From contig DBYQ01000058.1 of assembly GCA_002310015.1 (NCBI GenBank), positions 1 to 63,380 on the forward strand: 63,380 nucleotides of DNA, in the 5' to 3' direction. Of this stretch, positions 1 to 63,380 are shown in pieces. The position numbers and the translations under genes were made by a program. The stretch is from Bacteroidales bacterium UBA1182. GTDB lineage: Bacteria > Bacteroidota > Bacteroidia > Bacteroidales > Bacteroidaceae. Numbering within the stretch: the first letter of the stretch is position 1; each line of letters begins with the position of its first letter. The notes under the pieces are model-generated. The model ran no database searches and was not told where the DNA came from. It was given only the letters and a program-made list of their open reading frames with translations.

Positions 1-509
1 AGGCTTATGTGGATAATCTTAATAAGCTGCTGCCTGGAAGCGGGCTTTCTGAGGATTTGTCGCTGGAGGAGATTGTGTGCAAGGCTAATCCGGCTGGTGG
101 CGTATCGGCCAATCAGGGGGTTTTTAATAATGCGGGGCAGATACTTAACCATAATCTTTATTTTACGCAGTTCTGCAAGGGTGGTAAGGCGCTGGCGGAT
201 GGCGCTCTCAAGGCTCAGATTGTTAAGCAGTGGGGCGGCGTGGAGGCGTTCCAAGCGGAGTTCGTGGCCAAGGGCGTGGGTTTGTTTGGCAGCGGATGGG
301 TGTGGCTGTCCCGTGATGCCGATGGATCACTCGTGATTACGCAGGAGTCGGGCGCTTCTAACCCAGTTGTGCACGGTCTCAAGCCGTTGCTTACGTTCGA
401 TGTCTGGGAGCACGCCTACTACCTTGATTATCAGAACCGCCGAGCCGCCCATCTGGATGCCCTCTGGCAGATCCTGGATTGGAGTGTGATAGAAAAACGT
501 TATAAATAG
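1..509 (+). CDS. sodB: Fe/Mn superoxide dismutase, 5' end cut by window edge
   Basis: Frame is open from the window start. Motifs NNAGQILNHNLYF, GSGWVWL and DVWEHAYYLDYQNRR are typical of Fe/Mn SOD. Stop TAG at 507-509. Confidence 0.9.
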   Translation, partial: AYVDNLNKLLPGSGLSEDLSLEEIVCKANPAGGVSANQGVFNNAGQILNHNLYFTQFCKGGKALADGALKAQIVKQWGGVEAFQAEFVAKGVGLFGSGWVWLSRDADGSLVITQESGASNPVVHGLKPLLTFDVWEHAYYLDYQNRRAAHLDALWQILDWSVIEKRYK

Positions 510-580
510 TACCATTGGGGTCTGTCCCCTTTGGTATCATTTTTGAAAAAAAGTACCAAAGGGGACAGACCCCAATGGTA
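510..580. repeat. REP doublet (two inverted units, ACCA variant)
   Basis: taccattggggtctgtcccctttggta (510-536) and gtaccaaaggggacagaccccaatggta (553-580) are perfect reverse complements separated by a tcatttttgaaaaaaa spacer. Confidence 0.9.
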
Positions 581-596
581 TCATTTTTGAGATATT

Positions 597-1049
597 ATGC
601 TGAAAGTTGGAGATAAGATGCCTCAGTTTGAGGTGGTGGACCAAGATGGTCAGGTGGTTCGGTCATCGGACTTTATAGGGAATGGCCGCAAGACGATTGT
701 GTATTTTTACCCCAAGGACAACACGTCGGGCTGCACGGCCGAGGCGTGCTCGTTCCGCGATAATTACGCAGCGCTGACGGCTGCGGGGTACAACGTGGTG
801 GGGGTTAGCAAGGATTCTGCAAAGTCGCACACGGGTTTCCGCGCCAAGTATGAGCTGCCGTTTAGGCTGTTGGCCGATACCTCTACGGAGATGCTGCAGG
901 CGTTTGGAGCTTGGGGCGAGAAGAAGATGTACGGCAAGACTGTTCTGGGCACTTTGCGCCGGACTTTTATCTTTACTGAGGATGGCATCCTGGAGCGCAT
1001 CATCGAGAAAGTTGACACCAAGAATGCTGCAGAACAGGTGCTAAAATGA
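597..1049 (+). CDS. bcp: thiol peroxidase / peroxiredoxin Bcp
   Basis: FYPKDNTSGCTAEACSFRD peroxidatic Cys motif. 150 aa. The TGA stop lies in the REP flank aaaatgataca. Confidence 0.85.
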   Translation: MLKVGDKMPQFEVVDQDGQVVRSSDFIGNGRKTIVYFYPKDNTSGCTAEACSFRDNYAALTAAGYNVVGVSKDSAKSHTGFRAKYELPFRLLADTSTEMLQAFGAWGEKKMYGKTVLGTLRRTFIFTEDGILERIIEKVDTKNAAEQVLK

Positions 1050-1120
1050 TACAATTGGGGTCAGACCCCTTTTGTATCATTTTTGAAAATAGTACAAAAG
1101 GGGTCTGACCCCAATTGTAC
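1049..1120. repeat. REP doublet (REPIN-like)
   Basis: atacaattggggtcagaccccttttgtat (1049-1077) and gtacaaaaggggtctgaccccaattgtac (1092-1120) are in inverted orientation with a catttttgaaaata spacer. Confidence 0.9.
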
Positions 1121-1132
1121 TATTTTGTGGAG

Positions 1133-1471
1133 ATGAAGGATTATTTGGATAGAATGACGGTGGAGGAGGCTCGGGTGTTTCAGACGGAGGTGCTGAACAT
1201 CGTTAGCCAGATTCCTCGCGGGAAGGTGACGACATATGGTAATGTCGCGGCCTTGGCGGGGTGGCCGAGCCATTCACGGATGGTGGGAAGGACGCTCAGA
1301 TATATGCCTGGGGCGGAATTGCTGCCCTGTCATCGGGTGGTGAATAAGGAGGGACGGACGGCTCCGGGGTGGAGTGAGCATCGGCCGTTATTGGAGGCTG
1401 AGGGAGTGCAGTTCAAGAGCAACGGGCACGTGGATATGCATCGGCATCTTTGGCATCCGGAGATTATTTGA
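1133..1471 (+). CDS. MGMT-family protein (methylated-DNA-protein-cysteine methyltransferase DNA-binding domain)
   Basis: GKVTTYGNVA and PCHRVV active-site-like motifs. ATG at 1133 chosen because the longer ORF start lies inside the REP. Confidence 0.7.
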   Translation: MKDYLDRMTVEEARVFQTEVLNIVSQIPRGKVTTYGNVAALAGWPSHSRMVGRTLRYMPGAELLPCHRVVNKEGRTAPGWSEHRPLLEAEGVQFKSNGHVDMHRHLWHPEII

Positions 1472-1484
1472 AAAGCTGACACAT

Positions 1485-2516
1485 ATGTTGTGGAGTTTGT
1501 TATTGACGTCATGTTTCATCATTCCGCCCGGCGATGAGGGGGCGGAGCTGAAGGAGCGTGATTATGGGTTCAGGACTGTGATTGAGGCCGATGTTAAGAA
1601 GGTGACGGCTCAGATGGGGAGCGGTGATTATTCGGGCATCACGTATCTGGGCGGGACGCGGTATGCGGTGGTGGATGACAAGAGGCGTGGCGGCGGGATT
1701 GTGCTGGTGGACATGGACGTTAATTTAAGCGGTAAGGTTAAGGAGGTTTCGGTGAGTGTTCCTGAGGGGACGGTTTCATCGGACATTAGCGATAGGGACA
1801 ATGAGGGGGTGGCTTATAGGGCCGGTTCTTTTGGGGCTGGGACGCTGTTTGTGAGCGCGGAGGCGGATCAGTCTATCAGGGAGTATGGGCTGGACGGGGT
1901 GCCTACGGGGCGTTTTTTAGCGGTTCCCGATGATATGGCTCGGGGCAAGATTAAGAGCAACAGGGGCTTTGAGGCGCTGACTTACAATGAGTTCACGGGG
2001 CTGTTTTGGACTACTACAGAGGATGTGTTGCTTGAGGATGCTTCTTTGGATGCCGGTCTGTTGCGGCTGCAGAGTTTCGGGGCCGATTTGCGGCCTGCGG
2101 GCAGGTTTTTGTATCAGATGGACAGGCCGATGAAGAGTGAGGCTGAGGCTGCTTTGGCGGAGTCATATGTGTTTGGGGTGCCTGCGCTGACGGCTCTCGA
2201 TGACGGGCGGCTGATCGTTTTGGAGCGTGAGGTGTTTGTGCCTAAGGGGGGCGTTTTGGGGAAGTTAAGGAAGTCATTTTGTAGGGTGAATCTTTATGTG
2301 GTGAAACCTGTTGTTGGGGCATCGGAAGTTTTGAGCAAGACGCTGATGTGCAGTTTCACGACTAAGCCGGCATCGGGCAGGTTTGCTGATTATGAGGGGA
2401 TGTGCCTGGGGCCTTTAGTGCCGGACGGGGGGCGGACGCTGATCCTGATCTCAGATTCCCAACATGGAGCCGGCGGGGTGGTTAAGGATTTTGTCAAGGT
2501 GATTGTTTTTAGGTAA
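1485..2516 (+). CDS. esterase-like activity of phytase family protein (secreted)
   Basis: YSGITYLGG, DNEGVAY, NRGFEALTYN, VLEREV and LILISDSQ blocks resemble the phytase-like esterase family. ATG at 1485 follows the MGMT stop. Confidence 0.55.
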   Translation: MLWSLLLTSCFIIPPGDEGAELKERDYGFRTVIEADVKKVTAQMGSGDYSGITYLGGTRYAVVDDKRRGGGIVLVDMDVNLSGKVKEVSVSVPEGTVSSDISDRDNEGVAYRAGSFGAGTLFVSAEADQSIREYGLDGVPTGRFLAVPDDMARGKIKSNRGFEALTYNEFTGLFWTTTEDVLLEDASLDAGLLRLQSFGADLRPAGRFLYQMDRPMKSEAEAALAESYVFGVPALTALDDGRLIVLEREVFVPKGGVLGKLRKSFCRVNLYVVKPVVGASEVLSKTLMCSFTTKPASGRFADYEGMCLGPLVPDGGRTLILISDSQHGAGGVVKDFVKVIVFR

Positions 2517-2528
2517 ATGATACAAAAG

Positions 2529-2602
2529 TGTACCAAAGGGGACAGACCCCAATGGTATCATTTTTTGAAAATAGTACAAAAGGGGTCTGACCCCAATTGT
2601 AC
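2529..2602. repeat. two REP units in direct orientation
   Basis: tgtaccaaaggggacagaccccaatggta (2529-2557) and gtacaaaaggggtctgaccccaattgtac (2574-2602). Confidence 0.9.
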
Positions 2603-2610
2603 TATTTTGC

Positions 2611-2618
2611 TATATTTG
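2611..2618 (+). promoter_or_regulatory. candidate Bacteroidetes -7 box TATATTTG
   Basis: Matches TAnnTTTG. It lies only about 6 nt before the serB ATG, so it implies a very short leader or none. Confidence 0.3.
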
Positions 2619-2623
2619 CTGAT

Positions 2624-3853
2624 ATGAAAGAGGAGCAGATTTTAATTCGGATTACGGGACAGGACCGGCCGGGACTGACGGCGGCGGTCATGGGGATTTT
2701 GGCAAAGTATGATGCTACGGTGCTGGACATCGGCCAGGCTGATATTCATAACACGCTGTCATTGGGCATTTTGATGCGTATGGACGAGATGAAGAGCGGC
2801 CTTGCTATGAAGGAGCTGCTGTTCAAGGCTACGGAGCTGGGCGTGAATATCGGTTTTTCTCCGATTAGCGACGATGAGTATGAGGATTGGGTAGGGCATC
2901 AGGGTAAGAACCGGTATATTTTGACTGTGCTGGGGCGTCAGCTTGAGGCTCGGCAGATTCAGGCAGCTACTCAAATTCTTGCTGATCAGGGGCTTAATAT
3001 TGATTCTATTCTTCGTCTTACGGGTCGGAAAAGTATTAAAAAACTTGATAAGCAGACGCGTGCTTGCATTGAATTTTCTTTGCGCGGCGAGCCGGTGGAC
3101 AGGCAGAAGATGCATGTTGAGCTGATGAAGATTTCGCAGCAGATGGAGATGGATTTCTCTTTCCAGAAGGACGATATGTTCCGCAGGATGAGGCGGTTAA
3201 TCTGTTTTGATATGGATTCTACGCTCATTCAGGCGGAGTGCATTGACGAATTGGCTGAGCGCAATGGCGTGGGTGCCCAGGTTCGCGCTATTACTGAGAG
3301 CGCGATGCGCGGTGAGATTGATTTCAAGGAGAGTTTTACTCGTCGTGTGGCGTTGCTTAAAGGACTGGATGTCAGTGTGATGCGTGATATTGCTGAGCAT
3401 CTGCCTATGACTGAGGGTGTGGACCGTCTGATGTCAGTTTTGAAGACTTGCGGGTATAAGATTGCTATTCTTTCTGGTGGATTTACGTTCTTTGGCGAGT
3501 ATCTGCAACGGCGTTATGGCATTGATTATGTGTACGCTAACGAGCTTGAGATAGGCGAGGACGGTAAATTGACCGGGCGATATGTGGGTGAGATTGTGGA
3601 TGGGCACAGGAAAGCTGAGTTGCTGCATCTGATTGCTCAGGTGGAGAAGGTGAATCTGGCTCAGACTATTGCTGTGGGCGATGGTGCAAATGCCCTGCCG
3701 ATGATCTCTGAGGCTGGTTTGGGAATTGCGTTCCATGCAAAACCGCGCGTTGTGGCCAATGCAGGGCAGAGTATCAATACCATCGGCCTTGATGGCGTTC
3801 TCTATTTCCTTGGCTTCAAGGATTCCTACCTTGGTGAGCAGGGCAAACTTTAA
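2624..3853 (+). CDS. serB: phosphoserine phosphatase SerB with N-terminal ACT-like domains
   Basis: HAD motif FDMDSTLI and GDGANALPMISEAGLGIAFHAKP. The N-terminal half is regulatory. Confidence 0.85.
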   Translation: MKEEQILIRITGQDRPGLTAAVMGILAKYDATVLDIGQADIHNTLSLGILMRMDEMKSGLAMKELLFKATELGVNIGFSPISDDEYEDWVGHQGKNRYILTVLGRQLEARQIQAATQILADQGLNIDSILRLTGRKSIKKLDKQTRACIEFSLRGEPVDRQKMHVELMKISQQMEMDFSFQKDDMFRRMRRLICFDMDSTLIQAECIDELAERNGVGAQVRAITESAMRGEIDFKESFTRRVALLKGLDVSVMRDIAEHLPMTEGVDRLMSVLKTCGYKIAILSGGFTFFGEYLQRRYGIDYVYANELEIGEDGKLTGRYVGEIVDGHRKAELLHLIAQVEKVNLAQTIAVGDGANALPMISEAGLGIAFHAKPRVVANAGQSINTIGLDGVLYFLGFKDSYLGEQGKL

Positions 3854-3857
3854 AAAA

Positions 3858-3887
3858 GGTACCAAAGGGGTCAGACCCCAATGGTAC
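3858..3887. repeat. single REP unit
   Basis: ggtaccaaaggggtcagaccccaatggtac between convergent serB and the 3887-4639 ORF. The TAG stop of the minus-strand ORF overlaps its flank. Confidence 0.9.
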
Positions 3888-4639
3888 TATTTTTTGTTGT
3901 GTTCACGCCAGAATTTGTAAAGTTCCTCTCTTTCTTGTTTTATGGTTTCAACTGATGGGACATATCCTTTATTTTCATAGTATCGGAGCATTTCATCAAG
4001 ATAGTAATGTGATTTAGATTCGGTCTCATAGTCTATCTGATTCATGAAACGGGCTTTTTCAAGCAAGAACTCACGATACCGATTGATGCGTTCAAAAAGT
4101 TCTTTCGGTTTGGTATGTATGGTGATTGATGGATTTCCACAATCTCTTGCGAAAGTGATTTCTTTAATGTAGAAATAGTCACAATCTAGTGCGGCTTTTA
4201 CAAATTCGAAAATAAGGGTGTCGCCTGGATGAGGAACGGCGGGAAGTCCGAAACTGAAAGAACATGTTCGGCCATACTCAAAACCGGAAAACAGGAAGGT
4301 GCAGAGATTTTCACCTTCTGATGCAAATAATTGTGGCTTGGAATAGTTCAATTCAAACAGATCCTTATAGATGAGTGGAAGCCATTTGTTGATATTTTGA
4401 GGTGTTTCATTCAGCCTCTCTGCAATCCATTTAATGGTTAATTCCCTCTCCCTAGCTTCGCAAATGTCAGAATACCAATATTCAGCAATCTGAATAAAGC
4501 CTTCAATTATGTGCTCGTAAGGCTTTCCCTGCCCACTCAATAACCTGAGCCAGCGCGCCTCACTAAACAGACAGAATTTGATCTGTTTGTTTTTGGGGAC
4601 GTAATTCTCCAAAGCTGGGCAATCCATCTTTAAATCCAT
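3887..4639 (-). CDS. hypothetical protein (possible HTH segment), low-GC orphan
   Basis: 250-aa ORF with no family I recognise. ELTIKWIAERLNETPQNINKWL looks helix-turn-helix-like. The DNA is visibly more AT-rich than its neighbours. Confidence 0.5.
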   Translation of the reverse strand: MDLKMDCPALENYVPKNKQIKFCLFSEARWLRLLSGQGKPYEHIIEGFIQIAEYWYSDICEARERELTIKWIAERLNETPQNINKWLPLIYKDLFELNYSKPQLFASEGENLCTFLFSGFEYGRTCSFSFGLPAVPHPGDTLIFEFVKAALDCDYFYIKEITFARDCGNPSITIHTKPKELFERINRYREFLLEKARFMNQIDYETESKSHYYLDEMLRYYENKGYVPSVETIKQEREELYKFWREHNKK

Positions 4640-4668
4640 AGTTGTAGTGTTGGTTAGTATGTTGATAA

Positions 4669-5244
4669 TCAGAATAATATCCGATATGCATCGGCTTTTT
4701 TCTCCAGGGAGAGCGGGTAGGCGCGTGAGGTGGAGGGCATGCGGTAGAAGTCTATGGGGCGGACGATGTTGTTTTGACTGATTGGAATGCTTATGTTGAT
4801 TTTGCTTCCGATGGGCGGGATGGGGCAGTTGAAGGTGCTGGCGATGACTTCTGTGGCTTTTTGGCCGGTGGTGACTATGGTGGTACAGAGGGGAATTTGT
4901 TGGAGCAGTGATGGGATATCGGTCGGCGTTATTACCTCTAGGAAGGCATCGGAGGCATTGTCTTTCAGACGGCGGATTTGGGTGGCGGTGTCGTAGAAAG
5001 CCAGTCCGTTTTGTGTGCAGAAGTCTTTTATGGCTTGCTCATTGAAGCGTTTTTCTTTGATGATGCAGAAGTGGTCTTTATCATTGAAATGTATCAGGCC
5101 GATGATGCGCCAGAAGTCGTTGATCCAGTTGGGGTAATAGAACGGCATGCTCCAGCGGTGGGGCTGGGGCGGGAAACTGCCCAGAAACAGCATCCTGGCG
5201 TTCTCAGGCAAAAATGGCTCAAACGGGTGCTGCTCTATATCCAT
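4669..5244 (-). CDS. uracil-DNA glycosylase superfamily protein (hypoxanthine/deoxyinosine-DNA glycosylase-like)
   Basis: N-terminal LFLGSFPPQP...YYPNWINDFW pattern resembles the UDG-like hypoxanthine-DNA glycosylase family. Confidence 0.5.
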   Translation of the reverse strand: MDIEQHPFEPFLPENARMLFLGSFPPQPHRWSMPFYYPNWINDFWRIIGLIHFNDKDHFCIIKEKRFNEQAIKDFCTQNGLAFYDTATQIRRLKDNASDAFLEVITPTDIPSLLQQIPLCTTIVTTGQKATEVIASTFNCPIPPIGSKINISIPISQNNIVRPIDFYRMPSTSRAYPLSLEKKADAYRILF

Positions 5245-5265
5245 CGCTCACAAAGATACAAAATG

Positions 5266-5337
5266 ATACAAAAGGGGTCAGACCCCAATTGTATCATTTT
5301 TGAAAATAGTACAATTGGGGTCTGACCCCTTTTGTAC
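5266..5337. repeat. REP doublet immediately upstream of the RAYT-like gene
   Basis: atacaaaaggggtcagaccccaattgtat (5266-5294) and gtacaattggggtctgaccccttttgtac (5309-5337), in inverted orientation. Confidence 0.9.
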
Positions 5338-5345
5338 TTTTTTTA

Positions 5346-5353
5346 TATCTTTG
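5346..5353 (+). promoter_or_regulatory. candidate -7 box TATCTTTG
   Basis: TAnnTTTG match 27 nt upstream of the ATG at 5380. Confidence 0.45.
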
Positions 5354-5379
5354 CGATATAATCAATTTGTTTGCAAACC

Positions 5380-6192
5380 ATGGCACGAAAATTAAGATTG
5401 GCCAGCGATTCTGGCATTTACCATGTGATTCTGCGCGGGGTGAACCGGCAGGACATTTTCGAGAACGAGAAAGATTTTCTCAAGTTTTTGAGTCTGATGG
5501 AGCGCTTGGCGTTTCCGGTGGATGAGACTGGGCATCGGGTTCCTCCTTTGCTGGTCATTTACGCTTATTGCCTGATGCCTAATCATGTGCATCTGCTGCT
5601 TAGGGAACAGCCCGGAATGTTGGTATCGGACGCAATAAAGTGGATATCAGGCACTTATGCGGGTTATTTTAATTTAAAGTACGAGCATGTTGGGCACCTT
5701 TTTCAGGACCGTTTCAGGAGTGAGGTGGTGAATGATTGGGAGTATTTTGTGACTTTGTTGCGGTACATTCATCAGAATCCGGTGGCTGGAGGGCTGGCGG
5801 ACAATGTGAGGTATTACAGGTGGAGCAGTTGGCGCGAGTATGATCCGGAGATGGTTTGTGATGTTCCGATATGTGCGACTCAGGCTGTTTTCACTAAGAT
5901 TTCGTTCGATGCGCTGGAGGAATTGGTTGATACGCCGCTGCCAAAAACGCAGAGAATTCTGGATTTTGATAGCGATTCCGGGAGGCGGGTGACCGATGAG
6001 AGGTTGCGTGAGTATATTAAGGCGGAGTTTGGGATTGCGGAAGTGCCTGCTATTCAGCATCTTGAGAAGGAGAAACGGAATGAGATTGTAAAAAAACTGC
6101 TGGAGTTTTGTGGAAATGTGATGCAGATTTCTCGCGTGACCGGTATCAGCCGCGGGGTTATCAGCAGGCTCAATAGAGCAATTGGGGTCTGA
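5380..6192 (+). CDS. IS200-like Y1 (HUH) transposase, REP-associated tyrosine transposase (RAYT)-like, with C-terminal HTH
   Basis: HUH motif in YCLMPNHVHLLL and catalytic Tyr context LLRYIHQNPV. C-terminal NVMQISRVTGISRGVISRL looks like an HTH. No TnpB gene or IS ends seen. The last codons and the stop lie inside a REP unit. Confidence 0.8.
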   Translation: MARKLRLASDSGIYHVILRGVNRQDIFENEKDFLKFLSLMERLAFPVDETGHRVPPLLVIYAYCLMPNHVHLLLREQPGMLVSDAIKWISGTYAGYFNLKYEHVGHLFQDRFRSEVVNDWEYFVTLLRYIHQNPVAGGLADNVRYYRWSSWREYDPEMVCDVPICATQAVFTKISFDALEELVDTPLPKTQRILDFDSDSGRRVTDERLREYIKAEFGIAEVPAIQHLEKEKRNEIVKKLLEFCGNVMQISRVTGISRGVISRLNRAIGV

Positions 6193-6325
6193 CCCCTTTT
6201 GCATCATTTTTTGAAAAATAGAGCAATTGGGGTCTGACCCCAATTGCACGTTTTTTGTATATTTGCGTGATGAATTCGAGTAAAATAGTACAAAAGGGGT
6301 CTGACCCCAATTGCACCAATTGCAC
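6176..6325. repeat. three REP units downstream of the RAYT-like gene
   Basis: gagcaattggggtctgaccccttttgc (6176-6202), gagcaattggggtctgaccccaattgcac (6221-6248) and gtacaaaaggggtctgaccccaattgcac (6288-6316), followed by a duplicated caattgcac. Confidence 0.9.
6258..6265 (+). promoter_or_regulatory. candidate -7 box TATATTTG
   Basis: TAnnTTTG match between REP units, upstream of manA. Confidence 0.35.
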
Positions 6326-6332
6326 ATATCCG

Positions 6333-7355
6333 ATGCTGTTTGAGCCGAACCTGCACACGGTGGTGTGGGGCGGGGAGCGGTTGTGCCGATGGAAGGGGCT
6401 TCCGGAGCAGGACCATGTGGGCGAGAGCTGGGAGGTGAGCGCTGTAGAGAGTTCGCCTTCAGTTGTTGCTAATGGTTCATGGACAGGGAAAACACTTCCG
6501 GAGGTGGTGGCATCGGCCCCAGAGGAGATTCTGGGCAAGGCTGTGGCTAGGCGTTACGGCGGACGGATGCCTCTGCTGGTGAAGTTTATCGACGCACGGA
6601 ATGATCTGAGCATTCAGGTTCACCCCAATGATGAGATGGCTCTGCGCGAGCATAACAAGCTGGGTAAGAGCGAGATGTGGTATGTTTTGGATGCTGAGCC
6701 GGGGGCTTGTATTTATGCTGGTTTCAAGAAGAAGCTTGGGGCCGATGAGTACAAGCGGATGGTGGAGGATGGGACTATCACTGAGGCACTTGCGCGGCAT
6801 GAGGCGCATGCGGGTGATGTTTTTTACATTCCGGCGGGGCGTGTGCATGCCATTTGCTGTGGAATATTATTGGCCGAGATTCAGCAGTCATCGGACGTAA
6901 CTTATAGGATATTTGACTATAACAGGTTGGGGCTGGACGGCAAGCCGCGCGAACTCCATACTGCCTATGCTGCTCAGGCACTTAACTACAAGGTGGAGCG
7001 GAAATACAGGACTGATTATGCGGTGCGGAATGACCGGGCGAACCTGATTATGGAGTCTAAGTTCTTTAGCGCCCGCGTGACGGAGGTGGATCATGAGTTT
7101 CATCGGAATCTGCTTAAATACGACAGTTTTATCATTACGATGTGCCTCAAGGGCGATTGTGTGATTAAGGTGCGTGCTACTGGTGATGAGGTGATTTTGA
7201 AGGAGGGGTTCAGTTGCTTGATTCCGGCGGCGGTTGCGGACTATGATATCAGGCCTGTTGGGGGTTCCTGCAAGGTTTTGGATGCGTTTATTGATAATCA
7301 GCGGGGAGGTTTGATGAATAGGATTCATCGGCTTTTCCACAAGAACAAATATTGA
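6333..7355 (+). CDS. manA: mannose-6-phosphate isomerase, class I
   Basis: GESWEVS, PLLVKFIDARNDLSIQVHPND, GKSEMWYVL, AGRVHAI and SSDVTYRIFDYNR. The start is uncertain: the ATG at 6270 would read through a REP unit in frame. Confidence 0.85.
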   Translation: MLFEPNLHTVVWGGERLCRWKGLPEQDHVGESWEVSAVESSPSVVANGSWTGKTLPEVVASAPEEILGKAVARRYGGRMPLLVKFIDARNDLSIQVHPNDEMALREHNKLGKSEMWYVLDAEPGACIYAGFKKKLGADEYKRMVEDGTITEALARHEAHAGDVFYIPAGRVHAICCGILLAEIQQSSDVTYRIFDYNRLGLDGKPRELHTAYAAQALNYKVERKYRTDYAVRNDRANLIMESKFFSARVTEVDHEFHRNLLKYDSFIITMCLKGDCVIKVRATGDEVILKEGFSCLIPAAVADYDIRPVGGSCKVLDAFIDNQRGGLMNRIHRLFHKNKY

Positions 7356-7370
7356 AAATTAAGCAAAATG

Positions 7371-7445
7371 ATACCATTGGGGTCTGTCCCCTTTGGTATC
7401 ATTTTCAAAAAAAACAGTACAAAAGGGGTCTGACCCCAATTGTAT
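7371..7445. repeat. REP doublet
   Basis: ataccattggggtctgtcccctttggtat (7371-7398) and gtacaaaaggggtctgaccccaattgtat (7417-7445), inverted. Confidence 0.9.
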
Positions 7446-7466
7446 CATTTTTTAGAGAAAAGAGAT

Positions 7467-8516
7467 ATGGCAAATCATGTGGTAATTATGGCGGGGGGTA
7501 TCGGGAGTAGATTCTGGCCCCTGAGTACTCCGGAGTTTCCTAAGCAATTTATTGATATTCTGGGTTGTGGACGGTCGCTGATTCAGCTGACTGTGGACCG
7601 GTTCAAGGGTATTTGCCCATCGGAAAACTTTTGGGTGGTGACTAACAAGGATTACGTGGATATTGTTAAGCAGCAGATTCCTGGTATTCCTTTAAAGCAT
7701 ATTTTAGCTGAGCCAGCGGCGCGAAATACGGCTCCGTGCATTGCCTGGGCGTGCTGGAGCATTAAGGAGGAGGATCCTGATGCAAATGTTGTCGTTACTC
7801 CCAGCGATGCGGTTGTAATGAACCCTGAGGAGTTCAGGCGCGTGATATCGGGCGCATTGGAGTTTACATCGGGCCACGACTTTATCGTGACTATCGGAAT
7901 CAAACCGAATAGGCCGGAAACTGGGTATGGTTATGTAAAAACGGTACAAAAGGGGTCTGACCCCAATTGTATCATTTTGGTGGAGGAGTTTAAGGAGAAG
8001 CCGGATCTGGAGACGGCTAAGAGGTATTTGGCGGATGGAAATTACCTTTGGAATGCGGGGATTTTTGTGTGGAATGTGAAGACGATTACCGATTCTATCA
8101 GGGCTTATAAGCCGATTTTGGCGGGGCAGATGGATAAAATGATACAAAAGGGGTCTGACCCCAATTGTACTGTTTTGGAGATTTTCCCGACTTGTGAGAA
8201 GATTTCTATTGACTATGCGGTGATGGAGCCGGCTGCTGCTGAGGGGAAGGTTTATACTTTTCCGGCGGATTTTGGGTGGAGCGATCTGGGGAACTGGCAG
8301 TCGCTGCATGAAAAGTTGCAGAAGGATGCGGATAATAATGCATCGGTGGGTAATGTACATTTCTATGAATCAAGCAATTGCGTGGTTCATGTTGAGGACG
8401 CCAAGAAGGTTGTGATTCAGGGATTGGACGGGTATATTGTATCGGAAAAGGGGGGACAAATTCTGATTTGCAAGCGTAGCGAGGAGCAGCGCATTAAAGA
8501 GTTTGGAGCAAAATGA
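7467..8516 (+). CDS. manC: mannose-1-phosphate guanylyltransferase
   Basis: VIMAGGIGSRFWPLS, ETGYGYV, FKEKPDLETAKRYL and SIDYAVMEP. The ORF contains two REP units in frame. The TGA stop lies in a REP flank. Confidence 0.85.
   Translation: MANHVVIMAGGIGSRFWPLSTPEFPKQFIDILGCGRSLIQLTVDRFKGICPSENFWVVTNKDYVDIVKQQIPGIPLKHILAEPAARNTAPCIAWACWSIKEEDPDANVVVTPSDAVVMNPEEFRRVISGALEFTSGHDFIVTIGIKPNRPETGYGYVKTVQKGSDPNCIILVEEFKEKPDLETAKRYLADGNYLWNAGIFVWNVKTITDSIRAYKPILAGQMDKMIQKGSDPNCTVLEIFPTCEKISIDYAVMEPAAAEGKVYTFPADFGWSDLGNWQSLHEKLQKDADNNASVGNVHFYESSNCVVHVEDAKKVVIQGLDGYIVSEKGGQILICKRSEEQRIKEFGAK
7944..7972. repeat. REP unit inside manC coding sequence
   Basis: gtacaaaaggggtctgaccccaattgtat is identical (29/29) to the intergenic copy at 7417-7445. 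It is translated as VQKGSDPNCI. Confidence 0.9.
8142..8170. repeat. REP unit inside manC coding sequence
   Basis: atacaaaaggggtctgaccccaattgtac with the aaaatg/tgtttt flanks seen at intergenic copies. It is translated as IQKGSDPNCT. Confidence 0.9.
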
Positions 8517-8690
8517 TGCAATTGGGGTCTGACCCCTTTTGCACTTGTCATTTTCAAAAAAAACAGTACAAAAGGGGTCTGACCCCAATTGTATCATTTT
8601 CAAAAAAAAACAGTGCAAAAGGGGTCAGACCCCAATTGCACCAATGGCACATGCAAAAAGAGTACCAAAGGGGTCTGACCCCAATGGTAC
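8517..8690. repeat. cluster of four REP units
   Basis: Units at 8517-8544 (inverted form) and at 8566-8594, 8613-8641 and 8662-8690 (direct form), including GTGC and ACCA variants. Confidence 0.9.
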
Positions 8691-8715
8691 TTTTTTAATT
8701 TTAAATAATTATGAT

Positions 8716-8723
8716 TATCTTTG
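8716..8723 (+). promoter_or_regulatory. candidate -7 box TATCTTTG
   Basis: TAnnTTTG match 42 nt upstream of the ATG at 8765. Confidence 0.45.
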
Positions 8724-8764
8724 CGGTCTGAATGTGAAATAATATTTTAAAATAAGGATAATAA

Positions 8765-11461
8765 ATGAAGAAAATTCTGGCTTGTATTGCATTCTTGCTG
8801 CCGCTGGTGGTTTACTCACAGAGTGCATCGATGATTTCAATGGCTCGCAATGAGCTGCAGAAACGTGGACTTGAAGAGACTGAGGTACGCGCGCGTCTGC
8901 TTGAAAACGGTATTGACGTGGATAATATTCCGCCGACTGAGTATCAGAACTATCAGGGTAGAGTTACGGCTATTATTAACCAGATGCAGGCCGAGAAGGC
9001 TCAGGCTTCATCTAATGCTACTCCTGCGGCCCCGGCCGGTGAGAGTGCCATTGCTGCAGCTGCAAGCGAGGCTCTTACTCCGGAGGATTTCCCGCAGACG
9101 ACTCAAGGTGAGGCTGCCGCAGAGGAGGCTCTTGAGGAGGCTCTCAAAGAGAATCATGTATCACCAACGGCTGGTGATGACATTTACGGCCACTCACTGT
9201 TTACAGGCAAGTCACTGGATGTGTATCGCACTACAGACGGTGCCCAGGCTCCTGAAACCTACGTTATGGGTGAGGGCGATGAGGTGCATATCTCAATATT
9301 CGGTTCGTCACAGACTGAGATTCATCAGCGTATTGGTGCCGATGGTTCAATACAACCTGCTAACAGCTCCAAGATATTCCTTAAGGGTATGACCCTGGAG
9401 CAGGCCCGTCAGGCTATCAGAAGTAAGCTGGCTTCATCTTACTCATTCCGTCCGGACCAGATTGCGGTTACCATTACTACGGCACGTACCGTGATGGTGA
9501 ACATATACGGTGAGGTAGGTGTTCAGGGCGGTTTTACACTCTCAGCACTTAACTCTGCATTCAATGCCCTGGCTGCAGCCGGCGGTCCTACAAGAATAGG
9601 TTCCGTACGTAACGTTCAGTTGAGCCGCGGTGGCAAGACAAGCCGTCTGGACCTGTACAGGTATATGACCAAGCCCGATCCCAATGCACAGTATGACCTG
9701 CAGAACGGTGATGTGCTGTTTGTGCCGGTGGCTGACAACATTGTAACTATTGAGGGTGCAGTAAACCGCCCCATGCGTTATGAGATGGTGGCTGGTGAGA
9801 CTGTAAAGGACCTGATACGCTATGCCGGTGGCGTGACATACAACGTTTATCCTGATTACCTGCAGATAGAGCGCCAGGAGGGCGGTGAGATAAAGATCCT
9901 GGAGTATGAGCTGGATAATGTGCTTTCAGGATCACAGAGGATAGAGCTCAAGAACGGTGATGTGGTAAGGGTACGCACATCGAACAAACCGCTTGAGAAC
10001 TACGTATCAATTAAGGGTGATGTGTTCTACGGAGGCCGATATGCGATTGAGAATAACGGTACCCTGCAGACTCTTATTGAGAAGGCTCAGCCCCGTTACA
10101 CAGCTATGACCGATTTTGTGTTTGTAGAGCGTACACGTCCCGACGAGACTGTTGAGGTGCTCACCATACCGTTCCCCGGCGTAAACGGCAATCCGGATTT
10201 TGAACTGCAGCCAAGAGATGCAGTGCTTGTTAAGGAGCAGTCAACATACCGTGACCTGGCAACAATCTCGGTAAGCGGTCAGGTGCGTGAACCTTTCTCA
10301 CGTCAGTTTGGTGTGAATGACAGGATGACAGTGGAGCAGGCTATAGGTTATGCAGGCGGTCTTAAGCCCAGTGTATTCCCTGTAGCTTACATATTCCGCC
10401 GTGACCTGACCAATCCCTCAAAACAGGAGTACCTGCGTATATTGCTGGATAGGGATGGCGATACCCTGCTGCAGCCCGGTGACCAGTTGAAAATATATGA
10501 CAACACCACTTATACAAACGTAGGTGAAGTCCGCGTGAGCGGTGCCGTAAAAAACCCGTTTGGAGTAGAGTTTGACAAGTCACTGACAGTGCATGACATG
10601 CTTGAGATGGCAGGCGGATTAGAGGTAGGTGCAGCATACGACCGCGTTGAGGTGTTCCGTATCAACATCTCTACAAAGGATGAGGTTAAACTTGACCAGA
10701 TTACCCTGACTGTTGATGACCAGTACAATCTGGTGGGTAACTCAGAATTCCAGTTGCAGCCGTATGACCATATAGTTGTACGCCGTACTCCTAACTTTAC
10801 CATGGGACGAACGGTTGAGGTTAACGGCCGCGTAAAATATCCGGGTGTATATGTACTGGAGGATAATAAAACACAGTTGTGGGAGATTATCCAGATGGCA
10901 GGCGGCCTGCTTGATGATGCAGCCCCGTATGCACGCCTGTTCCGTACTTATCGTAACCGCGGTAGTATAGGACTGGACCTTAGGGAGGTGAAGAGTAACA
11001 AGGGAAGACTCAAGTCTGACCCCATACTGATGGATGGTGACGTAATCAACATAACACGTATGGAGAACGTTGTTTCAATACGTGAGACCGGAACCAGAAT
11101 GGCTCAGTATGTACCTGAGGAGTATGCATCAAGCCAAAAGACAATCCTGTTCCAGGGTAAGCACAATGCCGCCTGGTATATACGCCATTATGCCGGCGGA
11201 TTCCAGAAGGCTGCCGATAAGAACAGCGTTACGGTTACGTACCCCAACAACCAGACAGAATCAACCAAACGCGGATTCCTTTGGATACGCCGTTATCCTA
11301 AAGTTGAATCAGGCGGTATGATTACACTGCGCATTGATGATGAGAAACGTGAGAAGATAGAGAAGCCTAAGGAGAAGATTGACTGGGGTGATGAACTGAG
11401 AACATCTCTCAGTACACTCACATCGGTTATATCATTGGTAATTCTTATTGACAAACTGTAG
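8765..11461 (+). CDS. large polysaccharide export protein with multiple SLBB-type repeats
   Basis: Signal peptide followed by a repeated G-D-x-(I/V/L)-x-V pattern (GDEVHISIFG, NGDVLFVPV, NGDVVRVR, PGDQLKIY, DGDVINI), as in Wza/SLBB export proteins. 898 aa. Confidence 0.7.
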   Translation: MKKILACIAFLLPLVVYSQSASMISMARNELQKRGLEETEVRARLLENGIDVDNIPPTEYQNYQGRVTAIINQMQAEKAQASSNATPAAPAGESAIAAAASEALTPEDFPQTTQGEAAAEEALEEALKENHVSPTAGDDIYGHSLFTGKSLDVYRTTDGAQAPETYVMGEGDEVHISIFGSSQTEIHQRIGADGSIQPANSSKIFLKGMTLEQARQAIRSKLASSYSFRPDQIAVTITTARTVMVNIYGEVGVQGGFTLSALNSAFNALAAAGGPTRIGSVRNVQLSRGGKTSRLDLYRYMTKPDPNAQYDLQNGDVLFVPVADNIVTIEGAVNRPMRYEMVAGETVKDLIRYAGGVTYNVYPDYLQIERQEGGEIKILEYELDNVLSGSQRIELKNGDVVRVRTSNKPLENYVSIKGDVFYGGRYAIENNGTLQTLIEKAQPRYTAMTDFVFVERTRPDETVEVLTIPFPGVNGNPDFELQPRDAVLVKEQSTYRDLATISVSGQVREPFSRQFGVNDRMTVEQAIGYAGGLKPSVFPVAYIFRRDLTNPSKQEYLRILLDRDGDTLLQPGDQLKIYDNTTYTNVGEVRVSGAVKNPFGVEFDKSLTVHDMLEMAGGLEVGAAYDRVEVFRINISTKDEVKLDQITLTVDDQYNLVGNSEFQLQPYDHIVVRRTPNFTMGRTVEVNGRVKYPGVYVLEDNKTQLWEIIQMAGGLLDDAAPYARLFRTYRNRGSIGLDLREVKSNKGRLKSDPILMDGDVINITRMENVVSIRETGTRMAQYVPEEYASSQKTILFQGKHNAAWYIRHYAGGFQKAADKNSVTVTYPNNQTESTKRGFLWIRRYPKVESGGMITLRIDDEKREKIEKPKEKIDWGDELRTSLSTLTSVISLVILIDKL

Positions 11462-11465
11462 TAAT

Positions 11466-12626
11466 ATGGACGAGAATATGAACAATGCGCCTATGACGGA
11501 TGAAGGGGAGGGTATAGATATAATGGTGCTGGTAAAACAGCTATGGGACGGCCGTAAGACTGTAATAATCTGGACCTGTGTGTTCATGGCGTTAGGCCTG
11601 ATAGCCGCATTTACCATGATTCGTAAATACGAGGTGAGTACTGTAATGGTTCCCCAGCTGAACTCCAAGCAAAACGCATCATTGAGCAGTCTGGCATCAC
11701 TTGCGGGATTTGACTTGAGTACGGTCAATACGGGTAGTGAGCTATCGCCGCTTATCTATCCGCAGATTGTGGGCAGCGTTACTTTCATGAAAGAACTGAT
11801 GTACACTCCGCTTCATTATGCTAAGTGTGATACCGCTATCTGCATGTTTGATTATGCGCAGAGTGATTATGCCAAGCCTTCAGTGGTAGGTGCTATATTT
11901 GGAGGTTTAATAAAATATACCATCGGATTGCCGCGTGTGATCCTTAAAGCTATTAGAGGAGAGAAAGAGCCTATAGTATTACCTGAAGGTGAAGGTACGG
12001 CCGATAATACCCCCAAGCCAGTGGTTATAAGTGAGGATGAGGAGGAGATCCTTAAGGAACTTGCAGAAAATGTTTCACTTGCAGTTGATAAGAAAGAAGG
12101 TTATATCACTCTGAATGTAATAGGTTCAGAGCCTATACAGGCTGCGGAACTGGCCATGAAGGCGCAGCAACTGCTTCAGGAGGAACTTACACGTTTCCGT
12201 ATTGAGAAATCAGAAAGTGAGCTGGAATATATCCAGGCCCGTTATAATGAGATAAAATCGGAGACTGAGTCATATCAGGAGCAACTGGCCAGGATTACAG
12301 ACCGTTCACAAAGTGTGACCAATACACGTGACCGCATTGAGCGTGACCGCATCCAGACCAAGTACTCTATCTCAAGTTCCATTTACAGTGAACTGGCCAA
12401 GCAGTTGGAGCAGGCCAAGATGCAGGTTAAGAAGGATACTCCTGTGTTTACTGTAATCCAGCCTATTACTGTTCCTAATAAGCCTTCAAACAGCCGTGCA
12501 AAGACTCTTATCATATGGACGTTCTTTGGCGTGGTTTTGGGCTGTGGCGTGGTTCTGGGGAAGGAGTATTTGCCTAAGCTTTTGGCTCAGTTTAAAGACG
12601 AGGAGGAGGAAAAGATTGAAAATTGA
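11466..12626 (+). CDS. Wzz-like chain-length determinant protein (no kinase domain)
   Basis: N-terminal IDIMVLVKQLWDGRKTVII plus a TM segment, a coiled-coil middle and a C-terminal TM segment. The final residues KIEN and the stop are encoded by a heptamer array. Confidence 0.7.
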   Translation: MDENMNNAPMTDEGEGIDIMVLVKQLWDGRKTVIIWTCVFMALGLIAAFTMIRKYEVSTVMVPQLNSKQNASLSSLASLAGFDLSTVNTGSELSPLIYPQIVGSVTFMKELMYTPLHYAKCDTAICMFDYAQSDYAKPSVVGAIFGGLIKYTIGLPRVILKAIRGEKEPIVLPEGEGTADNTPKPVVISEDEEEILKELAENVSLAVDKKEGYITLNVIGSEPIQAAELAMKAQQLLQEELTRFRIEKSESELEYIQARYNEIKSETESYQEQLARITDRSQSVTNTRDRIERDRIQTKYSISSSIYSELAKQLEQAKMQVKKDTPVFTVIQPITVPNKPSNSRAKTLIIWTFFGVVLGCGVVLGKEYLPKLLAQFKDEEEEKIEN

Positions 12627-12835
12627 AAATTGAAAATTGAAAATTATAAAAAAGGTTCGGAAATTTTCCGAACCTTTTTTAATGTCGCGGGAATTAAAGC
12701 AGGTGTTTTTTTACGCAGGTGCTTGTAATTTTCAATTTTCAATTTTCAATTATGTAACTTCGTTCCATGATTTTTGTCACGACTCGGTCAAACAAGCAAG
12801 CTTGATGACTCTCGCTGCTCCAAAAATTTTCAATT
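12615..12835. repeat. heptamer-armed cassette H1 (module A plus module B)
   Basis: (ATTGAAA)x4 at 12615-12645, then a terminator hairpin, then the AATGTCGCGGG and TTACGCAGGTGC boxes, then (TTTTCAA)x3 at 12727-12751. Module B (cgttccatgatttttgtcacgactcgg...ctgctccaaaaattttcaatt) runs to 12835. Confidence 0.9.
12648..12680. terminator. bidirectional rho-independent terminator hairpin (cassette core)
   Basis: aaaaaaggttcggaaattttccgaacctttttt: an A-tract, a 9-bp stem and a T-tract, between convergent genes. Confidence 0.7.
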
Positions 12836-12838
12836 CGC

Positions 12839-13822
12839 TTAGAGCATGTTTTCTTTTGCCATGGGAGACCAGGGACCATCCTGAGCCATGAAGATGATTG
12901 AAAGCTCCGTGACCTCAAAGGTGTGCCACTGGCCTTTGGGGATGTTCACACCGAACACGCCGGTATCGCCACCCATGTGTATGCGCTGAATCTCAATGCC
13001 CTTGTCATTATAGAATACGGTATCCATGCGGCCACGCATGAGCATTACTGTCTCACTTGAGAGGTTGTGCTTGTGAATGGCTGTTTTGGTGCCGGGCAGC
13101 ATGACGTTGAGCAGACGCTGTGACTGATCCTCTTCAGTGTTGCGCAGGTCATAGTTCATACGCAGACGCGGTGACTCCTGAGCCAGCATCTGTATCTTGT
13201 TGAGCAGGGTGTCATCAAGAACTACCTGACGCTCCAGGAATTTACGGTCAATGCCCTTGAACACGCGGAACATGGCCTTGCGTACAGCTTCAATATCGCC
13301 ACATTCACCATCTACCTCATGATACTTGCCGTTGTTCTTATAATAGGTGATAAGCGGCTCGGTCTGCTTGTGGTAGGTTGCTATGCGATTCTTGATGGTC
13401 TCCTCATTGGCGTCATCGGCACGGCCTTCAATCTGGGCACGATGCGAGAGGCGTTCCTTAATGGTCTCATCCTTAATCATTATGGAGATTACGGCATTGA
13501 CCTTCTCACCGCGGCGGGCAAGCATCTCATCCAGGTCTGACGCCTGGCCAAGTGTGCGGGGGAACCCGTCAAGGAGGAATCCTGCCACATTCTTATATGT
13601 ATTGAACGTGTTCTCAATCATTCCCTCAACAACGCTGTCAGGTACCAGATTACCTGCGTCAATAAGCTCTTTGGCCTGCTTGCCAAGTTCTGTGCCTGCT
13701 GCTATCTCTGCACGGAGCATCTCACCGGTGCTTATGTGCTTGAGGTTATATTTTTGAGAGATGGCACCTGCCTGTGTGCCTTTACCTGCCCCTGGAGGGC
13801 CGAATAGGATGTAGTATTTCAT
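12839..13822 (-). CDS. adk: adenylate kinase fused to a C-terminal WbuC-like cupin domain
   Basis: N-terminal half: GPPGAGKGTQ P-loop, ISTGEMLR and GFLLDGFPRT. C-terminal ~130 aa: LPGTKTAIHKHNLSSETVMLMRG...GQWHTFE, a cupin pattern. It is a single uninterrupted 327-aa ORF. Confidence 0.75.
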   Translation of the reverse strand: MKYYILFGPPGAGKGTQAGAISQKYNLKHISTGEMLRAEIAAGTELGKQAKELIDAGNLVPDSVVEGMIENTFNTYKNVAGFLLDGFPRTLGQASDLDEMLARRGEKVNAVISIMIKDETIKERLSHRAQIEGRADDANEETIKNRIATYHKQTEPLITYYKNNGKYHEVDGECGDIEAVRKAMFRVFKGIDRKFLERQVVLDDTLLNKIQMLAQESPRLRMNYDLRNTEEDQSQRLLNVMLPGTKTAIHKHNLSSETVMLMRGRMDTVFYNDKGIEIQRIHMGGDTGVFGVNIPKGQWHTFEVTELSIIFMAQDGPWSPMAKENML

Positions 13823-13990
13823 ATTAAAGAGGTTTGCTTTTATCGGACGTCAAAGTTAATCTATTTAATGTAATTCTTATATAAGGTACTGTTATAAAAA
13901 TCCATAAAAGAGAGGCTGATAAAATTACGCGCAATTTGTAGTGTTTTTTACATTAAATGATTATGTTTGTAGAAATTAAACCGATGCGTT

Positions 13991-14371
13991 ATGAGAATTA
14001 GACTGTTGTTTGCCTTAGGGCTTCTGGCTCTATTGGAGTTATCCGTTATAAGTTGCGATAATGATGAGGTTAAGGTGGATGATGTGAAAACGGTAATGAC
14101 CGACTCCGTAACCATACCCGTCTTTGCATCCGTGGCCGATACTTCAATGGTGGTGCTCAAAGAGCTTACCAATGCTGACCGGTGGCACGCTGAGATGGTT
14201 CAGAGCGGAAACTGGTGCTCTCTGTCCAAGACAGACGGAATAATAGGCGATACTCTTTTTATCTACGTGAAAGAGAATACAAACCGTATGGGACGCTATG
14301 CATGGCTTAAGATTGAAGCCGGTACGCTTATTATGCAGTATCTGGTAAGGCAGAATGCGTCAAAGAAATAG
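13991..14371 (+). CDS. BACON domain lipoprotein
   Basis: Lipobox LSVISC. The W...W.SL...G...L.I.V.EN....R.A.L.I...Q pattern matches a BACON domain. Confidence 0.5.
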   Translation: MRIRLLFALGLLALLELSVISCDNDEVKVDDVKTVMTDSVTIPVFASVADTSMVVLKELTNADRWHAEMVQSGNWCSLSKTDGIIGDTLFIYVKENTNRMGRYAWLKIEAGTLIMQYLVRQNASKK

Positions 14372-14408
14372 ATTTCATTTTTAATTTATTGATTACAAAT
14401 AAGTTTAT

Positions 14409-15392
14409 ATGACTCAAGGAAATGTACGTCCGGCCTCGATGGAGCGTATCACTACGCCCGCATTGGCCAAGAAATTCATTGATGAACAGATTAAGGAGCT
14501 CAGGGCTCAGATTGGTGACAAAAAGGTTCTGCTGGCACTGTCCGGTGGCGTGGATTCATCGGTAGTGGCTGCATTGCTCATTAAAGCGGTGGGCAAGCAG
14601 CTGGTTTCAGTGCATGTAAACCACGGACTGCTGCGCAAGGGCGAGCCCGAGCAGGTGGTGCGCGTGTTCCGCGATGAGTTGAACGCCAACCTGGTATATG
14701 TGGATGCCACTGACCGTTTCCTGAACAAGCTGGCCGGCGTGGCTGATCCAGAGCAGAAGCGCAAGATAATAGGCGCCGAGTTTATCCGCGTGTTTGAGGA
14801 GGAGGCACGCAAGCAGGAGGGTATCAGTTTCCTGGCCCAGGGTACCATCTATCCCGATATTGTGGAGTCAGGTCCCGTAAAGAGCCATCACAACGTGGGT
14901 GGTCTGCCCGATGACCTTAAGTTTGAGCTGGTGGAGCCTATCAAGCTGCTGTTCAAGGATGAGGTTCGCGTGGTAGGTAAGGAGCTTGGCCTGCCAGATA
15001 ACATGGTGTTCCGTCAGCCGTTCCCGGGCCCGGGTCTGGGCGTGCGCTGCACGGGTGCAATTACTAGAGACAGGTTAGAGGCCCTGCGTGAGAGCGATGC
15101 CATTCTGCGCGAGGAGTTTGCGGCTAATGGCTTGGAGGGCAAGGTTTGGCAGTACTTTACCATCGTGCCCGATTACAAGTCAACGGGCGTTAAGGATAAC
15201 AAGCGCAGCTGGGATTGGCCGGTGATCATCCGCGCCGTGAATACCCGGGATGCTATGACGGCTACTATTGAGGAGATTCCATACAAACTGTTGCACCATA
15301 TTACTCAGCGCATCATTACGGAGGTTCCGGGTGTGAATAGAGTGCTTTATGATTTGACTCCGAAACCTACGGGCACTATTGAGTGGGAGTAA
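14409..15392 (+). CDS. guaA: GMP synthase ATP-pyrophosphatase/dimerisation portion only (no GATase domain)
   Basis: SGGVDSSV PP-loop, HHNVGGLP and the canonical C-terminus TGTIEWE. Only 327 aa, with no class-I amidotransferase domain upstream. Confidence 0.8.
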   Translation: MTQGNVRPASMERITTPALAKKFIDEQIKELRAQIGDKKVLLALSGGVDSSVVAALLIKAVGKQLVSVHVNHGLLRKGEPEQVVRVFRDELNANLVYVDATDRFLNKLAGVADPEQKRKIIGAEFIRVFEEEARKQEGISFLAQGTIYPDIVESGPVKSHHNVGGLPDDLKFELVEPIKLLFKDEVRVVGKELGLPDNMVFRQPFPGPGLGVRCTGAITRDRLEALRESDAILREEFAANGLEGKVWQYFTIVPDYKSTGVKDNKRSWDWPVIIRAVNTRDAMTATIEEIPYKLLHHITQRIITEVPGVNRVLYDLTPKPTGTIEWE

Positions 15393-15394
15393 AA

Positions 15395-15954
15395 AATTGA
15401 AAATTGAAAATTGAAAATTGAAATTTTTTATCATGAGAGACAATGTTTTACATAGTAAAAGCAGAGATTTTGCTATACGCATTATTAACTGTTACAAATA
15501 TCTGAATAGTGAAAAACAGGAATATATCATGTCTAAACAACTTCTACGTTGTGGGACAAGTATTGGAGCTAATACTATAGAAAGTAAGAACGCTCAAAGT
15601 CGTCCTGATTTTCTAAGTAAACTCAATATTGCATTGAAGGAGGCCGATGAAACCAGTTACTGGTTGGACCTCCTTCATGTTTGCAATTATATTAATGACG
15701 AATCTTTCAACTCATTAGATAAGGATTGTCGTGAAATAATCGGTTTATTAACTACAATCATCAAAAGACTAAAACAATCAACTTTCTAATTTTCAATTAA
15801 CAACTTCGTTGTTGATTTTTGTCGCGTTCAATGGTCTTTACACCCCCTTCGTTTCCCCCGTTATCGGGGGACAGAAACGGGATAGCCCAAGCGAGCTTAG
15901 TCTCTCCTCTCACTGCTCCAAAAATTTTCAATTTTCAATTTTCAATTTTCAATT
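15395..15954. mobile_element. heptamer-armed cassette H2 carrying a four-helix-bundle gene plus module B
   Basis: (TTGAAAA)x4 at 15395-15425, the CDS at 15433-15789, an internal aattttcaatt at 15788-15798, module B with an extra insert, and (TTTTCAA)x4 ending at 15954. Same layout as H1, with the ORF in place of the terminator module. Confidence 0.6.
15433..15789 (+). CDS. four-helix-bundle protein (23S rRNA intervening-sequence protein / Avd-like family)
   Basis: SRDFAIRIINCYKYL, QLLRCGTSIGANTIES and ALKEADETSYWLDLL are characteristic of the four-helix-bundle S23p family. The DNA is markedly AT-rich. Confidence 0.8.
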   Translation: MRDNVLHSKSRDFAIRIINCYKYLNSEKQEYIMSKQLLRCGTSIGANTIESKNAQSRPDFLSKLNIALKEADETSYWLDLLHVCNYINDESFNSLDKDCREIIGLLTTIIKRLKQSTF

Positions 15955-16453
15955 AGATTGAGAGGCCGAAGGTTTTCTTGATGGGACTCATCACAAACAT
16001 GGACTGGATGGAGCCGACGGTATCGGTGGTGCCAAGGACGTTCATGATGAACTCCTTGTAGGAGCGCATATCGGGACAATATACTTTGAGCAGGTAGTCA
16101 AACTCACCGGAGATGTTGTAGCACTCAGCCACCTCTTTCATATTACGCGCGGCTTCCTCAAAGGTGTAGGCGGTCTCGCGGGTCATCTCGCGGAGCTTGA
16201 CGCAGCAGAACACCACAAAGCCCAGGTTGAGCTTCTCAGGGTCAAGCACTGCTATATACTTCTTTATATAGCCTTCGCGCTCCAAACGTTTCTGACGCTC
16301 AAACACCGGAGTGGTGGAGAGGTGCACCTTGGCGGCAAGTTCCTTGGTGGTGAGGCGTGAATTATCCTGCAGGCAGGTGAGGATTTTGATGTCTGTGGCG
16401 TCCAGTTCGCCGGCTTTTGGCTCGATTAGAGTTGAAATATTCTCCTTTTCCAT
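15953..16453 (-). CDS. Lrp/AsnC family transcriptional regulator
   Basis: DATDIKILTCLQDNSRLTTKELAAKVHLSTTPVFERQKRLEREGYIKKY HTH followed by a RAM domain. ATG at 16453 chosen; the longer ORF start is implausible. Confidence 0.85.
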   Translation of the reverse strand: MEKENISTLIEPKAGELDATDIKILTCLQDNSRLTTKELAAKVHLSTTPVFERQKRLEREGYIKKYIAVLDPEKLNLGFVVFCCVKLREMTRETAYTFEEAARNMKEVAECYNISGEFDYLLKVYCPDMRSYKEFIMNVLGTTDTVGSIQSMFVMSPIKKTFGLSI

Positions 16454-16555
16454 AGTTATTGGGATGTTTTGTTGATTCTTGTTCTTGAAATTTCTGCAAA
16501 TGTAGTCAAGTTTTCCTTTGTTCCAAATTTTCTTGGTGACATTTTCTATCAGCGG

Positions 16556-16563
16556 TATCTTTG
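16556..16563 (+). promoter_or_regulatory. candidate -7 box TATCTTTG
   Basis: TAnnTTTG match 60 nt upstream of the metY ATG. Confidence 0.45.
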
Positions 16564-16622
16564 CATCGTCAAAAGAACAAAACGACAAAACTAGATTACA
16601 AACAATTAAAAAATATACAACT

Positions 16623-17909
16623 ATGGCAAACAACAAATTCCATCTTGAGACTTTAGCTCTTCATGTAGGCCAGGAACAGGCTGATCCCGCATCTGATGCA
16701 CGCGCAGTGCCTATTTATCAGACAACATCTTATGTGTTCCGTAACTCACAGCATGCAGCTGACCGTTTTGGTCTGCGTGATGCAGGTAATATCTATGGCC
16801 GTCTGACCAACTCTACGCAGGATGTGCTTGAGAAGCGTATCGCAGCCCTGGAGGGTGGTGTTGCCGCTCTGGCAGTGGCATCGGGCGCAGCAGCCGTAAC
16901 TTATGCTCTGCAGAACATTGCACAGGCTGGTGACCACATCGTAGCCGCAAACAACCTGTACGGCGGTTCTTTCAACCTTATTACACACACGCTTTCTACT
17001 CAGGGCATCACTAATACCATTGTCGATGTGAATGACCTGGAGGCTCTGGAAAAAGCCATCCAGCCCAATACCAAGGCTATTTATGCCGAGACATTCGGTA
17101 ACCCCAACAGTGATGTTACCAATCTGGATGCAATAGCAGAGATAGCTCACAAGCACGGAATAGTATTCATCGTGGATAACACATTCGCTCCCATTCTTAT
17201 CCGTCCGCTGGAGCATGGCGCTGACATCGTGGTTCATTCTGCAACCAAGTTCATCGGTGGTCATGGTTCATCACTGGGTGGTGTGATAGTGGACGGCGGT
17301 ACTTTCAACTGGAAGGCCAACCCTGACAAGTATCCTACACTGGCCAAGCCCGATCCCTCTTACCACGGCGCAGTTTTTGCCGATGTGGCCGGTGCTGCTG
17401 CATTCGTAACCCGTATCCGTGCCGTCATCCTGCGTGATACCGGTGCTGCCATCAGCCCGTTCAATGCATGGATCCTGCTGCAGGGTGTTGAGTCTCTGCC
17501 TCTGCGCATTGAGCGTCACGTGGAGAATGCACTTAAGGTGGTGAAGTATCTGGCAGGTCATCCTAAGGTAGCTAAGGTTAACCATCCTTCACTGCCGGAG
17601 CACAAGGATCACAAGTTGTATCAGAAGTATTTCCCCAACGGCGGCGGATCAATATTTACCTTTGAGATAAACGGCACGCAGGAGGATACCTGGAAGTTCA
17701 TCGATTCACTGCAGATTTTCTCACTGCTGGCCAATGTGGCTGATGTAAAGAGCCTTGTGATACATCCTTACACCACTACACACTCACAGATGACCTCCAA
17801 GGAGCTTGCCGAGCAGCATATCACTCCTACAACTGTACGTCTTTCAATCGGTGTTGAACATGTTGATGACATTATTGCTGATCTTAATCAGGCTTTTGCC
17901 AAAATATGA
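16623..17909 (+). CDS. metY: O-acetylhomoserine aminocarboxypropyltransferase / sulfhydrylase (PLP)
   Basis: LETLALHVGQ, VPIYQTTSYVF, SATKFIGGHG (PLP lysine) and RLSIGVEH. Confidence 0.85.
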   Translation: MANNKFHLETLALHVGQEQADPASDARAVPIYQTTSYVFRNSQHAADRFGLRDAGNIYGRLTNSTQDVLEKRIAALEGGVAALAVASGAAAVTYALQNIAQAGDHIVAANNLYGGSFNLITHTLSTQGITNTIVDVNDLEALEKAIQPNTKAIYAETFGNPNSDVTNLDAIAEIAHKHGIVFIVDNTFAPILIRPLEHGADIVVHSATKFIGGHGSSLGGVIVDGGTFNWKANPDKYPTLAKPDPSYHGAVFADVAGAAAFVTRIRAVILRDTGAAISPFNAWILLQGVESLPLRIERHVENALKVVKYLAGHPKVAKVNHPSLPEHKDHKLYQKYFPNGGGSIFTFEINGTQEDTWKFIDSLQIFSLLANVADVKSLVIHPYTTTHSQMTSKELAEQHITPTTVRLSIGVEHVDDIIADLNQAFAKI

Positions 17910-17939
17910 TAAAGTGTCCAAGTTGTTTTAAGTTTTAAC

Positions 17940-17947
17940 TAATTTTG
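17940..17947 (+). promoter_or_regulatory. candidate -7 box TAATTTTG
   Basis: TAnnTTTG match upstream of metA. Confidence 0.35.
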
Positions 17948-18009
17948 CCTTGTATTCACTGCCTTATTTTAAGGTGGTGAATGCTTGGTTTAATAAACAT
18001 ACTAAGAAA

Positions 18010-18927
18010 ATGCCTCTCAAACTGCCCGATAAACTGCCTGCAATAGAGATTCTTAAGGGGGAGAACATCTTTGTGATGGACACCTCAAGGGCATCGCATC
18101 AGGATATACGTCCGTTGCGTATTGTCATCTTGAACCTGATGCCCATAAAGATTACGACAGAGACAGACCTGATACGTCTGCTCTCAAATACGCCTTTGCA
18201 GATTGAGCTTAAGCTGATGAAACTGCGCAGTCATACATCGAAAAACACCCCCGTGGAGCATATGAGGGTGTTTTATCAGACGTTTGAGAGCTTACGTGAT
18301 GAGAAATTTGACGGCTTTATCATAACCGGAGCTCCGGTGGAGCATATGGAGTTTACGGATGTGGAGTACTGGAATGAGCTGACCGAGATTATGGATTGGG
18401 CCAGGACTCATGTGACATCGACCCTGTATATTTGTTGGGCCGCGCTTGCCGGACTGTATCATTTTTACGGAGTGCCCAAGTATCAGCTCAAGAACAAGAT
18501 GTTCGGTATTTTCAAGCACAATACCACCCGTGAGCCGCTGCCTATCTTCCGCGGTTTTGATGATGAGTTCTATGCTCCTCACAGCCGTCATTCTGAGCTG
18601 CGTCGTGATGATATTCTGAGCCATCCTGACCTCAAGCTGCTCTCTGAGTCCGATGAGGCCGGGGTGTTCATGGTATCGGCACGTAATGGTCGTGAGATTT
18701 TCATTACCGGTCACTTTGAGTACTCTCCTGATACTCTTGACAAGGAGTACAAGCGTGACTTGGATAAGGGGCTTCCGATAGATATTCCCAAGCACTATTA
18801 CCGGGGCGATGATCCGTCTCAGGGGCCTTTGGACCGGTGGCGGGCTCATGCCAATCTGTTCTATCAGAATTGGCTTAATTATTATGTTTATCAGGAGACT
18901 CCGTATAACCTTCAGGACATTAGGTAA
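18010..18927 (+). CDS. metA: homoserine O-acyltransferase (MetA family)
   Basis: MPLKLPDKLPAIEIL, LRIVILNLMP, FDGFIITGAPVE and ICWAA match the MetA family. Confidence 0.85.
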   Translation: MPLKLPDKLPAIEILKGENIFVMDTSRASHQDIRPLRIVILNLMPIKITTETDLIRLLSNTPLQIELKLMKLRSHTSKNTPVEHMRVFYQTFESLRDEKFDGFIITGAPVEHMEFTDVEYWNELTEIMDWARTHVTSTLYICWAALAGLYHFYGVPKYQLKNKMFGIFKHNTTREPLPIFRGFDDEFYAPHSRHSELRRDDILSHPDLKLLSESDEAGVFMVSARNGREIFITGHFEYSPDTLDKEYKRDLDKGLPIDIPKHYYRGDDPSQGPLDRWRAHANLFYQNWLNYYVYQETPYNLQDIR

Positions 18928-19100
18928 ATTGAAAATTGAGAATTGAAAATTGAGAATTGAAAATTGAAAATTGAAAATTGTAAAAAGCCTTCGAAATGGA
19001 TTTCGAAGGCTTTTTAATGTCGCGGGCTATTACGCAGATATTTGTAACGCAGGTGCTTGTTAATTTTCAATTTTCAATTTTCAATTCTCAATTTTCAATT
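18927..19100. repeat. heptamer-armed cassette H3 (module A)
   Basis: Eight TTGA(A/G)AA units at 18927-18979, a hairpin, the AATGTCGCGGG box, two ACGCAG(G/A)T boxes, and TTTTCAA/TTCTCAA units at 19062-19100. Confidence 0.9.
18982..19015. terminator. bidirectional terminator hairpin (cassette core)
   Basis: aaaaagccttcgaaatggatttcgaaggcttttt. The stem sequence differs from the other cassettes but keeps the same architecture. Confidence 0.65.
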
Positions 19101-19141
19101 TATACTTATAATTCAGTATTGATAATGCAGGGGATTGGTTG

Positions 19142-19149
19142 TAATTTTG
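19142..19149 (+). promoter_or_regulatory. candidate -7 box TAATTTTG
   Basis: TAnnTTTG match 20 nt upstream of the feoAB ATG. Confidence 0.4.
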
Positions 19150-19168
19150 CGGGCAAAATTAGCTGTTT

Positions 19169-21598
19169 ATGACTCTGAGGGAACTTAAGATAGGTGAGAG
19201 TGCTGTGATTGCCTCGGTTGGAGGTGAGGGGGCACTGAGGCAGCATTTTCTGGATATGGGGTTGCTGCCGGGCGTGGAGGTTAAGCTTTTGAAGTTTGCT
19301 CCGATGGGTGATCCGATGGAGCTTCTGGTTCGCGGATACACTCTTTCTCTCCGTCTTGAAGAAGCATCTCAAATTACAGTTGACGCACCGGATGGCAGCC
19401 AACAGCCCGAAAAAACAGTACCAAAGGGGTCTGACCCCAATGGTACTGTTTTTGAAAAAAAGGTACCATTGGGGTCAGACCCCTTTGGTACTGTTTTGGT
19501 CGATTTTGGGTATAATTTGTCTTTGCATGAGCATAACTCTCATCCGGGTTTGGGTGAGGCTGGTAAGTATCATGATGCTACTCATGAGAATGCGGTTCCT
19601 AAGGGTACGGTGTTGAGGTTTGCTTTGGCCGGTCAGCAGAATTGCGGCAAGACTACCTTGTTTAATCAGCTTACGGGTTCTAATCAGCATGTGGGTAATT
19701 TCCCGGGTGTGACTGTAGATAGAAAGGATGGGCAGATTAAGGGGCATCCGGATACTCTTGTCACAGACTTACCTGGTATATATTCTTTATCGCCTTACAC
19801 GCAGGAGGAGACGGTTTCACGCCAGTTCATTATTGAGCAGAAGCCTAACTGCATTATCAATATCGTCGATGCTACAAACATTGAACGCAACCTGTATCTG
19901 ACGGTTCAGCTCATGGAGCTGGGTGTGCCTATGGTGCTGGCTCTCAATATGATGGACGAGCTGACGGGTAATGGCGGATCGGTCCGCGTGAATGAGATGG
20001 AGCGAATCCTGGGTATTCCGGTGGTTCCGATATCGGCCGCAAAGGGCGAGGGTATCAAGGAGCTTGTGGAGCACGCCATTCATGTGGCTGAGTATCAGGA
20101 GGTTCCGGCCAGGACCGATTTCTGCACAAAGGATGATCACGGGGGTGCTGTTCACCGTTGCCTGCACAGCATAATGCATCTGGTTGAGGACCACACCGAA
20201 AGGGCTGGCATTCCGGGCCGATTCGCAGCCGGCAAGCTTGCTGAGGGCGATGCTCAAGTGCTTGAACAGCTACAACTTACACAGAACGAGAAAGAAACGA
20301 TGGAACACATAATCCTGCAGATGGAGGAGGAGCGTGGGATGGACCGCGCGGCTGCCATTGCAGATATGCGTTTCTCGTTTATTGAGCGCCTTTGCTCGCA
20401 GACGGTTGTCAAGCCGCAGAAGAGCAAAGAGTATATAAGGAGTCGCCGCATTGACCGCGTTCTGACCGGCCGATGGACAGCAATTCCAATCTTCCTGATA
20501 GTGATGTGCCTGGTGATATGGCTCTCAATCGATGTGTTGGGTGCACCGCTGCAGGATTGGCTTGACCAGCTGATTCAGGGCCTGGCAGGCATCTGTGTGG
20601 CTGGTATGGAGAAGGCCGATATTTCACCTGCAATCATATCGCTTGTTGAGGATGGCATTTTTGGCGGCGTGGGAAGCGTGCTGAGCTTTGTGCCTATCAT
20701 CATAATCCTGTTCTTCTTCCTTAGTCTGATTGAGGACAGCGGATATATGGCACGTATCGCGTTTGTGACCGATAAGCTGCTGCGTAAACTGGGTCTGTCG
20801 GGTCGTTCTATCGTGCCGTTGCTCATCGGCTTTGGCTGTTCTGTTCCGGCGGTTATGGCCACTAGAACGTTGCCATCGGCCCGTGACAGAAAGATGACCA
20901 TTCTGCTCACTCCGTTTATGAGCTGCAGCGCCAAGATTCCTATTTACGGATTCTTTACCAATGCGTTTTTCCCGGGCAAGGGCGGTCTGATTCTGGCCGG
21001 CTTGTACCTGCTGTCGATATTTGTAGGCGTGATTGTGGCGCTGGTGACCAAACTTTTCCGCAAGAATTACGTGGCTGCGCCGTTTGTGATGGAGCTGCCC
21101 AATTACCGCATGCCGGGACTCAAGAATGTGAGCCATCTGCTTTGGGACAAGACGAAGGACTTTGTGCAGAGGGCGTTCACGGTGATATTCGTGGCGACGA
21201 TCGTGATTTGGCTGCTGCAGACGTTTGATTTCCGATTCAATATGGTGGAGAACGGCGAGGGTAGCATGATGGCCTGGGTTGCTGGCGTGCTGGAGCCGCT
21301 GTTCCGTCCGCTGGGCCTTGGCGATTGGCGCATTGTTACCTCTTTTGTAAGCGGTTTCCTGGCTAAGGAGAGCGTGGTTGCTACGATGGAGGTGCTTGGC
21401 GTGACCGAGTCGCTGACTGTTATTACCGCTGTTCCGATGCTCATATTTAGCCTGCTCTACACGCCTTGCGTTGCTGCAATCAGCAGCGTTCGCCGCGAAC
21501 TTGGTGACAGGTGGGCAATCTATGTCGTAATCTTCCAGTGCGTCATCGCCTGGGTTGTGGCTTGGTTTGGTTATTTAATAGCACAGGCAGTATTATGA
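19169..21598 (+). CDS. feoB: ferrous iron transporter, FeoA-FeoB fusion
   Basis: The N-terminal FeoA domain ends ...LRLEEASQITV. FeoB G-domain LAGQQNCGKTTLFNQLTG and NFPGVTVD, followed by the polytopic membrane part. A REP doublet sits in frame in the linker. Confidence 0.9.
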   Translation: MTLRELKIGESAVIASVGGEGALRQHFLDMGLLPGVEVKLLKFAPMGDPMELLVRGYTLSLRLEEASQITVDAPDGSQQPEKTVPKGSDPNGTVFEKKVPLGSDPFGTVLVDFGYNLSLHEHNSHPGLGEAGKYHDATHENAVPKGTVLRFALAGQQNCGKTTLFNQLTGSNQHVGNFPGVTVDRKDGQIKGHPDTLVTDLPGIYSLSPYTQEETVSRQFIIEQKPNCIINIVDATNIERNLYLTVQLMELGVPMVLALNMMDELTGNGGSVRVNEMERILGIPVVPISAAKGEGIKELVEHAIHVAEYQEVPARTDFCTKDDHGGAVHRCLHSIMHLVEDHTERAGIPGRFAAGKLAEGDAQVLEQLQLTQNEKETMEHIILQMEEERGMDRAAAIADMRFSFIERLCSQTVVKPQKSKEYIRSRRIDRVLTGRWTAIPIFLIVMCLVIWLSIDVLGAPLQDWLDQLIQGLAGICVAGMEKADISPAIISLVEDGIFGGVGSVLSFVPIIIILFFFLSLIEDSGYMARIAFVTDKLLRKLGLSGRSIVPLLIGFGCSVPAVMATRTLPSARDRKMTILLTPFMSCSAKIPIYGFFTNAFFPGKGGLILAGLYLLSIFVGVIVALVTKLFRKNYVAAPFVMELPNYRMPGLKNVSHLLWDKTKDFVQRAFTVIFVATIVIWLLQTFDFRFNMVENGEGSMMAWVAGVLEPLFRPLGLGDWRIVTSFVSGFLAKESVVATMEVLGVTESLTVITAVPMLIFSLLYTPCVAAISSVRRELGDRWAIYVVIFQCVIAWVVAWFGYLIAQAVL
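19418..19491. repeat. REP doublet inside the feoAB coding sequence
   Basis: gtaccaaaggggtctgaccccaatggtac (19418-19446) and gtaccattggggtcagacccctttggtac (19463-19491). Translated as VPKGSDPNGTVFEKKVPLGSDPFGTV. Confidence 0.9.
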
Positions 21599-21732
21599 AC
21601 GCCGCAACCATAATAGCAATCATCGCCATAACAGGACTGGTCGTAGTCGCTGTCATCGGCGCAATAAACAATCGCAAGAAGGGAAACTCCTGCTGCGGCT
21701 GCTCTATGAAAGATTGCTGCAACAAGAAATGA
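21595..21732 (+). CDS. FeoB-associated Cys-rich membrane protein
   Basis: 45 aa: one TM helix, then KKGNSCCGCSMKDCCNKK. Its ATG overlaps the feoB TGA (ATGA). Its stop lies in a REP flank. Confidence 0.65.
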   Translation: MNAATIIAIIAITGLVVVAVIGAINNRKKGNSCCGCSMKDCCNKK

Positions 21733-21805
21733 TACAAAAGGGGTCAGACCCCAATTGCATCATTTTTGAAAAATAGTGCAATTGGGGTCTGACCCCTTTT
21801 GTATC
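21732..21805. repeat. REP doublet between convergent genes
   Basis: atacaaaaggggtcagaccccaattgcat (21732-21760) and gtgcaattggggtctgaccccttttgtat (21777-21805). Confidence 0.9.
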
Positions 21806-23187
21806 ATTTCTTCAACATCATCAGGATGGTAAGGGATAATATTTGCACCTAGGACGCGGTTGGCGGTGGGGGTGATTAGGATGTCGTCTTCTATTCGGAT
21901 TCCTCCGAAATCTATGTAGTTTTCTATTGCTTGGTAATTCATGAAGTCTTTGTGCATATGTTCTGCGCGCCATTTGTCTATCAGGGCGGGGATGAAGTAG
22001 ATGCCGGGCTCATCGGTTAGGACGAAGCCGGGCTGGAGGCGCTTGCCGTAGCGGAGGCAGTTGGTTCCGAACTGATTAGAGGGCTGGACTTCTTCATCAA
22101 AGCCTACGTAGTTCTGGCCCAGGGCTTCCATATCGTGTACGTCCATGCCCATCATGTGGCCAAGGCCGTGCTGCATGAAGAGGGCGTGTGCTCCGGCGGC
22201 GACGGCGTCATCAGTATTGCCGCGCATGAGGCCCAGGTCCTTGAGGCGGTCAGTCATGAGGCGGCAGACGTCCAGGTGCATGTCTAGCCATCGCATGCCG
22301 GGATGGGCTTTCTCGATGACGAGGTCATGACACGCCTCTACGATGGAGTAGATATCCAGCTGCTTGCTGGTGAACTTACCGCTGACGGGCATGGTTCGGG
22401 TGTTGTCACTGCAGTAGTTGTTGACGGTTTCGGCGCCGGCATCAACCAGGAGGAGGCGTCCAGGCTCAAGAGGCTTCATAGAGGGGCCACCATGAAAGAT
22501 CTCGCCGTGCATGGTTACTATGCTGTTGAACGATACTTTGGCTCCCTGGCCCATGGCAATGCCCTCCATAATACCTGCAATTGATTTCTCAGTCACGCCA
22601 GGGCGGCAGTGTTTCATGGCGGCGCAGTGCATCTGGTAACCTATGGCCATAGCGCGCTCAATCTCTGCAACCTCACCATCGGATTTTATGGAGCGCATGC
22701 TTACAACGGCCTTGATAAGTTCTACCGATGCGGCATCGCGGGTTTGGAGCGGGTGGATGCCTAGCATATCGGACAAGAGGATCATGTGGTCATGACGGTA
22801 GGGGGGCAGGAAGTGTATTTTACGGCCCAGGCGACGGGCATCGGCCACCAGATCCTTTAGTTTGCTGTATGGGGCACTGTTCTGTATGCCGCAATCAGCA
22901 GCCATATCTGCAACGGAGGGTACGAATCCGGTCCAGATGATATCATCGAGGTCAATATCATCACCCAGAAGCCATTCCTGACCGCTGTCGGCATCGATTA
23001 CTGCGGCAAGTGATTCGCGCTGCTGACCTGTAAAATAGAGGAATGTGCTGTCCTGACGGAAGGTGTAGGCGTTTGAGGGGTAGTTGCATGGAGCGTCATT
23101 GTTACCAAGCAGGATAATTAGGCCATTGCCAATTTTCTCTCTCAGAACGCTGCGGCGATGAGAATATGTTTTCTTATCAAATAGCAT
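21760..23187 (-). CDS. Xaa-Pro aminopeptidase (aminopeptidase P, M24B)
   Basis: HGLGHMMGMDVHD, EPGIYF and GGIRIEDD metal-ligand blocks. The C-terminal [17 protein letters not shown] is encoded by the REP doublet. Confidence 0.85.
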   Translation of the reverse strand: MLFDKKTYSHRRSVLREKIGNGLIILLGNNDAPCNYPSNAYTFRQDSTFLYFTGQQRESLAAVIDADSGQEWLLGDDIDLDDIIWTGFVPSVADMAADCGIQNSAPYSKLKDLVADARRLGRKIHFLPPYRHDHMILLSDMLGIHPLQTRDAASVELIKAVVSMRSIKSDGEVAEIERAMAIGYQMHCAAMKHCRPGVTEKSIAGIMEGIAMGQGAKVSFNSIVTMHGEIFHGGPSMKPLEPGRLLLVDAGAETVNNYCSDNTRTMPVSGKFTSKQLDIYSIVEACHDLVIEKAHPGMRWLDMHLDVCRLMTDRLKDLGLMRGNTDDAVAAGAHALFMQHGLGHMMGMDVHDMEALGQNYVGFDEEVQPSNQFGTNCLRYGKRLQPGFVLTDEPGIYFIPALIDKWRAEHMHKDFMNYQAIENYIDFGGIRIEDDILITPTANRVLGANIIPYHPDDVEEMIQKGSDPNCTIFQK

Positions 23188-23414
23188 GATGATGTGTTTT
23201 GCTTACTATTTATGGAACAAAAATAAACATATTCCAGACAGAGATTCTCAGAATCTGTTTAATTTTGTTCCGTAAAGATTATTATGGACTGTTTTTTTCT
23301 CTGTTATTATCGTTTCAGAGGGAATAATGGAGGTCCATTTTGACAGAGGAACGATGAGAACAGAGGAAAAAAGAGGCTGTAAGAAATTTATGGAAACAAA
23401 TTTAAACAGATTCT

Positions 23415-23422
23415 TAACTTTG
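23415..23422 (+). promoter_or_regulatory. candidate -7 box TAACTTTG
   Basis: TAnnTTTG match 43 nt upstream of the ATG at 23465. Confidence 0.4.
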
Positions 23423-23464
23423 CCGCGTTTTTTGAATCTTAATTACAGAAGACCATTAACAACG

Positions 23465-24223
23465 ATGATCATGAAACGGTTTATTTCAATTATGGCAATG
23501 ATGCTCCTGGCAAGCGGGATTATGTATGCCGATGAGATTTGGAGAGATGAGACGCTGAGATACGGCATGTATCTGGGTCCGATAAAGGCGGGTGAGGCCA
23601 GTCTTGCAACCAAGAACATAGAGTATAACGGTCAGAAGATGGTACAGATGGATCTGATAGCCCGTACCACAAGCGCCGTGGAGAAAATATTCAGCCTGAA
23701 CGATACCCTTACGACGATTGTAAGTCCGGCAAACTCTGCTCCGGTATATTTCCAGAAGCACTGCTTTGAGGGTGATGACATTGTGCGTGAGAAGGTGAAC
23801 TTTACCAATGAGAGTGATGGCCGATGCACAGCCGCAATGCAGAAGATTTACAAGAACGGCCGTGTGAAGGATTGTCTGGAGACCAGCGATACTCAGGTTT
23901 ATGACATGGTGAGCGTGGTGGGTTTTGCGCGTGCTATAGATGCCGGCAGCCTGTCAAAAGGCAAGCGTTTCAACTTTAAGCTGGCCGATGCCTGCGATAT
24001 CATTGACGAGGTGCTGATATATCAGGGCAAGGAGAGCCTGAAGATATCGGGCAAGAAGTATAATTGCATGGTGTTCAGGCTTGTGGAGCCTTATGAGGAT
24101 AAGGGCAAGAAGAAGGAGCGCGATATCCTGACTATTTATGTGAATGATGACAGTGAGCGCACAATTGTGCAGATGGATATTAAGTTTAAGGTTGGGTCGG
24201 CTAAGGCGAAAATTATAAGATAA
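23465..24223 (+). CDS. DUF3108-like secreted protein
   Basis: Signal peptide MIMKRFISIMAMMLLASG. The GPIKAGEASL motif and all-beta composition resemble DUF3108. Confidence 0.5.
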   Translation: MIMKRFISIMAMMLLASGIMYADEIWRDETLRYGMYLGPIKAGEASLATKNIEYNGQKMVQMDLIARTTSAVEKIFSLNDTLTTIVSPANSAPVYFQKHCFEGDDIVREKVNFTNESDGRCTAAMQKIYKNGRVKDCLETSDTQVYDMVSVVGFARAIDAGSLSKGKRFNFKLADACDIIDEVLIYQGKESLKISGKKYNCMVFRLVEPYEDKGKKKERDILTIYVNDDSERTIVQMDIKFKVGSAKAKIIR

Positions 24224-24329
24224 ATTGAAAATTTTTGGAGCAGTGAGAGCCATCAAGCTTGCTTGTTTGGCCGAGTCGCGACAAAAATCAACAACGAAGT
24301 TGTTAATTGAAAATTGAAAATTGAAAATT
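24223..24329. repeat. heptamer-flanked cassette H4 (module B only)
   Basis: aattgaaaatttttggagcagtgagagccatcaagcttgcttgtttggccgagtcgcgacaaaaatcaacaacgaagttgttaattgaaaattgaaaattgaaaatt. It is the reverse complement of the module B seen in H1. Confidence 0.9.
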
Positions 24330-24460
24330 AGGCGCTTCGCTTGGTGAAAGCGTCCCTTCGGGCCGAGTGGAAAATTTGTATATTGGGGTTTTAACTTTGG
24401 GGATTAAACCTTATATATGTAGAAAGAATCAAATTATAAACCTTAAATACAATTAAGCAA

Positions 24461-25435
24461 ATGAGAAAATTTATGGTAGCCGCCATGATGCTTGCGGCAG
24501 TAAGCCTGTCAGTCAATGCGGCTAAGAAGGATAAGAAGGAGGCTTCAGAGCCTGTTCTTGGTATCAAATCAGGTGTTATAACTATGGCCAACAATATGGG
24601 CCAGTTCCAGGGCATGGGCGGCGGCGCCGGTTTCGGCGGTGGCGCAGGAATGGCTATGGGTGGCTTTGGCGGCGGTGCCGGTATGGGCATGGGCGGCGGC
24701 CAGCGTCCTCAGGGCCAGGGCGGCCAGGGCGGCCAGCGTCAGATGAACTTTGATCCCAGCACCATGGTTACCAAGATATATTTTGATGACTACGGTAAGA
24801 AGACTGTAACCGTTACCACACGTGGTGAGGCCGGTACAACCCGTTCACTCGCCATTGGTGAGGATAACTACCAGATCAACGACGCTGAGAAGAGCGCTAC
24901 CAAGATGCCATCATTTGGCGGACGTCGTGGCGGTCAGGGCGGCGGTGGCGGCCGTGGCATGGGTATGGGCATGGGTATGATGGGCGGCATGGGCGCTCAG
25001 ACCACTCCTATGTTCGACTGGGAAAATCTGGATGCCAAGACCATCAAGAAGAACAAGATCAAGGAGCTTGGTGAGGAGGAAGTTGCAGGCGTAATGTGCA
25101 AGATGTACTCCATCACTCAGAGCAACCAGGGTTATTCAACACAGATGACCCTCTGGATATACAAGAACCTCACTATGAAGAGCGAGACCGTAACTGATTA
25201 CGGCACAATGGGCCAGACTGTTGAGAAGCTTGAAGAGACCGATGTTGATCCCGCACTGTTTGAACTCCCCAAGGATTACAAGGTAGAGGAGATGCAGATG
25301 GGTAACTTTGGCGGCGGCATGGGAGGCGGCTTCGGCGGCGGCATGGGCGGCGGTGACTTCGGTGGCGGCGGCTTTGGTGGCGGTGCCGGTGGATTCGGCG
25401 GTGGCATGGGCGGCGGCTTTGGCGGCGGCTTCTAA
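24461..25435 (+). CDS. secreted protein with three Gly/Met/Phe-rich low-complexity modules
   Basis: Signal peptide. Low-complexity blocks at aa 47-93, 151-179 and 281-324 (GGGAGFGGGAGM..., GGGMGGGFGGG...) interrupt a globular beta-rich domain. Confidence 0.7.
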   Translation: MRKFMVAAMMLAAVSLSVNAAKKDKKEASEPVLGIKSGVITMANNMGQFQGMGGGAGFGGGAGMAMGGFGGGAGMGMGGGQRPQGQGGQGGQRQMNFDPSTMVTKIYFDDYGKKTVTVTTRGEAGTTRSLAIGEDNYQINDAEKSATKMPSFGGRRGGQGGGGGRGMGMGMGMMGGMGAQTTPMFDWENLDAKTIKKNKIKELGEEEVAGVMCKMYSITQSNQGYSTQMTLWIYKNLTMKSETVTDYGTMGQTVEKLEETDVDPALFELPKDYKVEEMQMGNFGGGMGGGFGGGMGGGDFGGGGFGGGAGGFGGGMGGGFGGGF

Positions 25436-25437
25436 TC

Positions 25438-25582
25438 AATTGAGAATTGAAAATTGAAAATTGAAAATTACATGCACTTGCGTAAAAAGCACCTGCGTTA
25501 ATTCCCGCGACATTAAGAAAGGGTTCGGAGACTTCCGAACCCTTTCTTATAATTTTCAATTTTCAATTCTCAATTTTCAATT
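25438..25582. repeat. heptamer-armed cassette H5 (module A, inverted relative to H1)
   Basis: Left arm aattgagaattgaaaattgaaaattgaaaatt, then gcacctgcgtta and cccgcgacatt boxes, a hairpin, and right arm aattttcaattttcaattctcaattttcaatt. Confidence 0.9.
25515..25548. terminator. bidirectional terminator hairpin (cassette core)
   Basis: aagaaagggttcggagacttccgaaccctttctt between convergent genes. Confidence 0.6.
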
Positions 25583-26396
25583 CGTACTTCGTTACTCCGT
25601 AGCCGAACCAATATCCCAGAGCCCCATCAAGATTACCCACAACATTATAGGAGTAGGGAATGAGTGCCAATGAACCAAAGGCGGAATTTTCACCGAACTT
25701 ACTCCAGAACTCGTATGCGGAGGCGTCAATGGCAGCTAATTTGAATGATACGCTGTCATTATACCTATGATACAGTTGCTGCGATCGGAAGGGGTTGCTG
25801 TCACCGCGGTTTACAAAAACCAGTTCATCTTCTTTAATAAGTTCCCTGTCATAGAGGCCCAGGAATGATGCGTTGTAGGTGGAGTCCTGACCGATTACCT
25901 TGGTAAAGAAACGGTAATATCGGTTTTCATCAGGCTTGATATGTGCCTTAAGGACGTATAGCGTATCATCATCTTCAGATACTTTTACCGATATGGAATC
26001 AATGGAGCCGGGAGTCTTTATTGAGGTGGTTCCCGATGCTGTCATGCCGTTCCAGGATACATCAAGCCTATATTCTCCACCCACAACTCCCTTGAGAGCA
26101 TTGTTGGTATAATAGAGCCCGAGCAGGTAATCCTGAGTGAATGTAGGCAGGAGCTTGTATGTCTGCTCATTATATGTGACTGTAACCTGGGCGTTCCATG
26201 CAAGATGCCCAATGAGGTCAGCGGCGTTCTGGGATTTCTCAGTAGCGGCTACGGTTGAGGTGACAAAGACCACAGGAGACTCTCCGTTCTCTATCCAGCC
26301 CTCTACGACAAGCTGGTCTGGATATTCCTTGAGACGGTCTGTCATGCAGGAGCATATCAGAAGCAGTGCGGATAATATGGCAATATATCTTTTCAT
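25563..26396 (-). CDS. DUF4249-like lipoprotein
   Basis: Lipobox LLLICSC. Positioned directly downstream of a TonB-dependent receptor, as is typical for DUF4249. The C-terminus KIEN and the stop are encoded by the heptamer array. Confidence 0.55.
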   Translation of the reverse strand: MKRYIAILSALLLICSCMTDRLKEYPDQLVVEGWIENGESPVVFVTSTVAATEKSQNAADLIGHLAWNAQVTVTYNEQTYKLLPTFTQDYLLGLYYTNNALKGVVGGEYRLDVSWNGMTASGTTSIKTPGSIDSISVKVSEDDDTLYVLKAHIKPDENRYYRFFTKVIGQDSTYNASFLGLYDRELIKEDELVFVNRGDSNPFRSQQLYHRYNDSVSFKLAAIDASAYEFWSKFGENSAFGSLALIPYSYNVVGNLDGALGYWFGYGVTKYELKIEN

Positions 26397-26398
26397 AT

Positions 26399-28396
26399 TC
26401 AGAAATGGCAGTTGTAACTGATTGACGGCATGACGGGGATGATGAAACATGCCATGTGGTACTTGAATGACATATCATCCTCATCAACCTTGATATAACC
26501 CATGGTCTCATTACTGTGGGCGGTGGCGTTATATAATGAGAGGTTCACTGAATGACGGTATCTGCCGCGTGACTTTAGGTGGTAGGTGGCAGAGAGGTCT
26601 AGCCTGACATAGGGATTGAGCTGGCCTGAATTGAAATCGTCATATTGAATGATGACGCTGTTGGATATGAAGTAGAGGTTACGGGGCGGAGTGAAAGGGT
26701 TGCCCGATGCCGCCACGAATGATCCGCCAAACTCATACCTGCCTGTGGCATAGTTTATTACGGCGTTGAACTCATGCTGCCGCTCATGGGATGACGGAAA
26801 CAGCTTGGGGTAACTGATGCCGTCACCTTCACGCAGCGAACGTCCGTAGGAGTAGCTTATCCAGCCTGTAAGCCGGCCGGCCTGACGGGCAAGCATGACA
26901 CTTGCGCCGTAGTTGTAACCGGATGATACATGTATGTTGTTATCAAGACTGTACGGACGTGTGAGCAGGTCAACCAGGAAACCGGTGTATTCAATCTGGT
27001 TATGGAGCCTGTGTGCATAGGCCTGGACGGTGAGTGAGTATTTCTCATCCAGGAATGATTTCTCATAAGTGAGGGTGGTGAAGAGTGACTCCTGAGGCTT
27101 GAAGTATCGGCCGGCAGCAATCCAGAACTCTATGGGTAGGCTGCAGTCTGTCATTCCTGTCTGGGCCAGATACTGATGCCTGATGCCGGCATCGAGTGTT
27201 ATGACACCATATCTGAATAGGTCGTACTGCAGATTGACGGCAGGGTCAAGATTAAAATAGTTGTATCCTGCCGCTTCACTGTAGGCCGATGTAATCAGGC
27301 TGGGGGTAAGACTGAAAGAGTGGCCCAGTGTAAAGCGTTTGTCCAGGTAGATATCGGCCTCAAATGCATGCTGGTTTTCCTGGCCTGAGGTGCCGGCCTT
27401 GTTGCTTGAAACAGAGGGGTCCTGAGGCAGTATGTCATAATATGAAAGGGAGGCGTTAAGCTTTATGTCATGGGCTAACCTGTTATCGGATTTGATGCCG
27501 TAATGGATGGTATGGGCAGGCATCACTCCCTTGGTGGTCTCCTGATAGATGTGTCCGTCAAGCATGAACCCTGACATGAAAACCGATGTTGAGGTTGACC
27601 ATCCATCTTTACTGTGTCTCCATCGGGCGGCGGCAAAGGCATTGCCCCAGTCTGCACCTACATTCATCTTGTAATCAGCATAGTTGCACTCACCACGGTC
27701 ATGGCTGAAGAACACGTTGACATCAAATGTGTTATGATTGTCCGGCTTGTAGAGGAACGTGAGGTTGGCATCAGTGAAGCCGTAACGTAGAGGGTTGCCG
27801 TTGAATTGGAGCAGGTTACCGTAAAAGGTGTTGATGAATGTTCTCCTGGCGGAGAGTGACAGCGCGGTTTTGCCGGTCAATGGGGTGATGATGTTGAACT
27901 GGGCTGATATAAGTCCTAACGTGGCTGTACCGGATAGTAAGTGAGGGATGGTGTCATCAGGTTCCAGACTCAACTGTCCGCCCAGGAATGAGCTGTTGGT
28001 GACATTGCGGAAGGTGACATCGGGAAAATGGTCCTGATTGAAGGTGGAGAACAAGCCGGAGAAATGGGATGAGCCATAAACCGGAACGCCAGACAGCAGG
28101 AACTGGTTGTGATAGTTCTCACATCCATGTACGTGCAGACCGCCTGCGCTCTCTGAATTGGTGCTGATGCCGGGTAATGACTGCAGGTATCTCATGGGGT
28201 CTGTATATCCAAACAGCTTGGGGTAATTGTCCATAATGCGGGCGTCAATCCTGATGCCGCTTGTGATGCTGCCGGATATGGCTGAGTAGTTACGGTGGGC
28301 GGAGAGGGTTACCTCATCAAGCATGATCTCTAAGGTATCACTCTGGGCTAAGGCATTGGACGTAAAGGAGAATGTCAATACCATAAGCACTGACAT
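26399..28396 (-). CDS. TonB-dependent receptor
   Basis: Plug motifs DPMRYLQSLPGIS and GGLHVHG, a long beta-barrel region, and a C-terminal aromatic residue (ends NCHF). Start uncertain: ATG at 28396 or TTG at 28444. Confidence 0.75.
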   Translation of the reverse strand: MSVLMVLTFSFTSNALAQSDTLEIMLDEVTLSAHRNYSAISGSITSGIRIDARIMDNYPKLFGYTDPMRYLQSLPGISTNSESAGGLHVHGCENYHNQFLLSGVPVYGSSHFSGLFSTFNQDHFPDVTFRNVTNSSFLGGQLSLEPDDTIPHLLSGTATLGLISAQFNIITPLTGKTALSLSARRTFINTFYGNLLQFNGNPLRYGFTDANLTFLYKPDNHNTFDVNVFFSHDRGECNYADYKMNVGADWGNAFAAARWRHSKDGWSTSTSVFMSGFMLDGHIYQETTKGVMPAHTIHYGIKSDNRLAHDIKLNASLSYYDILPQDPSVSSNKAGTSGQENQHAFEADIYLDKRFTLGHSFSLTPSLITSAYSEAAGYNYFNLDPAVNLQYDLFRYGVITLDAGIRHQYLAQTGMTDCSLPIEFWIAAGRYFKPQESLFTTLTYEKSFLDEKYSLTVQAYAHRLHNQIEYTGFLVDLLTRPYSLDNNIHVSSGYNYGASVMLARQAGRLTGWISYSYGRSLREGDGISYPKLFPSSHERQHEFNAVINYATGRYEFGGSFVAASGNPFTPPRNLYFISNSVIIQYDDFNSGQLNPYVRLDLSATYHLKSRGRYRHSVNLSLYNATAHSNETMGYIKVDEDDMSFKYHMACFIIPVMPSISYNCHF

Positions 28397-28440
28397 AGTC
28401 CTTTTTAATCTTGCTCCTAAATATGTATTATATCTGATTG

Positions 28441-30534
28441 TCAATGTATTATCTCAAGTTGTCTGAGTAAAGCTTCAGGTTCGGGGTCATGGCCTCTGAA
28501 ATCACGGTACAACTGGGCGGCATCGATGCTGCCGCCTGATTCCAGAAGATGGCGGAACTTGCCTGCGGTCTCCTTGTCAAATATACCTTTCTCCTCAAAG
28601 AGACTGAAACCGTCGGCGGCAAGTACCTCTGCCCACTTGTATGAGTAGTAGCCTGCCGCATACCCACCGCTGAAAAGGTGTGATATTGAGGTTGATATGA
28701 TGCAATCGGGTACAGAGGGCAGGACATCGGTCGGTTTGAGGACACTTTTCTCAAAATCAAGGACAGACTGGTCAGGCAAGGCGGTAAGTGTATGCCATGA
28801 CATATCCAGAATGCCGAACTGAATCTGTCGCATATGATAGTAGGCTGACATATAGTTCTTGGAGGCCTTAATCTTGGCTATCAGAGAGTCGGGGAGAGGC
28901 TGGCCTGTCTGATAGTGCTTGGCAAAGGTGGTGAGATACTCTTTCTCATATGCCCAGTTCTCCATGATCTGTGAGGGCAGCTCAACAAAGTCATGATCAA
29001 CGTTGGTGCAGGTGAGCGAGGGGTATCGGCCCTTGGCCAGGATGCCGTGCAGCGAGTGCCCGAACTCATGGAGCATGGTGGTGAATTCATCATGTGTTAT
29101 GAGTGAGGGGGTATCGGCAGTAGGCTTGGTGAAGTTGGTTACAAGGCTTATGAAGGGACGCTCCTCAATGCCGTTCTCAATCTTGAGACCACGGAACTGG
29201 GTCATCCAGGCTCCGTTGCGCTTGCTGGCACGCGGGAAGAAATCAGCATAGAACAGTGCCAGGAATGAGCCATCGGCATCACGAACCTCATAAGCCTTTA
29301 CATCAGGATGATATACGGGGACATCGGCAGGCTTGAAGGTGATTCCGTACAGGCGATTGGCAAGACTGAAAATGGCGTCTATGCAATCCTCAAGACGGAA
29401 ATACGGCTTAAGTTCCTCATCTGAAAGATTATATTGACTGATGCGCTGTTTCTCATTGTAGTAGCTGAAATCCCATGGCATAAGCTCATCGGCCTCAAAT
29501 CCTATTGTTTTGGCGTACCGGTTTAGTTGGGCAAGCTCATCCTTGGCTACCGGCAGGGCGGGATCCTTAAGCTTGTCAATAAACTCCCAGACGGCCTTGC
29601 CGCTGCCTACCATACGCATCTCAGTCTGGTAATCGGCATAATCCTTATAACCCAGCAGGGCGGCCTCCTTGTAGCGCAGGTCAACGATCTTGCGTATTAC
29701 CTCCGTGTTGTCAAACTCATCCTGGAAGGCACGGCGGTTATAGGCCCGATACATCTTCTCACGCAGGTCACGGCGGTCACTGAACTTGATGAATCCGCTG
29801 TAACTGGGGTAGGAGAGGTCAAAGAGCCAGCCTTCTGTATCCTTCTCTCTGGCAGCCTGAGCAGCCATGTCACGTATGTATCCGGGCAGACCTGCCAGAT
29901 CAGACTCTTGAGTAAGGACCATAGTGAAGGCATTGGTTGATGCCAGCAGATTACGGCCATATTGCAGCGTAAGCAGTGAGAGCTGTTCCTCATACTCACT
30001 GTAAGTTTTCTTGTCATCCTGGCTCAGGTTGGCTCCGTTGCGTTCAAATCCCTTGTACTGTTTTTTGAGCAGCATCTGCTGGTCAGGGGCAAGATCAAGT
30101 GAGTCACGCTGCTCATATACGGCTTTGACACGTTTGAAGAGCTTTTCATTGAGGCTCACATACATATCATATTCCGTAAGCATGGGTGATACTTTCTCTG
30201 CTATGTCCTGAAGCTCATCGTCTGAATCGGCCTCAAGTATATTGTAGAAGATGTCTGCTACGCTGTTGAGCCTGCTTCCGGCATATTCAAGCGCCTCGAC
30301 GGTGTTTTGGAACGTGGGGGCATCAGGGTTAGCTACAATGGCATCAATCTCCTGCTTGCCTTCCTTGATGGCTTGTTCAAAGGCCGGCAGATAGTGTCTG
30401 TTTTCAATCTTGTCAAACTGTGGCGCACCGAAAGGAAGTGCTGATTCTGTAAGTAAAGGGTTGTTCTGCATATTACATGCTGTTAGTGTTGCCAAAATGA
30501 CTGTTGTAAAAATATGGTTTCTTATTTTACCCAT
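28441..30534 (-). CDS. dcp: peptidyl-dipeptidase Dcp (M3 family)
   Basis: HEFGHSLH zinc motif with a downstream FVELPSQIMENW block. 697 aa with a lipoprotein-like N-terminus. Confidence 0.85.
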   Translation of the reverse strand: MGKIRNHIFTTVILATLTACNMQNNPLLTESALPFGAPQFDKIENRHYLPAFEQAIKEGKQEIDAIVANPDAPTFQNTVEALEYAGSRLNSVADIFYNILEADSDDELQDIAEKVSPMLTEYDMYVSLNEKLFKRVKAVYEQRDSLDLAPDQQMLLKKQYKGFERNGANLSQDDKKTYSEYEEQLSLLTLQYGRNLLASTNAFTMVLTQESDLAGLPGYIRDMAAQAAREKDTEGWLFDLSYPSYSGFIKFSDRRDLREKMYRAYNRRAFQDEFDNTEVIRKIVDLRYKEAALLGYKDYADYQTEMRMVGSGKAVWEFIDKLKDPALPVAKDELAQLNRYAKTIGFEADELMPWDFSYYNEKQRISQYNLSDEELKPYFRLEDCIDAIFSLANRLYGITFKPADVPVYHPDVKAYEVRDADGSFLALFYADFFPRASKRNGAWMTQFRGLKIENGIEERPFISLVTNFTKPTADTPSLITHDEFTTMLHEFGHSLHGILAKGRYPSLTCTNVDHDFVELPSQIMENWAYEKEYLTTFAKHYQTGQPLPDSLIAKIKASKNYMSAYYHMRQIQFGILDMSWHTLTALPDQSVLDFEKSVLKPTDVLPSVPDCIISTSISHLFSGGYAAGYYSYKWAEVLAADGFSLFEEKGIFDKETAGKFRHLLESGGSIDAAQLYRDFRGHDPEPEALLRQLEIIH

Positions 30535-30610
30535 TTAGTAAAAGATATTGCATAATAGTGAATGCGAAATTACAAAATAATACTACCTTTACGGAACTAA
30601 ACCTATAATT

Positions 30611-31882
30611 ATGTTTAAGAGATCCTTTTTAATGATTGTGGCAGCCGTGTTGCCGGCTGTTATGTTTGCGCAGATACCTGGTTATCGTGCCACGTATTTT
30701 GTGGATGGAAATGAGGAGAAAGACCAGTACCGTTCACATGTCTCACTTGAATCCTTGGAAGCAGGCGGTAGTGCCGTGTATGCTACAAATGGAGTACGTC
30801 TGGTGCTTACCCGTATTCGTCTGAACAAGACATCAGGCTCAATACCCGATGCTGACCGCCGTGAGACCGGAAAGAATTCCGTGGTCCTGGCCGATGGAGG
30901 CAGTAAAGTAACTATGGAGTTCTGTGAGGTTAACTCACATGCTCAGTCGGCCGATGGCGTGACTGCAAGCGGTGAGGGTACTAAAGTGACACTTCAGGAA
31001 GGAATGGTGAGCACCTCAAGAAACGGATCGGCTGCTCTCAATGCCACGAACAACAGTAAGATTATAGTACAAAAGACCATAGTAAATACCTATTCAAACC
31101 AAAGTCCTGCCTTTTACACTTGTAAGGATGGCACGATAGAGGTTACTGAAGCCAAGGGGGAAAACGCAGGTCAGGCAGCACCTTCATTTTATGTTTCAGG
31201 AGGTACTATAAAGGCTGAAAAATGTGAGCTGTCATCGGCCAAATGGACTATAGGAAGTCTTGATGATGGCCTGATGGAGCTTAATGAGAATAAGCTTAAG
31301 GCTGGCAGCGTATGCGGATTTCTGGTTTATGGAGCTGACGGCAAGCAGAGGGAAAAGCGTTCTGCCGGCACACTTATCCTTGATAAGAATGAGATAACCG
31401 TTACAGAAGGCCCGCTGCTTTTCGTAACCAATGCAGGCGGTACCATCTCGCTGTCACGCAATAAGATATCCTGCAAGAATGATGAGGTGATATCAGTTAA
31501 GGCCGATGAATGGGGCTCCAAGGGTTCAAATCAGGGTGATGCCACCATTGAGCTTGAGAAACAGGCCCTTAACGGCGATATCTATGTGGACAGCATAAGC
31601 AGCCTGGTGCTTACCCTTAAAAAGAGTGCCAAGCTGAACGGCAGCATCACCGGCAATGCCAGCGACAGCCGCAATGTGAAGGTGTTCATTAAAAAGGGTG
31701 CCAAATGGAACCTGAAAGGAGACTGCTATCTCTCTTCAATATCATTTGAGCAGCCTCTGGAAAAGGGACTCAAGCAGCTCAAGGGCAAGCATGTGATATA
31801 TTATGATCCCAACGTGGATACTGAGTTGGGTGGTAAGGAGTACAAGACTGGCGGCGGTGTGCTGCGTCCCATTAAAAAGTAA
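30611..31882 (+). CDS. secreted repeat protein, probable parallel beta-helix fold (hypothetical)
   Basis: Signal peptide. Periodic G-x-T/I-x-V/L segments (GGSKVTMEFCEV, GEGTKVTLQEG, KDGTIEVTEA, GGTIKAEKCEL, GGTISLSRNKI). No catalytic motif recognised. Confidence 0.4.
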   Translation: MFKRSFLMIVAAVLPAVMFAQIPGYRATYFVDGNEEKDQYRSHVSLESLEAGGSAVYATNGVRLVLTRIRLNKTSGSIPDADRRETGKNSVVLADGGSKVTMEFCEVNSHAQSADGVTASGEGTKVTLQEGMVSTSRNGSAALNATNNSKIIVQKTIVNTYSNQSPAFYTCKDGTIEVTEAKGENAGQAAPSFYVSGGTIKAEKCELSSAKWTIGSLDDGLMELNENKLKAGSVCGFLVYGADGKQREKRSAGTLILDKNEITVTEGPLLFVTNAGGTISLSRNKISCKNDEVISVKADEWGSKGSNQGDATIELEKQALNGDIYVDSISSLVLTLKKSAKLNGSITGNASDSRNVKVFIKKGAKWNLKGDCYLSSISFEQPLEKGLKQLKGKHVIYYDPNVDTELGGKEYKTGGGVLRPIKK

Positions 31883-31887
31883 CGCTT

Positions 31888-32331
31888 ATGAAAAGGATAT
31901 TATATTCTCTGTTGGCTTTGATACTATCTGTTCCGATGATGGCGGAGGACATTGACATAACTCTTGAGCAGTTGCCTCAGAAGGCACAGAGTATAATATC
32001 CAAGGCGTTCCCTGATGCCAAGATAAAGAAAACCAATATAGAACGCCGTGCCAGCCTTATACAGTATGAGGTGAAGCTGGCCGGCGGCATAAAGCTGCAG
32101 TTCCGCAAGGACGGCAGCCTGACGGAGTGCGAATGTACCAAGGATCCGGTTCCGGATGTCCTTATTCCGTCCAAGATCAGGGCATTCATCAAGAAGGAAT
32201 ACCCTGAGAGCAAAATAATGAGAATAGAGCATGACAGCAAATTATATGAAATAGATCTGGATGATGGCATTGAACTCAGTTTCAACAGTTCATACAGACT
32301 TATTGACATAGACCGTGTAGAACAGAAATGA
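31888..32331 (+). CDS. PepSY-like domain protein
   Basis: Signal peptide and two LP..(A/I)..FIKK.(F/Y)P...I......YE(V/I) repeats typical of PepSY-like beta-lactamase-inhibitor-like proteins. Confidence 0.55.
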   Translation: MKRILYSLLALILSVPMMAEDIDITLEQLPQKAQSIISKAFPDAKIKKTNIERRASLIQYEVKLAGGIKLQFRKDGSLTECECTKDPVPDVLIPSKIRAFIKKEYPESKIMRIEHDSKLYEIDLDDGIELSFNSSYRLIDIDRVEQK

Positions 32332-33515
32332 CAGCAATGATATTTGTAAGAAAGGCGATCAGGAGATGTGTGTTATTTGCATTTCTCCTCATTATGGTTT
32401 CATGTGAAAAGACTCAGGACCTTAGGAATGATACGACAAAAACCGTGTTGGTTTATATGGCCGCAGACAATAATCTTTCAGCTTTTGCCCGGAGGAACAT
32501 CTATTCAATGCGTAGTTCCATGGGCTCTGACCTGGATTTTGCCAACCTGCTGGTTTTTGTTGACAGACAAAGTGTAAATCCCGTGCTGTTGCACATTCAT
32601 GACTACAGGATTGATACCGTTAAGGTTTATGATAAACTGAACAGCGCGGATGCATCGGTACTGAAGGAGGTCATTGAAACTGTAACAGATAACTGGAAGG
32701 CCGAATCCTATGGCCTGGTCTTGTGGTCACACGGTATGGCATGGGTGCCTAAACCGCAGATGCATACTATTGCAAGTGACCAAGGATGGGCCCCGATGCG
32801 TGAGAGACCCAAGACAAAGACTTTTGCCGCAGAAAACCTGCCTGACGACAAATACACCTGTATGGAGATTGATGATCTTGTTGATGCCATTCCGGAGGGA
32901 GTATTTGATTACATTGCATTTGATGCATGTTATATGGGCAGTGTGGAGGTGGCTTATGCACTGAGGAACAAGACTAAATACATTATATCATCCAGCTGTG
33001 AGATTGTGGATGAGGGCTTTCCGTATGGGACCGTTACACGTGATTTCATAAACGGCAATCTCCTGAAGATGTGCAGCGAGTTCTATTCATATTATAACAG
33101 GCAATCAGGATGGCATCAGACTGCAAGCATATCGCTGGTTGATACGGATGGTCTGGATAGCCTTGCCAGGTGTTTCAGGAAGATAGTAGCTGCACATAAG
33201 AGTGAGATTCCCACATTGGACATAAGTGACATACAGCATTGTGACAGATTTAACAAACACATAATGTTTGACCTGGAGGATTTTGTGGATAAACTGGGAA
33301 CAGAGAGGGATGACCTTATGGAATTCCGCCTTCAGCTTGAAAAATGCATACTGTATAAGAATGCCACTCCATATATATGTCTGGATGATCCAAAGTGGAT
33401 AAAGATGGTATCATTCAGCGGATTAAGCGTCTATATTCCTTTGGAGACTTTTGAGGCATCGGGACTTAATGATGATTATCGGGATACGGAATGGAGTCGG
33501 GATACGGAGTATTAA
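32328..33515 (+). CDS. clostripain-family (C11) cysteine peptidase lipoprotein
   Basis: VLVYMAADNNLS, VLWSHGMAW (His) and FDACYMGSVEVAY (Cys). Lipobox MVSC. ATGA overlap with the upstream gene. Confidence 0.75.
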   Translation: MTAMIFVRKAIRRCVLFAFLLIMVSCEKTQDLRNDTTKTVLVYMAADNNLSAFARRNIYSMRSSMGSDLDFANLLVFVDRQSVNPVLLHIHDYRIDTVKVYDKLNSADASVLKEVIETVTDNWKAESYGLVLWSHGMAWVPKPQMHTIASDQGWAPMRERPKTKTFAAENLPDDKYTCMEIDDLVDAIPEGVFDYIAFDACYMGSVEVAYALRNKTKYIISSSCEIVDEGFPYGTVTRDFINGNLLKMCSEFYSYYNRQSGWHQTASISLVDTDGLDSLARCFRKIVAAHKSEIPTLDISDIQHCDRFNKHIMFDLEDFVDKLGTERDDLMEFRLQLEKCILYKNATPYICLDDPKWIKMVSFSGLSVYIPLETFEASGLNDDYRDTEWSRDTEY

Positions 33516-33546
33516 GAATTAAGAATTGAAAATTGAAAATTGAAAT
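33514..33546. repeat. solo heptamer array H6
   Basis: aagaattaagaattgaaaattgaaaattgaaat directly after the C11 stop, with no internal module. Confidence 0.85.
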
Positions 33547-33577
33547 AGATTACTAACTGATATTATATGTCCTTTTT

Positions 33578-35902
33578 ATGAAGAAGCTTTTGACGTTTAC
33601 AGTCCTGCTTGGTGCGGGGCTGATTGTATTTGGTTGCAAGGGGGATCCTACATTGCCTCGTGATGTTAAGAATTACGATGATCCGCTCATGCAGCATGAG
33701 AAAGAGATATCGGGCATAATAAGCAAGATGACACTTGAGGAGAAGGTGGCAATGCTGCACGGCAAGCATATGTTTACATCTGAGGGTGTTCCGTCACAGG
33801 GTATTGCCGATATGGTTTATGCCGACGGTCCCTTTGGTATCCGTGAGGAGATGGAACCTCATTCATGGAACTCTCTGCATCTTACTACAGACTCTGCCAC
33901 TTTCTTCCCTACAGGATCGGCCCTGGCTGCAACCTGGAGTGATGGGATAGCTTATCTTTATGGAACAGGTATGGCCCGTGAGGCCCGTCTGCGTGGTAAG
34001 GATATGATTTTAGGACCTGCTATCAATATCCAGCGTATTCCTACCGGCGGACGTACATACGAGTATCTGAGTGAGGATCCGTATCTGAGTTCAGTGCTGT
34101 CAGTAGCATATACCAAAGGTGTTCAGAACAACGGCGTGGCTGTTTGTGTAAAGCATTTTGCACTGAATAACCAGGAGACCAACCGCGGTAGTGTGAACGT
34201 TATTGTAAGCCCGCGTGCCATGCGTGAGATATATCTGCCTCCGTTTGAGGCAACAGTGGTTGAGGGTAACGCATTCGGTGTGATGTCGGCTTACAACAAG
34301 ATCAACGGTTACTGGTGTGCCGAGAACTATGAGTTGCTTAACTCTATCCTGCGTAAGGACTGGGGATTCAAGGGTATGGTGATATCAGACTGGGGCGGCA
34401 CTCACAGCACTGTCGAGTCTGTCGTTGCCGGTCTGAACGTGGAGATGCCTAACTCTCAGTATCTGGGCCAGGCTCTGCTGGATTCAGTTGCAGCCGGTGC
34501 TGTGTCTGAGGATGTTATCGATGAGCGTGTGCGTGAGATTCTGCGCGTGCGCCTGGCTGTTGACCCGGTCCCTGAGAATAAGGCAAATGTTGAGATGACT
34601 GCCAAACCTGAGCAGGCTCAGATTGCATATCAGGTGGCTTTACAGTCTATAGTTCTGCTTAAGAATGAAGGCAGTCTGTTGCCTATAGATTTGAATAAGG
34701 TCAAGACTATTGCCGTAATAGGTGATAATGCCGACAAGATTATGGCTACAGGTGGAGTAGGTGCCGGTGTAAAGGCTCTGTATGAGATTACTCCTCTGGC
34801 CGGTCTTAAGAACCGTATTGGTGATAAGGCCAAGATTGTTTATGCCCAGGGTTATACTTCACAGCAGGCTCGCGGTGGATTTGGAGGATTCGGTGGTGGT
34901 TTTGGCGGTTTTGGCCGTCGTGGCGGTGCTACTGCTACTCCCGCTAAGCCTGACGATACTGCCAAGAAGCTGCAGGATGAGGCTGTAAAGGTAGCCAAGA
35001 GTGCCGATATGGTGCTGTTCATCGGTGGTGATAACCGTTCACATGAGACTGAGGGTAGTGACCGCCGCAGCATGGATCTGCCTTATAATCAGGAAAATGT
35101 GCTTGAGGCAGTAGCTAAGGTCAATCCCAACGTGGTATTCATTGCAGTTGCAGGCGCTCCGGTTGACCTTAACCGTGTTCAGGCCTGCTGTCCTGCAATT
35201 GTCCAGTCATGGTTTAACGGTACAGAGGGTGGCAATGCTTTGGCTGATATTCTTACGGGTGAGTCTTCACCGAGCGGCCGTCTGCCTTTCTCATATCCCT
35301 TCAATCTTGAGGACAGCCCCGCATATGCCACAGGCAGTTTTCCGCAGACCGATGCTCCCGTAAATCAGGATGTATTTGTATCACTGGTTCAGGAGGACAG
35401 CAAGGCTGAGGAGATGCTTAAAGGCGCTACCGGTCGTGGCACAGCTCTCTACAGCGAGGACATGCTGGTGGGTTACCGCTGGTTTGATACCAAGCAGAAG
35501 CCGGTGATGTATCCTTTCGGTTACGGACTGGGTTATTCTGAGATTGAGTATTCAGACTTTGCCGCAGACAAGAGTGAATATCGTGACGGTGAAGTAATTA
35601 CAGTGACATTAAAGGCCCATAATAAAGGCAAATATGTACAGTGTGATGTTCCGCAGGTATATGTACACCGTGTTGATTCAAAGATAGAATGGCCTTACAA
35701 GGAGCTTAAGGGATTCACTAAGACAGTGATTTATATTAATCCGGATCCCACCGATGTGGAAATAAAAATACCGGTTGAGTCACTCAAGTACTGGGATGAG
35801 GCCAAACATGATTGGGTTCTGGAGCCCGGTAAGATTGAACTGCTGCTGGCTCATGATGCCGGCAATGTGGCAGGCAAAGTTGAATTGAGAATTGAGAATT
35901 GA
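33578..35902 (+). CDS. glycoside hydrolase family 3 (beta-glucosidase-like) lipoprotein
   Basis: GPAINIQRIPTGGRTYEYLSEDPYL, KHFALNNQE and VISDWGG (nucleophile Asp). The inter-domain linker contains ARGGFGGFGGGFGGFGRRGG. The C-terminus LRIEN and the stop are encoded by a heptamer array. Confidence 0.85.
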   Translation: MKKLLTFTVLLGAGLIVFGCKGDPTLPRDVKNYDDPLMQHEKEISGIISKMTLEEKVAMLHGKHMFTSEGVPSQGIADMVYADGPFGIREEMEPHSWNSLHLTTDSATFFPTGSALAATWSDGIAYLYGTGMAREARLRGKDMILGPAINIQRIPTGGRTYEYLSEDPYLSSVLSVAYTKGVQNNGVAVCVKHFALNNQETNRGSVNVIVSPRAMREIYLPPFEATVVEGNAFGVMSAYNKINGYWCAENYELLNSILRKDWGFKGMVISDWGGTHSTVESVVAGLNVEMPNSQYLGQALLDSVAAGAVSEDVIDERVREILRVRLAVDPVPENKANVEMTAKPEQAQIAYQVALQSIVLLKNEGSLLPIDLNKVKTIAVIGDNADKIMATGGVGAGVKALYEITPLAGLKNRIGDKAKIVYAQGYTSQQARGGFGGFGGGFGGFGRRGGATATPAKPDDTAKKLQDEAVKVAKSADMVLFIGGDNRSHETEGSDRRSMDLPYNQENVLEAVAKVNPNVVFIAVAGAPVDLNRVQACCPAIVQSWFNGTEGGNALADILTGESSPSGRLPFSYPFNLEDSPAYATGSFPQTDAPVNQDVFVSLVQEDSKAEEMLKGATGRGTALYSEDMLVGYRWFDTKQKPVMYPFGYGLGYSEIEYSDFAADKSEYRDGEVITVTLKAHNKGKYVQCDVPQVYVHRVDSKIEWPYKELKGFTKTVIYINPDPTDVEIKIPVESLKYWDEAKHDWVLEPGKIELLLAHDAGNVAGKVELRIEN

Positions 35903-36017
35903 AAATTCTTGGAGCAGTGAGAGGAGAGACTAAGCTCGCTTAGGCTATCCCGAGTCGCGACAAGAATCATGGAACGAAGTGACATAATTGAGAATTGAGT
36001 TTTCAGTTTTGCAATTT
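35883..36017. repeat. heptamer-flanked cassette H7 (module B)
   Basis: aattgagaattgagaattgaaaatt, then cttggagcagtgagaggagagactaagctcgcttaggctatcccgagtcgcgacaagaatcatggaacgaagtgacat, then aattgagaattgag and degenerate ttttcagttttgcaattt. Confidence 0.9.
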
Positions 36018-36785
36018 AAGCATGTAGAAACAAGATGTAGTGAAGAAATCACGCAGGTAGGGTATGGCACCAACCCAACGCCACAGCCTGCGCGGCTTCA
36101 GGTGGAACTTGGTCTCATAGTGCGGATTGATGAAATAAAGACGGCGGTCAAGGATGCTGAACGGCGTGTTCTTAACCACACGCTCAAATTTCTCAACAGG
36201 ACATTTGCAGCATTTGATATCCATAAGGTCATTGATACGGTTCTGGCTCTCCTTGAAGAGTTTAAGGATAAAACGGTACAGGAACCTGGGCAGCAGGTGT
36301 ATCCATGGCAGATGTGACAGGATGCGGCTTTTACACATCTGCTGATGGCCGCCAAAAGGCATCTGCCAGGCCGGAAATGACATGAACATATATCCGCCGG
36401 GCTTGAGCATCAGCTCACATTTTGCTATGAACTCTTTTTTATCAAAGATGTGTTCAATTACGTCATGACATACTATGAGATCAAACTCATGCTCCAGTTC
36501 CTTAACCTTGAATACATCCTGGGCAATGAATCGGCCATCGGCCCCTTCTTCTGCAAAAATGCTGGTGGCTGCGGCTATCTTCTTGGAGTCCAAATCAACG
36601 CCAACCACACTGCATCCCTTGCGTGCAAAGGGGAGCAGGATACCACCTTCACCACAGCCTATCTCAAGTACCTTCAATCCCTCAGTTATCTTGATGAAAC
36701 CATCTATGTAGGGTAGGAAAAATTTCTGGCCCGTAATGACTAATTCATTGAAATATTGACGGTTATCAAAATGTCTGGATTGCAT
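36003..36785 (-). CDS. class I SAM-dependent methyltransferase
   Basis: VLEIGCGEGGILLPFARKGCSVVGVDLD motif I. The last codons KLQN and the stop lie in the degenerate heptamer arm. Confidence 0.8.
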   Translation of the reverse strand: MQSRHFDNRQYFNELVITGQKFFLPYIDGFIKITEGLKVLEIGCGEGGILLPFARKGCSVVGVDLDSKKIAAATSIFAEEGADGRFIAQDVFKVKELEHEFDLIVCHDVIEHIFDKKEFIAKCELMLKPGGYMFMSFPAWQMPFGGHQQMCKSRILSHLPWIHLLPRFLYRFILKLFKESQNRINDLMDIKCCKCPVEKFERVVKNTPFSILDRRLYFINPHYETKFHLKPRRLWRWVGAIPYLRDFFTTSCFYMLKLQN

Positions 36786-36870
36786 GTCAGATGCGGTTTT
36801 GTTTGATTGTTTGCGAAGGTAGTAATTTTTATTAATTTCGCGCCGAAATCAAATAAAAAAAGATATAGGG

Positions 36871-37605
36871 ATGGCTATCAGGAAGCAGGTTCATACATAT
36901 GTGGTAAAGAGCTTTGAATGTGACAGGAAGGATACTTTAAGACTGCTTACGCTACTTAATCTGTTCCAGGATATTGCCGATGACAGCGCCAACGAAATAG
37001 GCATCGGATATGATTATCTGCGCACAGTAGGCAAGGCATGGATCCTGATAGCCATGAATGTGGAGATAGACCGCATGCCGCATCTTCAGGAGGAGATTAC
37101 TGTAAAGAGTTGGCCGTCGGATACATCGGCCCTATATACGGAGCGTGAGTTTGAGGTGTGGAGCGCTGACGGAGAGCGTATAATACGTGCCTGCAGCCAA
37201 TGGATAGTGATTGATTTCAATACACGCCGCCCGGTACATCTCAAGGAGTGGCTGCCTGAGTATGAGCCTATCCGTGAAAAAGTCATTCTTGAGGGCCGGT
37301 TCCCTAAACTTCCGGCAGTGGAGCGTGATGACTATACTGAGCAGTTCCTGGTGCGATATGATGACATAGACCGCAACAACCACGTAAACAATGCCATCTA
37401 CTCTCTATGGGCCAGCGAGAGCCTGCAACCTGAGTTCCGTCTTGACCGTGAGCCGGCCAGCATAGAGATAAACTTCAAGAAGGAGGGGCTGTTTGGTGAG
37501 AAGATAAAGGTACACACCCAGATGGATGGAGAGACCTCACTGCACAGCATTCAGGCTATTGAAGATGGCCGTGAACTGGCCCGGGTACGCTTTACGTGGC
37601 GGTGA
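36871..37605 (+). CDS. acyl-ACP thioesterase
   Basis: Double hot-dog layout. HTYVVKSFECD and RYDDIDRNNHVNNAIY blocks as in FatA/B-like bacterial thioesterases. Confidence 0.7.
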   Translation: MAIRKQVHTYVVKSFECDRKDTLRLLTLLNLFQDIADDSANEIGIGYDYLRTVGKAWILIAMNVEIDRMPHLQEEITVKSWPSDTSALYTEREFEVWSADGERIIRACSQWIVIDFNTRRPVHLKEWLPEYEPIREKVILEGRFPKLPAVERDDYTEQFLVRYDDIDRNNHVNNAIYSLWASESLQPEFRLDREPASIEINFKKEGLFGEKIKVHTQMDGETSLHSIQAIEDGRELARVRFTWR

Positions 37606-37608
37606 GTA

Positions 37609-38373
37609 TTAGCCGACATTCCATGCCAGGCTCTCGTGAACGGTTTCAAAGGATTCAACATGTGCCTTCAGCTTCAACTTCTGCAGGGCATTCACGTCCT
37701 TACCGGTAAGGACTTTAGCATCAAGGGCTTTGCGGAAGAGAGAGAGACGGTGAAGGTCTGAGCCGTAGAAATCATATTTATCTTCCCACAGGAGGTGACG
37801 GGCTTTTACAGCCGCTTCTTCACCGTACATGCCGGTAAGGGACATTATGCTCAACTGGAACTGTACGCCCATATCCTTGAGCCGGTCATAATCCTTGACA
37901 TTCATGTAGAAATAACGTTCTGGATGGGCCAGGACGGGGAAAAGGCCGTGACTGCGTATCTGGTCAAGGGTATCATACAGATGCATGGGCGGATTGAAAT
38001 ATGATGTCTCTACCAGCAGATGTGTGCCATCTCCCATGGTGAGCAGGTCATCATCACTGAAACGCTGTTCAAATGTGGAGTCAATCATATTCTCTGAAGC
38101 CAGATGCATGATGAGAGAGCCATTGTAGGCGGCACGCAACTTATTGTATCCCTGACGCAGAGAATGGGTTGAATTGGGAAAGTCATCCATGATATGAGGT
38201 GTAAGCCATACCTCAGTCACGCCGGCCTCCTCAAAGTAGGAGAGTGCAGCCAGGGATTTCTCAAGATTCCTGACGCCGTCATCCACTCCCGGGAGGATAT
38301 GGCAGTGATAATCTACGGATCCATTAAGGAATCCTATTTCATCTAATGAGTAATGATGGGAAAAGGGCCACAT
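37609..38373 (-). CDS. capsule tyrosine-protein phosphatase, CpsB/CapC (PHP) family
   Basis: DYHCHILPGVDDG N-terminal motif and LAHPERY. Confidence 0.8.
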   Translation of the reverse strand: MWPFSHHYSLDEIGFLNGSVDYHCHILPGVDDGVRNLEKSLAALSYFEEAGVTEVWLTPHIMDDFPNSTHSLRQGYNKLRAAYNGSLIMHLASENMIDSTFEQRFSDDDLLTMGDGTHLLVETSYFNPPMHLYDTLDQIRSHGLFPVLAHPERYFYMNVKDYDRLKDMGVQFQLSIMSLTGMYGEEAAVKARHLLWEDKYDFYGSDLHRLSLFRKALDAKVLTGKDVNALQKLKLKAHVESFETVHESLAWNVG

Positions 38374-38376
38374 ATG

Positions 38377-40845
38377 CTATGCTTCTTCTTCAGATGATCC
38401 GTAAGTGTGATAACCATAACCATAGCTATATCCATATTTGCCGTAGCCATAACCGTATTTATAACCATAATGGCCGATTCTTTCAGTGCCATTGAGAACT
38501 ACACTGATGTTGTTGTAGCGCTTGGAGGTGTAATAATGATCCAGCTGCGGCAGCATGGCACGCTCAGTAAGGCCAGCCATAACCACTAAGATGCAGGAGT
38601 CAGCCAGCGGTGCCACCACGTCAGGGTCAGTAACAATACCAATGGGCGGGCAGTCCAGGAAGATGTAGTCATAATGTGAACGGAGAGCATCCAGCATCTT
38701 GCCAAGGCGCGGCTCAGCCAGCAGCTCGGCAGGATTGGGCGGCATCATACCTACGGGCATGATGTCAAGGGAACTTCCTTCAACATCATGGACAATGAGC
38801 GACTCAAAATCATCAGTCTTGCCGCTAAGATAATCGGCAACACCTTTCTTGGGTTTATCTACCAGAAGACTGAGCGTGAGTTTTCTCAAGTCAAGGTCTA
38901 TAACCAGCACACGGCGGTTCTTGACGGCCAGGGCTGCAGGCAGGTTGGTTGAGATGAATGTCTTTCCGGAATTTACATTGAATGAGGTGACCATTATCAC
39001 CTGGCTTCCGTTATCTGTACTGCGCATGAATTCCAGATTGGTACGCACTACGCGGAAAGCCTCGTTGACAACGTTACGGCTATGTTCTTTTACTACTATC
39101 TCACGTTTCTTTTCCTCATACGTGCTCTTGCCGGCAACGGTACGGATCCAGGCCAATGCCCTTTCATGGAAATGCTTCTTGGCTGAAATGGATGGGATCT
39201 CTCCAAGGAAAGGTACGGAGAGGTTTTCCATGTCTTTTCTGCCACGGACTGTTGTATTCAGGACCTCACGCAGATAGAGGAAGCCGAAAGGCATGGCTAG
39301 TCCAAGGATAAGAGCCGCCAGAAGAATCATCTTCTTATTGGGGGCGACAGGAGAGGAGGAGCCTCCCGGAGAAGCGATGAGACGGGTGGTATAGGCTGTA
39401 AATGCCTGTGACAGCTCATTCTCCTCACGCTTCTGGAGCAGGAATATGTAGAGTGCCTCCTTTACCTTCTGCTGGCGTTCATCGGACAGAATCTCACCGG
39501 CCTGGCGCGGCACGGCAATGACTCTGGCATCAAAATCATGCTGTACCTGCTCTGTAGAGCGGATCTGGATGTTGAGTGACTTGATGTAGTTGTCAAGGGA
39601 TGTAAGGATGGCCTGACGGAGGGAGGCCATCTGTCCGTCCAGGTCTTTAACCAAAAGGTTGTCCTCACTGGAGTTCTCAGCCAGACGGTTGCGTTGAAGC
39701 ATATCGGTATTGAACTGGGTAATCAGCGACTGGGTATTGGCATCGCTGAGACCTACGTTGGCAGGGAGGAGCGCTCCGGCCGATGCGCCAAGGACATCAG
39801 AGCGGAGGATATGGGCTATTGACAACTGGTTGTTAAGGTCTATCAACAGTTTGCCGGCCTCAGTGGAAAGCTGCATATCCTGCGATACGGCGTTGTTGTC
39901 AGGAAGGCGGTGTGAGCTACGGAATGAGACGATGGTCTTGTCAACCGAGCCAAGTTCCTGCTCAATGATACTGAGACGCTCGTTGATGAACTCATTGGCT
40001 GAGGTGGAGATGATATTCTTATCCTTGATCCAGTTCTCATTATATACGTTGATGACCATCCACAGGATGTCATCGGCCCTTTGGATGATAACGTCCTTGT
40101 AGGTGAGTTCTATGACAGTGGTGTTCTTGCCTGAGAGGGATGCCGTGAGACTGCTCATGCATCTGTTTGTGGCGGCACGATAACCTACACGGTTAACATA
40201 GATGGGGTCTGTAAATTCCTGTTGTGCAAACGTGAATGCCCGTTCCACTACAATACGGCCCGCAGGCGTATCGGTGGTATCTCCGTATGCGACTAAGAGC
40301 GTGGTCTCTTCATCCTTTACCTTATCCTTGGTAAAGTGGGACAGGATGACGTGTGAAGAATCAGAAGGAGTTACTGTGAGCGATGCCGGTTCATTGAACT
40401 CTACAGAGAGGAACCTTACCTTGATGGGCAGGTTATTGCCATAACGGGGAATGCTGTGAAAGGTGCCTTTTGAGCTGTAGCTTACGTCCAGGTCAAGGTT
40501 GCGCACCACTGACATCATCAGGTCAGGTGACTGGAAATTGACAAGCTCATTGTTCACGTTCACGCGGCTAACGCCGAAACCCAGATCTGAAAAAGAGGAG
40601 GTGACATCCAGGGCCGATGAGCTTTTCATGTCTTCCTTTATAAGGATGGATGCACTGCGGCTATAGACGGGCGTATAATGGAGGACATAAAGTATTCCGG
40701 CCAACAGGCATACAACGGCAGATAGGACAAACCATTTCCAATGGTCCAGGACGATGACCAAAATGTCACGGAGCGTAAGCCCGCTATTATCTCCCAGGGT
40801 ATCAGTCTGTATGTTGTTTAGGGAATTGGGATAGTTATTATCCAT
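38377..40845 (-). CDS. polysaccharide biosynthesis tyrosine autokinase (Wzc-like)
   Basis: Wzz domain with two TM segments. Walker A SFNVNSGKTF, Walker B VLVIDLDLR, and a Tyr-rich tail GHYGYKYGYGYGKYGYSYGYGYHTYG. Confidence 0.85.
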   Translation of the reverse strand: MDNNYPNSLNNIQTDTLGDNSGLTLRDILVIVLDHWKWFVLSAVVCLLAGILYVLHYTPVYSRSASILIKEDMKSSSALDVTSSFSDLGFGVSRVNVNNELVNFQSPDLMMSVVRNLDLDVSYSSKGTFHSIPRYGNNLPIKVRFLSVEFNEPASLTVTPSDSSHVILSHFTKDKVKDEETTLLVAYGDTTDTPAGRIVVERAFTFAQQEFTDPIYVNRVGYRAATNRCMSSLTASLSGKNTTVIELTYKDVIIQRADDILWMVINVYNENWIKDKNIISTSANEFINERLSIIEQELGSVDKTIVSFRSSHRLPDNNAVSQDMQLSTEAGKLLIDLNNQLSIAHILRSDVLGASAGALLPANVGLSDANTQSLITQFNTDMLQRNRLAENSSEDNLLVKDLDGQMASLRQAILTSLDNYIKSLNIQIRSTEQVQHDFDARVIAVPRQAGEILSDERQQKVKEALYIFLLQKREENELSQAFTAYTTRLIASPGGSSSPVAPNKKMILLAALILGLAMPFGFLYLREVLNTTVRGRKDMENLSVPFLGEIPSISAKKHFHERALAWIRTVAGKSTYEEKKREIVVKEHSRNVVNEAFRVVRTNLEFMRSTDNGSQVIMVTSFNVNSGKTFISTNLPAALAVKNRRVLVIDLDLRKLTLSLLVDKPKKGVADYLSGKTDDFESLIVHDVEGSSLDIMPVGMMPPNPAELLAEPRLGKMLDALRSHYDYIFLDCPPIGIVTDPDVVAPLADSCILVVMAGLTERAMLPQLDHYYTSKRYNNISVVLNGTERIGHYGYKYGYGYGKYGYSYGYGYHTYGSSEEEA

Positions 40846-40856
40846 AGTATAATCTA

Positions 40857-41711
40857 TTATCTTATCACGCTGACGAGTAATGTAACAATTGAGGTGGCAA
40901 GAGAGCTGAGGGATATCCAGAATGAGGTGGAACGGACATTGTTGCCGTTGATGGTGGATTCACGCTGCCGCTTCTCATTGGGCGTTACATATATGACATC
41001 GCCCTGCTGTACATAGAATGCGGGCGAAGCATATATCTGTTCTATATCCAGCAGATTGAGCCTGTACAGGACGTCATGCTCCACCTCGTGACGCACCAGG
41101 GCCACATCTTCCCTTTGTCCGTTTATGGTCAGGTCACCGGCCAGACTAAGCGCATCAAATAGGGTGAAACGGTCACGGTCAATCTTATAACGTCCGGGTC
41201 TGGAGACCTCGCCCAGCACCGAGAATCCCAGGTTCATGAATTCAACAATCACTACGGGATCCTTGATCTGACGGCTTTTTATGAGAAGTGTTTTGATGGA
41301 GTTCTCAGCCTCTTCACGTGTGAGGCCTGCCAGATGAATCTTGCCAAGCACCGGAAAATCAATGTCTCCATGGGAATCGACCGTATAACCGGATATGCTT
41401 TGTGAATTGGCACTCATGTTTCCGCCTGTGCCCGTAAGAGACTGTGATTCAGCCAGACGCTTACCGTAATACGGAAGGTTGAACATGGATGCCACTTGCG
41501 GATCACGGCTATTGACCACAATTGAAATCTGGTCAGTGGGTTGGAGACGGATGTAATCAACTTTAAGGGGAGTCAGCTCTGCGTTATGAGGCGCATCCTG
41601 GAAGTAGACAATATTTGCCGGAGTGCTGCAGGCGACAAGAAGGGCTAACCCTAACAAAATAGGAATAGTCCGGATAAAACCGGAACAGGTATATAACAAC
41701 TGTTTGACCAT
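40857..41711 (-). CDS. polysaccharide export protein (Wza-like, Poly_export plus SLBB)
   Basis: Lipobox LLVACS. YRLQPTDQISIVV-type Poly_export region and an SLBB block GDVIYVTPNE. ATG at 41711 preferred over TTG at 41723. Confidence 0.75.
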   Translation of the reverse strand: MVKQLLYTCSGFIRTIPILLGLALLVACSTPANIVYFQDAPHNAELTPLKVDYIRLQPTDQISIVVNSRDPQVASMFNLPYYGKRLAESQSLTGTGGNMSANSQSISGYTVDSHGDIDFPVLGKIHLAGLTREEAENSIKTLLIKSRQIKDPVVIVEFMNLGFSVLGEVSRPGRYKIDRDRFTLFDALSLAGDLTINGQREDVALVRHEVEHDVLYRLNLLDIEQIYASPAFYVQQGDVIYVTPNEKRQRESTINGNNVRSTSFWISLSSLATSIVTLLVSVIR

Positions 41712-41880
41712 ATTATGGTACAATCAATAATTGGAATTGGACAAATGGTTAGAGCAACAGATTATGTTATAATCAATTACAACTAACCGGACTTAACTTG
41801 TTTACAGCTTCAAAAAATAAATTGGCGCGAAATTATAAAAAAACTCCAAACATGTAATACGTTGGTAGTCTATTTAATAT

Positions 41881-42357
41881 TTATTCACCTTCAACTTTGC
41901 AGCCTGAAGCGGGGAAGACTTTATCGTCCAGCTTGAACTTGGGTGTGCAGAAGTAGATGAGCTCTGCGCGGGTGAGGACGGTGTTATCGGCATCCATTAA
42001 TTCGGCCTCGATGAACGCTACGTTACGCATCATCTTTGTTATGTGTGCGCGGACGGTAATCTCATCCAACAAGGTGCTGACGGGTTTGAGGTACTCCATG
42101 TTCATCTTTGAGGTGACGCCGTTGGTCTGGAGCTTGCGGCATACCACCCAGCCGGCGGTCTCGTCTATCAGGAGAGCCTGAAGACCTCCGTGCAGGGTGT
42201 TCTGCCAGCTCTCGTAATCATGTGTGGGGTGGAACTTGGTAACTATGTAGTCACCGTCTTCCCAGAACTCCAGATGGAGTCCGATGGGGTTTGTGGGGCA
42301 GCATACAAAGCAGTTGTAACCTTCTGTGCCTATCCAAGGGTTAATTATCTTTTTCAT
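41881..42357 (-). CDS. PaaI-family hot-dog thioesterase
   Basis: N-terminal CFVCCPTNPIGL and the HGGLQALLIDETAGW hot-dog motif. Confidence 0.7.
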   Translation of the reverse strand: MKKIINPWIGTEGYNCFVCCPTNPIGLHLEFWEDGDYIVTKFHPTHDYESWQNTLHGGLQALLIDETAGWVVCRKLQTNGVTSKMNMEYLKPVSTLLDEITVRAHITKMMRNVAFIEAELMDADNTVLTRAELIYFCTPKFKLDDKVFPASGCKVEGE

Positions 42358-42371
42358 ATTTCATCATTTTA

Positions 42372-42400
42372 GTACAAAAGGGGTCAGACCCCAATTGTAT
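42372..42400. repeat. single REP unit
   Basis: gtacaaaaggggtcagaccccaattgtat between the acyl-CoA ligase stop and the thioesterase start. The ligase TGA stop lies in its tcatttt flank. Confidence 0.9.
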
Positions 42401-44025
42401 CATTTTTTGTTTTTGTCTTGGTAGAGGAAGCGGCGGATCTTGTGCGTGGCGGTCTTGTTGAAGGGTTCTTTCATGACCTCTACGTCCTTGATCTTGAGGA
42501 AATGGCTCACCTTGGAGTTGACAAATTCCATCACCTCTTTCTTGCGGCGCTCTATGTTTTCAAGGAACTTTTCCTGTCCCTCCAGATTCCAGTCAACAGC
42601 GCCCTCGTTGAACTGGACAAGAGCTACAAGCTGTCCGGCGCGGCTTATTACGAGTGATTCATTCACGTCCGATATCTTGTTGATGACGCTCTCTATCTCC
42701 TCAGGGTAGATGTTCTCGCCCGATGCGCCTATGATTACGTTGCCTGATCGGCCCAGGATGGAGTATCGGCCCTTCTTGTCCATGGTGGCGATATCACCGG
42801 TGCGCATCCAGCCGTCATCAGTCATTACGGCACGGGTACGGGCGTAATCCTTGTAGTATCCCAGCATTACGTTGGGCCCTTTTACCTGCAGTTCGCCCTG
42901 ACCGGTCTCCGGGTTGACATCGGCCAGACGTACCTGCACCTCATATGATGCGGTGCCTGTAGTACCCAGATGTGTGCGCTTGGGGCCGGCATCGCATATC
43001 AGCGGGGCGGTCTCAGTGAGGCCGTAGCCTATTGCGTAGGGGAACTTGATGTTGCGCAGGAACTCCTCAACCTCGCGGTCCAGCTTGGAGCCGCCTATGC
43101 CAAAGAAACGTACGCGGCCGCCAAACTGCTGCTTTACCTTCTTGCCTACCAGGAAGTAGAGTATACGTGGGAAGTGTTTCTTGAGGTAGCGCAGGTACTT
43201 GCTGCCGGCTATTGTGGGGAATATCTTGCCGCGGATGACCTTCTCGATGATGAGTGGTACCGATAATATCGTGGTGGGGCGTATCTTGAGCAGAGCCTGG
43301 CTCAGTATGGTGGGAGTGGGAGGCTTCTGGATGTAATAGACGGGGCAGCCGGTGGAGAGCGGATAGAGCATGCCTATGCTCATCTCGTATGTATGGGCCA
43401 GCGGCAGGATGGACAGGAATACGTCCTTGCGGCGATATACCTTGTGCGCATACCATGCCTCAAGCACGTTGTGGCAGAAGTTGCGGTGGCTCAGCATCAC
43501 GCCTTTGGCATTACCTGTGGTGCCCGATGTGTAGATGATGGCGGCAATATCAGTGGCATCGGGTACTTTACTGCGTCCATCGCATGTATAGCTCTCATCC
43601 TCAGCTTTGATAAGGTCAAATGTGCTGATATCTATTATGATATTCAGGCGGTTATATGATTCTCTACTTATCTTGAGGAGTTGTTTTTGGCTTACGAATG
43701 CGGCCTTTGCTTCAGAGTGGACTAGGATATTCTCAACCTCATTTGGTGAAAGATCAGGTAACATGGGCACTGCAATTCGGCCGTGTGCTGTTATTGCGAA
43801 GAAGGCTACTGCCCAGTTGGGCATGTTCTCTGAGAGGATGGCTACCTTATCGGCCGGATTGAGTCCGAATGTGCCAAGCAGGCCTGACAGCTGATCGGCC
43901 TTGTCCCTGAACTGTGAGTATGTGTAGCTGCAGCCACCGTCCACAAAATCCGATGCAAGGCGGTTGCGGTTTACGTTTGTTGTGTATTCAAGCAGATCGG
44001 CAAGTGTTGTGAATCTGTGTCTCAT
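42400..44025 (-). CDS. long-chain fatty acid--CoA ligase (AMP-binding)
   Basis: AIIYTSGTTGNAKGVMLSHRN AMP-binding motif, GYGLTE and TGDIA. Confidence 0.85.
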   Translation of the reverse strand: MRHRFTTLADLLEYTTNVNRNRLASDFVDGGCSYTYSQFRDKADQLSGLLGTFGLNPADKVAILSENMPNWAVAFFAITAHGRIAVPMLPDLSPNEVENILVHSEAKAAFVSQKQLLKISRESYNRLNIIIDISTFDLIKAEDESYTCDGRSKVPDATDIAAIIYTSGTTGNAKGVMLSHRNFCHNVLEAWYAHKVYRRKDVFLSILPLAHTYEMSIGMLYPLSTGCPVYYIQKPPTPTILSQALLKIRPTTILSVPLIIEKVIRGKIFPTIAGSKYLRYLKKHFPRILYFLVGKKVKQQFGGRVRFFGIGGSKLDREVEEFLRNIKFPYAIGYGLTETAPLICDAGPKRTHLGTTGTASYEVQVRLADVNPETGQGELQVKGPNVMLGYYKDYARTRAVMTDDGWMRTGDIATMDKKGRYSILGRSGNVIIGASGENIYPEEIESVINKISDVNESLVISRAGQLVALVQFNEGAVDWNLEGQEKFLENIERRKKEVMEFVNSKVSHFLKIKDVEVMKEPFNKTATHKIRRFLYQDKNKK

Positions 44026-44573
44026 TTTGTAAGGTATTTGTTGGGATGACGTCCTTTAAGGTTCATGCTTTCATATATTTCCTGGATGCGGCGGGTATCG
44101 GCGTTGGCATCATCTGTAAGCTCAAATTTCTGATCTACCGCGATTCTTTTGCGGCCCCAGTCAAAGTAGCAGAGGTAAACGGGGATGTTTGCTGCCTTGG
44201 CAATGAAGTGATAGCCGGTTTTCCAGCGGCTCACTGGCTTGCGTGTGCCCTCTGGGGCGATTGCCAGATGCATCAGGTCTGTCTTTTCCATCTCTTTAAG
44301 TACGGAACGGACCACTGCGCCGGGATGCTTTCTATCCACAGGTATGCCTCCGATGGCTCTCAAGATCCAGCCTAAGGGCGGGAAGAAGAGGCTTTTCTTT
44401 ACCATGCAGAAAGTTTTGCCGCCTATGGATACGTAGAACAGGTATGCCACAACAAAGTCAAGCATTGATGTATGGGGTACTCCCAGAAGTATGCACTTGG
44501 GTTCAGGGGGGAGGAATGTGCTCTTTTCCCAGCCCCAGACTTTGAGTATCCATCCGCAGAATTTACGCCACAT
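44022..44573 (-). CDS. 1-acyl-sn-glycerol-3-phosphate acyltransferase family protein
   Basis: HTSMLD (HX4D) and IAPEGTR motifs. ATGA overlap with the downstream ligase gene. Confidence 0.7.
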   Translation of the reverse strand: MWRKFCGWILKVWGWEKSTFLPPEPKCILLGVPHTSMLDFVVAYLFYVSIGGKTFCMVKKSLFFPPLGWILRAIGGIPVDRKHPGAVVRSVLKEMEKTDLMHLAIAPEGTRKPVSRWKTGYHFIAKAANIPVYLCYFDWGRKRIAVDQKFELTDDANADTRRIQEIYESMNLKGRHPNKYLTK

Positions 44574-44597
44574 AAGGTTTGTTTTTTAATAAGGCTG

Positions 44598-44605
44598 CAA
44601 AATTA
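44598..44605 (-). promoter_or_regulatory. candidate -7 box TAATTTTG (minus strand)
   Basis: The reverse complement of caaaatta matches TAnnTTTG, about 25 nt upstream of the ATG at 44573. Confidence 0.4.
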
Positions 44606-44682
44606 CTCATTCACTATGGTACTTTTTGTATACTTATTATAAATGTGGTTAATGCGCTTGGGTTTGTGGCGAAATGAGTGGG

Positions 44683-44868
44683 GGAATTGAGGGGTTATAC
44701 CCTCCTGAAACTACGCGCCTTGCGGCGCTATCCCTCCCATCCCTAATAAGACGCTCTGAAAGACGTGAACAAGTTCCCATCTTCCAGAGCATCTTCTTAG
44801 TGACGGGCCCCTCCCTCTGACGCGCCGAGGGTGGCGACGGTTTCTGGAGGGTATAACCCCTCAATTCC
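44683..44868. other. GC-rich multi-hairpin element (candidate structured RNA or MITE)
   Basis: A perfect 23-bp closing stem (44683-44705 with 44846-44868), extended by gaaac/gtttc. A central 17/20-bp hairpin at 44743-44800. Two C-rich unpaired tracts and two small GC hairpins. Confidence 0.45.
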
Positions 44869-44887
44869 GCTCACTGGGAGAGATATG

Positions 44888-44959
44888 ATACAATTGGGGA
44901 CAGACCCCTTTTGTATCATTTTCGAAAATAGTACAAAAGGGGTCTGACCCCAATTGTAT
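44888..44959. repeat. REP doublet
   Basis: atacaattggggacagaccccttttgtat (44888-44916) and gtacaaaaggggtctgaccccaattgtat (44931-44959), inverted. Confidence 0.9.
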
Positions 44960-44969
44960 CATTTTTGTT

Positions 44970-44977
44970 TATCTTTG
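44970..44977 (+). promoter_or_regulatory. candidate -7 box TATCTTTG
   Basis: TAnnTTTG match 24 nt upstream of the ATG at 45001. Confidence 0.45.
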
Positions 44978-45000
44978 CAGTCGTTTTAGAAAACTTTGAA

Positions 45001-46146
45001 ATGAGTAAGAGTTACGAGGAGATTAATGATAAGATCCGCAAGGGTAAGGCAGTGGTGCTTACGGCCGAGGAGGTATCGGAAATGGCCAAGACCATGAAGC
45101 CCAAGGAGATTCTTGACAAGGTTGATGTGGTTACTACCGCTACATTCGGCGCAATGTGCTCAAGCGGCGCGTTCCTGAACTTTGGTCACGCTAATCCGCC
45201 TATCCGCATGGAGAGGATTGAGATAAACGGCGTGCCTGTAAGCGGCGGCCTGGCTGCTGTGGATACTTTTGTGGGTGCTACTGACTGCAACCCGCAGAAC
45301 CCCACATACGGCGGCGCACACATAATCCAGGAGCTGATTGACGGTAAGGAACTGACTCTGGAGGCTTGGGGTAAGGGCACTGACTGCTACCCGCGCAAGC
45401 ATATCAAGACCCAGATAAGCCTTAAGACCATCAATGAGGCCATACTGATGAATCCGCGTAACGCATATCAGAACTATAATGTGGCAGTGAACTCTACAGA
45501 CCGCACGCTCTATACTTATATGGGCACTCTGCTGCCGCGCATGAAGAATGCGTCGTACAGCTCGGCTGGTGAGCTTTCACCTTTGCTGAATGATCCTGAG
45601 TGCAGGACCATAGGATTGGGTACACGCATTTTCCTTTGCGGAACTCAGGGTTATGTGGTTTGGAACGGCACTCAGTTCAACTGCTCAAAGCCGCTCAATG
45701 AATATGGCGTTCCGATGGGTAATGCTCGTACATTGGCCCTGATGGGTGAGATGCGTGAGATGTCGAGCGAGTTCCTGCGCGGAGCTTATTTTGAGAAATA
45801 CGGTGTTACGATGTACGTAGGCGTGGGTGTTCCAATTCCGCTGCTGGATGAGGACTTGGCTCACCGCGTAAGTATACGTAACAGCCAGATTGATACTTTC
45901 ATTGAGGATTACGGCTGTAAGGGTGACCTTATTGGTAAGGTTAATTATGAGCAGTTGCGCTCCGGTGAGATTGAATTCATGGGTAAGAAGATCCATACCG
46001 CTCCGCTTTCAAGTCTTTATAAGGCACGCAAGATTGCCGCCATTCTTAAGGATTGGATAGAGAAGGGACAGTTTGAACTGACCGCTCCTGTACGCCCGAT
46101 GCCTACGGGGACGTCACTTCAGGGACTTAAAGATTTAAACTTGTAA
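45001..46146 (+). CDS. homocysteine biosynthesis protein (DUF39 / COG1900, aspartate-semialdehyde sulfurtransferase-like)
   Basis: N-terminus SKSYEEINDKIRKGKAVVLTAEE and VDVVTTATFG are typical of the DUF39 family. ~381 aa. Confidence 0.75.
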   Translation: MSKSYEEINDKIRKGKAVVLTAEEVSEMAKTMKPKEILDKVDVVTTATFGAMCSSGAFLNFGHANPPIRMERIEINGVPVSGGLAAVDTFVGATDCNPQNPTYGGAHIIQELIDGKELTLEAWGKGTDCYPRKHIKTQISLKTINEAILMNPRNAYQNYNVAVNSTDRTLYTYMGTLLPRMKNASYSSAGELSPLLNDPECRTIGLGTRIFLCGTQGYVVWNGTQFNCSKPLNEYGVPMGNARTLALMGEMREMSSEFLRGAYFEKYGVTMYVGVGVPIPLLDEDLAHRVSIRNSQIDTFIEDYGCKGDLIGKVNYEQLRSGEIEFMGKKIHTAPLSSLYKARKIAAILKDWIEKGQFELTAPVRPMPTGTSLQGLKDLNL

Positions 46147-46157
46147 ATCAGCACGTT

Positions 46158-46568
46158 ATGACAAAGAAAGTAGTTATTTCATTCCCTGATGGCGAGGCCA
46201 GCCGCCCGCTTATTTATGAGCTGATTAAGAAGTTTGACATCATGGTCAGCATCATCAAGGCCGATATTGACGGAGGTCGACGTGGCAAACTTGTACTTGA
46301 ACTTGATTCTGACTCTGAGCATATCCGCAGGGCCATTGATTTCATGAAGGAGAGTGGGGTGGATGTAAGTCCGCTTGAAAAGAAAATAAGCTATGATGAC
46401 AGCAAGTGCGTGAGCTGCGGTGCATGTACATCGGCCTGTCCATCAGGTGCCCTCTCAATCGGCGCCCCGGATTGGAAGCTCCGTTTCCAGCCCGATAAGT
46501 GCGTGGTATGCAAGCTCTGCATCACTGCATGCCCGCTCAAGCTCTTCCACATAGAGTTTGCTGACTGA
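46158..46568 (+). CDS. NIL domain / 4Fe-4S ferredoxin protein
   Basis: N-terminal NIL-like domain, then two CxxCxxCxxxCP clusters (CVSCGACTSACP, CVVCKLCITACP). Confidence 0.75.
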   Translation: MTKKVVISFPDGEASRPLIYELIKKFDIMVSIIKADIDGGRRGKLVLELDSDSEHIRRAIDFMKESGVDVSPLEKKISYDDSKCVSCGACTSACPSGALSIGAPDWKLRFQPDKCVVCKLCITACPLKLFHIEFAD

Positions 46569-46581
46569 TATTACAGTTCCT

Positions 46582-47331
46582 ATGGAATATAAGGAACGCA
46601 CATACAGGACCCGTTTTGCTGGCGATGCCCGCCGCTGGTTCTGCGTAAAGTTCCTTGAATCAGACCTTTGGATAGGAGTCGACAGCGGCTCCTATTCTGC
46701 GTCTATGGAGGCCGATGTTTATGCGATGCTCGTGGAGTTACGCCGCGCTATGGATGCGTATCTGCTTATGGATCCCGGGTATAAGGCCGCTCTTACGCCT
46801 TATGATGCAGGTCTTGAAGCTCTTTCCATCCTGCAAGAGATGTCGCGCGTGAGCCACAAAACCGGAATTGGCCCCATGAGTGCTGTAGCCGGTGCTGTTG
46901 CTCTGCGCGTAGCCGATTTTATCAAGAGCAGGTATGCCGTAAAAGAGGTAATCGTAGAGAACGGAGGTGATATCTACGCCGAAGCAACGAGCGATATGGA
47001 TATAAGCGTCTTTGCCGGTCAGTCCCCATTATCCGAAAGAGTAGGGCTCCACATCCCCGCATCGGCCTTCCCCCTAGGAATCTGCACCTCCAGCGGCACC
47101 GTAGGCCCCTCCCTAAGCCTAGGTAGAGCCGATGCCATGCTGATAATCTGCAAAGACGTCCTGCTAGCCGACAGCTACGCGACAGCCTTTGCCAACCGCA
47201 TCCAAACCGTAAACGACCTCCAACCCGTAATAGATCGCATTTCTAATACTCCTGCTATTCAAGGAGCGTTAGCCGTAAAAGACGACCGCCTTGCAGTATG
47301 CGGCCTCTACGAGCTGAGACTTTTCAAATAA
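46582..47331 (+). CDS. UPF0280 (COG2122, ApbE-like) family protein
   Basis: ERTYRTRF...VKFLESDLWIGVD N-terminal pattern and GPMSAVAGAVA. ATG at 46582 preferred over TTG at 46558. Confidence 0.65.
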   Translation: MEYKERTYRTRFAGDARRWFCVKFLESDLWIGVDSGSYSASMEADVYAMLVELRRAMDAYLLMDPGYKAALTPYDAGLEALSILQEMSRVSHKTGIGPMSAVAGAVALRVADFIKSRYAVKEVIVENGGDIYAEATSDMDISVFAGQSPLSERVGLHIPASAFPLGICTSSGTVGPSLSLGRADAMLIICKDVLLADSYATAFANRIQTVNDLQPVIDRISNTPAIQGALAVKDDRLAVCGLYELRLFK

Positions 47332-47383
47332 AAGGGCTAAAGACCCAAACTGAAAAAGTCTCGCACATTATTTTATTTCGCTA

Positions 47384-47478
47384 ACGCGAAAAGCGCGCGA
47401 CCAGTGGGAGGGGCCCGCGCCATAGGCGTGGGAGGGCCGGCCGAAGGCCGCTTTTGGAAGGGTATCACCCCTTTTTTA
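47384..47478. other. GC-rich hairpin element related to 44683-44868 (truncated, opposite orientation)
   Basis: Shares GGGAGGGGCCCG (12/12), TGGGAGGG and the terminal GGA(A/G)GGTAT(C/A)ACCCCT hairpin, in the same order as the minus strand of the first element. Followed by a T-run. Confidence 0.5.
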
Positions 47479-47537
47479 TTTGGAAAGTCGCTGTTAAATA
47501 CCTATCTTCGCAAGCAATAAAACCAACCAAATATAGT

Positions 47538-50096
47538 ATGAGAAAGATTTTATTAGTCCTAAGCGTGTTTGCGCTTACGTGTGCATCGGCCATTGCTGCC
47601 GATAACAAAGGCATTTCATTTAATGAATTATCCGGTGACAGATTTACCCTTATTGAGAACGGCAAACCCGTGCAGATTCTGGCCGATGAGGCTGATAAGA
47701 GCGGTGTTCAGATTGCTCTGAAGGCTTTGCAGAAGGATTTCAAGGCTGTAGCAGGGCAGGAGGCTAAGGTGATTTATGATGCAGCCGGCATAAGCGGTAA
47801 GCCTGTGATTGTAGGTACAATTGACAGCAAGTACATTGCCCAGATTATCAAGGCTAAGAAGATCAACAAGAAGGATCTGCAGGGCAAGCGTGAAAAGTAC
47901 ATCATGACTGTTGTGGAGAATCCTATCAAGGGTATTGATGAGGCTATGGTGATTGCAGGTAGCGATATGCGCGGTGCCATTTACGGTATATATGAATTGT
48001 CTGAGCAGATTGGCGTATCTCCCTGGTACTACTGGGCTGACGTTCCAATTGAGCATCAGGATAACATTTCATTGGCTAAGGGCACTTATACCGCAGGTGA
48101 GCCTGCAGTGACCTATCGTGGCATATTCCTGAATGATGAGGCTCCGTGCCTTACCACATGGGTCAAGAATACATTCGGCACACAGCGCGGCGGACATGAG
48201 TTCTACGCATGCTGCTTTGAACTGATCCTGCGTCTGCGCGGTAACTTTATGTGGCCCGCCATGTGGGACTGGGCATTCTATGCTGATGATCCTGAGAACT
48301 CCAAGACAGCCAATGACATGGGCGTGATAATGGGAACATCTCACCATGAGCCGATGGCCCGCAACCATCAGGAATGGGCCCGTAACCCCAAGGCATACGG
48401 CGGCCAGTGGGACTATACCACCAACAAGCAGGAGCTGCAGAGGTTCTTCCGTGAGGGCGTGGAGCGCGCCAAGAATACCGAGGACCTTATTACTATAGGT
48501 ATGCGCGGTGACGGCGATGCCGAACTGCGCGGCAGCGACGAGGACAATATGAAGATGCTGGAGGGCCTCTTTGCCGACCAGCGCCAGATAATCAAGGAGG
48601 TAACCGGAAAGCCTGCCGAGCAGCGTCCGCAGGTATGGGCACTCTACAAGGAGGTTCAGACCTATTATAACAAGGGTTTGCGCGTGCCTGACGATGTGAT
48701 CATCCTTTTGTCCGATGACAACTGGGGCGATATCCGCCGTCTGCCCAATGCCGAGGAGCGCAAGCGTAAAGGCGGCTGGGGTATGTACTATCATGTGGAC
48801 TATGTAGGTGCACCGCGTAACTCAAAGTGGTTGAATATCACTCCGATACAGCACCTTTGGGAGCAGATGCAGCTTACATACGATTACGGAGTTGACAAAA
48901 TCTGGGTGCTTAATGTTGGTGACCTCAAGCCTATGGAGTATCCCATCACACTGTTCCTGGATATGGCCTGGAACCCCACATCATTCACCGTTGACAACCT
49001 GCTGGATCACACCTACGAGTTCTGCAAGGAGTTCTTCGGTGAGGAGGAGGCTCAGGAGGCTGCTCGCATACTGAACCTTTGCTGCAAGTACAACGGCCGT
49101 ATAAGCGCCGAGATGCTTGATGCCCGTCAGTACTACACACTTGAGACCGGTGAGTTTGAGCAGGTTTGCGATGATTACGCACGTCTGGAGGCTGAGGCTC
49201 TGCGTCAGTATCTGAGACTCAAGCCTGAGTACCGCGATGCTTATCAGCAGATAATACTGTTCCCCGTACAGGCTATGGGTAACATCTATGACATGTACTA
49301 CAGCCAGGCCATGAACCAGAAGCTGGCCCGCAACAATGATCCGGCTGCAAACTACTGGGCTGAGCGTTGCGAGCGTGACTTTAAGCGTGATGCCGAGCTC
49401 TGCGCCTATTATAATAAGGAGATGGCCGGCGGCAAGTGGAACGGCATGATGATCCAGAAGCACATTGGCTATACATCATGGAACGATAATTTCCGCGCCG
49501 ATACACAGCCGCGCGTAAGCCGCGTTGAGGTGGGAGAGAAGAATGGAGGATACGTTTTCACTCAGAAGGATGGCGTTGTTGCCATGGAGGCTGAGCACTA
49601 CTATTCACAAAATGCAGTTACCACCGGTTCAGCCAAGTGGACTACAATTCCTTTCATGGGCCGAACGCTGTCAGGCGTGGCTTTGATGCCTTACAGCCAG
49701 CCTACCGATGGCGCCAGCATGACCTATAAGTTCAATCTTAATGATGATGTTGATAATCTCTCAGCTGTGATTGCAGTTAATGCCACATTGACATTCTACC
49801 GTCTTGAGGGACACCGCTACATGGTAAGCCTGGATGGCGGTCAGGAGGTTGAAGTTGTGTTCAATGAGCGTCTGAATGAGGATCAGCGTAACATTTACTC
49901 AGTTTACTATCCCACAGTTGCTACCCGTGTCAAGGATGACCGCGTACAGCTGGGCAAGGCTGCCAAGGGCGAGCATACACTGACTATCCGTCCTATTGAG
50001 CCGGGAACCGTGTTTGAGAAGGTTGTGATTGATGCTGGCGGGTATATTAAGAGCTATCTCTTCATGCCGGAGTCTCCGTACGTCAGGGAAAATTGA
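47538..50096 (+). CDS. glycoside hydrolase family 115-like protein (alpha-glucuronidase)
   Basis: Signal peptide. GSDMRGAIYGIYELSEQIGVSPWYYWADVP and YRGIFLNDEAP blocks as in GH115. The last codons and the stop fall in a heptamer array. Confidence 0.65.
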   Translation: MRKILLVLSVFALTCASAIAADNKGISFNELSGDRFTLIENGKPVQILADEADKSGVQIALKALQKDFKAVAGQEAKVIYDAAGISGKPVIVGTIDSKYIAQIIKAKKINKKDLQGKREKYIMTVVENPIKGIDEAMVIAGSDMRGAIYGIYELSEQIGVSPWYYWADVPIEHQDNISLAKGTYTAGEPAVTYRGIFLNDEAPCLTTWVKNTFGTQRGGHEFYACCFELILRLRGNFMWPAMWDWAFYADDPENSKTANDMGVIMGTSHHEPMARNHQEWARNPKAYGGQWDYTTNKQELQRFFREGVERAKNTEDLITIGMRGDGDAELRGSDEDNMKMLEGLFADQRQIIKEVTGKPAEQRPQVWALYKEVQTYYNKGLRVPDDVIILLSDDNWGDIRRLPNAEERKRKGGWGMYYHVDYVGAPRNSKWLNITPIQHLWEQMQLTYDYGVDKIWVLNVGDLKPMEYPITLFLDMAWNPTSFTVDNLLDHTYEFCKEFFGEEEAQEAARILNLCCKYNGRISAEMLDARQYYTLETGEFEQVCDDYARLEAEALRQYLRLKPEYRDAYQQIILFPVQAMGNIYDMYYSQAMNQKLARNNDPAANYWAERCERDFKRDAELCAYYNKEMAGGKWNGMMIQKHIGYTSWNDNFRADTQPRVSRVEVGEKNGGYVFTQKDGVVAMEAEHYYSQNAVTTGSAKWTTIPFMGRTLSGVALMPYSQPTDGASMTYKFNLNDDVDNLSAVIAVNATLTFYRLEGHRYMVSLDGGQEVEVVFNERLNEDQRNIYSVYYPTVATRVKDDRVQLGKAAKGEHTLTIRPIEPGTVFEKVVIDAGGYIKSYLFMPESPYVREN

Positions 50097-50205
50097 GAAT
50101 TGAAAATTATAAAAAAGGTTCGGAAAACTCCGAACCTTTTTTAATGTCGCGGGTTATTACGCAGGTGCTTGTTAATTTTCAATTTTCAATTTTCAATTCT
50201 CAATT
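50091..50205. repeat. heptamer-armed cassette H8 (module A)
   Basis: aattgagaattgaaaatt, a hairpin, AATGTCGCGGG, TTACGCAGGTGCTTGTT, then aattttcaattttcaattttcaattctcaatt. Confidence 0.9.
50111..50142. terminator. bidirectional terminator hairpin (cassette core)
   Basis: aaaaaaggttcggaaaactccgaacctttttt between convergent genes. Confidence 0.7.
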
Positions 50206-50937
50206 CTAAAAGTCCAAGCTTACCGTGAGCCCAAAAGCGGGGGACTTATCGGTAGGTAGGAATACTGTGGGTTCAAACTCAAACTGCAGGAGTTTGGCAG
50301 CCTGCCTTAATTCAAGTTCATTGTTGTACTCATCCGCTATCTTTTCTATCGCTCGTTTAGCCTTACCTCTGCCTATGCGGCCCCAGCAATAGAATGTGAG
50401 TGCCGGTACTGCTAATGCTCCTGAGATTATGTATAGCTTCTCTGACAGCCCAGGATCATCATCCGATCTGTGAGTGGCCGCTATAAGTGTAAGGATTGCG
50501 GTGGGAACAATAAGTATGGTTCCTATGGTTTCCTTATTATCGGCTTTAATGAAACTTTTACGGGCAGCATCAAATCTCTCAAACTGAACGGAATCCAGAA
50601 GCTGCTTCAAATCATCGTCACGGATAGCGTTGCCTGCGCCTCGGCCCTCTACGAAAGTAAGGTTAGCACTGCTTCTTTCAAGAGCCGTGCTGTCATTAAG
50701 GGTGTTGAAGCTACCCCAGCCGCCAAAGCCGCCGCCCATACCGCCACGACCTCCACCGCCTCCAAAGCCGCCTCCGCCGCCCATGCCCATACCGCCGCCG
50801 AAGCCGCCGCCTCCGCCCATACCACCGCCTCCACCGAAGCCACCTCCGCCGCCTCCGCCACGCTGAGCAAAGGTTACAACAGAAATCATCAGTATAAAAA
50901 ACAGTGTAATGGTTCTTTTGAGGTTCATATCGGGCAT
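50206..50937 (-). CDS. Gly-rich membrane-associated protein (hypothetical)
   Basis: Signal peptide, a ~50-aa block QRGGGGGGGFGGGGGMGGGGGFGGGMGMGGGGGFGGGGGRGGMGGGFGGWG, and two predicted TM helices. Ends in ...TVSLDF. An alternative ATG lies at 50928. Confidence 0.6.
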   Translation of the reverse strand: MPDMNLKRTITLFFILMISVVTFAQRGGGGGGGFGGGGGMGGGGGFGGGMGMGGGGGFGGGGGRGGMGGGFGGWGSFNTLNDSTALERSSANLTFVEGRGAGNAIRDDDLKQLLDSVQFERFDAARKSFIKADNKETIGTILIVPTAILTLIAATHRSDDDPGLSEKLYIISGALAVPALTFYCWGRIGRGKAKRAIEKIADEYNNELELRQAAKLLQFEFEPTVFLPTDKSPAFGLTVSLDF

Positions 50938-50999
50938 AGTAATTTACCGGGTTAGAGTTCTAATTTCCTATTAGACTCCATTCAGCCTTTTTGGTTTAA

Positions 51000-52745
51000 T
51001 CACTTCCAGTTTTTATCAAGGAAAGCTATGCGGTCAGCAAACCATTTCTTGAGTATGCCTATTTCCTCATCGTAACTGGAGACGGTGTATGCTGAGAACA
51101 TACCTGCTGCTCCGCCGCCACCGAAACCTCCGAATCCTCCACCGCCGGGGAATCCTCCTCCAAAGCCGCCGAATCCACCAAATCCGCCGTTCTGCTGTCC
51201 CTGGGTATTCTGACTGTCATCTCTCTTGGGAACCAGAAGGTCTGAATATTTTGTATACTGACGGGCCTGAGCCTCCTGAAGTTGAGCGGCGTGCTCATCA
51301 ATGAAACGGTTTATGCTTTCAATGCTCAGATAGTCCTTGCGGAGTTCTTTCCAGCGTGCCTTGACCTTAGCCATGAAAGCGGGATCCTCTGTGAGGCGTT
51401 TCCACATAGCGGGGGTGGGGTTGGTCTCGCTGCCTTCATAAACCCATGCCTCAATATTGTTGGCATTGGCGAAATTGCAGTTGCCGTATGCCAGGTTGTA
51501 ATCCCATACTGTGCCGGCATGCAGTTTACCGCCAGTACCGTCCTCATTCTGCTTGGTCTTATAGAAATAGGTACTGCGCTTGAGGCCATCGGCATTAAGG
51601 CTGAGCTCAGTATGAATGAAGTAATCCACAAATGATTCCACATCAATGTATTTGGCGTAGCCGTTAACCGGATCTGCAAAATCATCGCTCTGGATTACCT
51701 TCTCAACGGTATTTACGTAATTGGCGATATACTCCTGCTGCTTATCGGTCATCTTGCTGGCCTTGGGGTATAAGATGGTCCATGTTACGGTAGCCCTGCC
51801 GCCAAAACCGCCCCCAAAGCCGCCCATTCCGCCTCCGAATCCGCCGAACATGCCGCCTACGTTGGTGTTCATGATGCCGGGAACATCAGATGTGAATGAT
51901 TTCTCACCTTCATCGGGCGGGTCAACACGTACTATGTAACCACCTGTGATATCGATACCTGTGGTATCCTTAGAGGTGAGCTTGGCTATGTCAATGCGGT
52001 TCTTGCCGCGTTTGATCTTTTCACAAAGTGTGTAAACGCCTATGTACTTGCCGTTCATGACTACCTCACAATAGCGTGTGTGCGGTGCCCAATGGCCCAT
52101 GTTATTCCACATGTCAAATGCAAACGCGTCACGCATCATTGAGACGTCATTATATGGAGCCAGCAGCACCCAGTCATTATCGGCCGGCATGCCTAAAAGT
52201 TCCACATCATTGGCCTTGCCTTCAGAGGTTACTGTCTCAAATGTAAAACGCTTCTGATCAAAGAACAGTGATGAATTTCCGCGAAGCTTTATCTTGATGT
52301 TTCCGTCATATCCGTTAGCCGGATCAGTTATTTTATTGCGTTTCTTGCCATTGTCAATGATCTTCATTGTGGCACCAGACTTCTCCCTGTTGGTGAGTGT
52401 CTTGCCCTCTGTCTGGATAATCACGATAGGCAGGTTTGATGATGTAAACTCCACATCATTACGGGTTGTGGTAGGGTCATATTCCGTACCCATTCCAAAG
52501 CCGCCGCCAAAGCCTCCGAATCCGCCTCCGCCGGGGAAACCGCCTGGCATCTGGCCTCCTTCCTGATCCTGAACGGGGAAACGTCCGCCAAAACCACCGG
52601 GGAATCCGCCACCTGGGAAACCGCCTCCCTGAAATCCTCCGCCACCTCCGGGAAATCCTCCACCGGGAAACTGTGAACACACTGTCAAGGGCAATAAGAC
52701 TACTGCACCGATTATAAGAAATTTTCTGACTGACTTAAATGACAT
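51000..52745 (-). CDS. CotH kinase family protein with three Gly/Phe-rich insertions
   Basis: CotH-like core (DWVLLAPYNDVSMMRDAFAFDMW, GKYIGVYTLCEKI, GLKRSTYFYK). GGF/GGFPGG blocks follow the signal peptide, occur mid-protein and occur near the C-terminus. Confidence 0.7.
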   Translation of the reverse strand: MSFKSVRKFLIIGAVVLLPLTVCSQFPGGGFPGGGGGFQGGGFPGGGFPGGFGGRFPVQDQEGGQMPGGFPGGGGFGGFGGGFGMGTEYDPTTTRNDVEFTSSNLPIVIIQTEGKTLTNREKSGATMKIIDNGKKRNKITDPANGYDGNIKIKLRGNSSLFFDQKRFTFETVTSEGKANDVELLGMPADNDWVLLAPYNDVSMMRDAFAFDMWNNMGHWAPHTRYCEVVMNGKYIGVYTLCEKIKRGKNRIDIAKLTSKDTTGIDITGGYIVRVDPPDEGEKSFTSDVPGIMNTNVGGMFGGFGGGMGGFGGGFGGRATVTWTILYPKASKMTDKQQEYIANYVNTVEKVIQSDDFADPVNGYAKYIDVESFVDYFIHTELSLNADGLKRSTYFYKTKQNEDGTGGKLHAGTVWDYNLAYGNCNFANANNIEAWVYEGSETNPTPAMWKRLTEDPAFMAKVKARWKELRKDYLSIESINRFIDEHAAQLQEAQARQYTKYSDLLVPKRDDSQNTQGQQNGGFGGFGGFGGGFPGGGGFGGFGGGGAAGMFSAYTVSSYDEEIGILKKWFADRIAFLDKNWK

Positions 52746-52807
52746 ATGTACGTTATGATTTATATATAGATTATCATTTGAATCGTCAAAAGTTAAATCA
52801 ATAACTC

Positions 52808-52848
52808 AAAAGGGGATGTTCCTGTAAACTGTCGGAACATCCCCTTTT
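52808..52848 (-). terminator. rho-independent terminator hairpin
   Basis: aaaaggggatgttcc ... ggaacatcccctttt: a 15-nt arm pair with A/T tracts, directly downstream of the SGNH gene. Confidence 0.7.
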
Positions 52849-52872
52849 AATTAGTTTTTATATTAAGTTACC

Positions 52873-54072
52873 TCATTTCTCAAACAACTTGAGGTCTATG
52901 CAGTTGCCCATCTGCACATAGCCTTCAGCATTGGGGTGCAGATAATCGTTCTCAAACAGATACTTGGGGTTGAGCTGTGCAGGATCATCGGGATTACCCA
53001 TGGCTGCATCAAAGTCAATGACACCGTCAAAATAACCTCCGTTGCGGATCCACTGGTTGAGTTGCTGACGTCCTGCCTCATGGTTCTCACTGTAATAGTT
53101 GTTGCCCTTGAACTGCATTACGGGAGCACCGTAGACAAGAATGTCGCGCTCGTGTGCCTCATCTATGATCTGTTTGTAAACTTCTATGATCTGCTTTGCT
53201 TTTGCGGTTGCATCACCATAGCCGCCCAGGTCATTGACACCCTCAAACAGGATGATGTATTTTACGCCCTCCTGCTGGAACAGGTCACGCGGATAACGGC
53301 TCTTGCCGGTAGGGCCGAGACCGCCGTTAAGTATGCAGTTTCCGCCAAGCCCCATGTTCAGCACTGATACACGCTTGGTCTTCTTATTGGCAAGCAGACG
53401 GCGTGACAGGTTATCGGTCCAACGGTTCTGCTCATTGGTGGTTGAACCACGACCATCAGTTATGGAGTTGCCCAGGACTACTATGGCGCGGGCCTTCTTC
53501 TCAGCCTTGATCTCAATGGCGTTAATGATGTACCAGTGGGCAGTCTTTACAGCATTTGTAAAGTCTGAGCCCTGACCTTCAATAAGATATGAATCAGTAC
53601 GTGAGCCGGGGTGGCCTGTCACGCTGGTTGATGAAGCCTCACCCAGATGCATGGTGATGGCAACATTCTCACGTGTACCCATGGGGAACTTGACTGGATC
53701 TGACGTAACGAGTTTACCGGGCTCTATGGTAACTGATTTCTTGCCACCGAATGTGAGGCTTACCTCTGTTCCAGCAATGATGTCACTGCTGCTGCCGGCT
53801 GTGGCTGCACGTGCTATCTCTGCTGCGTTGATGGTTACAGGACCCTGGCTGAACTCATTAGAGAACTTTACGCGGACTTCCTTGCCGCTGATGGACGTCT
53901 GTACTATCTGACGTATTGAATTGTTGCCAAGGCCTGGGGCTGGGGGACAGTTGTGGGGCTCAACCACCTGCTCTGCGGTGGCCCATGTAGCTACCCAATG
54001 CTTTTTTGCGCTGGCTGAACTGATTGTCAAAAATGACAGGACTACTGTAAGTAATGCACTTTTAATTCTCAT
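52873..54072 (-). CDS. SGNH/GDSL hydrolase family protein (secreted esterase)
   Basis: Signal peptide and an N-terminal beta domain. Block I VVLGNSITDG, GVNDLG, and a C-terminal DYLHPN (catalytic Asp/His region). Confidence 0.75.
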   Translation of the reverse strand: MRIKSALLTVVLSFLTISSASAKKHWVATWATAEQVVEPHNCPPAPGLGNNSIRQIVQTSISGKEVRVKFSNEFSQGPVTINAAEIARAATAGSSSDIIAGTEVSLTFGGKKSVTIEPGKLVTSDPVKFPMGTRENVAITMHLGEASSTSVTGHPGSRTDSYLIEGQGSDFTNAVKTAHWYIINAIEIKAEKKARAIVVLGNSITDGRGSTTNEQNRWTDNLSRRLLANKKTKRVSVLNMGLGGNCILNGGLGPTGKSRYPRDLFQQEGVKYIILFEGVNDLGGYGDATAKAKQIIEVYKQIIDEAHERDILVYGAPVMQFKGNNYYSENHEAGRQQLNQWIRNGGYFDGVIDFDAAMGNPDDPAQLNPKYLFENDYLHPNAEGYVQMGNCIDLKLFEK

Positions 54073-54293
54073 AGTTTTATGGTTTTGGTTGTTAATGTTC
54101 AGAAATCTTTTTCAAAGGTACGTAAAAAGAGTGTTCTGATGAAACCAAAACCATAAATACTATAGAAAAAACCACATCGAGTTGAACATTATTAATATCG
54201 GACTGTCACATCAATAAATGTTTCATCTGTTCCAAATATTAAGATTTGTTCCAAAAGCGCACGTCAACTATGGAACATTCAGAAATATTGGAG

Positions 54294-54301
54294 TATCTTT
54301 G
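54294..54301 (+). promoter_or_regulatory. candidate -7 box TATCTTTG
   Basis: TAnnTTTG match 27 nt upstream of the ATG at 54328. Confidence 0.45.
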
Positions 54302-54327
54302 TCTTTGTAGAATTAATCCCGGGTTTT

Positions 54328-57300
54328 ATGCGTAAACCAATTATTGCTTTACTGACCGCATTGTGTATTGCCATAACCGCAAATGCGCAAAGAATATATC
54401 ATTTCCCTATCGGACAGGTATCCGATAACCGTTTCCATGCCATCTGTGAGGATTTGTCAGGATTCATGTGGATTGGAACGGAGAATGGTCTTAACCGTTA
54501 TGACGGATACAATTTCCATCAGTTCTTCCATGATGACAATGATTCACTTTCACTTCTGAGCAATTATGTAAGAAGCCTGTACATAGATGCTGACGGAACA
54601 TTATGGATAGGAACAAACCGCGGATTACAATATCTAAGATCAAGTGAGAAAAGTTTCCATACGGTTCCGTTCCCCGGGAGCAGGTCACCTTATATTGAGA
54701 AAATCAGCCAGTTCAGTGACGGAAAGATATGGATTGCAGCACGCGGCAACGGCATTTTCTGGGTAGATCCCAAGGATCCGGTGCAGGCCAACAGTGTTGT
54801 AAGTGTCAATACGTTCTCTACGGCTCAGAGGGTATTCCGTACATTGCTTGAGGATCAGGAAGGAACCATCTGGCTGGGTTCCACAACAGGAATTCTGCTG
54901 TACGACCCTAAGACAGACAAGATAACGGAGTTCCGTCCTGACATGCTTGACCATGACATTACCGGTATCAACAAGGATGAAAACGGCAATGTCTATATTA
55001 CCACCAATAACCATCTTTATATGTGGAACTCTGACAGGCGTACTCTTACGCGGCTTACGCCCGATGAAGGTATCTGGGAGATAACCCATTCTTTCATTGA
55101 CAAGGATGGCCTTAAGATATCCATACGCGGTAAGGGACTTCTTGCCCTCACCAATGAGAGGAAGCTTGAAAGGGTGGAGCTTAAACCGTTTGACCGCAGT
55201 CTGGAGAAACTTGATGTCAGCGCTTACTACCGTGATAAAGCCGATAACATCTGGATAGGATGCTTTCTTTCCGATTATATACTTGTAACAAAGGAGAGGA
55301 ATGAGTTTGACTATTGGAAATTCTCTGATTATCAGGAGGATGTATCGGGAACTGTCACTGCGATGATTACTGATACCAAGGGCCGGCTCTGGATAGGATA
55401 CAACAACAACAGCCTGACCTGTATGTCAAATGAGGGTGAAGTGTTGAAGGAAGGCAAAGGTTCTGCTTACATTAACTGCATGTTCCGTGACAACCGTAAC
55501 AGGATATGGGTGGGTTATCCCAATGGAGGTCTTGCCATACTTGATACCGAAACCGGACGGTTGCGCCCCGTAATGACCAATGAGTACTCAAATGTCTCAT
55601 CAATAGCAGAGGATCTGCAGGGACGAATCTATTATTCAGAACTTGGAAGCGGTTTCAGCAGGCTGGATCCGTCAGATATGAAACCTGCGCTGTACACAAG
55701 TTTTGCCCAAAGCGGCAGGAACGGCCAGTGGCTCAGCAATGACTGGATACATACCATGGTTGTTGATTCCTGGAACAGGCTCTGGATAGGACATGACAAC
55801 GGTGTTGACTGCTTTGATGTTGACCACAACACATTCCTGCCCAACAATAAGATATTGGCCGCCATGGGTACATCGGGCTGTACCTGTATTCTTGAAGAGG
55901 GTAATGGCATAATGTGGTTCGGAACTACCAAGGGCGTGATAATATATGATTCCACAAATGGTGAAACACGCCTTCTGAACACCTCAAAAGGACTCTCAAA
56001 CGATGATATCCGTGGTATGATAAAGGATAATGACGGATATGTATGGGTGGCAACCCCGAACGGCCTTAACCGTATTAATTCCGAGAATCTGGAGATAAGC
56101 CGTTTCTTTACGGAGGAGAAGGCATTCAACAGGGTATCAGCGTTCTCTGCAGTTGATGGAAGGGCATATTTTGGAAGCAATGCAGGTATTACGGCTTTCA
56201 GCCCATACAACATAACAACCGGATCCAAGGTCAACCAAGTGATTATGACCGGGTTCTATCTTAACGGTGAACAGATTACCCATGAATCACTGTCGGGCGG
56301 AAAACGTATCTCAGAGAAGCCCCTGAGCATGTCTGACCAGTTCAGGCTGGCATACAGGGACAACTCCTTTACGCTTGAATTCAGTACGCTCAATTATGGT
56401 GATGAGGCCAGCCTGATTTATGAGTATTCACTTAATCCGGACAAGAGGGAGTGGACAAGCAATCCGGCGGGTGTCAACAGGTTTACGTTCTCAAGGCTGG
56501 GATTCGGGCGATACACGCTTTCCGTTAGAGCCAGACTGAATGATATCGTCTCAGAACCAAAGACTTACAATATCAAGATTGAAGCGCCCTGGTATGCCAC
56601 ATCCCTGGCTGTATGTATCTATCTGATTATTGTGCTGGCTATTCTGATGGTTATATTCAAGCTCCGCCGTAAATCACGTGAGAGGGAGATGGATGAGGCC
56701 AAGTTCCAGTCATTCATCAATGTGGCCCATGAGATTTGTGCTCCTATGACTATGGTCATTTCACCGTTGGAGGATATGCTGCGCGATGACAATACTCCTG
56801 CCACGATGTTGCCTAACCTGCGTCAGATGCACAAGAGCTCCACCAGAATACTGTCGCTTATAAACCAGCTGCTGGATATGCGTAAGTATGATGAGGGCCA
56901 GATGCAACTTCATTTTGCTGAAACTGACCTCATAAACTTCCTGATGGGCCCGTTTGAGCTATACACGCAGACGGCTGAGAAACGAAACATAAACTTCCGT
57001 TTCAACCATCCCATGGTAGAGCAGCCTGTCTGGATTGACCGTGACAGCATTGACAAGGTTATGATGAACCTGCTGTCAAATGCCTTCAAATACACGCCCG
57101 ATGACGGTACGATTGAAATAGATGTTGAGGTAGGGACCGATGACCATGAGAGCGGCCCGCTGCACAATTATGTTGAGGTTTCTGTGATTGATACCGGCAT
57201 CGGCCTGGACAAGGATGACGTGAACAGGGTGTTCCAACGTTTCTACAGGGTTGACAATGATGTTACATCGGTCACCATGGGAATGGGTATCGGACTTAAT

Positions 57301-58308
57301 TACAGCCAGATGCTTATAAACATGCATAACGGAACCATTAAGGCCGGCAATCGTACGGACGGACAGAAGGGTAGTGTATTCTCTTTCCGCCTGCCGCTTG
57401 GAAACAGTCATATAGCAAAAGAGGATATGGTTGATCCAGAGGAGGTTGTGCGCCAGCAACTGGACCGCAACAGGGCAAGTATGGATCTGGATGAACCGGA
57501 AGAAACCAACCAGGCTAAAGGAACCTTTAAAGTGCTGGTTGTGGATGATGATGATTCAATGCTTGATTATCTGACAGACAGTCTCAAACAGAGCTACAAG
57601 GTGATTACCGCTCGTAACGGCAAGGAGGGACTGAAGATTGCCGTATCACAGATCCCTGATATTATATTAACTGATGTGGTTATGCCTGAGATGGATGGCA
57701 TCCAACTGGTAAAGGCACTTAAGGGTAACTCACTGGTAAGCCATATCCCTGTCATCATGCTGTCAGGCAAGAACAAGCTTCAGGACCGTACTTTAGGACT
57801 TGATACCGGTGCAGACAGCTATCTGCCCAAACCGTTCTATATCAGTGAGCTTAAGTCACTTATGGCCAACCTTATCAATAACCGCCTCATCGTTAAGGGC
57901 AAGTACTCAGGCCAGCAGGAACAGGCAGAACAGGTGGCTCCCGTACAGTTTGAATCAAGTGACGAGCTGTTCATGAAGCGTGTCATGTCAATTGTCAACA
58001 AGAACATCTCAAACAGCGAGTTCAATATATCCTTCATGGTTGACGAGGTGGGTATGAGCCGCACGCAGCTGCATCGCAAGCTGAAGGAACTTACCGGATT
58101 CTCCGCTGCAAGGTTCCTGCAGAATATCCGCATGCAACAGGCCATGAAACTGCTCAAGGAGAAGAAGGTGAACGTTTCCCAGATTGCCTACAGCGTAGGT
58201 TTCTCTTCACAGACACACTTCTCTACCACCTTCAAGCAGTACTACGGCGTTAGCCCCACGGAGTATATTAAGCAGATTGAAGCTGAAGAGAAAAAAATTG
58301 AAAATTGA
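54328..58308 (+). CDS. hybrid two-component system sensor kinase / response regulator with AraC-type HTH (HTCS)
   Basis: Periplasmic beta-propeller repeats (WIGT.NGL), a TM segment, the HisKA H-box FINVAHEICAPM, an HATPase domain, a REC domain (VLVVDDDD...TDVVMPEMDG) and a C-terminal AraC HTH. The final KIEN and the stop come from a heptamer array. Confidence 0.9.
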   Translation: MRKPIIALLTALCIAITANAQRIYHFPIGQVSDNRFHAICEDLSGFMWIGTENGLNRYDGYNFHQFFHDDNDSLSLLSNYVRSLYIDADGTLWIGTNRGLQYLRSSEKSFHTVPFPGSRSPYIEKISQFSDGKIWIAARGNGIFWVDPKDPVQANSVVSVNTFSTAQRVFRTLLEDQEGTIWLGSTTGILLYDPKTDKITEFRPDMLDHDITGINKDENGNVYITTNNHLYMWNSDRRTLTRLTPDEGIWEITHSFIDKDGLKISIRGKGLLALTNERKLERVELKPFDRSLEKLDVSAYYRDKADNIWIGCFLSDYILVTKERNEFDYWKFSDYQEDVSGTVTAMITDTKGRLWIGYNNNSLTCMSNEGEVLKEGKGSAYINCMFRDNRNRIWVGYPNGGLAILDTETGRLRPVMTNEYSNVSSIAEDLQGRIYYSELGSGFSRLDPSDMKPALYTSFAQSGRNGQWLSNDWIHTMVVDSWNRLWIGHDNGVDCFDVDHNTFLPNNKILAAMGTSGCTCILEEGNGIMWFGTTKGVIIYDSTNGETRLLNTSKGLSNDDIRGMIKDNDGYVWVATPNGLNRINSENLEISRFFTEEKAFNRVSAFSAVDGRAYFGSNAGITAFSPYNITTGSKVNQVIMTGFYLNGEQITHESLSGGKRISEKPLSMSDQFRLAYRDNSFTLEFSTLNYGDEASLIYEYSLNPDKREWTSNPAGVNRFTFSRLGFGRYTLSVRARLNDIVSEPKTYNIKIEAPWYATSLAVCIYLIIVLAILMVIFKLRRKSREREMDEAKFQSFINVAHEICAPMTMVISPLEDMLRDDNTPATMLPNLRQMHKSSTRILSLINQLLDMRKYDEGQMQLHFAETDLINFLMGPFELYTQTAEKRNINFRFNHPMVEQPVWIDRDSIDKVMMNLLSNAFKYTPDDGTIEIDVEVGTDDHESGPLHNYVEVSVIDTGIGLDKDDVNRVFQRFYRVDNDVTSVTMGMGIGLNYSQMLINMHNGTIKAGNRTDGQKGSVFSFRLPLGNSHIAKEDMVDPEEVVRQQLDRNRASMDLDEPEETNQAKGTFKVLVVDDDDSMLDYLTDSLKQSYKVITARNGKEGLKIAVSQIPDIILTDVVMPEMDGIQLVKALKGNSLVSHIPVIMLSGKNKLQDRTLGLDTGADSYLPKPFYISELKSLMANLINNRLIVKGKYSGQQEQAEQVAPVQFESSDELFMKRVMSIVNKNISNSEFNISFMVDEVGMSRTQLHRKLKELTGFSAARFLQNIRMQQAMKLLKEKKVNVSQIAYSVGFSSQTHFSTTFKQYYGVSPTEYIKQIEAEEKKIEN

Positions 58309-58436
58309 GAATTGAAAATTGAAAATTATAAAATAGGTTCGGAAATTTTTTCCGAACCTATTTTAATGTCGCGGGCTATTTAACGCAGGTGCAAGTTACG
58401 CAGGTGCGTGTAATTTTCAATTTTCAATTTTCAATT
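58296..58436. repeat. heptamer-armed cassette H9 (module A)
   Basis: aattgaaaattgagaattgaaaattgaaaatt, a hairpin, AATGTCGCGGG, two ACGCAGGTGC boxes, then aattttcaattttcaattttcaatt. Confidence 0.9.
58330..58364. terminator. bidirectional terminator hairpin (cassette core)
   Basis: aaaataggttcggaaattttttccgaacctatttt between convergent genes. Confidence 0.65.
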
Positions 58437-59268
58437 ACTCCATGGAGTGGAGGAGGGTGATTTCATCGGCCCAGAGGGTTTCGTCGGGCGTTTCAAGGAT
58501 GAAGGGGATGTGGTTCAGGTTGGAGTCCTGCATAATCTTCTTGAAGAAATCAAGCCCCAGGAATCCTTTGCCGATGGAATCGTGACGGTCCACACGTGAA
58601 CCCAACTCCTTCTTGCTGTCATTAAGATGTATGGCGCGGAGATAGTTGTAGCCTATTTCCTGATCAAATTCCTCCCAGACACGCTCATATTCGTTCTTTA
58701 GGTCATAGCCGGCAGTATAGGTGTGACAGGTGTCGATGCATACTCCAACGCGCGATTTGTCATTCACGCCGTCTATGATACGCTTTATCTGCCAGAATGC
58801 GAATCCTATGTTTGAGCCTTGACCTGCGGTATTCTCAATTACAGCTGTCACGCCTTTGGTCTTATCAAGAGTAATATTGATGCTCTCCGCTATGCGGTCC
58901 ATGCATTCCTCTGGGGTAATCTGCTTGAGGTGACTGCCTGGGTGGAAGTTGAGCATGGTGAGTCCAAGCTGCTCGCAACGCTGCATCTCTTCCAGAAATG
59001 AGCCGCGTGATTTCTCCAAACCTTCTGCATCGGGACTACCCAGATTTATCAGATAACTGTCATGAGGAAGTATATACTTAGCCTCAATTCCGGACTTTAA
59101 GACTTGATTCTTAAATTGCTCTATTTCACTTTGTTGCAGAGGTGAGCCAAACCACTGGCGCTGGTTCTTTGTAAACAGGGCAAAAGCCGTGGCGCCAACT
59201 GCCATAGCATTAATGGGAGCATTGAAAACACCCCCTGAAGCTGAAACGTGTGGACCAATTTTCTTCAT
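58435..59268 (-). CDS. nfo: deoxyribonuclease IV (endonuclease IV)
   Basis: [31 protein letters not shown] and LNDSK motifs. ATG at 59268 preferred over TTG at 59277. Confidence 0.9.
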
Positions 59269-59282
59269 ATTTTTCAAAAATA

Positions 59283-59311
59283 GTACAAAAGGGGTCTGAC
59301 CCCTTTTGTAT
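59283..59311. repeat. single REP unit, fully symmetric variant
   Basis: gtacaaaaggggtctgaccccttttgtat has AAAA/TTTT on both sides, so the palindrome is near perfect. It lies between the mutS2 stop and the nfo start. Confidence 0.9.
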
Positions 59312-59315
59312 CATT

Positions 59316-61862
59316 TTAGCCTAAATCTACGACTGTAATGCCATGGCCGCCAAACTGTATATGCTCGTCATGATAATCTTTGACGGCAGGTACAGTATGC
59401 AGATACTGGCGTATCAGGTTGCGCAGTATGCCGTTACCGGTGCCATGAAGGATACGCACGCGGCTCATGCCTATAAGCGTGGCGTCATCAATAAAGTGCA
59501 TCACAGTCTGGATAGCCTCATCACCACGCATACCACGTACGTCAATATCCGGTTTGAAAGCCAGTTTACGGTTGTATATGTCATCGTGGGTCTGCTTGCT
59601 TACGTATGTAGCGGAACGCACATCCTGCGTCTTTACGGCCTCGGCAGGCTCCAGACGGTTAGCCTTTACTATGCTGGTAATATGCCCGAAAGCTACCGTA
59701 ATGTCATTCTTATTGATTGAAATCACATCACCAACCTGAGTCTGACCGATAAGACGGACTGTGTCACCAATTTTGAATGACTGCTTGGGGGAACTCTTTA
59801 ATTGAGAATTGAGAGTTGAGAATTGAGAATTATCTGAATTATCTGAATTCTGTGCTGATTCCAGCTTCTGGTGGTGCAGGGCTTTGTCACGTTTGCGCTG
59901 TTCACGGCGTTCCTGACTCTGACGGATGCGCTCCATCTTACGCTGTATCTTGAGCTCCTCCTCGCTGTTCTGACGGTCATCAAGAGTATCCTTGAACTCT
60001 GTAAGTTCCTGGCGGGCCAGACGGGTAAGTTCCTTATCGGCCTGAGCCTCCTTGATGGTGCGAATGGTATTCTCAATCATGGCGTTGGAGTCCTGGATAA
60101 GCTGATCAGCCTTCTCCTTGGCTTCACGGATGATTGATTTACGTTCCTTTTGCAGTGATTCCAGCTCCTGACGGTGCTGTTCTATCTGCTGATCCAGCTG
60201 TTTTTCAAGCTGATGCACGTTCTGACGTTTGTTTTCCCAGTAACGCTTGTCGCGGACAATATCCTGCAGGTACTTGTCGGCATTAACGTAATCGCGTCCT
60301 ACAATCTGTGTGGCATCCTCAATGACATCCTCAGGAAGACCGATCTTGCGGGCTATCTCAACGGCAAATGAGCTGCCGGGATTACCTATTTGCAATATAT
60401 ATAGCGGCTGCATGAGATGACGGTCATAGAGCATGGCACCGTTACGTATGCCATCATTGCCATCAGCAAAGTGCTTGAGATTCTGATAATGTGTTGTTAT
60501 TATGCCAAATACGCGGTTGCGATTGAAACGTGCCAGAACAGCCTCAGCTATTGCGCCGCCAATGCCCGGCTCCGTTCCGCTTCCAAACTCATCTATAAGA
60601 ATGAGGCTGCGGTTATCGGCATTCTTAAGCATATTCTTCATGTTAAGCAGATGGCTGGAGTAGGTGCTCAGGTCATCATCTATGCTCTGCTCATCACCTA
60701 TATCAATGAATATGCTCTTGAATATGCCTGCGTGGCTGTTGGGACGCATCGGAACAGGTATTCCGCATTGGAGCATGTACTGCAGAAGGCCTACAGTCTT
60801 AAGACAGACGGATTTACCGCCTGCGTTGGGGCCCGATATAAGCAGTATGCTATTCTTGGAGTCAAGGTCTATGTCCAGTGGAACCACCGTCTTGTCATGT
60901 TTGGCAAGAGACTGCTTTAACAGCGGATGCACGGCCTGTACCCAGTCAACCATCGTCTTGCGTTCAAGAATGGGCTTACAGGCGTCAAAATCAAGAGCAA
61001 GGCGGGCTTTGGCACGTATGAAATCAATCTTGGCCATGAATCCGTATGATTCAAGTATGGACGGAATCTCCGGGCGTATGCTGTCTGTAAAAGAGATAAG
61101 GATACGTGTGACCTCACGCTTTTCATCGGCCTCAAGTTCACGTATGCGGTTATTGGCCTCAACAACCTCCTCAGGCTCGATGAAAACGGTCTTGCCCGAT
61201 GCCGATTCATCATGTACTATACCGCGTATCTTACGCTTTAATCCGGGCGCTACGGGCAGCACCAGACGGCCGTCACGCATGGTTGGAGCGGCATCTTTGT
61301 CAACTACACCGTCTGTCTGCGCCTGACGCAAAATGCTGTTCAGGATACGTGATATGCTGAAAGATGTGTTGGCCAGATCCATGCGGATGCGGTATAGTTC
61401 CGGTGATGCATTGTCCTTAAGCTTGCCGAACTTGGTAAGTATGCGGGCTATCCCTTGGGTAATAGTGGGGAATACAGCCACGCTGTCAGCAAGTTCCGTC
61501 AGATTGGGGTAGAGACCCTGGTTATCCTCCTTGGAGAGGAACTCCACAATGCCGCTTATTGTCTCAAGTGAGCGCCATAAACCAAGCAGTTCAGCCTCAT
61601 CAAGCCATGTGCCCATAACTTTGATGCGGGCCAGAGCCTCACGAAGGTCATGGTAGTTCTGATCAGGAAATGATTTGCCTTCAGTGAGTATCCTGACAAA
61701 CTCCATTGTCTCATCAAGAGCTTTTTCAATGGGCCCATAATCGGTCTGAAACTGCATTTCCTCAACCTGTTGCACGCCAAGCGGACAGATGCAACGGTCT
61801 GCAAGCATCTGCCTTATCTCATCAAAACCGGTCTTATGTTCAAAATTGTCAGGATAAATCAT
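59316..61862 (-). CDS. mutS2: endonuclease MutS2 (MutS domain V ATPase plus C-terminal Smr)
   Basis: Walker A ISGPNAGGKS and the IDEFGSGTEP block, a long coiled coil, and a C-terminal Smr domain (LHGTGNGILR). A heptamer array lies in frame before the Smr domain. Confidence 0.9.
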   Translation of the reverse strand: MIYPDNFEHKTGFDEIRQMLADRCICPLGVQQVEEMQFQTDYGPIEKALDETMEFVRILTEGKSFPDQNYHDLREALARIKVMGTWLDEAELLGLWRSLETISGIVEFLSKEDNQGLYPNLTELADSVAVFPTITQGIARILTKFGKLKDNASPELYRIRMDLANTSFSISRILNSILRQAQTDGVVDKDAAPTMRDGRLVLPVAPGLKRKIRGIVHDESASGKTVFIEPEEVVEANNRIRELEADEKREVTRILISFTDSIRPEIPSILESYGFMAKIDFIRAKARLALDFDACKPILERKTMVDWVQAVHPLLKQSLAKHDKTVVPLDIDLDSKNSILLISGPNAGGKSVCLKTVGLLQYMLQCGIPVPMRPNSHAGIFKSIFIDIGDEQSIDDDLSTYSSHLLNMKNMLKNADNRSLILIDEFGSGTEPGIGGAIAEAVLARFNRNRVFGIITTHYQNLKHFADGNDGIRNGAMLYDRHLMQPLYILQIGNPGSSFAVEIARKIGLPEDVIEDATQIVGRDYVNADKYLQDIVRDKRYWENKRQNVHQLEKQLDQQIEQHRQELESLQKERKSIIREAKEKADQLIQDSNAMIENTIRTIKEAQADKELTRLARQELTEFKDTLDDRQNSEEELKIQRKMERIRQSQERREQRKRDKALHHQKLESAQNSDNSDNSQFSTLNSQLKSSPKQSFKIGDTVRLIGQTQVGDVISINKNDITVAFGHITSIVKANRLEPAEAVKTQDVRSATYVSKQTHDDIYNRKLAFKPDIDVRGMRGDEAIQTVMHFIDDATLIGMSRVRILHGTGNGILRNLIRQYLHTVPAVKDYHDEHIQFGGHGITVVDLG
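59800..59849. repeat. heptamer array plus 9-mer duplication inside mutS2 coding sequence
   Basis: aattgagaattgagagttgagaattgagaatt followed by atctgaatt x2. Read on the minus strand it encodes NSDNSDNSQFSTLNSQL. Confidence 0.85.
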
Positions 61863-61873
61863 GTAAGAATCTG

Positions 61874-63232
61874 TTATTCAAACAATAATCTGATATTGCT
61901 TACACCTGTACGGTTGTGTAACCAATGCTTGATCAGTTCTACATCGGGCTCATCCTCCATATCTTCCTTGAAGGACATGATACAGAGATATATGGTGTCA
62001 GTAGGAGCACCGTCAATATCGTATGAGATGTGCCGTTGCAGCGACATTTCTTTTATCTGCGGAACAAATATGCCAAGCTCACGTGACATGCTGCTTACTG
62101 CAAGGGTATCGGCAGTACGTATGGATGACAACTGCTCCTGCAGGCGTGATATCTGGCGGTTCTTCTCGTTCAGCATTTCCGTATAGTTGCTCTGCAGGGC
62201 CGTAATGGCTATCCCGCCATCCTCCTGATTGGCCTGACGCACCACCAGGTCCACCTTGGGCAGATGGTAAACGCTTGACATCTGGCCACGGATATTGTTT
62301 ACCACATTCTCTGACAGAGGTTCGCCAAACAGACGTACTTCTATGACTGATTGCTTTTTACGTCCGGTTTTATATTGGGCCGATGACTCAACCACAAACG
62401 TGTTGTCATAATTGAAAGCCTCATCGACAAAGTGTTTGTAGTTGGCCTCAAAAGCGGATCTCTGTATGATTGAAATAGCAATCAGGATACTGGGGAATGT
62501 TACAAGAACAATGATTGAAATCATGATGCTCTTGAGTTTCTTGAGCTTAAGCGGCTCCAGCTCACCAATCATCTGGAATTTCATTACTCTGGTAACTATG
62601 AATGATGCCAAAGCAATAAAAATGGAGTTGATGGTAAAAAGATACAAGGCACCCAGCATGAATTTGAACTGGAATGTGGCCAGGCCATAGCCTACGGTGC
62701 AGAGTGGGGGCATAAGAGCTGTTGCAATGGCCACACCCGGAATTACTGTACCGGTACGATCCTTACGTGTCTGTGCTACCATTCCTGCCAGACCGCCAAA
62801 CAGGGCGATAAGAATATCGTAAGTAGTAGGCTGGGTACGTGCCAACAGCTCGCTCTGCGTTGATGAAATTAGCGGCAGGGTAAAGAATATGGCCGATGTC
62901 ACCAAACTTACTACAATCATTATAAGGAAGTTGCGCAGGGATTCCTTAAGCAGGTTGAAATCAAATACTCCCATTGAATAACCCATACCGATTATAGGAC
63001 CCATAAGTGGGGATATGAGCATGGCGCCGATGATTACGGCCGTAGAGTTTGTGTTCAAGCCGAGAGAAGCAATGAATATGGCGAATATGAGAACCCAAAG
63101 GTTTGTGCCACGTATCATTATTCCCTTATGCACATTGGAGTTAACCTCTTCCTGTGATGCGGCATCAGCTCCAAGAGCGAATCTCTCCAGAACTCTATGT
63201 TTAATGAATTCGATTACCTTGTTTTTGTCCAT
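61874..63232 (-). CDS. DUF389-family integral membrane protein
   Basis: GAMLISPLMGPI and multiple TM helices in the N-terminal half, as in DUF389/TIGR00341 proteins, followed by a soluble C-terminal domain. Confidence 0.6.
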   Translation of the reverse strand: MDKNKVIEFIKHRVLERFALGADAASQEEVNSNVHKGIMIRGTNLWVLIFAIFIASLGLNTNSTAVIIGAMLISPLMGPIIGMGYSMGVFDFNLLKESLRNFLIMIVVSLVTSAIFFTLPLISSTQSELLARTQPTTYDILIALFGGLAGMVAQTRKDRTGTVIPGVAIATALMPPLCTVGYGLATFQFKFMLGALYLFTINSIFIALASFIVTRVMKFQMIGELEPLKLKKLKSIMISIIVLVTFPSILIAISIIQRSAFEANYKHFVDEAFNYDNTFVVESSAQYKTGRKKQSVIEVRLFGEPLSENVVNNIRGQMSSVYHLPKVDLVVRQANQEDGGIAITALQSNYTEMLNEKNRQISRLQEQLSSIRTADTLAVSSMSRELGIFVPQIKEMSLQRHISYDIDGAPTDTIYLCIMSFKEDMEDEPDVELIKHWLHNRTGVSNIRLLFE

Positions 63233-63355
63233 ATTATAAATACTGGTAATTTATTTTTCTGCAAAGTAATCAAAAAAGTTGGATAGTGTTTGCTGTTTCC
63301 AAAAAAAATATCCACCTTTGCACCGCTCAAACGGAGAGAAAGCCGCGATGAGTAT

Positions 63356-63380
63356 GGAAGGATGGCAGAGTGGTCGAATG
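63356..63380 (+). tRNA. 5' part of a class II tRNA (probably tRNA-Ser), cut by window edge
   Basis: GGAAGGATGGCAGAGTGGTCGAATG matches an acceptor stem plus a long D-arm of the GCAGAGTGGTCGAATGC type. The anticodon is not in the window. Confidence 0.55.

What the first reader, a model, noticed from the sequence alone, without database searches (positions are those of the whole stretch)
12615..12835. Heptamer-armed cassette family: a portable three-frame stop plus bidirectional terminator
Ten loci (H1-H10 in the feature list) are built from arrays of the heptamer TTGAAAA/TTGAGAA and its complement TTTTCAA. In the module A cassettes (12615-12751, 18927-19100, 25438-25582, 50091-50205, 58296-58436) the arrays are inverted. 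They enclose an A-tract/stem/T-tract hairpin, a conserved AATGTCGCGGG box and one or two ACGCAGGTG boxes. The period is 7, so three consecutive units place TGA in all three reading frames. Because the arms are inverted, this holds for genes approaching from either side. The opposite reading direction (TTTTCAA) is stop-free in all frames. The hairpin stem differs between copies (GGTTCGGAA/TTCCGAACC against GCCTTCGAA/TTCGAAGGC) while the architecture is kept. Four of the five module A copies sit between convergent genes. I do not know a described element with this design.
Basis: partly seen in the sequence, partly recalled or inferred. Interest (0 to 1): 0.75.

Follow-up and report, generated by a model that had tools for sequence, protein, structure and literature searches.

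The report
Heptamer-armed terminator cassettes, kin of IVS elements
The reported cassettes are real, occur in many rumen Bacteroidales genomes, most likely act as two-way transcription stops, and share their seven-base-repeat arms with small insertable gene units (the "intervening sequence" protein family) found in several bacterial phyla, which offers a lead on the long-unexplained excess of seven-base repeats between bacterial genes.

Summary
Five cassettes in the window share one plan: (AATTGARAA)n arm, a 14-17 bp A-tract/stem/T-tract hairpin, an invariant AATGTCGCGGG box, 1-2 ACGCAGGTG boxes, and an inverted arm. About 40 more copies occur in rumen and gut Bacteroidales MAGs. Stems vary with compensatory changes (29 unique stems, 444 Watson-Crick pairs, 14 transition-type mismatches, 0 other) while box 1 stays exact. 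This fits a bidirectional intrinsic terminator plus an unexplained recognition box.

The arms are not private to the cassette. The same inverted heptamer arrays directly abut TIGR02436/PF05635 "four helix bundle" genes (the 23S rRNA intervening-sequence protein family) in the window (15393-15954), in 4 of 4 independently sampled rumen homologs, and, with lineage-specific units, in 15 plasmid records from five phyla.

Filled versus empty sites (GSHPx-TrxB) show that arms plus ORF insert as one unit and that the left arm supplies the upstream gene's stop codon.

Cassette cores flip orientation at five orthologous loci. Arrays and modules show presence/absence variation. There is no target-site duplication.

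Closest prior art: the Coxiella IVS heptamers, Xanthomonas GGGAATC paired arrays and cyanobacterial STRRs. Termination and the mobility mechanism are inferred, not shown.

The parts
12615..12645 (+). Cassette A1 left arm, (ATTGAAA)4.4. The stop codon (TGA, ends at 12626) of the Wzz-like gene 11466-12626 lies inside it.
12647..12681 (.). A1 hairpin TAAAAAAGGTTCGGAA-ATT-TTCCGAACCTTTTTTA, 16 bp, -19.6 / -19.9 kcal/mol on the two strands. Putative bidirectional intrinsic terminator.
12681..12691 (+). A1 box 1, AATGTCGCGGG. Invariant in all copies seen.
12697..12721 (+). A1 box 2 region: AAGCAGGTG (12697-12705) and ACGCAGGTG (12713-12721).
12727..12751 (-). A1 right arm, (AATTTTC)3.6, the inverted complement of the left arm.
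12752..12835 (-). Module B: TTTGGAGCAG, a variable hairpin, GAGTCGTGACAAAAATC, then a small hairpin. It is nested between heptamers downstream of the adenylate kinase gene 12839-13822(-).
18926..19101 (+). Cassette A2, between the co-directional metA and feoAB. Arms 18926-18984 and 19062-19101, hairpin 18981-19016 (GCCTTCGAAA stem), box 1 19016-19026, box 2 19047-19055.
25438..25582 (-). Cassette A3, core reversed. Arms 25438-25469 and 25551-25582, box 1 25504-25514(-), hairpin 25514-25549, box 2 25475-25483 and 25490-25498(-).
50088..50205 (+). Cassette A4. Arms 50088-50108 and 50174-50205, hairpin 50110-50143, box 1 50143-50153, box 2 50159-50167. The GH115 gene stops in the first heptamer.
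58294..58436 (+). Cassette A5. Arms 58294-58327 and 58412-58436, hairpin 58329-58365, box 1 58365-58375, box 2 58383-58391 and 58398-58406. Identical in an independent cow-rumen contig (L115).
15393..15954 (+). ORF-bearing heptamer-armed unit: (TTGAAAA)4 at 15393-15423, the TIGR02436/PF05635 four-helix-bundle gene at 15433-15789, a module B variant at 15790-15922, and (TTTTCAA)4 at 15923-15954. The whole unit and both arrays are absent in RUG10916 (L058) and L243 and present in L244.
24226..24385 (+). Composite gene end: a single heptamer, module B (24232-24305), array (24305-24329), module C (24330-24375) and a heptamer. The orthologous site is empty in L038. L026 and L073 have arrays plus module C only.
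33511..33545 (+). Solo sense array right after the stop of the peptidase C11 gene, in a 62-nt co-directional spacer.
35882..35990 (+). Array that supplies the stop codon of the GH3 gene (33578-35902), followed by module B.
59800..59831 (+). Array lying in frame inside MutS2 (59316-61862, - strand). The gene reads it in the stop-free antisense direction (..NSQFSTLNSQL..).

Best explanation
Module A cassettes are the ORF-less members of a family of small units bounded by inverted arrays of a 7-nt repeat. The ORF-bearing members carry a TIGR02436/PF05635 'four helix bundle' gene, the protein family found in 23S rRNA intervening sequences.

In this rumen Bacteroidales lineage the unit is AATTGAN. 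The ORF-less core is a 14-17 bp hairpin with an A-tract on one side and a T-tract on the other, followed by an invariant AATGTCGCGGG box and looser ACGCAGGTG boxes.

How it most likely works:
1. The hairpin terminates transcription arriving from either side (inferred from anatomy and position).
2. Each arm faces its neighbouring gene in the TGA-containing direction. A unit that lands at or in a gene's 3' end therefore closes the reading frame within three units (shown for five window genes and for one filled/empty pair).
3. The two arms are perfect complements of 14-49 nt, and the shorter arm is at least 21 nt in four of the five cassettes. They allow inversion, copy-number change and exchange of cores between loci (shown as outcomes). 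In any read-through RNA they would pair into a long duplex, like the RNase III-cleaved stem of rRNA intervening sequences (analogy only).
4. Box 1 is under strong sequence constraint and is probably a protein or RNA recognition site. Its role is unknown.

How the units move is unknown. The TIGR02436 protein is the obvious candidate partner.
For: **Architecture and excess over chance:**

**Family beyond the window:** 32 heptamer-flanked copies in rumen and gut Bacteroidales MAGs. Ten more were recovered without using the boxes, and 9 of those 10 have an exact box 1.

**Hairpin constraint:** 29 unique stems with 444 Watson-Crick pairs, 9 G.T, 5 A.C and 0 other mismatches. Compensatory changes occur even inside the A/T tracts. 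Folding energy is -19.5 to -25.5 kcal/mol on both strands.

**Position:** 4 of 5 window cassettes lie between convergent genes. All 30 convergent array pairs under 220 nt hold the core, and there are no divergent pairs.

**Equivalent features in relatives:** ordinary bidirectional terminators at the same gene ends in genomes without arrays.

**Stop supply:** 12 of 49 window genes have an array of 2 or more units starting -17 to +11 from the stop codon, always in the sense direction. Five of these genes stop inside the array.

**Arms shared with TIGR02436 genes:**
- the window unit 15393-15954 and L244;
- 4 of 4 rumen homologs chosen by protein similarity only;
- 15 plasmid records from Cyanobacteriota, Chloroflexota, Spirochaetota, Bacteroidota and Bacillota, where period-7 arrays lie on both sides in 16 of 20 loci and on at least one side in 20 of 20;
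- in a 50-kb Nostoc segment the only genes enclosed by convergent heptamer pairs are the two TIGR02436 genes, and three further pairs are ORF-less with 70-140 nt cores.

**Insertion as a unit:** GSHPx-[arms+ORF]-TrxB in L258-261, against GSHPx directly followed by TrxB with no arrays in L280-283.

**Dynamics:** core orientation differs at orthologous sites A1, A3 and A4 and at two further loci. Arrays are gained or lost at about 93% flank identity.

**Published parallel:** in the Coxiella IVS the same ORF family is preceded by 2-4 tandem heptamers (GACAGAT), within termini that form a 28-bp stem cut by RNase III (PMC4990558).
Against: - Apart from the arms, module A cores and the ORF-bearing units share no sequence. 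Common descent of the whole unit is therefore not shown.
- No clean empty site was found for module A itself. At A3 and A4 it is present in every relative examined.
- There is no target-site duplication (0 of 39 with 3 nt or more), and no enzyme is identified.
- Termination was not measured. No transcript data were available.
- The stop-codon property is absent from the units of several other lineages, so it may be a by-product of an A/T-rich unit.
- The wobble pattern shows no strand bias (9 against 5), so a DNA-level palindrome maintained by template switching cannot be excluded.
- Similar A/T-rich heptamer arrays occur in many low-GC metagenome contigs without any cassette.
Confidence: 0.6

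Rival explanations
1. There is no element at all. Heptamer arrays are slippage-generated microsatellites that grow in A/T-rich gene ends. A 'cassette' is just two convergent genes' arrays on either side of a lineage-typical terminator.
For: - Copy number varies between orthologous sites, for example 2 against 5 units.
- Solo arrays exist.
- There is no target-site duplication.
- Cassettes A3 and A4 are positionally conserved.
- Over-representation of heptameric repeats has been attributed to polymerase slippage (cited in PMC4692102).
Against: - A2 has both arms although its neighbours are co-directional.
- The right arms of TIGR02436 units lie antisense directly upstream of co-directional genes.
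- Empty sites carry no arrays at all, so arrays arrive together with the insert.
- The same core with an exact 11-nt box recurs at unrelated loci and in genomes with only about 70% flank identity.
- There are no divergent pairs.
Confidence: 0.12
2. It is a classical MITE. The arms are terminal inverted repeats recognised by a conventional transposase encoded elsewhere in the genome, and the terminator and boxes are passengers.
For: - The cassettes are small, ORF-less, multi-copy and intergenic, with inverted termini.
- Short-read assemblies break in the arms.
- Related units show presence/absence variation.
Against: - There is no target-site duplication.
- Arm length is highly variable.
- Stems have diverged into 29 variants while box 1 stays exact. 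This points to old copies under selection, not a recent burst.
- The only gene type found between such arms is TIGR02436, which is not a known transposase.
- The one candidate 'long' copy (L045) proved to be unrelated genes.
Confidence: 0.12
3. The conserved part is an RNA. It would be either a small RNA or a 3'UTR module read from the box 2 side (...CACCUGCGU..CCCGCGACAUU-hairpin-UUUUUU), with the boxes as a seed or protein-binding site and the hairpin as its own terminator.
For: An invariant single-stranded box next to a structurally conserved but sequence-variable terminator hairpin is typical of sRNA families. Module B shares the syntax hairpin, T-run, GTCGCG.
Against: - No recognisable promoter was seen by eye, but no Bacteroidota promoter model was run.
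- Orientation relative to the flanking genes flips freely.
- The spacer between the boxes varies by 3-8 nt.
- There is no Rfam match at gathering or permissive thresholds.
- Hundreds of copies with the same 'seed' would be unusual.
Confidence: 0.1
4. The boxes are dsDNA signals that reside in terminators, in the way Neisseria and Haemophilus DNA-uptake sequences do, or they are binding sites for a roadblock or nucleoid protein. The arms would be unrelated.
For: - Box 1 is exact in every copy.
- Box 2 sometimes occurs as an inverted pair that itself forms the hairpin: L242/243 ACGCAG-AAC-CTGCGT followed by T7, and L205. Uptake sequences occur in terminators in the same way.
Against: - Box 1 occurs only inside cassettes, at about 1 per 12 kb.
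- No uptake system or binding protein is known.
- The boxes are never found without at least one arm.
Confidence: 0.06

Closest known systems
23S rRNA intervening sequences (IVS) encoding S23p, e.g. Coxiella burnetii and Leptospira (PMC4990558)
   Same: - The ORF family is the same (PF05635/TIGR02436).
[quoted passage not shown]
- Tandem heptamers with strain-variable copy number sit directly upstream of the ORF.
- They are regarded as selfish elements of unknown mobility.
   Different: - IVS elements sit in helix 25 or 45 of the 23S rRNA and are excised by RNase III. The units here sit between protein-coding genes.
- Module A has no ORF. It carries a terminator hairpin plus conserved boxes instead.
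- The unit sequence differs (GACAGAT against AATTGAN).
Intergenic heptameric repeat arrays of Xanthomonas (GGGAATC) and Nostoc (GGGGAYT), and cyanobacterial STRR heptamers (PMC4692102)
   Same: - The arrays have period 7 with 2-26 units.
- About 90% are intergenic.
- They lie much closer to the upstream ORF's end (about 28 nt) than to the next ORF.
- There are 70-75 convergent inverted pairs per genome.
- Lengths vary between related species.
   Different: - Those arrays are G-rich and were interpreted as G-quadruplex formers. AATTGAN cannot form G4.
- No conserved core, terminator or associated gene family was reported for them.
Terminator-carrying MITE-like repeats such as Neisseria Correia elements, and mosaic repeats such as E. 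coli BIMEs or pneumococcal BOX (from my own knowledge; reviewed in PMC3184786)
   Same: - They are short, ORF-less, multi-copy intergenic units with inverted ends.
- They are modular mosaics.
- They can act as terminators or RNA-processing sites and lie next to gene ends.
   Different: - Correia elements have fixed 26-bp inverted repeats and a TA duplication.
- REP/BIME stems are sequence-conserved with a GTAG-type head and are linked to RAYT transposases.
- None has tandem-heptamer arms or the boxes seen here.
BrickBuilt MITE of Porphyromonas gingivalis (PMC4596501)
   Same: It is a Bacteroidota intergenic repeat that combines a tandem repeat with small inverted ends.
   Different: - The tandem repeat is an internal 23-nt minisatellite, not the arms.
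- It carries promoters rather than a terminator.
- It is located 49-591 nt from genes rather than at stop codons.

Membership tests
Bidirectional intrinsic (Rho-independent) terminator | G+C-containing stem-loop followed by a U-tract, with a matching A-tract upstream so that the opposite strand reads the same | tested here: met
   The stems are 14-17 bp and the T-runs 4-6 (TTTCTT in A3), with mirrored A-runs. Folding energy is -19.5 to -25.5 kcal/mol on both strands.
Bidirectional intrinsic (Rho-independent) terminator | Located downstream of stop codons, typically between convergent genes | tested here: met
   4 of 5 window copies lie between convergent genes. Ordinary terminators occupy the same gene ends in relatives.
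Bidirectional intrinsic (Rho-independent) terminator | Transcript 3' ends map to the U-tract in vivo or in vitro | not testable with these tools
   No transcript data are available for these uncultured genomes.
MITE | Short, ORF-less, multi-copy, with terminal inverted repeats | tested here: met
   The cassettes are 115-176 bp. There are 5 copies in 63 kb and about 40 more elsewhere, with inverted arms.
MITE | Target-site duplication flanking the inverted repeats | tested here: not met
   0 of 39 cassettes have a direct repeat of 3 nt or more outside the arms. The palindromic AATT at the arm ends cannot be scored.
MITE | Autonomous partner with the same termini that encodes a transposase | tested here: inconclusive
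   Units with the same arms do carry a gene, but it is TIGR02436, which has no known transposase activity.
MITE | Filled and empty sites among relatives | tested here: inconclusive
   Clean filled and empty sites were found for the ORF-bearing unit and for arrays and modules B and C. For module A only a variant core or absence with changed synteny was found.
REP/BIME (RAYT-associated) | Sequence-conserved imperfect palindrome with a conserved 5' tetranucleotide (GTAG-like) | tested here: not met
   The stem sequence is not conserved (29 variants) and there is no GTAG head.
IVS-type element (S23p/TIGR02436 unit) | Encodes a PF05635/TIGR02436 protein | tested here: not met
   Module A has no ORF. 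The sibling unit at 15393-15954 does encode one (TIGR02436, 109.7 bits; PDB 2RLD, E=6e-37).
IVS-type element (S23p/TIGR02436 unit) | Terminal inverted repeats that contain tandem heptamers and can form a long stem | tested here: met
   The arms pair in the predicted fold (-53.6 kcal/mol, z = -9.3). The same arm type surrounds TIGR02436 genes. Coxiella description.
IVS-type element (S23p/TIGR02436 unit) | Inserted in 23S rRNA helix 25/45 and excised by RNase III | tested here: not met
   All copies are between or at the ends of protein-coding genes. RNase III cleavage is not testable here.
Intergenic heptameric SSR arrays (Xanthomonas/Nostoc type) | Tandem 7-nt units, intergenic, nearer to the upstream ORF's end, single or in convergent pairs, with length varying between relatives | tested here: met
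   Definition from PMC4692102.
Intergenic heptameric SSR arrays (Xanthomonas/Nostoc type) | G-tracts able to form G-quadruplexes | tested here: not met
   The unit AATTGAR has a single G.
Inverton (phase-variable invertible segment) | Inverted repeats flanking a segment found in both orientations | tested here: met
   Both orientations are seen at five orthologous loci, but only between species-level relatives.
Inverton (phase-variable invertible segment) | Orientation-dependent promoter inside, a dedicated invertase, and both orientations within one population | not tested
   No Bacteroidota promoter model was run and no read-level data are available. By eye, no TAnnTTTG box was seen in the core.

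The most novel reading that the evidence does not exclude
Inverted tandem-heptamer arrays and TIGR02436/S23p 'four helix bundle' genes together form one widespread, so far unrecognised class of self-propagating unit. It would be present in Bacteroidota, Cyanobacteriota, Chloroflexota, Spirochaetota, Bacillota and Pseudomonadota. The Avd-like pentameric protein would recognise its own lineage-specific heptamer arrays. ORF-less derivatives, such as the terminator cassettes here, the paired GGGAATC arrays of Xanthomonas and the cyanobacterial STRRs, would be its non-autonomous offspring. This would explain the long-noted excess of heptameric repeats between bacterial genes and the origin of rRNA intervening sequences.
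Probability: 0.35. Interest if true: 0.85.

Novelty: new variant of a known kind. Interest (0 to 1): 0.7.

Why it matters
**For these rumen bacteria.** The cassettes are frequent: 5 cassettes and 6 further arrays in 63 kb, and 12 of 49 gene ends carry an array. They define where many genes and transcripts end, and they break short-read assemblies. Annotating them would improve gene-end calls and MAG contiguity.

**More broadly.** The arms connect three literatures that have not been joined in the papers I could search. These are the unexplained over-representation of heptameric repeats in bacterial intergenic regions, the cyanobacterial and Xanthomonas heptamer arrays, and the rRNA intervening sequences with their S23p ORF of unknown function.

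If the protein-array link holds, it gives a direct experiment: does a TIGR02436 pentamer bind its flanking heptamer arrays, and does it promote insertion, inversion or excision?

The unit is also a compact natural insulator, with stops in all frames from both sides plus a two-way terminator. That is of practical interest for Bacteroidota genetic engineering.

Tried and rejected
1. **tRNA origin of the boxes.** One viral hit (L121) has the two boxes as the two sides of a tRNA-Ile T-arm. However, 0 of 82 non-cassette genome hits lie in tRNAs, and Rfam shows no tRNA similarity. Rejected as coincidence.
2. **Phage carriage.** The core pattern gave only 3 chance hits in viral contigs, none with heptamers.
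3. **Known RNA family.** Nothing reached the gathering threshold. Permissive scans gave only generic terminator or long-hairpin resemblances.
4. **Coding potential of the core.** An ATG lies in box 1, but the spacer length varies by non-multiples of 3. Rejected.
5. **Strand of selection from wobble pairs.** 9 G.T against 5 A.C gives no significant bias.
6. **An autonomous 'long' copy in L045.** The distant array belongs to another intergenic region and the genes between are ordinary.
7. **Target-site duplication.** None found.
8. **The left-arm pattern as a family probe.** It is not specific. Most metagenome hits are low-GC contigs with similar arrays in other contexts.
9. **Y1-transposase (RAYT-like) link.** One IVP unit interrupts an ORF whose N-terminus looks like a Y1 transposase, inside a ~950-bp IS-like unit. 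Pfam gave no hit, so I left it as a side note.
10. **MAFFT/RNAalifold on the cores.** The alignment shifted the palindrome centre. I replaced it with per-copy anchoring.
Full report

Yes. The region 12615-12751 reads as follows: (ATTGAAA)4.4, ATTATAAAAAA-GGTTCGGAA-ATT-TTCCGAACC-TTTTTT, AATGTCGCGGG, AATTA, AAGCAGGTG, TTTTTTT, ACGCAGGTG, CTTGTA, (ATTTTCA)3.6.

Three consecutive TTGARAA units with up to 2 mismatches occur 41 times in the window, against none in 100 shuffles.

AATGTCGCGGG occurs exactly five times, each time inside a cassette. ACGCAGGTG occurs once or twice next to it. The five cassettes align over the whole core.

With a simple non-overlapping ORF map and Pfam, the neighbours are ordinary chromosomal genes: Wzz, adenylate kinase, GMP synthase, Lrp, metA, feoAB, GH3, GH115, a hybrid two-component regulator and MutS2. 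Four cassettes lie between convergent genes, and A2 lies between co-directional genes.

The arithmetic of the stops is correct. There is a TGA in all three frames in the sense direction and no stop in the antisense direction, for all four unit variants.

**2. The family outside the window**

A scan of one genome per species with the two boxes returned 114 stretches. Of these, 32 are flanked by heptamers, and all 32 come from uncultured rumen or gut Bacteroidales, Prevotellaceae or 'Bacteroidaceae' MAGs. The other 82 are chance matches in unrelated, mostly high-GC genomes.

Every true copy has the same order of parts.

Because that scan required the boxes, I ran a second scan of metagenomes using only the left arm and its junction. 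It recovered 10 cassette-type hairpins. Nine are followed by an exact ATGTCGCGGG, and the tenth is cut short by another repeat. Box 2 is looser: ACGCAGGTG, ACGCAGGTA or ACGCACYGCATGG, in 1-3 copies.

An independent cow-rumen assembly carries cassette A5 unchanged. Short-read contigs for the metA neighbour of A2 end inside the array.

**3. The hairpin**

I anchored each copy at the base of the stem. This gives 14-17 bp of pairing in all copies, 29 different stems among 43 copies, 444 Watson-Crick pairs, 9 G.T, 5 A.C and no other mismatch.

Compensatory changes occur at more than ten stem positions, including inside the A/T tracts (AAGAAA/TTTCTT, AAAATA/TATTTT).

The structure is therefore maintained while its sequence drifts. 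The lack of a strand bias in the wobble pairs fits use on both strands, but it does not exclude a DNA-level palindrome.

The hairpins fold at -19.5 to -25.5 kcal/mol on either strand, with T-runs of 4-6.

Relatives that lack arrays at the same gene ends carry plain A-tract/GC-stem/T-tract hairpins there. Examples are CAAAAAGCCCGGACCTTTTGGCCCGGGCTTTTTT after metA, and AAAAAATAATCTCGGGCTTTAAGCTCGAGATTATTTTT between GMP synthase and Lrp.

I infer a bidirectional intrinsic terminator. This is not measured.

**4. The arrays and gene ends**

Twelve of 49 window genes have an array of at least two units starting between -17 and +11 of the stop codon. Two more have a single unit followed by module B. 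All are in the sense direction. Five genes take their TGA from the array.

All 30 convergent (-> <-) array pairs closer than 220 nt contain the core, and there are no divergent pairs.

The one array inside a gene (MutS2) lies in the stop-free direction and is read through in frame.

Arrays can also occur in 5' leaders, as in L058.

**5. Comparison of orthologous sites**

Eight fetched loci are syntenic with the window at 70-96% identity.

- **Orientation flips.** At A1, A3 and A4 the flanking genes are conserved, but the core points one way in some genomes and the other way in others: A1 window against L058; A3 window and L026 against L038 and L073; A4 window, L032 and L005 against L010 and L083. 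Two more loci flip among the MAGs: L064/L014 against L072, and L022 against L098.
- **Hairpin type.** Hairpin types often differ between orthologous sites.
- **Arm length.** Arm copy number varies, for example 2 against 5 units.
- **Locus 24226-24460.** This site is empty in L038, has arrays plus module C in L026 and L073, and has an extra module B cleanly inserted inside the array in the window.
- **GMP synthase / Lrp.** RUG10916 and L243 lack both arrays there.
- **metA end.** After metA, the window has cassette A2. L242/243 have arms with a variant core whose hairpin is an inverted pair of box 2. L244 has nothing. More distant relatives have an ordinary terminator.
- **Target-site duplication.** None is present.

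So the system is dynamic. Module A itself, however, is old at A3 and A4, and I did not find a clean empty site for it.

**6. What the arms belong to**

The small gene at 15433-15789 is present in the window and in L244 but absent, together with both arrays, in RUG10916 and L243. It sits exactly between (TTGAAAA)4 and (TTTTCAA)4.

It is a TIGR02436 'four helix bundle protein' / PF05635 23S_rRNA_IVP, close to PDB 2RLD from Bacteroides.

I then chose four homologs (70-77% identity) purely by protein similarity and contig length. In all four loci, inverted arrays abut the start and stop codons: (AATTGAC/AATTGAT/AATTGAA)4-ATT-ATG ... TAA-(TTATCAA/TTGTCAA/TTCTCAA)4. Many other homologs sit on 500-1000 bp contigs, as expected if repeats flank them.

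In annotated plasmid records from five phyla the same holds with lineage-specific units: Nostoc AATTCGT/ACGAATT and GAGGTCG/TCCGACC, Euhalothece CCAGTGA/ACTGGTC, Planktothrix AATCCCC+AATCGTA/ACGATTT+GGGATTT, Gloeocapsa ATTTTAG/TCTAAAA, Chlorohelix GATGAAG/TTCATAA, Treponema CTCTCCG and Bernardetia TAGTGAT/ATCACTA.

TRF finds period-7 arrays on both sides in 16 of 20 loci and on at least one side in all 20.

As a control I scanned a 50-kb Nostoc segment. It holds five convergent heptamer pairs. Two enclose the two TIGR02436 genes, three are ORF-less with 70-140 nt cores, and none encloses any other gene.

**7. A clean filled/empty pair**

In L258-261 the order is GSHPx, [arms + TIGR02436 ORF], TrxB. 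In two relatives (TrxB 91% and 86% identical) GSHPx is followed directly by TrxB (TAATG overlap or an 8-nt spacer), with no array at all.

In the filled site the GSHPx frame ends ...AAC AAT TGA in the first heptamer, and the TrxB ATG follows the last heptamer immediately.

This shows three things: arms and ORF arrive as one unit, the arrays are not a pre-existing target, and the left arm's stop codon is actually used.

**8. Relation to published work**

The sequences themselves appear in no relevant paper.

The Coxiella 23S rRNA IVS carries an ORF of the same protein family. The ORF is preceded by 2-4 tandem heptamers (GACAGAT) whose number varies by strain. They lie within terminal inverted repeats that form a 28-bp stem cut by RNase III. 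The origin and mobility of IVSs are described there as unresolved (PMC4990558).

Rehm et al. described about 185 GGGAATC arrays per Xanthomonas genome. About 90% are intergenic. They lie on average 28 nt from the upstream ORF against 160 nt from the next one. There are 70-75 convergent pairs, and lengths vary between species. The authors proposed G-quadruplex formation and named no associated gene (PMC4692102).

I found no paper in the searchable library that links TIGR02436 genes to heptamer arrays or describes ORF-less derivatives with a terminator core. The library lacks many subscription papers, so this is not proof of absence.

**9. Interpretation**

- **Shown:** the architecture, its spread, stem covariation with box invariance, the sense orientation at gene ends, use of array stops, orientation flips, presence/absence of arrays, modules and the ORF unit, and the sharing of arm type with TIGR02436 units.
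- **Inferred:** termination in both directions; that module A and the ORF units are related beyond their arms; that inversion and core exchange run through the arms; and that read-through RNA would form an RNase III substrate.
- **Unknown:** the role of box 1 and box 2, and the agent of mobility. Modules A and B share the syntax hairpin, T-run, GTCGCG (TGTCGCG occurs 13 times against 5.4 expected, 8 of them in modules).
- **A caution on the three-frame stop:** it is real and used here, but units of other lineages lack stop codons. It is not a defining feature of the wider family.

**10. Verdict**

The finding is real and more interesting than a microsatellite. It is not without precedent. It is a new, well-defined Bacteroidales variant of heptamer-armed inverted-repeat units. 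Studying it exposes a cross-phylum association between such arrays and the IVS protein family that deserves direct testing.

Noticed in passing
window 517-8682, 19426-19483, 21740-21796, 42380-42392, 44896-44951, 59291-59303: This is a second stereotyped gene-end repeat. It consists of ~45-bp units around a GGGGTCWGACCCC palindrome and is often found as tandem or inverted pairs right after stop codons. There are 28 palindromes against 0.01 expected. It seems to occupy gene ends that lack heptamer arrays, and it replaces them in RUG10916 at the GMP synthase end.
   Followed up: partly
window 12752-12835(-), 24232-24305(+), 35908-35990(+), variant at 15790-15922(-); L022, L058, L071, L193, L241: Module B consists of conserved flanks (TTTGGAGCAG ... 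GAGTCGCGACAAAAATC) around a variable hairpin, plus a small second hairpin. It is always nested between direct heptamers with the same polarity. At 24232-24305 it is a clean insertion that two relatives lack.
   Followed up: partly
window 24330-24375; L005, L008, L026, L073: Module C (GCTTCGCTTKGTGAAAGCGYCCCTTCGGGYCGAGYGG) contains a UUCG-type loop. It is also nested between direct heptamers with fixed polarity. It is present at the A4 locus only in L005.
   Followed up: no
window 59800-59849: A heptamer array followed by a (GAATTATCT)2.6 repeat lies in frame inside the MutS2 linker. The gene reads it in the stop-free direction (..QNSDNSDNSQFSTLNSQLKSS..). It is identical in the cow-rumen contig L115.
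   Followed up: partly
L265, L269, L272, L274, L275, L276, L277 (plasmid records): TIGR02436 genes with their heptamer arms are often wedged inside defence operons. Examples: between hsdS and hsdR (Monoglobus), between a helicase gene and the gene after it (an N-6 DNA methylase in Chlorohelix; unnamed ORFs in Dolichospermum and Planktothrix), between cas2 and cas1 (Anabaena cylindrica), next to cas1 (Pseudanabaena), and between DUF1156 and a HEPN gene (Gloeocapsa).
   Followed up: no
L250 821-1773 and L252 822-1773: The same ~950-bp IS-like unit, with inverted ends GCCAGGGGGACAGGTCATTGACA, is present in two different gene neighbourhoods. Its ORF starts like a Y1 (IS200/RAYT-type) transposase (MPRQARKESGTGIFHVMMRGINHQNI). 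The ORF is interrupted by a TIGR02436 unit whose left arm supplies the stop. Pfam gave no hit for the remaining parts.
   Followed up: partly
L279 (Nostoc flagelliforme pNFSY06, record positions 140000-189999) 15754-15961, 23240-23426, 34400-34534: These are ORF-less convergent heptamer pairs with 70-140 nt cores, in the same replicon as two TIGR02436 units. One pair uses the same unit as its neighbouring TIGR02436 gene (CAATTCG/AATTGCG).
   Followed up: partly
L122-L241 (metagenome hits), e.g. L141, L195, L155: Many low-GC contigs carry 7-periodic AATTGAAAATT/AATTATAAATT/AATTGTAAATT arrays in other settings: upstream of dnaK (L141), just after the 16S rRNA 3' end (L195), and around a TIGR02436 gene with the opposite arm geometry (L155).
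   Followed up: no
L126, L131, L133, L137, L150, L152, L158, L159, L227, L239, L240: One locus, seen in many contigs (one of them from a human-gut metagenome), has inverted TTGAAAA/TTTTCAA arms around a ~30-nt core without a hairpin or boxes (AAAAACGGTCATTGTTCTTGGAACGGAATTT).
   Followed up: no
L045 6085-6175; L058 3380-3830 and L244 3950-4100: Two further repeats were seen in the related MAGs. One is a ~35-bp long inverted repeat (AGGGGCACAAAGGGGACGGTTCTTTTTGTGCCCCTC) that replaces the right arm of a cassette in L045. The other is a shared element, GGGTATTGGCAGGCAAAACCGTCGCCACCCTCGGCGCG.
   Followed up: no

Follow-up and report, generated by a model that had tools for sequence, protein, structure and literature searches.

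Intervening sequences (IVSs) of rRNA have so far been seen as a curiosity confined to rRNA genes. In the 23S IVS of Coxiella burnetii, an open reading frame (ORF) for the protein S23p is preceded by tandem GACAGAT heptamers, two or three full repeats depending on the strain and then one degenerate copy, GACAGAA, and the termini of the IVS form a 28-bp stem, with RNase III cutting at the start of the first repeat, as determined in vitro and by RACE (PMC4990558). The S23p ORF itself is decaying and apparently untranslated, while the IVS persists (PMC4990558). ORFs of the same family (PF05635) also lie within rRNA insertions of CPR bacteria. Tandem heptamers occur elsewhere too: the STRR repeats of cyanobacteria are intergenic tandem heptamer repeats. 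In Beggiatoaceae, Cyanobacteria, and Bacteroidetes, TAACTGA heptamer repeats are found near start codons and gene ends and have been hypothesised to bind a post-transcriptional regulator (PMC4679880). Finally, Avd of the diversity-generating retroelements (DGRs) is a homolog of S23p from the same superfamily (PMC10053308). Apart from the Coxiella IVS, our literature search found no reported link between heptamer arrays and four-helix-bundle genes. To our knowledge, no function is known for the PF05635/TIGR02436 family outside DGRs; a single-sequence search returned 9633 clusters of the family at 50% identity.

The locus described here, H2, is a probable IVS-type cassette between protein-coding genes, with ORF-less, terminator-bearing siblings. 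It lies in a 63,380-nt stretch of Bacteroidales DNA, the whole of which is referred to below as the window. The TAA stop codon of guaA (15390-15392) is directly followed on its 3′ side by AAAA, with which the 5′ arm of H2 begins (15393-15429, plus strand); the arm consists of AAAA, three TTGAAAA units, one TTGAAAT, and TTTTT, the four heptamers occupying 15397-15424. Directly after the heptamers, an 8-nt leader, TTTTTATC, leads into a gene for a protein of 118 amino acids (15433-15789, plus strand), which runs from an ATG at 15433 to a TAA at 15787-15789, is co-oriented with guaA and appears promoterless: by eye, no Bacteroidetes-type promoter motif was seen in the 40 nt upstream of the ATG. 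Downstream of the ORF follow, in order, a single TTTTCAA (15791-15797, plus strand), a small element termed module B (15798-15922, plus strand), and four further TTTTCAA units (15925-15952) within the 3′ arm proper (15923-15954, plus strand). The isolated unit is assigned to the 3′ arm by comparison with strains L001, L003, and L007, whose array is unbroken, and represents the first unit of the original arm, split off by the insertion of module B. On the minus strand the 3′ arm reads TAA followed by four TTGAAAA units, so that the array abuts the TAA stop codon of the convergent asnC (15953-15955, minus strand). A repeat search delimited inverted arms of 35 nt at 15395-15429 and 15920-15954, which are 97% complementary and 490 nt apart, and in the minimum-free-energy fold of the RNA the arms pair in a 29-bp stem (z = -9.7).

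The heptamers go far beyond chance, and no other short-period arrays exist in the window. A 21-mer of three heptamers (allowing up to 2 mismatches) has 35 matches in the window versus 0 in 100 shuffles, and all 15 period-7 arrays in the window belong to one heptamer family; no arrays of period 5, 6, 8, 10, or 11 were found anywhere in the window. Read forward, tandem TTGAAAA yields a TGA codon in all three frames, and the reverse reading has no stop. The purine-rich arm provides stops in three frames for genes entering from either side, so that insertion at gene ends is tolerated. The cassette also differs sharply from its surroundings in composition, with 32.5% GC and 27.7% GC3 in the H2 gene versus 54.5% and 64.3% in guaA, and 51-55% GC in the neighbouring genes. 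Within 6 kb of the H2 gene, the neighbours are capsule-export genes, adk, guaA, asnC, metY, metA, and feoAB; the cassette is not within rRNA, its flanks being guaA and asnC. No Rfam family reached its gathering score in the window, which gave only weak, chance-level matches at E ≤ 1.

The protein encoded by H2 is clearly a member of the four-helix-bundle family variously termed S23p, 23S_rRNA_IVP, or TIGR02436 (hereinafter IVP). It matches PF05635 with 96.7 bits (cutoff 33.8) over residues 4-107 and TIGR02436 with 109.7 bits (cutoff 24), and its matches in the PDB are 2RLD, which is BT_0352 of Bacteroides thetaiotaomicron (E = 6e-37, residues 1-115), and 2GSC (E = 0.022). Each of these two entries contains five chains and, judging from these relatives, the H2 protein may likewise be pentameric. 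Comparison of the gene with its 92%-identical homolog in L010 gives a dS of 0.45 and a dN/dS of 0.08, indicating that the H2-type protein is under purifying selection. The defence (PADLOC) and phage (PHROGs) libraries gave no matches to the protein, and the cassette contains no transposase or recombinase, the 118-aa four-helix-bundle protein being its sole ORF. These results agree with an earlier note on this DNA, made from the letters alone, which had described a low-GC four-helix-bundle gene between heptamer arms, had pointed out that the arms could pair, and had likened the arrangement to rRNA IVSs.

That likeness can be made specific, as the architecture of H2 matches that of the Coxiella 23S IVS. 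As in the 23S IVSs with an S23p ORF in Coxiella burnetii and Leptospira (PMC4990558), the protein belongs to the same family, the ORF is sense-oriented in the host transcript without an evident promoter of its own, and the inverted termini of about 28 bp consist of heptamers in tandem, in numbers that differ from strain to strain; indeed, the four units of seven nucleotides in the H2 arm add up to the 28 bp of the Coxiella stem. Further points in common are the existence of ORF-less versions and a sporadic distribution, which suggests horizontal spread. There are also clear differences. Unlike rRNA IVSs, H2 follows the stop codon of a protein-coding gene, most of its relatives lie between two cistrons, and the same arms also enclose terminator modules elsewhere in the genome. 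Furthermore, the H2-type protein is under purifying selection (dN/dS 0.08), whereas that of Coxiella is decaying.

To determine how general the arrangement is, relatives of the H2 gene were collected by a scan of one genome per species, which yielded 80 loci with proteins 33-92% identical, 77 of them with full flanks; the loci are mainly from Bacteroidota, with additional ones from Clostridia, Saccharibacteria, Verrucomicrobiota, Planctomycetota, and Acidobacteriota metagenome-assembled genomes. An inverted-repeat score was computed for the 150 nt upstream against the 150 nt downstream of each gene, the threshold being the 99th percentile of 2218 controls of the same geometry. Inverted flanking arrays exceeded this threshold at 61 of the 77 four-helix-bundle loci. 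Heptamer arms are thus the rule for this family across phyla. Nearly all arms have 7 as their best tandem period; a Flectobacillus/Cytophagales group has 8. Unambiguous arrays flank the gene on either side at 35 loci, and at 27 of these, reverse-complementing the upstream unit gives the downstream one with at most 1 mismatch. The median is about 4 copies per arm, and the unit itself varies widely, with 22 distinct sequences in 10 clusters (for example, GGAATTC, ATGAGTT, CAGAGTG, CGGAAAA, and TAGGAGT). The layout is also present in 7-8 of the 12 homologs on viral contigs, and contig L028 carries two paralogs with different heptamer units. In Paludibacteraceae, the IVP gene has been retained vertically for a long time.

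The cassettes fit tightly between their host genes. At 30 of 36 loci, no more than 10 nt separate the upstream stop codon from the edge of the 5′ arm (median gap 0), and at 23 of 32 the next gene's ATG comes no more than 10 nt past the 3′ arm (median 6). This spacing may reflect a functional juxtaposition or simply insertion into short operon spacers. Of 152 pairs formed by the four-helix-bundle gene and a neighbour, 135 are co-oriented, versus 191 of 252 other adjacent pairs at these loci (p = 0.001). The purine-rich array forms the 5′ arm at 34 of the 35 loci. The idea that this polarity fixes the orientation of the cargo was rejected, because both strands of an inverted repeat read the purine arm first; the arms being inverted, the count says only that the layout is R…Y and not Y…R. 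Away from IVP genes, 30 heptamer arrays were found in 391 kb of the relatives' loci, and of these arrays, more than 200 nt from the gene, 14 match the arm unit of the local IVP gene against 1.6 expected by permutation. Mismatches within the arms are evenly divided between G:U and A:C (50 each), with no wobble excess, so that complementarity could be maintained by a process acting on DNA; the mismatches give no sign of selection acting specifically on an RNA duplex.

A long-standing instance is found in Xanthomonadales, where homologs were traced from the sequence of 2GSC, XCC0516 of Xanthomonas campestris. In Xanthomonas, Dyella, Dokdonella, Stenotrophomonas, and Lysobacter, the gene is located between accB and accC and is enclosed by arms of four GGGAATN and four N′ATTCCC units. 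The last unit runs straight into the accC ATG in four genera, but in Lysobacter the two are 10 nt apart. In this orthologous set, 91% of cells pair, versus 35-65% in slid registers, and three pairs show compensatory changes. The best pairing register is slipped by one unit and leaves TATTCCC and the accC ATG unpaired; no Shine-Dalgarno sequence for accC is evident by eye in the printed sequence. Across the genera, the seventh base varies, whereas 229 of 240 positions in the GGGAAT hexamer core are conserved. A conserved core with a free seventh base points to sequence recognition, possibly by the protein itself, and not only to pairing.

Elsewhere in the genome of H2, these arms also surround non-coding terminator modules. 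In addition to the gene cassette, the window contains five module A cassettes, four copies of module B, and two solitary heptamer arrays. In module A, a bidirectional terminator hairpin precedes AATGTCGCGGG and ACGCAGGTGC repeats. One module A cassette belongs to the sibling locus H1, where arms like those of H2 surround it (12612-12751, plus strand); the others are located upstream of feoA (18925-19102, plus strand, with arms of seven and five units), at 25438-25582 in the opposite orientation (minus strand), and at 50093-50207 and 58294-58436 (both plus strand). At H1, module A is followed by a module B copy and one TTTTCAA unit (12752-12835, plus strand), so that the locus as a whole (12612-12835) reads four units, module A, three units, module B, and one unit. 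H2 reads four units, gene, one unit, module B, and four units; the layouts of the two loci, which the earlier note had regarded as identical, are therefore different. Two further copies of module B reside between heptamer units at 24230-24329 and within a heptamer array at 35882-35996 (both minus strand).

Module B consists of a 5′ hairpin with a T-run, a GTCGCG box, and a second hairpin, CCAAGCGAGCTTAG. In all six distinct copies that were aligned it sits within the pyrimidine-rich (Y) arm in one orientation, with junctions reading TCAATT … TTYTCAATT. The copy at H2 is an element of about 75 nt expanded by a nested insert of 52 nt (15827-15878, plus strand), which contains the hairpin CCCCCGTTATCGGGGG, is unique in the window, and replaces the ACTC of the short form of module B; the other module B copies do not have it. 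Among the strains compared, only that of the window has module B with the insert: strains L004, L006, and L009 carry a short module B, and in L001, L002, L003, L005, and L007 the TTTTCAA array directly follows the gene, without module B. The sister strains lacking it indicate that module B is a later, independent insertion into the 3′ arm. Elhai, in 2008, is said to have described small repeats inserted in cyanobacterial heptamer arrays, a possible parallel to module B.

The comparison of relatives bears on the remaining proposals of the earlier note, namely that four-helix-bundle genes would be bounded by arms together with module B, and that the short cassettes would be non-autonomous derivatives of the gene-bearing one. 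The former holds for the arms, present at 61 of 77 loci, and fails for module B, which was not found beside the gene in any other lineage examined; with five sister strains carrying the identical gene without it, module B cannot be counted as part of the element. As to the latter, the ORF-less cassettes have the heptamers in common with the gene cassette and differ from it in the sequence just inside the arms; since no sub-terminal sequence is shared, an origin of the short cassettes by internal deletion is not supported.

The identical 118-aa protein is encoded on 19 contigs, mostly from rumen metagenomes, which made it possible to compare the cassette with its flanks. Between strains, nucleotide identity is 99.2-100% for the gene, versus 83-94% for the 3′ end of guaA, 86-98% for asnC, and 91-95% for metY. 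In 50-nt windows, identity is 78-92% ahead of the 5′ arm, reaches 100% there, and drops again within asnC; overall, the rumen strains share 99-100% identity across the cassette, arms included, and 78-96% in the flanks. The number of units in the 5′ arm varies from 4 to 7 uninterrupted copies, some strains having an interrupted extra pair. Given that the dS of 0.45 to the L010 homolog shows synonymous sites to be free to change, this island of identity is not due to constraint at the nucleotide level. The H2 cassette is delimited exactly by its arms, has a foreign composition and has its own evolutionary history, and it has recently spread among diverged strains. Metagenome assemblies may be chimeric at repeats; one contig, L008, which seemed to offer an alternative context for the gene, was rejected as a chimeric assembly of four pieces of the window.

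Occupancy of the insertion sites varies as well, a polymorphism between strains for which the earlier note had proposed to look. In relatives with GuaA 91-96% identical, neither the array nor an IVP gene follows the guaA stop codon. The guaA-asnC junction offers no clean empty site because gene order differs among relatives, and a metagenome scan anchored on asnC likewise gave no clean empty-site comparison, the 3′ neighbour of asnC being different in most relatives. The site upstream of feoA is the informative occupancy comparison. It is occupied by the module A cassette in the window, by an inverted module A in L005, by another element, some 250 nt long, in L001 and L003, and by an IVP gene with TTTTCAA arms in L010, and it is empty in L178-181. 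In the search for a target-site duplication, the occupied junctions TAA-AAAA-arm and arm-TTTT-AAAATACTC were set against the empty TAA-TAAATACTC, the sequences being from different species, and no duplication was identified. At the H1 locus, module A is inverted in L001 relative to the window, with the arms unchanged.

Considering these results together, we regard it as probable that H2 is an IVS-type, promoterless, exchangeable cassette outside rRNA, inserted after the stop codon of the co-oriented guaA. Its gene would be expressed by read-through transcription from guaA, with which the bias towards co-orientation is consistent. In the transcript, the arms would pair into a duplex of about 28 bp, looping out the ORF, and by analogy with rRNA IVSs this duplex could be a substrate of RNase III. 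At the DNA level, exchange or flipping of cargo would take place at the arms, its boundaries, probably through recombination of one array with another. Since the two arms are reverse complements, an incoming cassette can recombine either way, which would explain the inverted module A. Mobilisation by the H2 protein is unsupported.

Several other readings of the same observations deserve attention. The cassette might be a mobile element acting purely on DNA, in which the IVP pentamer binds the terminal heptamers, about one subunit on each, and with host recombination or replication functions moves its own cassette and, in trans, the ORF-less ones, with RNA pairing being incidental. The island of identity bounded by the arms, the module A inverted between strains at one locus, and the different cargo at one site would all be expected of such an element. 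The same can be said of the distant arrays carrying the unit of the resident IVP gene, the two paralogs of L028 with different heptamers on one contig, the conserved hexamer core with a free seventh base in Xanthomonadales, the absence of a G:U bias in arm mismatches, and the roughly four units per arm alongside pentamers in the solved relatives (2RLD and 2GSC). However, the protein has no catalytic domain and no matches in the defence or phage libraries, the ORF-less cassettes share nothing beyond the heptamers with the gene cassette, and no target-site duplication was identified. The long vertical retention between accB and accC across an order and in Paludibacteraceae argues against frequent movement, and an excess of co-orientation with host genes is needless for an element that acts on DNA only. 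We consider this reading unlikely. Dispersed elements of the MITE or REP type, such as REPIN-RAYT, resemble H2 in being short inverted-repeat cassettes scattered in intergenic regions, with one coding version that has the same ends and with presence/absence polymorphism. Unlike REPIN-RAYT, the sole gene of H2 encodes a 118-aa helical bundle without a nuclease or recombinase fold, and H2 ends in tandem heptamers instead of a unique palindrome, again without an identified target-site duplication.

A regulatory device is a quite improbable alternative: a TRAP-like ring of the protein on purine-rich heptamer RNA would control the arm duplex and thereby tune termination, processing, or translational coupling of the host genes, the other arrays forming its regulon. 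Arms that touch the upstream stop codon and the downstream ATG, intrinsic terminators flanked by the same arms at no fewer than five sites of the window, and the purifying selection on the protein fit such a role, as do the best register of Xanthomonadales, in which TATTCCC and the accC ATG are left unpaired with no Shine-Dalgarno sequence seen by eye, and the published hypothesis of a post-transcriptional regulator for TAACTGA (PMC4679880). Yet these arguments are indirect throughout, the host genes are functionally unrelated, the IVS of Coxiella persists with an ORF that is decaying and apparently untranslated, and foreign composition together with strain polymorphism fits a selfish element better. 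That H2 is an ordinary resident gene which happens to lie beside slippage-prone simple repeats is very hard to reconcile with the 61 of 77 loci exceeding the 99th percentile of controls, with arms that are complementary although their unit differs by lineage, and with the same layout in GC-rich Proteobacteria and in the Coxiella IVS, even though arrays do occur away from IVP genes (the 30 in 391 kb of loci) and heptamer repeats are known from Bacteroidetes and cyanobacteria (PMC4679880). Finally, Avd shares with the H2 protein a homologous pentameric four-helix-bundle fold and superfamily (PMC10053308), and it binds nucleic acid and a partner enzyme. The H2 gene, unlike that of Avd, is solitary and heptamer-flanked, with no reverse transcriptase among its neighbours within 6 kb and no template/variable repeat pair within 5 kb on either side, where the only direct repeats are parts of the cassettes and two short pairs (25-29 nt, 72-76% identical). 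Pfam content of the neighbours and the repeat search thus uphold the statement of the earlier note that no reverse transcriptase, recombinase, or template/variable repeat is nearby, and a DGR remnant with H2 as its Avd accessory factor is barely credible.

Returning to the IVS-type cassette, an ORF with inverted heptamer arms of about 28 bp is how these genes normally occur between cistrons in Bacteroidota, Xanthomonadales, and other phyla, which links IVSs to operon biology, as in the conserved accB-accC insertion. The very large PF05635/TIGR02436 family is thereby tied to a defined nucleic-acid structure, a concrete partner that makes its function directly testable. As for the protein, that an H2-type protein binds its own heptamers sequence-specifically is a guess, albeit the most testable one concerning its role. 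A broader proposition, which we put forward as doubtful, joins the two: PF05635 pentamers would read their own heptamers, gene and arms together forming a self-contained intervening cassette. If this is true, such a cassette could settle wherever a transcribed loop-out is harmless, be it in rRNA helices, in gaps between a stop and a start codon, or at 3′ ends of genes. The arms would rejoin the two sides of the insertion, holding the halves of an rRNA together or placing the upstream stop codon by the downstream start, and the protein would govern pairing, processing, or spread, including that of ORF-less cassettes with the same unit. One account would then cover rRNA IVSs, thousands of orphan four-helix-bundle genes, and the heptamer repeats of Bacteroidota, cyanobacteria, and Beggiatoaceae.

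The arrangement may also help to explain the presence of tandem heptamer repeats in several phyla. The TAACTGA repeats (PMC4679880) resemble those of H2 in being 7 nt long, mostly intergenic, and variable in copy number, and in providing stops in three frames when read one way; they were described, however, as direct repeats without a partner array or a link to four-helix-bundle genes, whereas the H2-type repeats form inverted pairs around cargo and are strongly associated with PF05635. Within the window, a heptamer array supplies the stop codon of the Wzz-like ORF located upstream of H1.

The copy of module B that is inserted in the pyrimidine-rich arm of H2, the four-helix-bundle gene cassette downstream of guaA, carries a nested insert of 52 nt (15827-15878) with the hairpin CCCCCGTTATCGGGGG. 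Within the window this insert is unique, and the only other place where it was found is L008, a public metagenome contig from the same strain. Taken as a whole, L008 is a chimera that combines four pieces which are separate in the window genome, with the junctions between them located at or near repeats, which calls for caution when gene context is inferred from short-read assemblies.

Module B (TTTTTGTCGCGAC) and module A (AATGTCGCGGG), the latter being the terminator module enclosed by heptamer arms, have in common a GTCGCG box that follows a hairpin and a T-run; in the window, the box occurs at 12682-12691, 15817-15826, 19017, 50144, 58366, and, on the minus strand, 25504. Module A, consisting of the terminator and the GTCGCGGG box, is flipped between two strains (window 12644-12728 versus L001 3712-3795), with the same heptamer arms and the same locus around it. 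The heptamer-plus-terminator region at 12632-12678 matches RF02596, a family of cyanobacterial heterocyst sRNAs, with 23.8 bits (E = 0.14), below the Rfam gathering score of 35.7, and this match is probably due to chance.

Heptamer arrays lacking an inverted partner are found at 33511-33545 and 59800-59849, the second being followed by a period-9 array (GAATTATCT x2.5). In locus L028, two four-helix-bundle paralogs are encoded 1 kb apart (3001-3354 and 4344-4682), and their heptamer units differ (GTTGAAA/GTGAAAA versus TAGGTAA). A different element of ~250 nt, whose ends are inverted (GGGGGTATTGACGTCAAAACTACGCG ... CCAATACCCCC), is present in L001 (9390-9590), L003, L098, L100, L101, and L105; some strains contain it at the feoA-upstream site, and in others it is found again adjoining asnC. 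Two adjoining, mutually inverted 42-nt copies (GAAAAAACAGTACCAAAGGGGTCTGACCCCAATGGTACTGTTTT), 95% complementary, are located at 19409-19497 of the window, and a hairpin resembling this pair lies next to asnC in L094.

GuaA of the window (14409-15392) is a stand-alone ATP-pyrophosphatase/C-terminal part of 327 aa, and relatives encode the GATase as a separate gene nearby (compare L170, 1331-2071); GMP synthase is therefore split in this lineage. In five genera of Xanthomonadales (L182-L187, L202, L203), a PF05635 gene is located between accB and accC, and its products are close relatives of the crystallised XCC0516/2GSC (84-100% identity, residues 35-123). The last ATTCCC unit directly adjoins the accC ATG in four of the five genera and is separated from it by 10 nt in Lysobacter; inspection by eye of the printed flank of these loci revealed no obvious Shine-Dalgarno sequence for accC.

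Follow-up and report, generated by a model that had tools for sequence, protein, structure and literature searches.

A REP doublet in frame in the FeoA–FeoB linker of a rumen Bacteroidales, probably a tolerated passenger

Bacterial REPs are extragenic by name, and REPs that are translated have been described chiefly in Rickettsia and in a few Proteobacteria and Verrucomicrobia. The locus considered here—within a stretch of 63,380 nt from an uncultured rumen Bacteroidales, which whole stretch we call the window—raises the question of how a complete REP doublet comes to lie inside the reading frame of feoAB, and whether it has a function of its own in that position.

The doublet in the FeoA–FeoB linker

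The host gene is an intact fusion ORF on the plus strand (19169..21598; 809 aa), recognized in the ORF list, by Pfam and by the NCBIfam feoB model, which scores the protein at 558 bits against a cut-off of 316. Five Pfam domains, all above their cut-offs, follow one another in the order FeoA (PF04023), FeoB_N (PF02421), FeoB_Cyto (PF17910), Gate (PF07670), and FeoB_C (PF07664); and a single polypeptide thereby carries the N-terminal FeoA, the G domain, the helical (GDI) domain, and the Gate/FeoB_C membrane domain by which FeoAB is defined. The FeoA domain occupies residues 1–72 (19169..19384, plus strand; E = 2.8e-20; AlphaFold pLDDT ~86) and the G domain residues 150–302 (19616..20074, plus strand; E = 1.5e-64), and the element therefore falls in the inter-domain linker, where a sequence-only reading of this DNA had placed it. 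AlphaFold gives residues 77–134 a pLDDT below 50—about 30—and no secondary structure, the flanking domains being at 82–90. Across homologues the linker measures 35–77 aa. The FeoAB of Bacteroides fragilis, with the same domain order, tethers FeoA to the FeoB G domain by a linker of ~35–44 aa, which was found by experiment to be flexible and protease-labile and through which an interaction of FeoA with NFeoB has been documented (Sestok et al., 2022, PMC8980893); that linker, however, has no reported repeat element, whereas the linker in the window carries 26 additional REP-encoded codons. The small Cys-rich ORF that follows feoAB matched nothing in the NCBIfam scan.

Repeat and translation analysis resolves the element into two units: unit 1 (AAAACAGTACCAAAGGGGTCTGACCCCAATGGTACTGTTTT; 19412..19452, plus strand), read as KTVPKGSDPNGTVF, and unit 2 (AAAAAGGTACCATTGGGGTCAGACCCCTTTGGTACTGTTTT; 19457..19497, plus strand), inverted with respect to the first and read as KKVPLGSDPFGTVL. 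Either unit alone is an imperfect palindrome, and the doublet as a whole consists of two 42-nt arms (19412–19453 and 19456–19497), 95% complementary and separated by a spacer of 2 nt, so that the earlier description of a complete inverted doublet (a REPIN) holds in all its structural statements. Because the direct-repeat period, that is, the centre-to-centre spacing, is 45 nt, the two units share one frame. ORF list and translation alike pass through the element with neither stop nor frameshift—the read-through within the 809-codon frame had been asserted, and the misreading that it might have concealed is not there—and the element-encoded residues 82–110, E81-KTVPKGSDPNGTVFEKKVPLGSDPFGTVL-V111, agree exactly with the peptide given by the sequence-only reading. 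The peptide KGSDPNGTVFEK is a stretch of the same FeoAB. Four of the six frames are open in the feoAB copy, with its 45-nt spacing, compared with none to two of the six in the intergenic doublets, whose units are mostly 43–44 nt apart, which difference we read as a filter for an open frame.

When folded as RNA, positions 19400–19510 reach −74.8 kcal/mol, against −29.8 ± 3.8 kcal/mol for shuffled sequences (z = −11.9), and the whole linker −84 to −90 kcal/mol in the window and in L162, a related strain considered below. The strong hairpin that had been proposed is thus predicted to be very stable indeed; its length of ~70 nt, on the other hand, had been put too low, the span found being ~86–100 nt. 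No terminator-like site was called between 19300 and 19600.

The REP family of the window and its known counterparts

The core GGGTCTGACCCC, at one mismatch or fewer, gives 51 strand-hits in the 63-kb window, where 0.19 would be expected by chance. These resolve into 28 REP units, 23 of which are not wholly within genes while ~92% of the window is coding; and seven of nine doublets are inverted, as judged by the AAA/AAT versus ATT/TTT asymmetry. The unit is 41 nt long, with 81% of its cells paired as opposed to 35–51% when the partner is slid, and the stem pair 11–31 covaries (AU in 18, CG in 8, never unpaired). Columns 13–14 and 28–29 are unpaired within the unit in 24 of 26 rows, yet at these columns each unit of a doublet is complementary to the other, which pattern matches the expectation for a REPIN. 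The consensus AAAATAGTACAAAAGGGGTCTGACCCCAATTGTATCATTTT has the ends AAAAT[AG][AG]TAC ... GTA[CT][CT]ATTTT, and neither end contains a GTAG or CGTC tag, which places the family outside both superfamilies of Di Nocera et al. (2013, PMC3733652). The feoAB element is accordingly a member of a real REP/REPIN family: a short imperfect palindrome in high copy in the window, chiefly extragenic, that forms inverted doublets with a short spacer and is polymorphic for presence, the feoAB and feoAB–pepP doublets being found in both the window and L162 and absent from the syntenic relative L001. An Rfam scan of the whole window matched no family, and the literature on the core sequence and on Prevotella REPs yielded nothing specific. 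At the protein level, a homologue search with a 47-aa synthetic concatenation of the REP-encoded peptide gave no candidate; a phmmer search of 1.84 billion representatives with the 34-aa peptide of the window returned only 11 matches, ten of them proteins of 495–3075 aa at 39–47% identity (nine matched at several stretches) and the remaining one a 35-aa ORF at 79% identity that appears to be REP-derived itself.

A Y1 (HuH) transposase is encoded at 5371..6192 on the plus strand (273 aa; Pfam Y1_Tnp, E = 1e-12), and its translation contains the motifs NHVH, FQ, and YIHQNP. REP units flank it, with centres at 5280 and 5323 upstream and at 6190, 6235, and 6302 downstream, and the last codons together with the stop sit inside a unit. 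The best NCBIfam match, REP_Tyr_transpos, scores 53 bits, under the 80-bit cut-off, and a PDB sequence search with the protein had no match. To judge from its adjacency and its motifs, the protein is probably the RAYT of the window family. The family has entered other genes of the window as well: two single units in frame in a manC-like gene (7467..8516), at 7938..7978 (KTVQKGSDPNCIIL) and at 8136..8176, both on the plus strand, fall where the Thermotoga maritima enzyme 2x5s aligns with gaps of only 2–3 residues; and a doublet at 21726..21810 overlies the 3′ end of pepP (21760..23187, minus strand), the native C-terminus of which, ...DVEAFMS*, is replaced by a REP-encoded end, down to a stop codon supplied by the REP.

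In-frame intragenic REPs are already known, from the Rickettsia RPEs and from the REPs with GTAG or CGTC tags. Among the latter, in-frame dimers encode 20–30 aa, and the resemblance to the window family extends to short palindromic units, often dimeric, in frame in intact genes, to units at the ends of ORFs, and to families tied to tyrosine (RAYT) transposases (PMC3733652). The window units differ in lacking either tag and in their host, a rumen Bacteroidales; furthermore, repair and replication genes are emphasized there, whereas here it is the FeoA–FeoB tether that has been struck repeatedly across species. The Rickettsia RPEs (Ogata et al., 2000), as portrayed in the later accounts PMC3733652 and PMC10969869, are likewise selfish palindromes in frame in many unrelated genes, their added peptide judged compatible with the fold and the host proteins functional; RPE-1, the best known of them, is longer (~100–150 bp), and the hosts are obligate intracellular Alphaproteobacteria. 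What those accounts say of the RPEs cites no RAYT link, and we set the two apart by length and host only. As expected of in-frame intragenic palindromic repeats, the feoAB copy combines an ORF that is intact on either side, a location in a linker, and purifying selection on the host gene.

With the REPIN–RAYT systems of Pseudomonas and the Enterobacteria (Bertels and Rainey, 2011, PMC3116915; Quentin et al., 2018, PMC6006769) the window family shares inverted doublets that give a long hairpin, a large and mostly extragenic population with a family proper to each genome, and a Y1 transposase bordered by REPs and bearing HuH and Y motifs, of which the 63-kb window holds one copy. By its motifs alone, the transposase fits the class-2 TnpAREP proteins (2.1 or 2.6, the latter rich in Bacteroidetes), its NCBIfam score lying below the RAYT cut-off. 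Classical REPINs are defined as extragenic, however, whereas several copies in the window lie in a reading frame and are predicted to be translated.

The same linker in related genomes

Seven species-level relatives were compared, of which L001 is the closest (syntenic, with DNA identities of 89.7% in feoB and 96.5% in feoA). No unit of the window family occurs in its 22 kb, and its feoAB has no element, but a linker that is both different and shorter, contrary to what would be found if the sequence had been present in REP-less relatives all along. The comparison of linker lengths suggested by the sequence-only reading thus identifies the doublet as an insertion relative to L001: in the DNA alignment, the extra segment 19413..19498 (plus strand) sets 86 nt opposite the 8 nt TCGACCAA, for a net gain of 78 nt, or 26 codons. 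In L001 and L003 a native palindrome of 11 bp, CCGAAATCGAC-N3-GTCGATTTCGG, has its top at this site, the "empty" hairpin of L001 being CCGAAATCGACCAAGTTGATTTCGG; this palindrome was considered as a member of the repeat family and rejected, since it is unique to the site. By this alignment the element is an insertion, and the ancestral site of the window lineage would have been empty, as in L001. The insertion is shared, junctions included, by L162, a strain known from an independent metagenome contig at ~93–97% DNA identity; the L162 protein (P0253), on record on a second contig too, is identical to the window FeoAB at 805 of 809 residues.

None of 120 cluster representatives had a REP peptide in the linker. 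Among close relatives, by contrast with a one-off insertion—which idea we rejected, since REPs recur there—12 of 34 distinct linkers contain peptides derived from REPs, which fall into five or more classes by junction or frame, and the other 22 have no recognizable REP. The orthologues accordingly range from linkers without a REP to a single unit, doublets of other families, a unit in another frame, and copies decayed or deleted. In each of the four doublet-bearing relatives that were checked (L002, L083, L005, and L163), the doublet belongs to the REP family of its own genome, as with the GGGGACGGTTCC family of L005, of which at least eight doublets lie in 22 kb; and the predicted linker hairpins amount to −55 kcal/mol in L002, −70 in L005, −53 in L083, and −68 in L163. 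Junctions are identical in L002, L083, and L026, whose copies are of the GGGGTCWGACCCC family, and in L005, whose doublet is of the GGGGACGGTTCC family. L026 has undergone an in-frame 21-nt deletion, through which the long hairpin is lost (MFE −26.9), and its feoA and feoB are still constrained. The unit of L165/P0261 is read as CKRGQTPF instead of KGSDPNG, so that the GSDP frame is not the only one ever used, and the linkers of L082 and P0270 resemble decayed units. Throughout, the total linker stays at 37–62 aa, with native residues lost alongside the insertions. Nor did we retain a single ancient insertion as the source of all the copies, since junctions, frames, and families differ and the left flank in the window is L001-like.

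The domains on either side are under strong purifying selection. For the feoAB of the window, dN/dS against relatives is 0.02–0.05, with 0.02 for feoB and 0.05 for feoA in the comparison with L001, and across all pairs, for feoA and feoB, it lies at 0.02–0.12, including pairs of REP-bearing orthologues (dS 0.24–0.72).

Readings of the element and what they imply

We consider it probable—at roughly three chances in four—that the element is a selfish REPIN whose presence is tolerated by a disordered and permissive linker, without a demonstrated function of its own. It belongs to the REPIN family resident in this genome, with its two units inverted so as to form one long hairpin; it was presumably mobilized by the REP-flanked Y1/RAYT-type transposase at 5371–6192, and it would have landed in the tether that joins FeoA to the G domain of FeoB, a variable and disordered stretch. 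There the insertion would have survived because whole codons were added (86 nt in, 8 nt out), because the frame used contains no stop, and because the resulting peptide, rich in Gly, Pro, Ser, Asp, and Asn, is flexible. In related rumen Bacteroidales the same tether would have been struck repeatedly, its copies being replaced, trimmed, or left to decay into ordinary-looking linker. In favour of this reading are family membership, insertion in frame, absence from L001, the repeated events in relatives, the constraint that both neighbouring domains show, and the disorder predicted for the linker, together with the family's entry into other genes of the window, by two in-frame units in manC and a rewritten end of pepP. 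The insertion would then be nearly neutral, and the repeated use of the tether might reflect either permissiveness or a target preference. Nevertheless, junctions that are identical across families (L002 and L083 versus L005), together with doublets that persist over dS ~0.5–0.7, could indicate that the structure is retained for a reason, and the element may have a lineage-specific effect on expression.

A bolder extension, which we put forward tentatively and would not expect to prevail, is that the FeoA–FeoB tether and the two manC loops are intragenic "landing pads", where the resident REPIN family of each genome strikes or overwrites the same nucleotide junctions again and again. The junctions shared by L002, L083, L026, and L005 point in this direction, as does the native 11-bp palindrome at the site in L001 and L003; and the two manC sites have the same core variant within a protein in 14 of 27 instances, against 6.1 by shuffling, which excess, significant by that test, is confounded by shared ancestry. 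If the proposal were true, the RAYT machinery would integrate in a site-directed manner, or carry out gene conversion, at coding sites prone to form hairpins, and rumen Bacteroidales would go on drawing sequence for inter-domain linkers and for loops from their REPINs.

The hairpin might, alternatively, be regulatory, in RNA or DNA: a ribosome pause between the domains, an attenuator under slow translation, or a point where RNases enter or stop, so that FeoA and FeoB would be expressed independently. In E. coli, REPs stabilize the mRNA that lies upstream of them and, close to stop codons, can influence translation. In the linker the predicted stability is very high, several species carry strong-hairpin doublets, and the arms in four relatives remain complementary while each doublet follows the family of its host genome. 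Against these points stand the many close orthologues that lack a REP altogether or carry only one short unit or a copy in decay; the constraint on feoA and feoB in L026 after the loss of its long hairpin; and the want of a terminator-like call inside the element. An attenuator, terminator, or processing hairpin would be expected to show a stem with a U-tract, conserved among orthologues, whereas this hairpin is absent, different, or deleted in most of them. Furthermore, since the element has no stop codon, a cut message would yield a non-stop FeoA fragment; and the same family occurs in the manC loops and at the pepP end without a common regulatory logic. We regard a regulatory role as unlikely, and the coupling or processing function that the sequence-only reading had envisaged is not borne out by the comparison, in which orthologues show every state of the linker while both domains are equally constrained. 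That reading had also passed over the recurrence among relatives, the family's presence in manC and at the end of pepP, and the probable transposase in the window.

Less likely still is an exapted peptide, according to which the REP-encoded tether, rich in Gly, Pro, Ser, Asp, and Asn, was selected for being longer or more flexible and aids the docking of FeoA on the GTP-bound G domain; REPs would then be a source of linker material under selection. In about one-third of the clade's distinct linkers a REP origin is plain to see, in some from seemingly decayed units (L082 and P0270); the total held at 37–62 aa despite insertions is compatible with a constraint on length; and contact through a flexible linker is documented in B. 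fragilis (PMC8980893). The peptide sequence is not conserved from one event to the next, however, neither frame nor family being the same; linkers without a REP are just as frequent among orthologues under the same constraint; and the embedded copies are palindromic at the DNA level, which selection on the protein would not need. Finally, that the element is an assembly artefact, or feoAB a recent pseudogene still looking open, we consider very improbable, since—although REPs are prone to collapse in short-read assemblies and no protein on record matches the 809 aa of the window exactly—the insertion and its junctions recur in L162, from another sample, with the protein on a second contig, the ORF is intact over 2.4 kb, dN/dS against L001 is low, and REP-bearing orthologues are constrained at dS ~0.5–0.7.

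With the element thus read as a tolerated REPIN, the locus adds to the known in-frame repeats an abundant and previously undescribed REP/REPIN family of uncultured rumen Bacteroidales, one that has been repeatedly written into proteins: the FeoAB tether, the manC loops, and the C-terminus of pepP. The related genomes offer, within one essential-type transporter, a natural series that runs from empty and filled sites to replaced and decayed ones and is useful for the study of how REPINs choose their targets, how long in-gene copies persist, and what a very stable hairpin in a coding region costs. For annotation, short KGSDPNG-like segments in such genomes should be taken as repeat-derived. For the biology of Feo, the tether between FeoA and FeoB would appear, from these linker comparisons, to accommodate 26 or more additional residues, flexible and of arbitrary sequence.

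The feoAB doublet and its REP family

Positions 19409-19501 read GAAAAAACAGTACCAAAGGGGTCTGACCCCAATGGTACTGTTTTTGAAAAAAAGGTACCATTGGGGTCAGACCCCTTTGGTACTGTTTTGGTC, a stretch in which the repeat finder delimited two arms of 42 nt each (19412-19453 and 19456-19497), 95% complementary and separated by a 2-nt gap, both arms being individually imperfect palindromes with a direct period of 45 nt. The whole doublet lies within an 809-aa ORF (19169..21598, + strand) free of stops and frameshifts, and encodes E81-KTVPKGSDPNGTVFEKKVPLGSDPFGTVL-V111 between the Pfam domains FeoA (aa 1-72) and FeoB_N (aa 150-302), the latter being followed by FeoB_Cyto, Gate, and FeoB_C; the product matched the NCBIfam feoB model with 558 bits. 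The repeat finder, the ORF, and the Pfam domains bear out the sequence-only reading, which had described two inverted units read in frame in the FeoA-FeoB linker. The strong RNA hairpin postulated there was also predicted when 19400-19510 was folded as RNA, with an energy of -74.8 kcal/mol where shuffled sequences gave -29.8 +/- 3.8 (z = -11.9), although it is somewhat longer than had been proposed.

The doublet belongs to a genuine REP/REPIN family. With at most one mismatch, the core GGGTCTGACCCC gave 51 strand-hits in the window against 0.19 expected, which hits correspond to 28 REP units, whose alignment over 41 nt yielded the consensus AAAATAGTACAAAAGGGGTCTGACCCCAATTGTATCATTTT. Under a palindrome model of the units 81% of the cells were paired, versus 35-51% with the partner slid; the pair 11-31 was AU in 18 rows, CG in 8, and unpaired in none, while columns 13-14 and 28-29 were unpaired in 24 of 26 rows. 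The units are oriented because of the asymmetry AAA...AAT versus ATT...TTT, and seven of the nine doublets in the window are inverted; in these, positions mismatched within a unit are complementary across the two units, which is the REPIN architecture. Though some 92% of the window is ORF, 23 of the 28 units are not wholly intragenic, and five reach exactly 7 nt into a gene at its 3' end (1043-1049, 3887-3893, 8510-8516, 21760-21766, and 42400-42406), the A-rich flank (AAAATGA or AAAATAG) supplying or abutting the stop codon. The unit consensus has neither GTAG nor CGTC, the tags that mark the two large superfamilies of REPs (PMC3733652). At 8510-8696 a four-unit cluster with 47-50 nt spacing occupies the gap between manC and a Wza-like polysaccharide export gene.

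The ORF at 5371-6192 (+ strand) encodes a Y1/HuH transposase (Pfam Y1_Tnp, E = 1e-12), whose NHVH and YIHQNP motifs agree with the class-2 TnpAREP/RAYT subclasses (Quentin et al., 2018; PMC6006769), of which subclass 2.6 is found mostly in Bacteroidetes (PMC6006769). Its best NCBIfam match was REP_Tyr_transpos, at 53 bits versus a cut-off of 80, and units surround it, centred at 5280 and 5323 upstream and at 6190, 6235, and 6302 downstream. Judged by its motifs and the adjoining units, this protein is probably the RAYT of the window REP family. The 3' end of the ORF, stop and final codons included, is part of a REP unit, and a C-terminal extension of about 120 aa follows the Y1_Tnp domain.

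Occupation of the tether in relatives

The closest cluster representatives retrieved by protein search are FeoAB fusions of 785-797 aa; among 120 such representatives the linker measures 35-77 aa, and none carries a REP-like linker peptide. Among seven species-level relatives compared, the closest was L001, which is syntenic with the window (HTS-feoAB-pepP) and matches its DNA at 89.7% identity for feoB and 96.5% for feoA. Its linker reads ...GGCAGCCAACAGCCAACAGCTAACAGCCAACAGCCCGAAATCGACCAAGTTGATTTCGG..., versus ...GGCAGCCAACAGCCCGAAA[86 nt]GTCGATTTTGG... in the window, the 86 nt taking the place of TCGACCAA and lengthening the gene by 78 nt (26 codons) net; with a 21-nt tandem duplication that has one less copy in the window, this explains the protein lengths of 809 aa in the window and 790 aa in L001. 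No window-family REP unit was found within 22 kb in L001. At 10259-10286 in both L001 and a further relative, L003, a native 11-bp palindrome, CCGAAATCGAC-N3-GTCGATTTCGG, encodes PEIDQVDFG. The insertion point of the window doublet corresponds to the apex of this palindrome, which is orthologous to 19406-19509 and present as a single copy unique to the linker site, and which may have been the target structure for the insertion. A cluster look-up returned a protein of 809 aa identical to the window FeoAB at 805 of 809 positions (P0253), whose contig (L162), from a different sample, is 93-97% identical to the window in DNA and has the same insertion junctions; the insertion is therefore real and inherited across strain-level divergence.

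We pooled relatives, mostly MAG contigs, from a genome scan (whose matches were MAGs from the rumen, named Bacteroidaceae, Bacteroidales or Prevotellaceae bacterium), one metagenome scan, and cluster members. Relatives with a G-domain identity of 88% or more supplied 34 distinct linkers, of which 12 contain recognisable REP-derived peptides; by their DNA these make up no fewer than five classes. Class A comprises the window and L162; class B (L002, P0268, L083, L026, and L005), with the identical junctions AAGATn[A/G]AAATG and GATTTTGG, has a doublet in place of the entire variable segment; class C (L163/P0265) has a doublet followed by AAPDVDFGYN; class D (L164/P0263) has one short unit, with L082 and P0270 resembling decayed forms of it; and class E (L165/P0261, with P0262 and P0267 similar) has one unit read in a different frame (CKRGQTPFAH). 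Since the feoB sequences relate to one another in a star-like pattern and show signs of recombination, we counted independent events from the junctions and not from a tree. The insertions coincide with loss of native residues, so that the total linker stays at 37-62 aa.

In all four doublet-bearing relatives checked, the linker doublet is of the genome's own family: in L002 and L083 this is the GGGGTCWGACCCC family, present both in the linker and in the flanks, and in L005 and L163 another, with the core GGGGACGGTTCC, of which L005 has at least eight doublets in 22 kb, including the linker copy at 10217-10281. Directly downstream of pepP in L002, the stretch 6412-6472 (ggacattggggacggttctttttggcac...) is of the GGGGACGGTTC-type family of L005, so that L002 holds two REP families.

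Other in-frame copies and neighbouring elements

Being read in frame is habitual for the window REP family, which besides feoAB has such copies in manC and pepP. The manC-like gene at 7467..8516, for a GDP-mannose pyrophosphorylase (Pfam NTP_transferase; T. maritima 2x5s, E = 5e-63), contains two in-frame single units, 7938-7978 and 8136-8176, encoding KTVQKGSDPNCIIL and a 14-residue peptide. Among 94 homologues parsed, a REP-like peptide occurs at site 1 in 36 and at site 2 in 46, with core variants including GSDP, GSVP, GTDP, GTVP, GPDP, and GPAP; other homologues have short native loops there. The two sites bear the same variant within a protein in 14 of 27 cases versus 6.1 by shuffling, a comparison confounded by shared ancestry. 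The variants trace compensatory stem steps, TC/GA to AC/GT through mismatched intermediates (GGGGTCTGTCCCC, GGGGACAGACCCC), which are also present among the window's own units.

At the 3' end of pepP (Xaa-Pro aminopeptidase; 21760-23187, - strand) a doublet at 21726-21810 replaces the last four codons and adds 15 residues; a different ending, given as 19 residues, stands in place of ...DVEAFMS*, the stop codon coming from the second unit. The pepP product of L001 and L002 ends in ...DVEAF(M/I)S*, and that of L162 is a 463-aa protein with the doublet just past its stop. About 200 nt of intergenic DNA downstream of feoAB, kept in L001, are replaced by the doublet in the window.

A small ORF overlapping the feoAB stop codon (21511/21595-21732, + strand) encodes a hydrophobic segment and a Cys-rich tail (...NSCCGCSMKDCCNKK); conserved in L001 and L162 and without a match in NCBIfam, it may specify a FeoB-associated small membrane protein. 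A second abundant repeat of the window consists of tandem heptamers, (AATTGAA/AATTGAG)n, with 41 pattern matches versus 0.01 expected, in arrays at 12614-12751, 15395-15954, 18926-19101, 24305-24331, 25438-25582, 33517-33543, 50172-50205, and 58296-58436. These arrays often form inverted pairs at gene ends, with some 60-100 nt between them; upstream of feoAB such a pair flanks a terminator-like hairpin (18984-19015), while the pair at 15395-15954 is about 500 nt apart with a small ORF between (15433-15789, + strand), which may be the cargo of a heptamer-array element. Its counterpart in L162 (6385-6756) carries the annotation PF05635 (23S_rRNA_IVP, a family of four-helix bundles), and L002 has a comparable small ORF (10-366) immediately upstream of feoAB. 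A short heptamer run lies upstream of feoAB in L002, and the REP doublet of L162 follows one such array.

Constraint, probable tolerance, and the linker hairpin

Between the window and L001, dN/dS was 0.021 for feoB and 0.051 for feoA, and REP-bearing orthologue pairs gave 0.03-0.12 at dS 0.24-0.72; by all the tests available, feoAB appears to remain functional. AlphaFold, run with a 50-sequence alignment, folded FeoA and the G domain confidently and left residues 77-134 without secondary structure and with pLDDT values under 50 (about 28-33 by block), so that the REP-encoded residues 82-110 fall in a predicted disordered tether. This prediction agrees with experiments on B. fragilis FeoAB, in which the linker of 35-44 aa is flexible and protease-labile and the GTP-bound G domain is the docking partner of FeoA (PMC8980893). 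The feoAB doublet has a spacing of 45 nt and is open in four of six frames, versus mostly 43-44 nt and zero to two of six frames in the small sample of intergenic doublets; within that sample, these features are what a survival filter would leave.

The sequence-only reading had proposed that the hairpin could affect translation coupling or provide a site for processing that separates FeoA from FeoB. Such a regulatory role in the window lineage, whether as pause, attenuation or processing, is disfavoured: orthologues occur in every site state with both domains equally constrained; L026, which equals L083 less 21 nt of unit 1, removed in frame, has lost the long hairpin (MFE -26.9, versus -53 to -90 in intact copies); no terminator-like signal was called in the feoAB element; and a cleaved message would have no stop codon. 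The best-supported explanation is a selfish REPIN, which would be moved by the resident Y1/RAYT-type transposase—we infer the ORF at 5371-6192—and tolerated as a nearly neutral element where the protein accommodates a flexible Gly/Pro/Ser/Asp/Asn-rich stretch, in-gene copies being filtered by length and open frame; such tolerance may be why the linker is a hot spot.

Di Nocera et al. (2013; PMC3733652) compiled a catalogue of intact genes with REP dimers that are in frame and encode 20-30 aa, the Rickettsia RPEs are the classic case of in-frame palindromic repeats (PMC3733652, PMC10969869), and Pseudomonas and Enterobacteria have well-characterised REPIN-RAYT systems (PMC3116915); an in-frame REP doublet such as that in feoAB is therefore a known type of phenomenon. 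No mention of the window REP core was found in the literature searched, and what is new here is a REP family without the GTAG/CGTC tag, the host clade, and the target. Added interest lies in the recurrent occupation, by multiple families, of one inter-domain tether and two manC loops.
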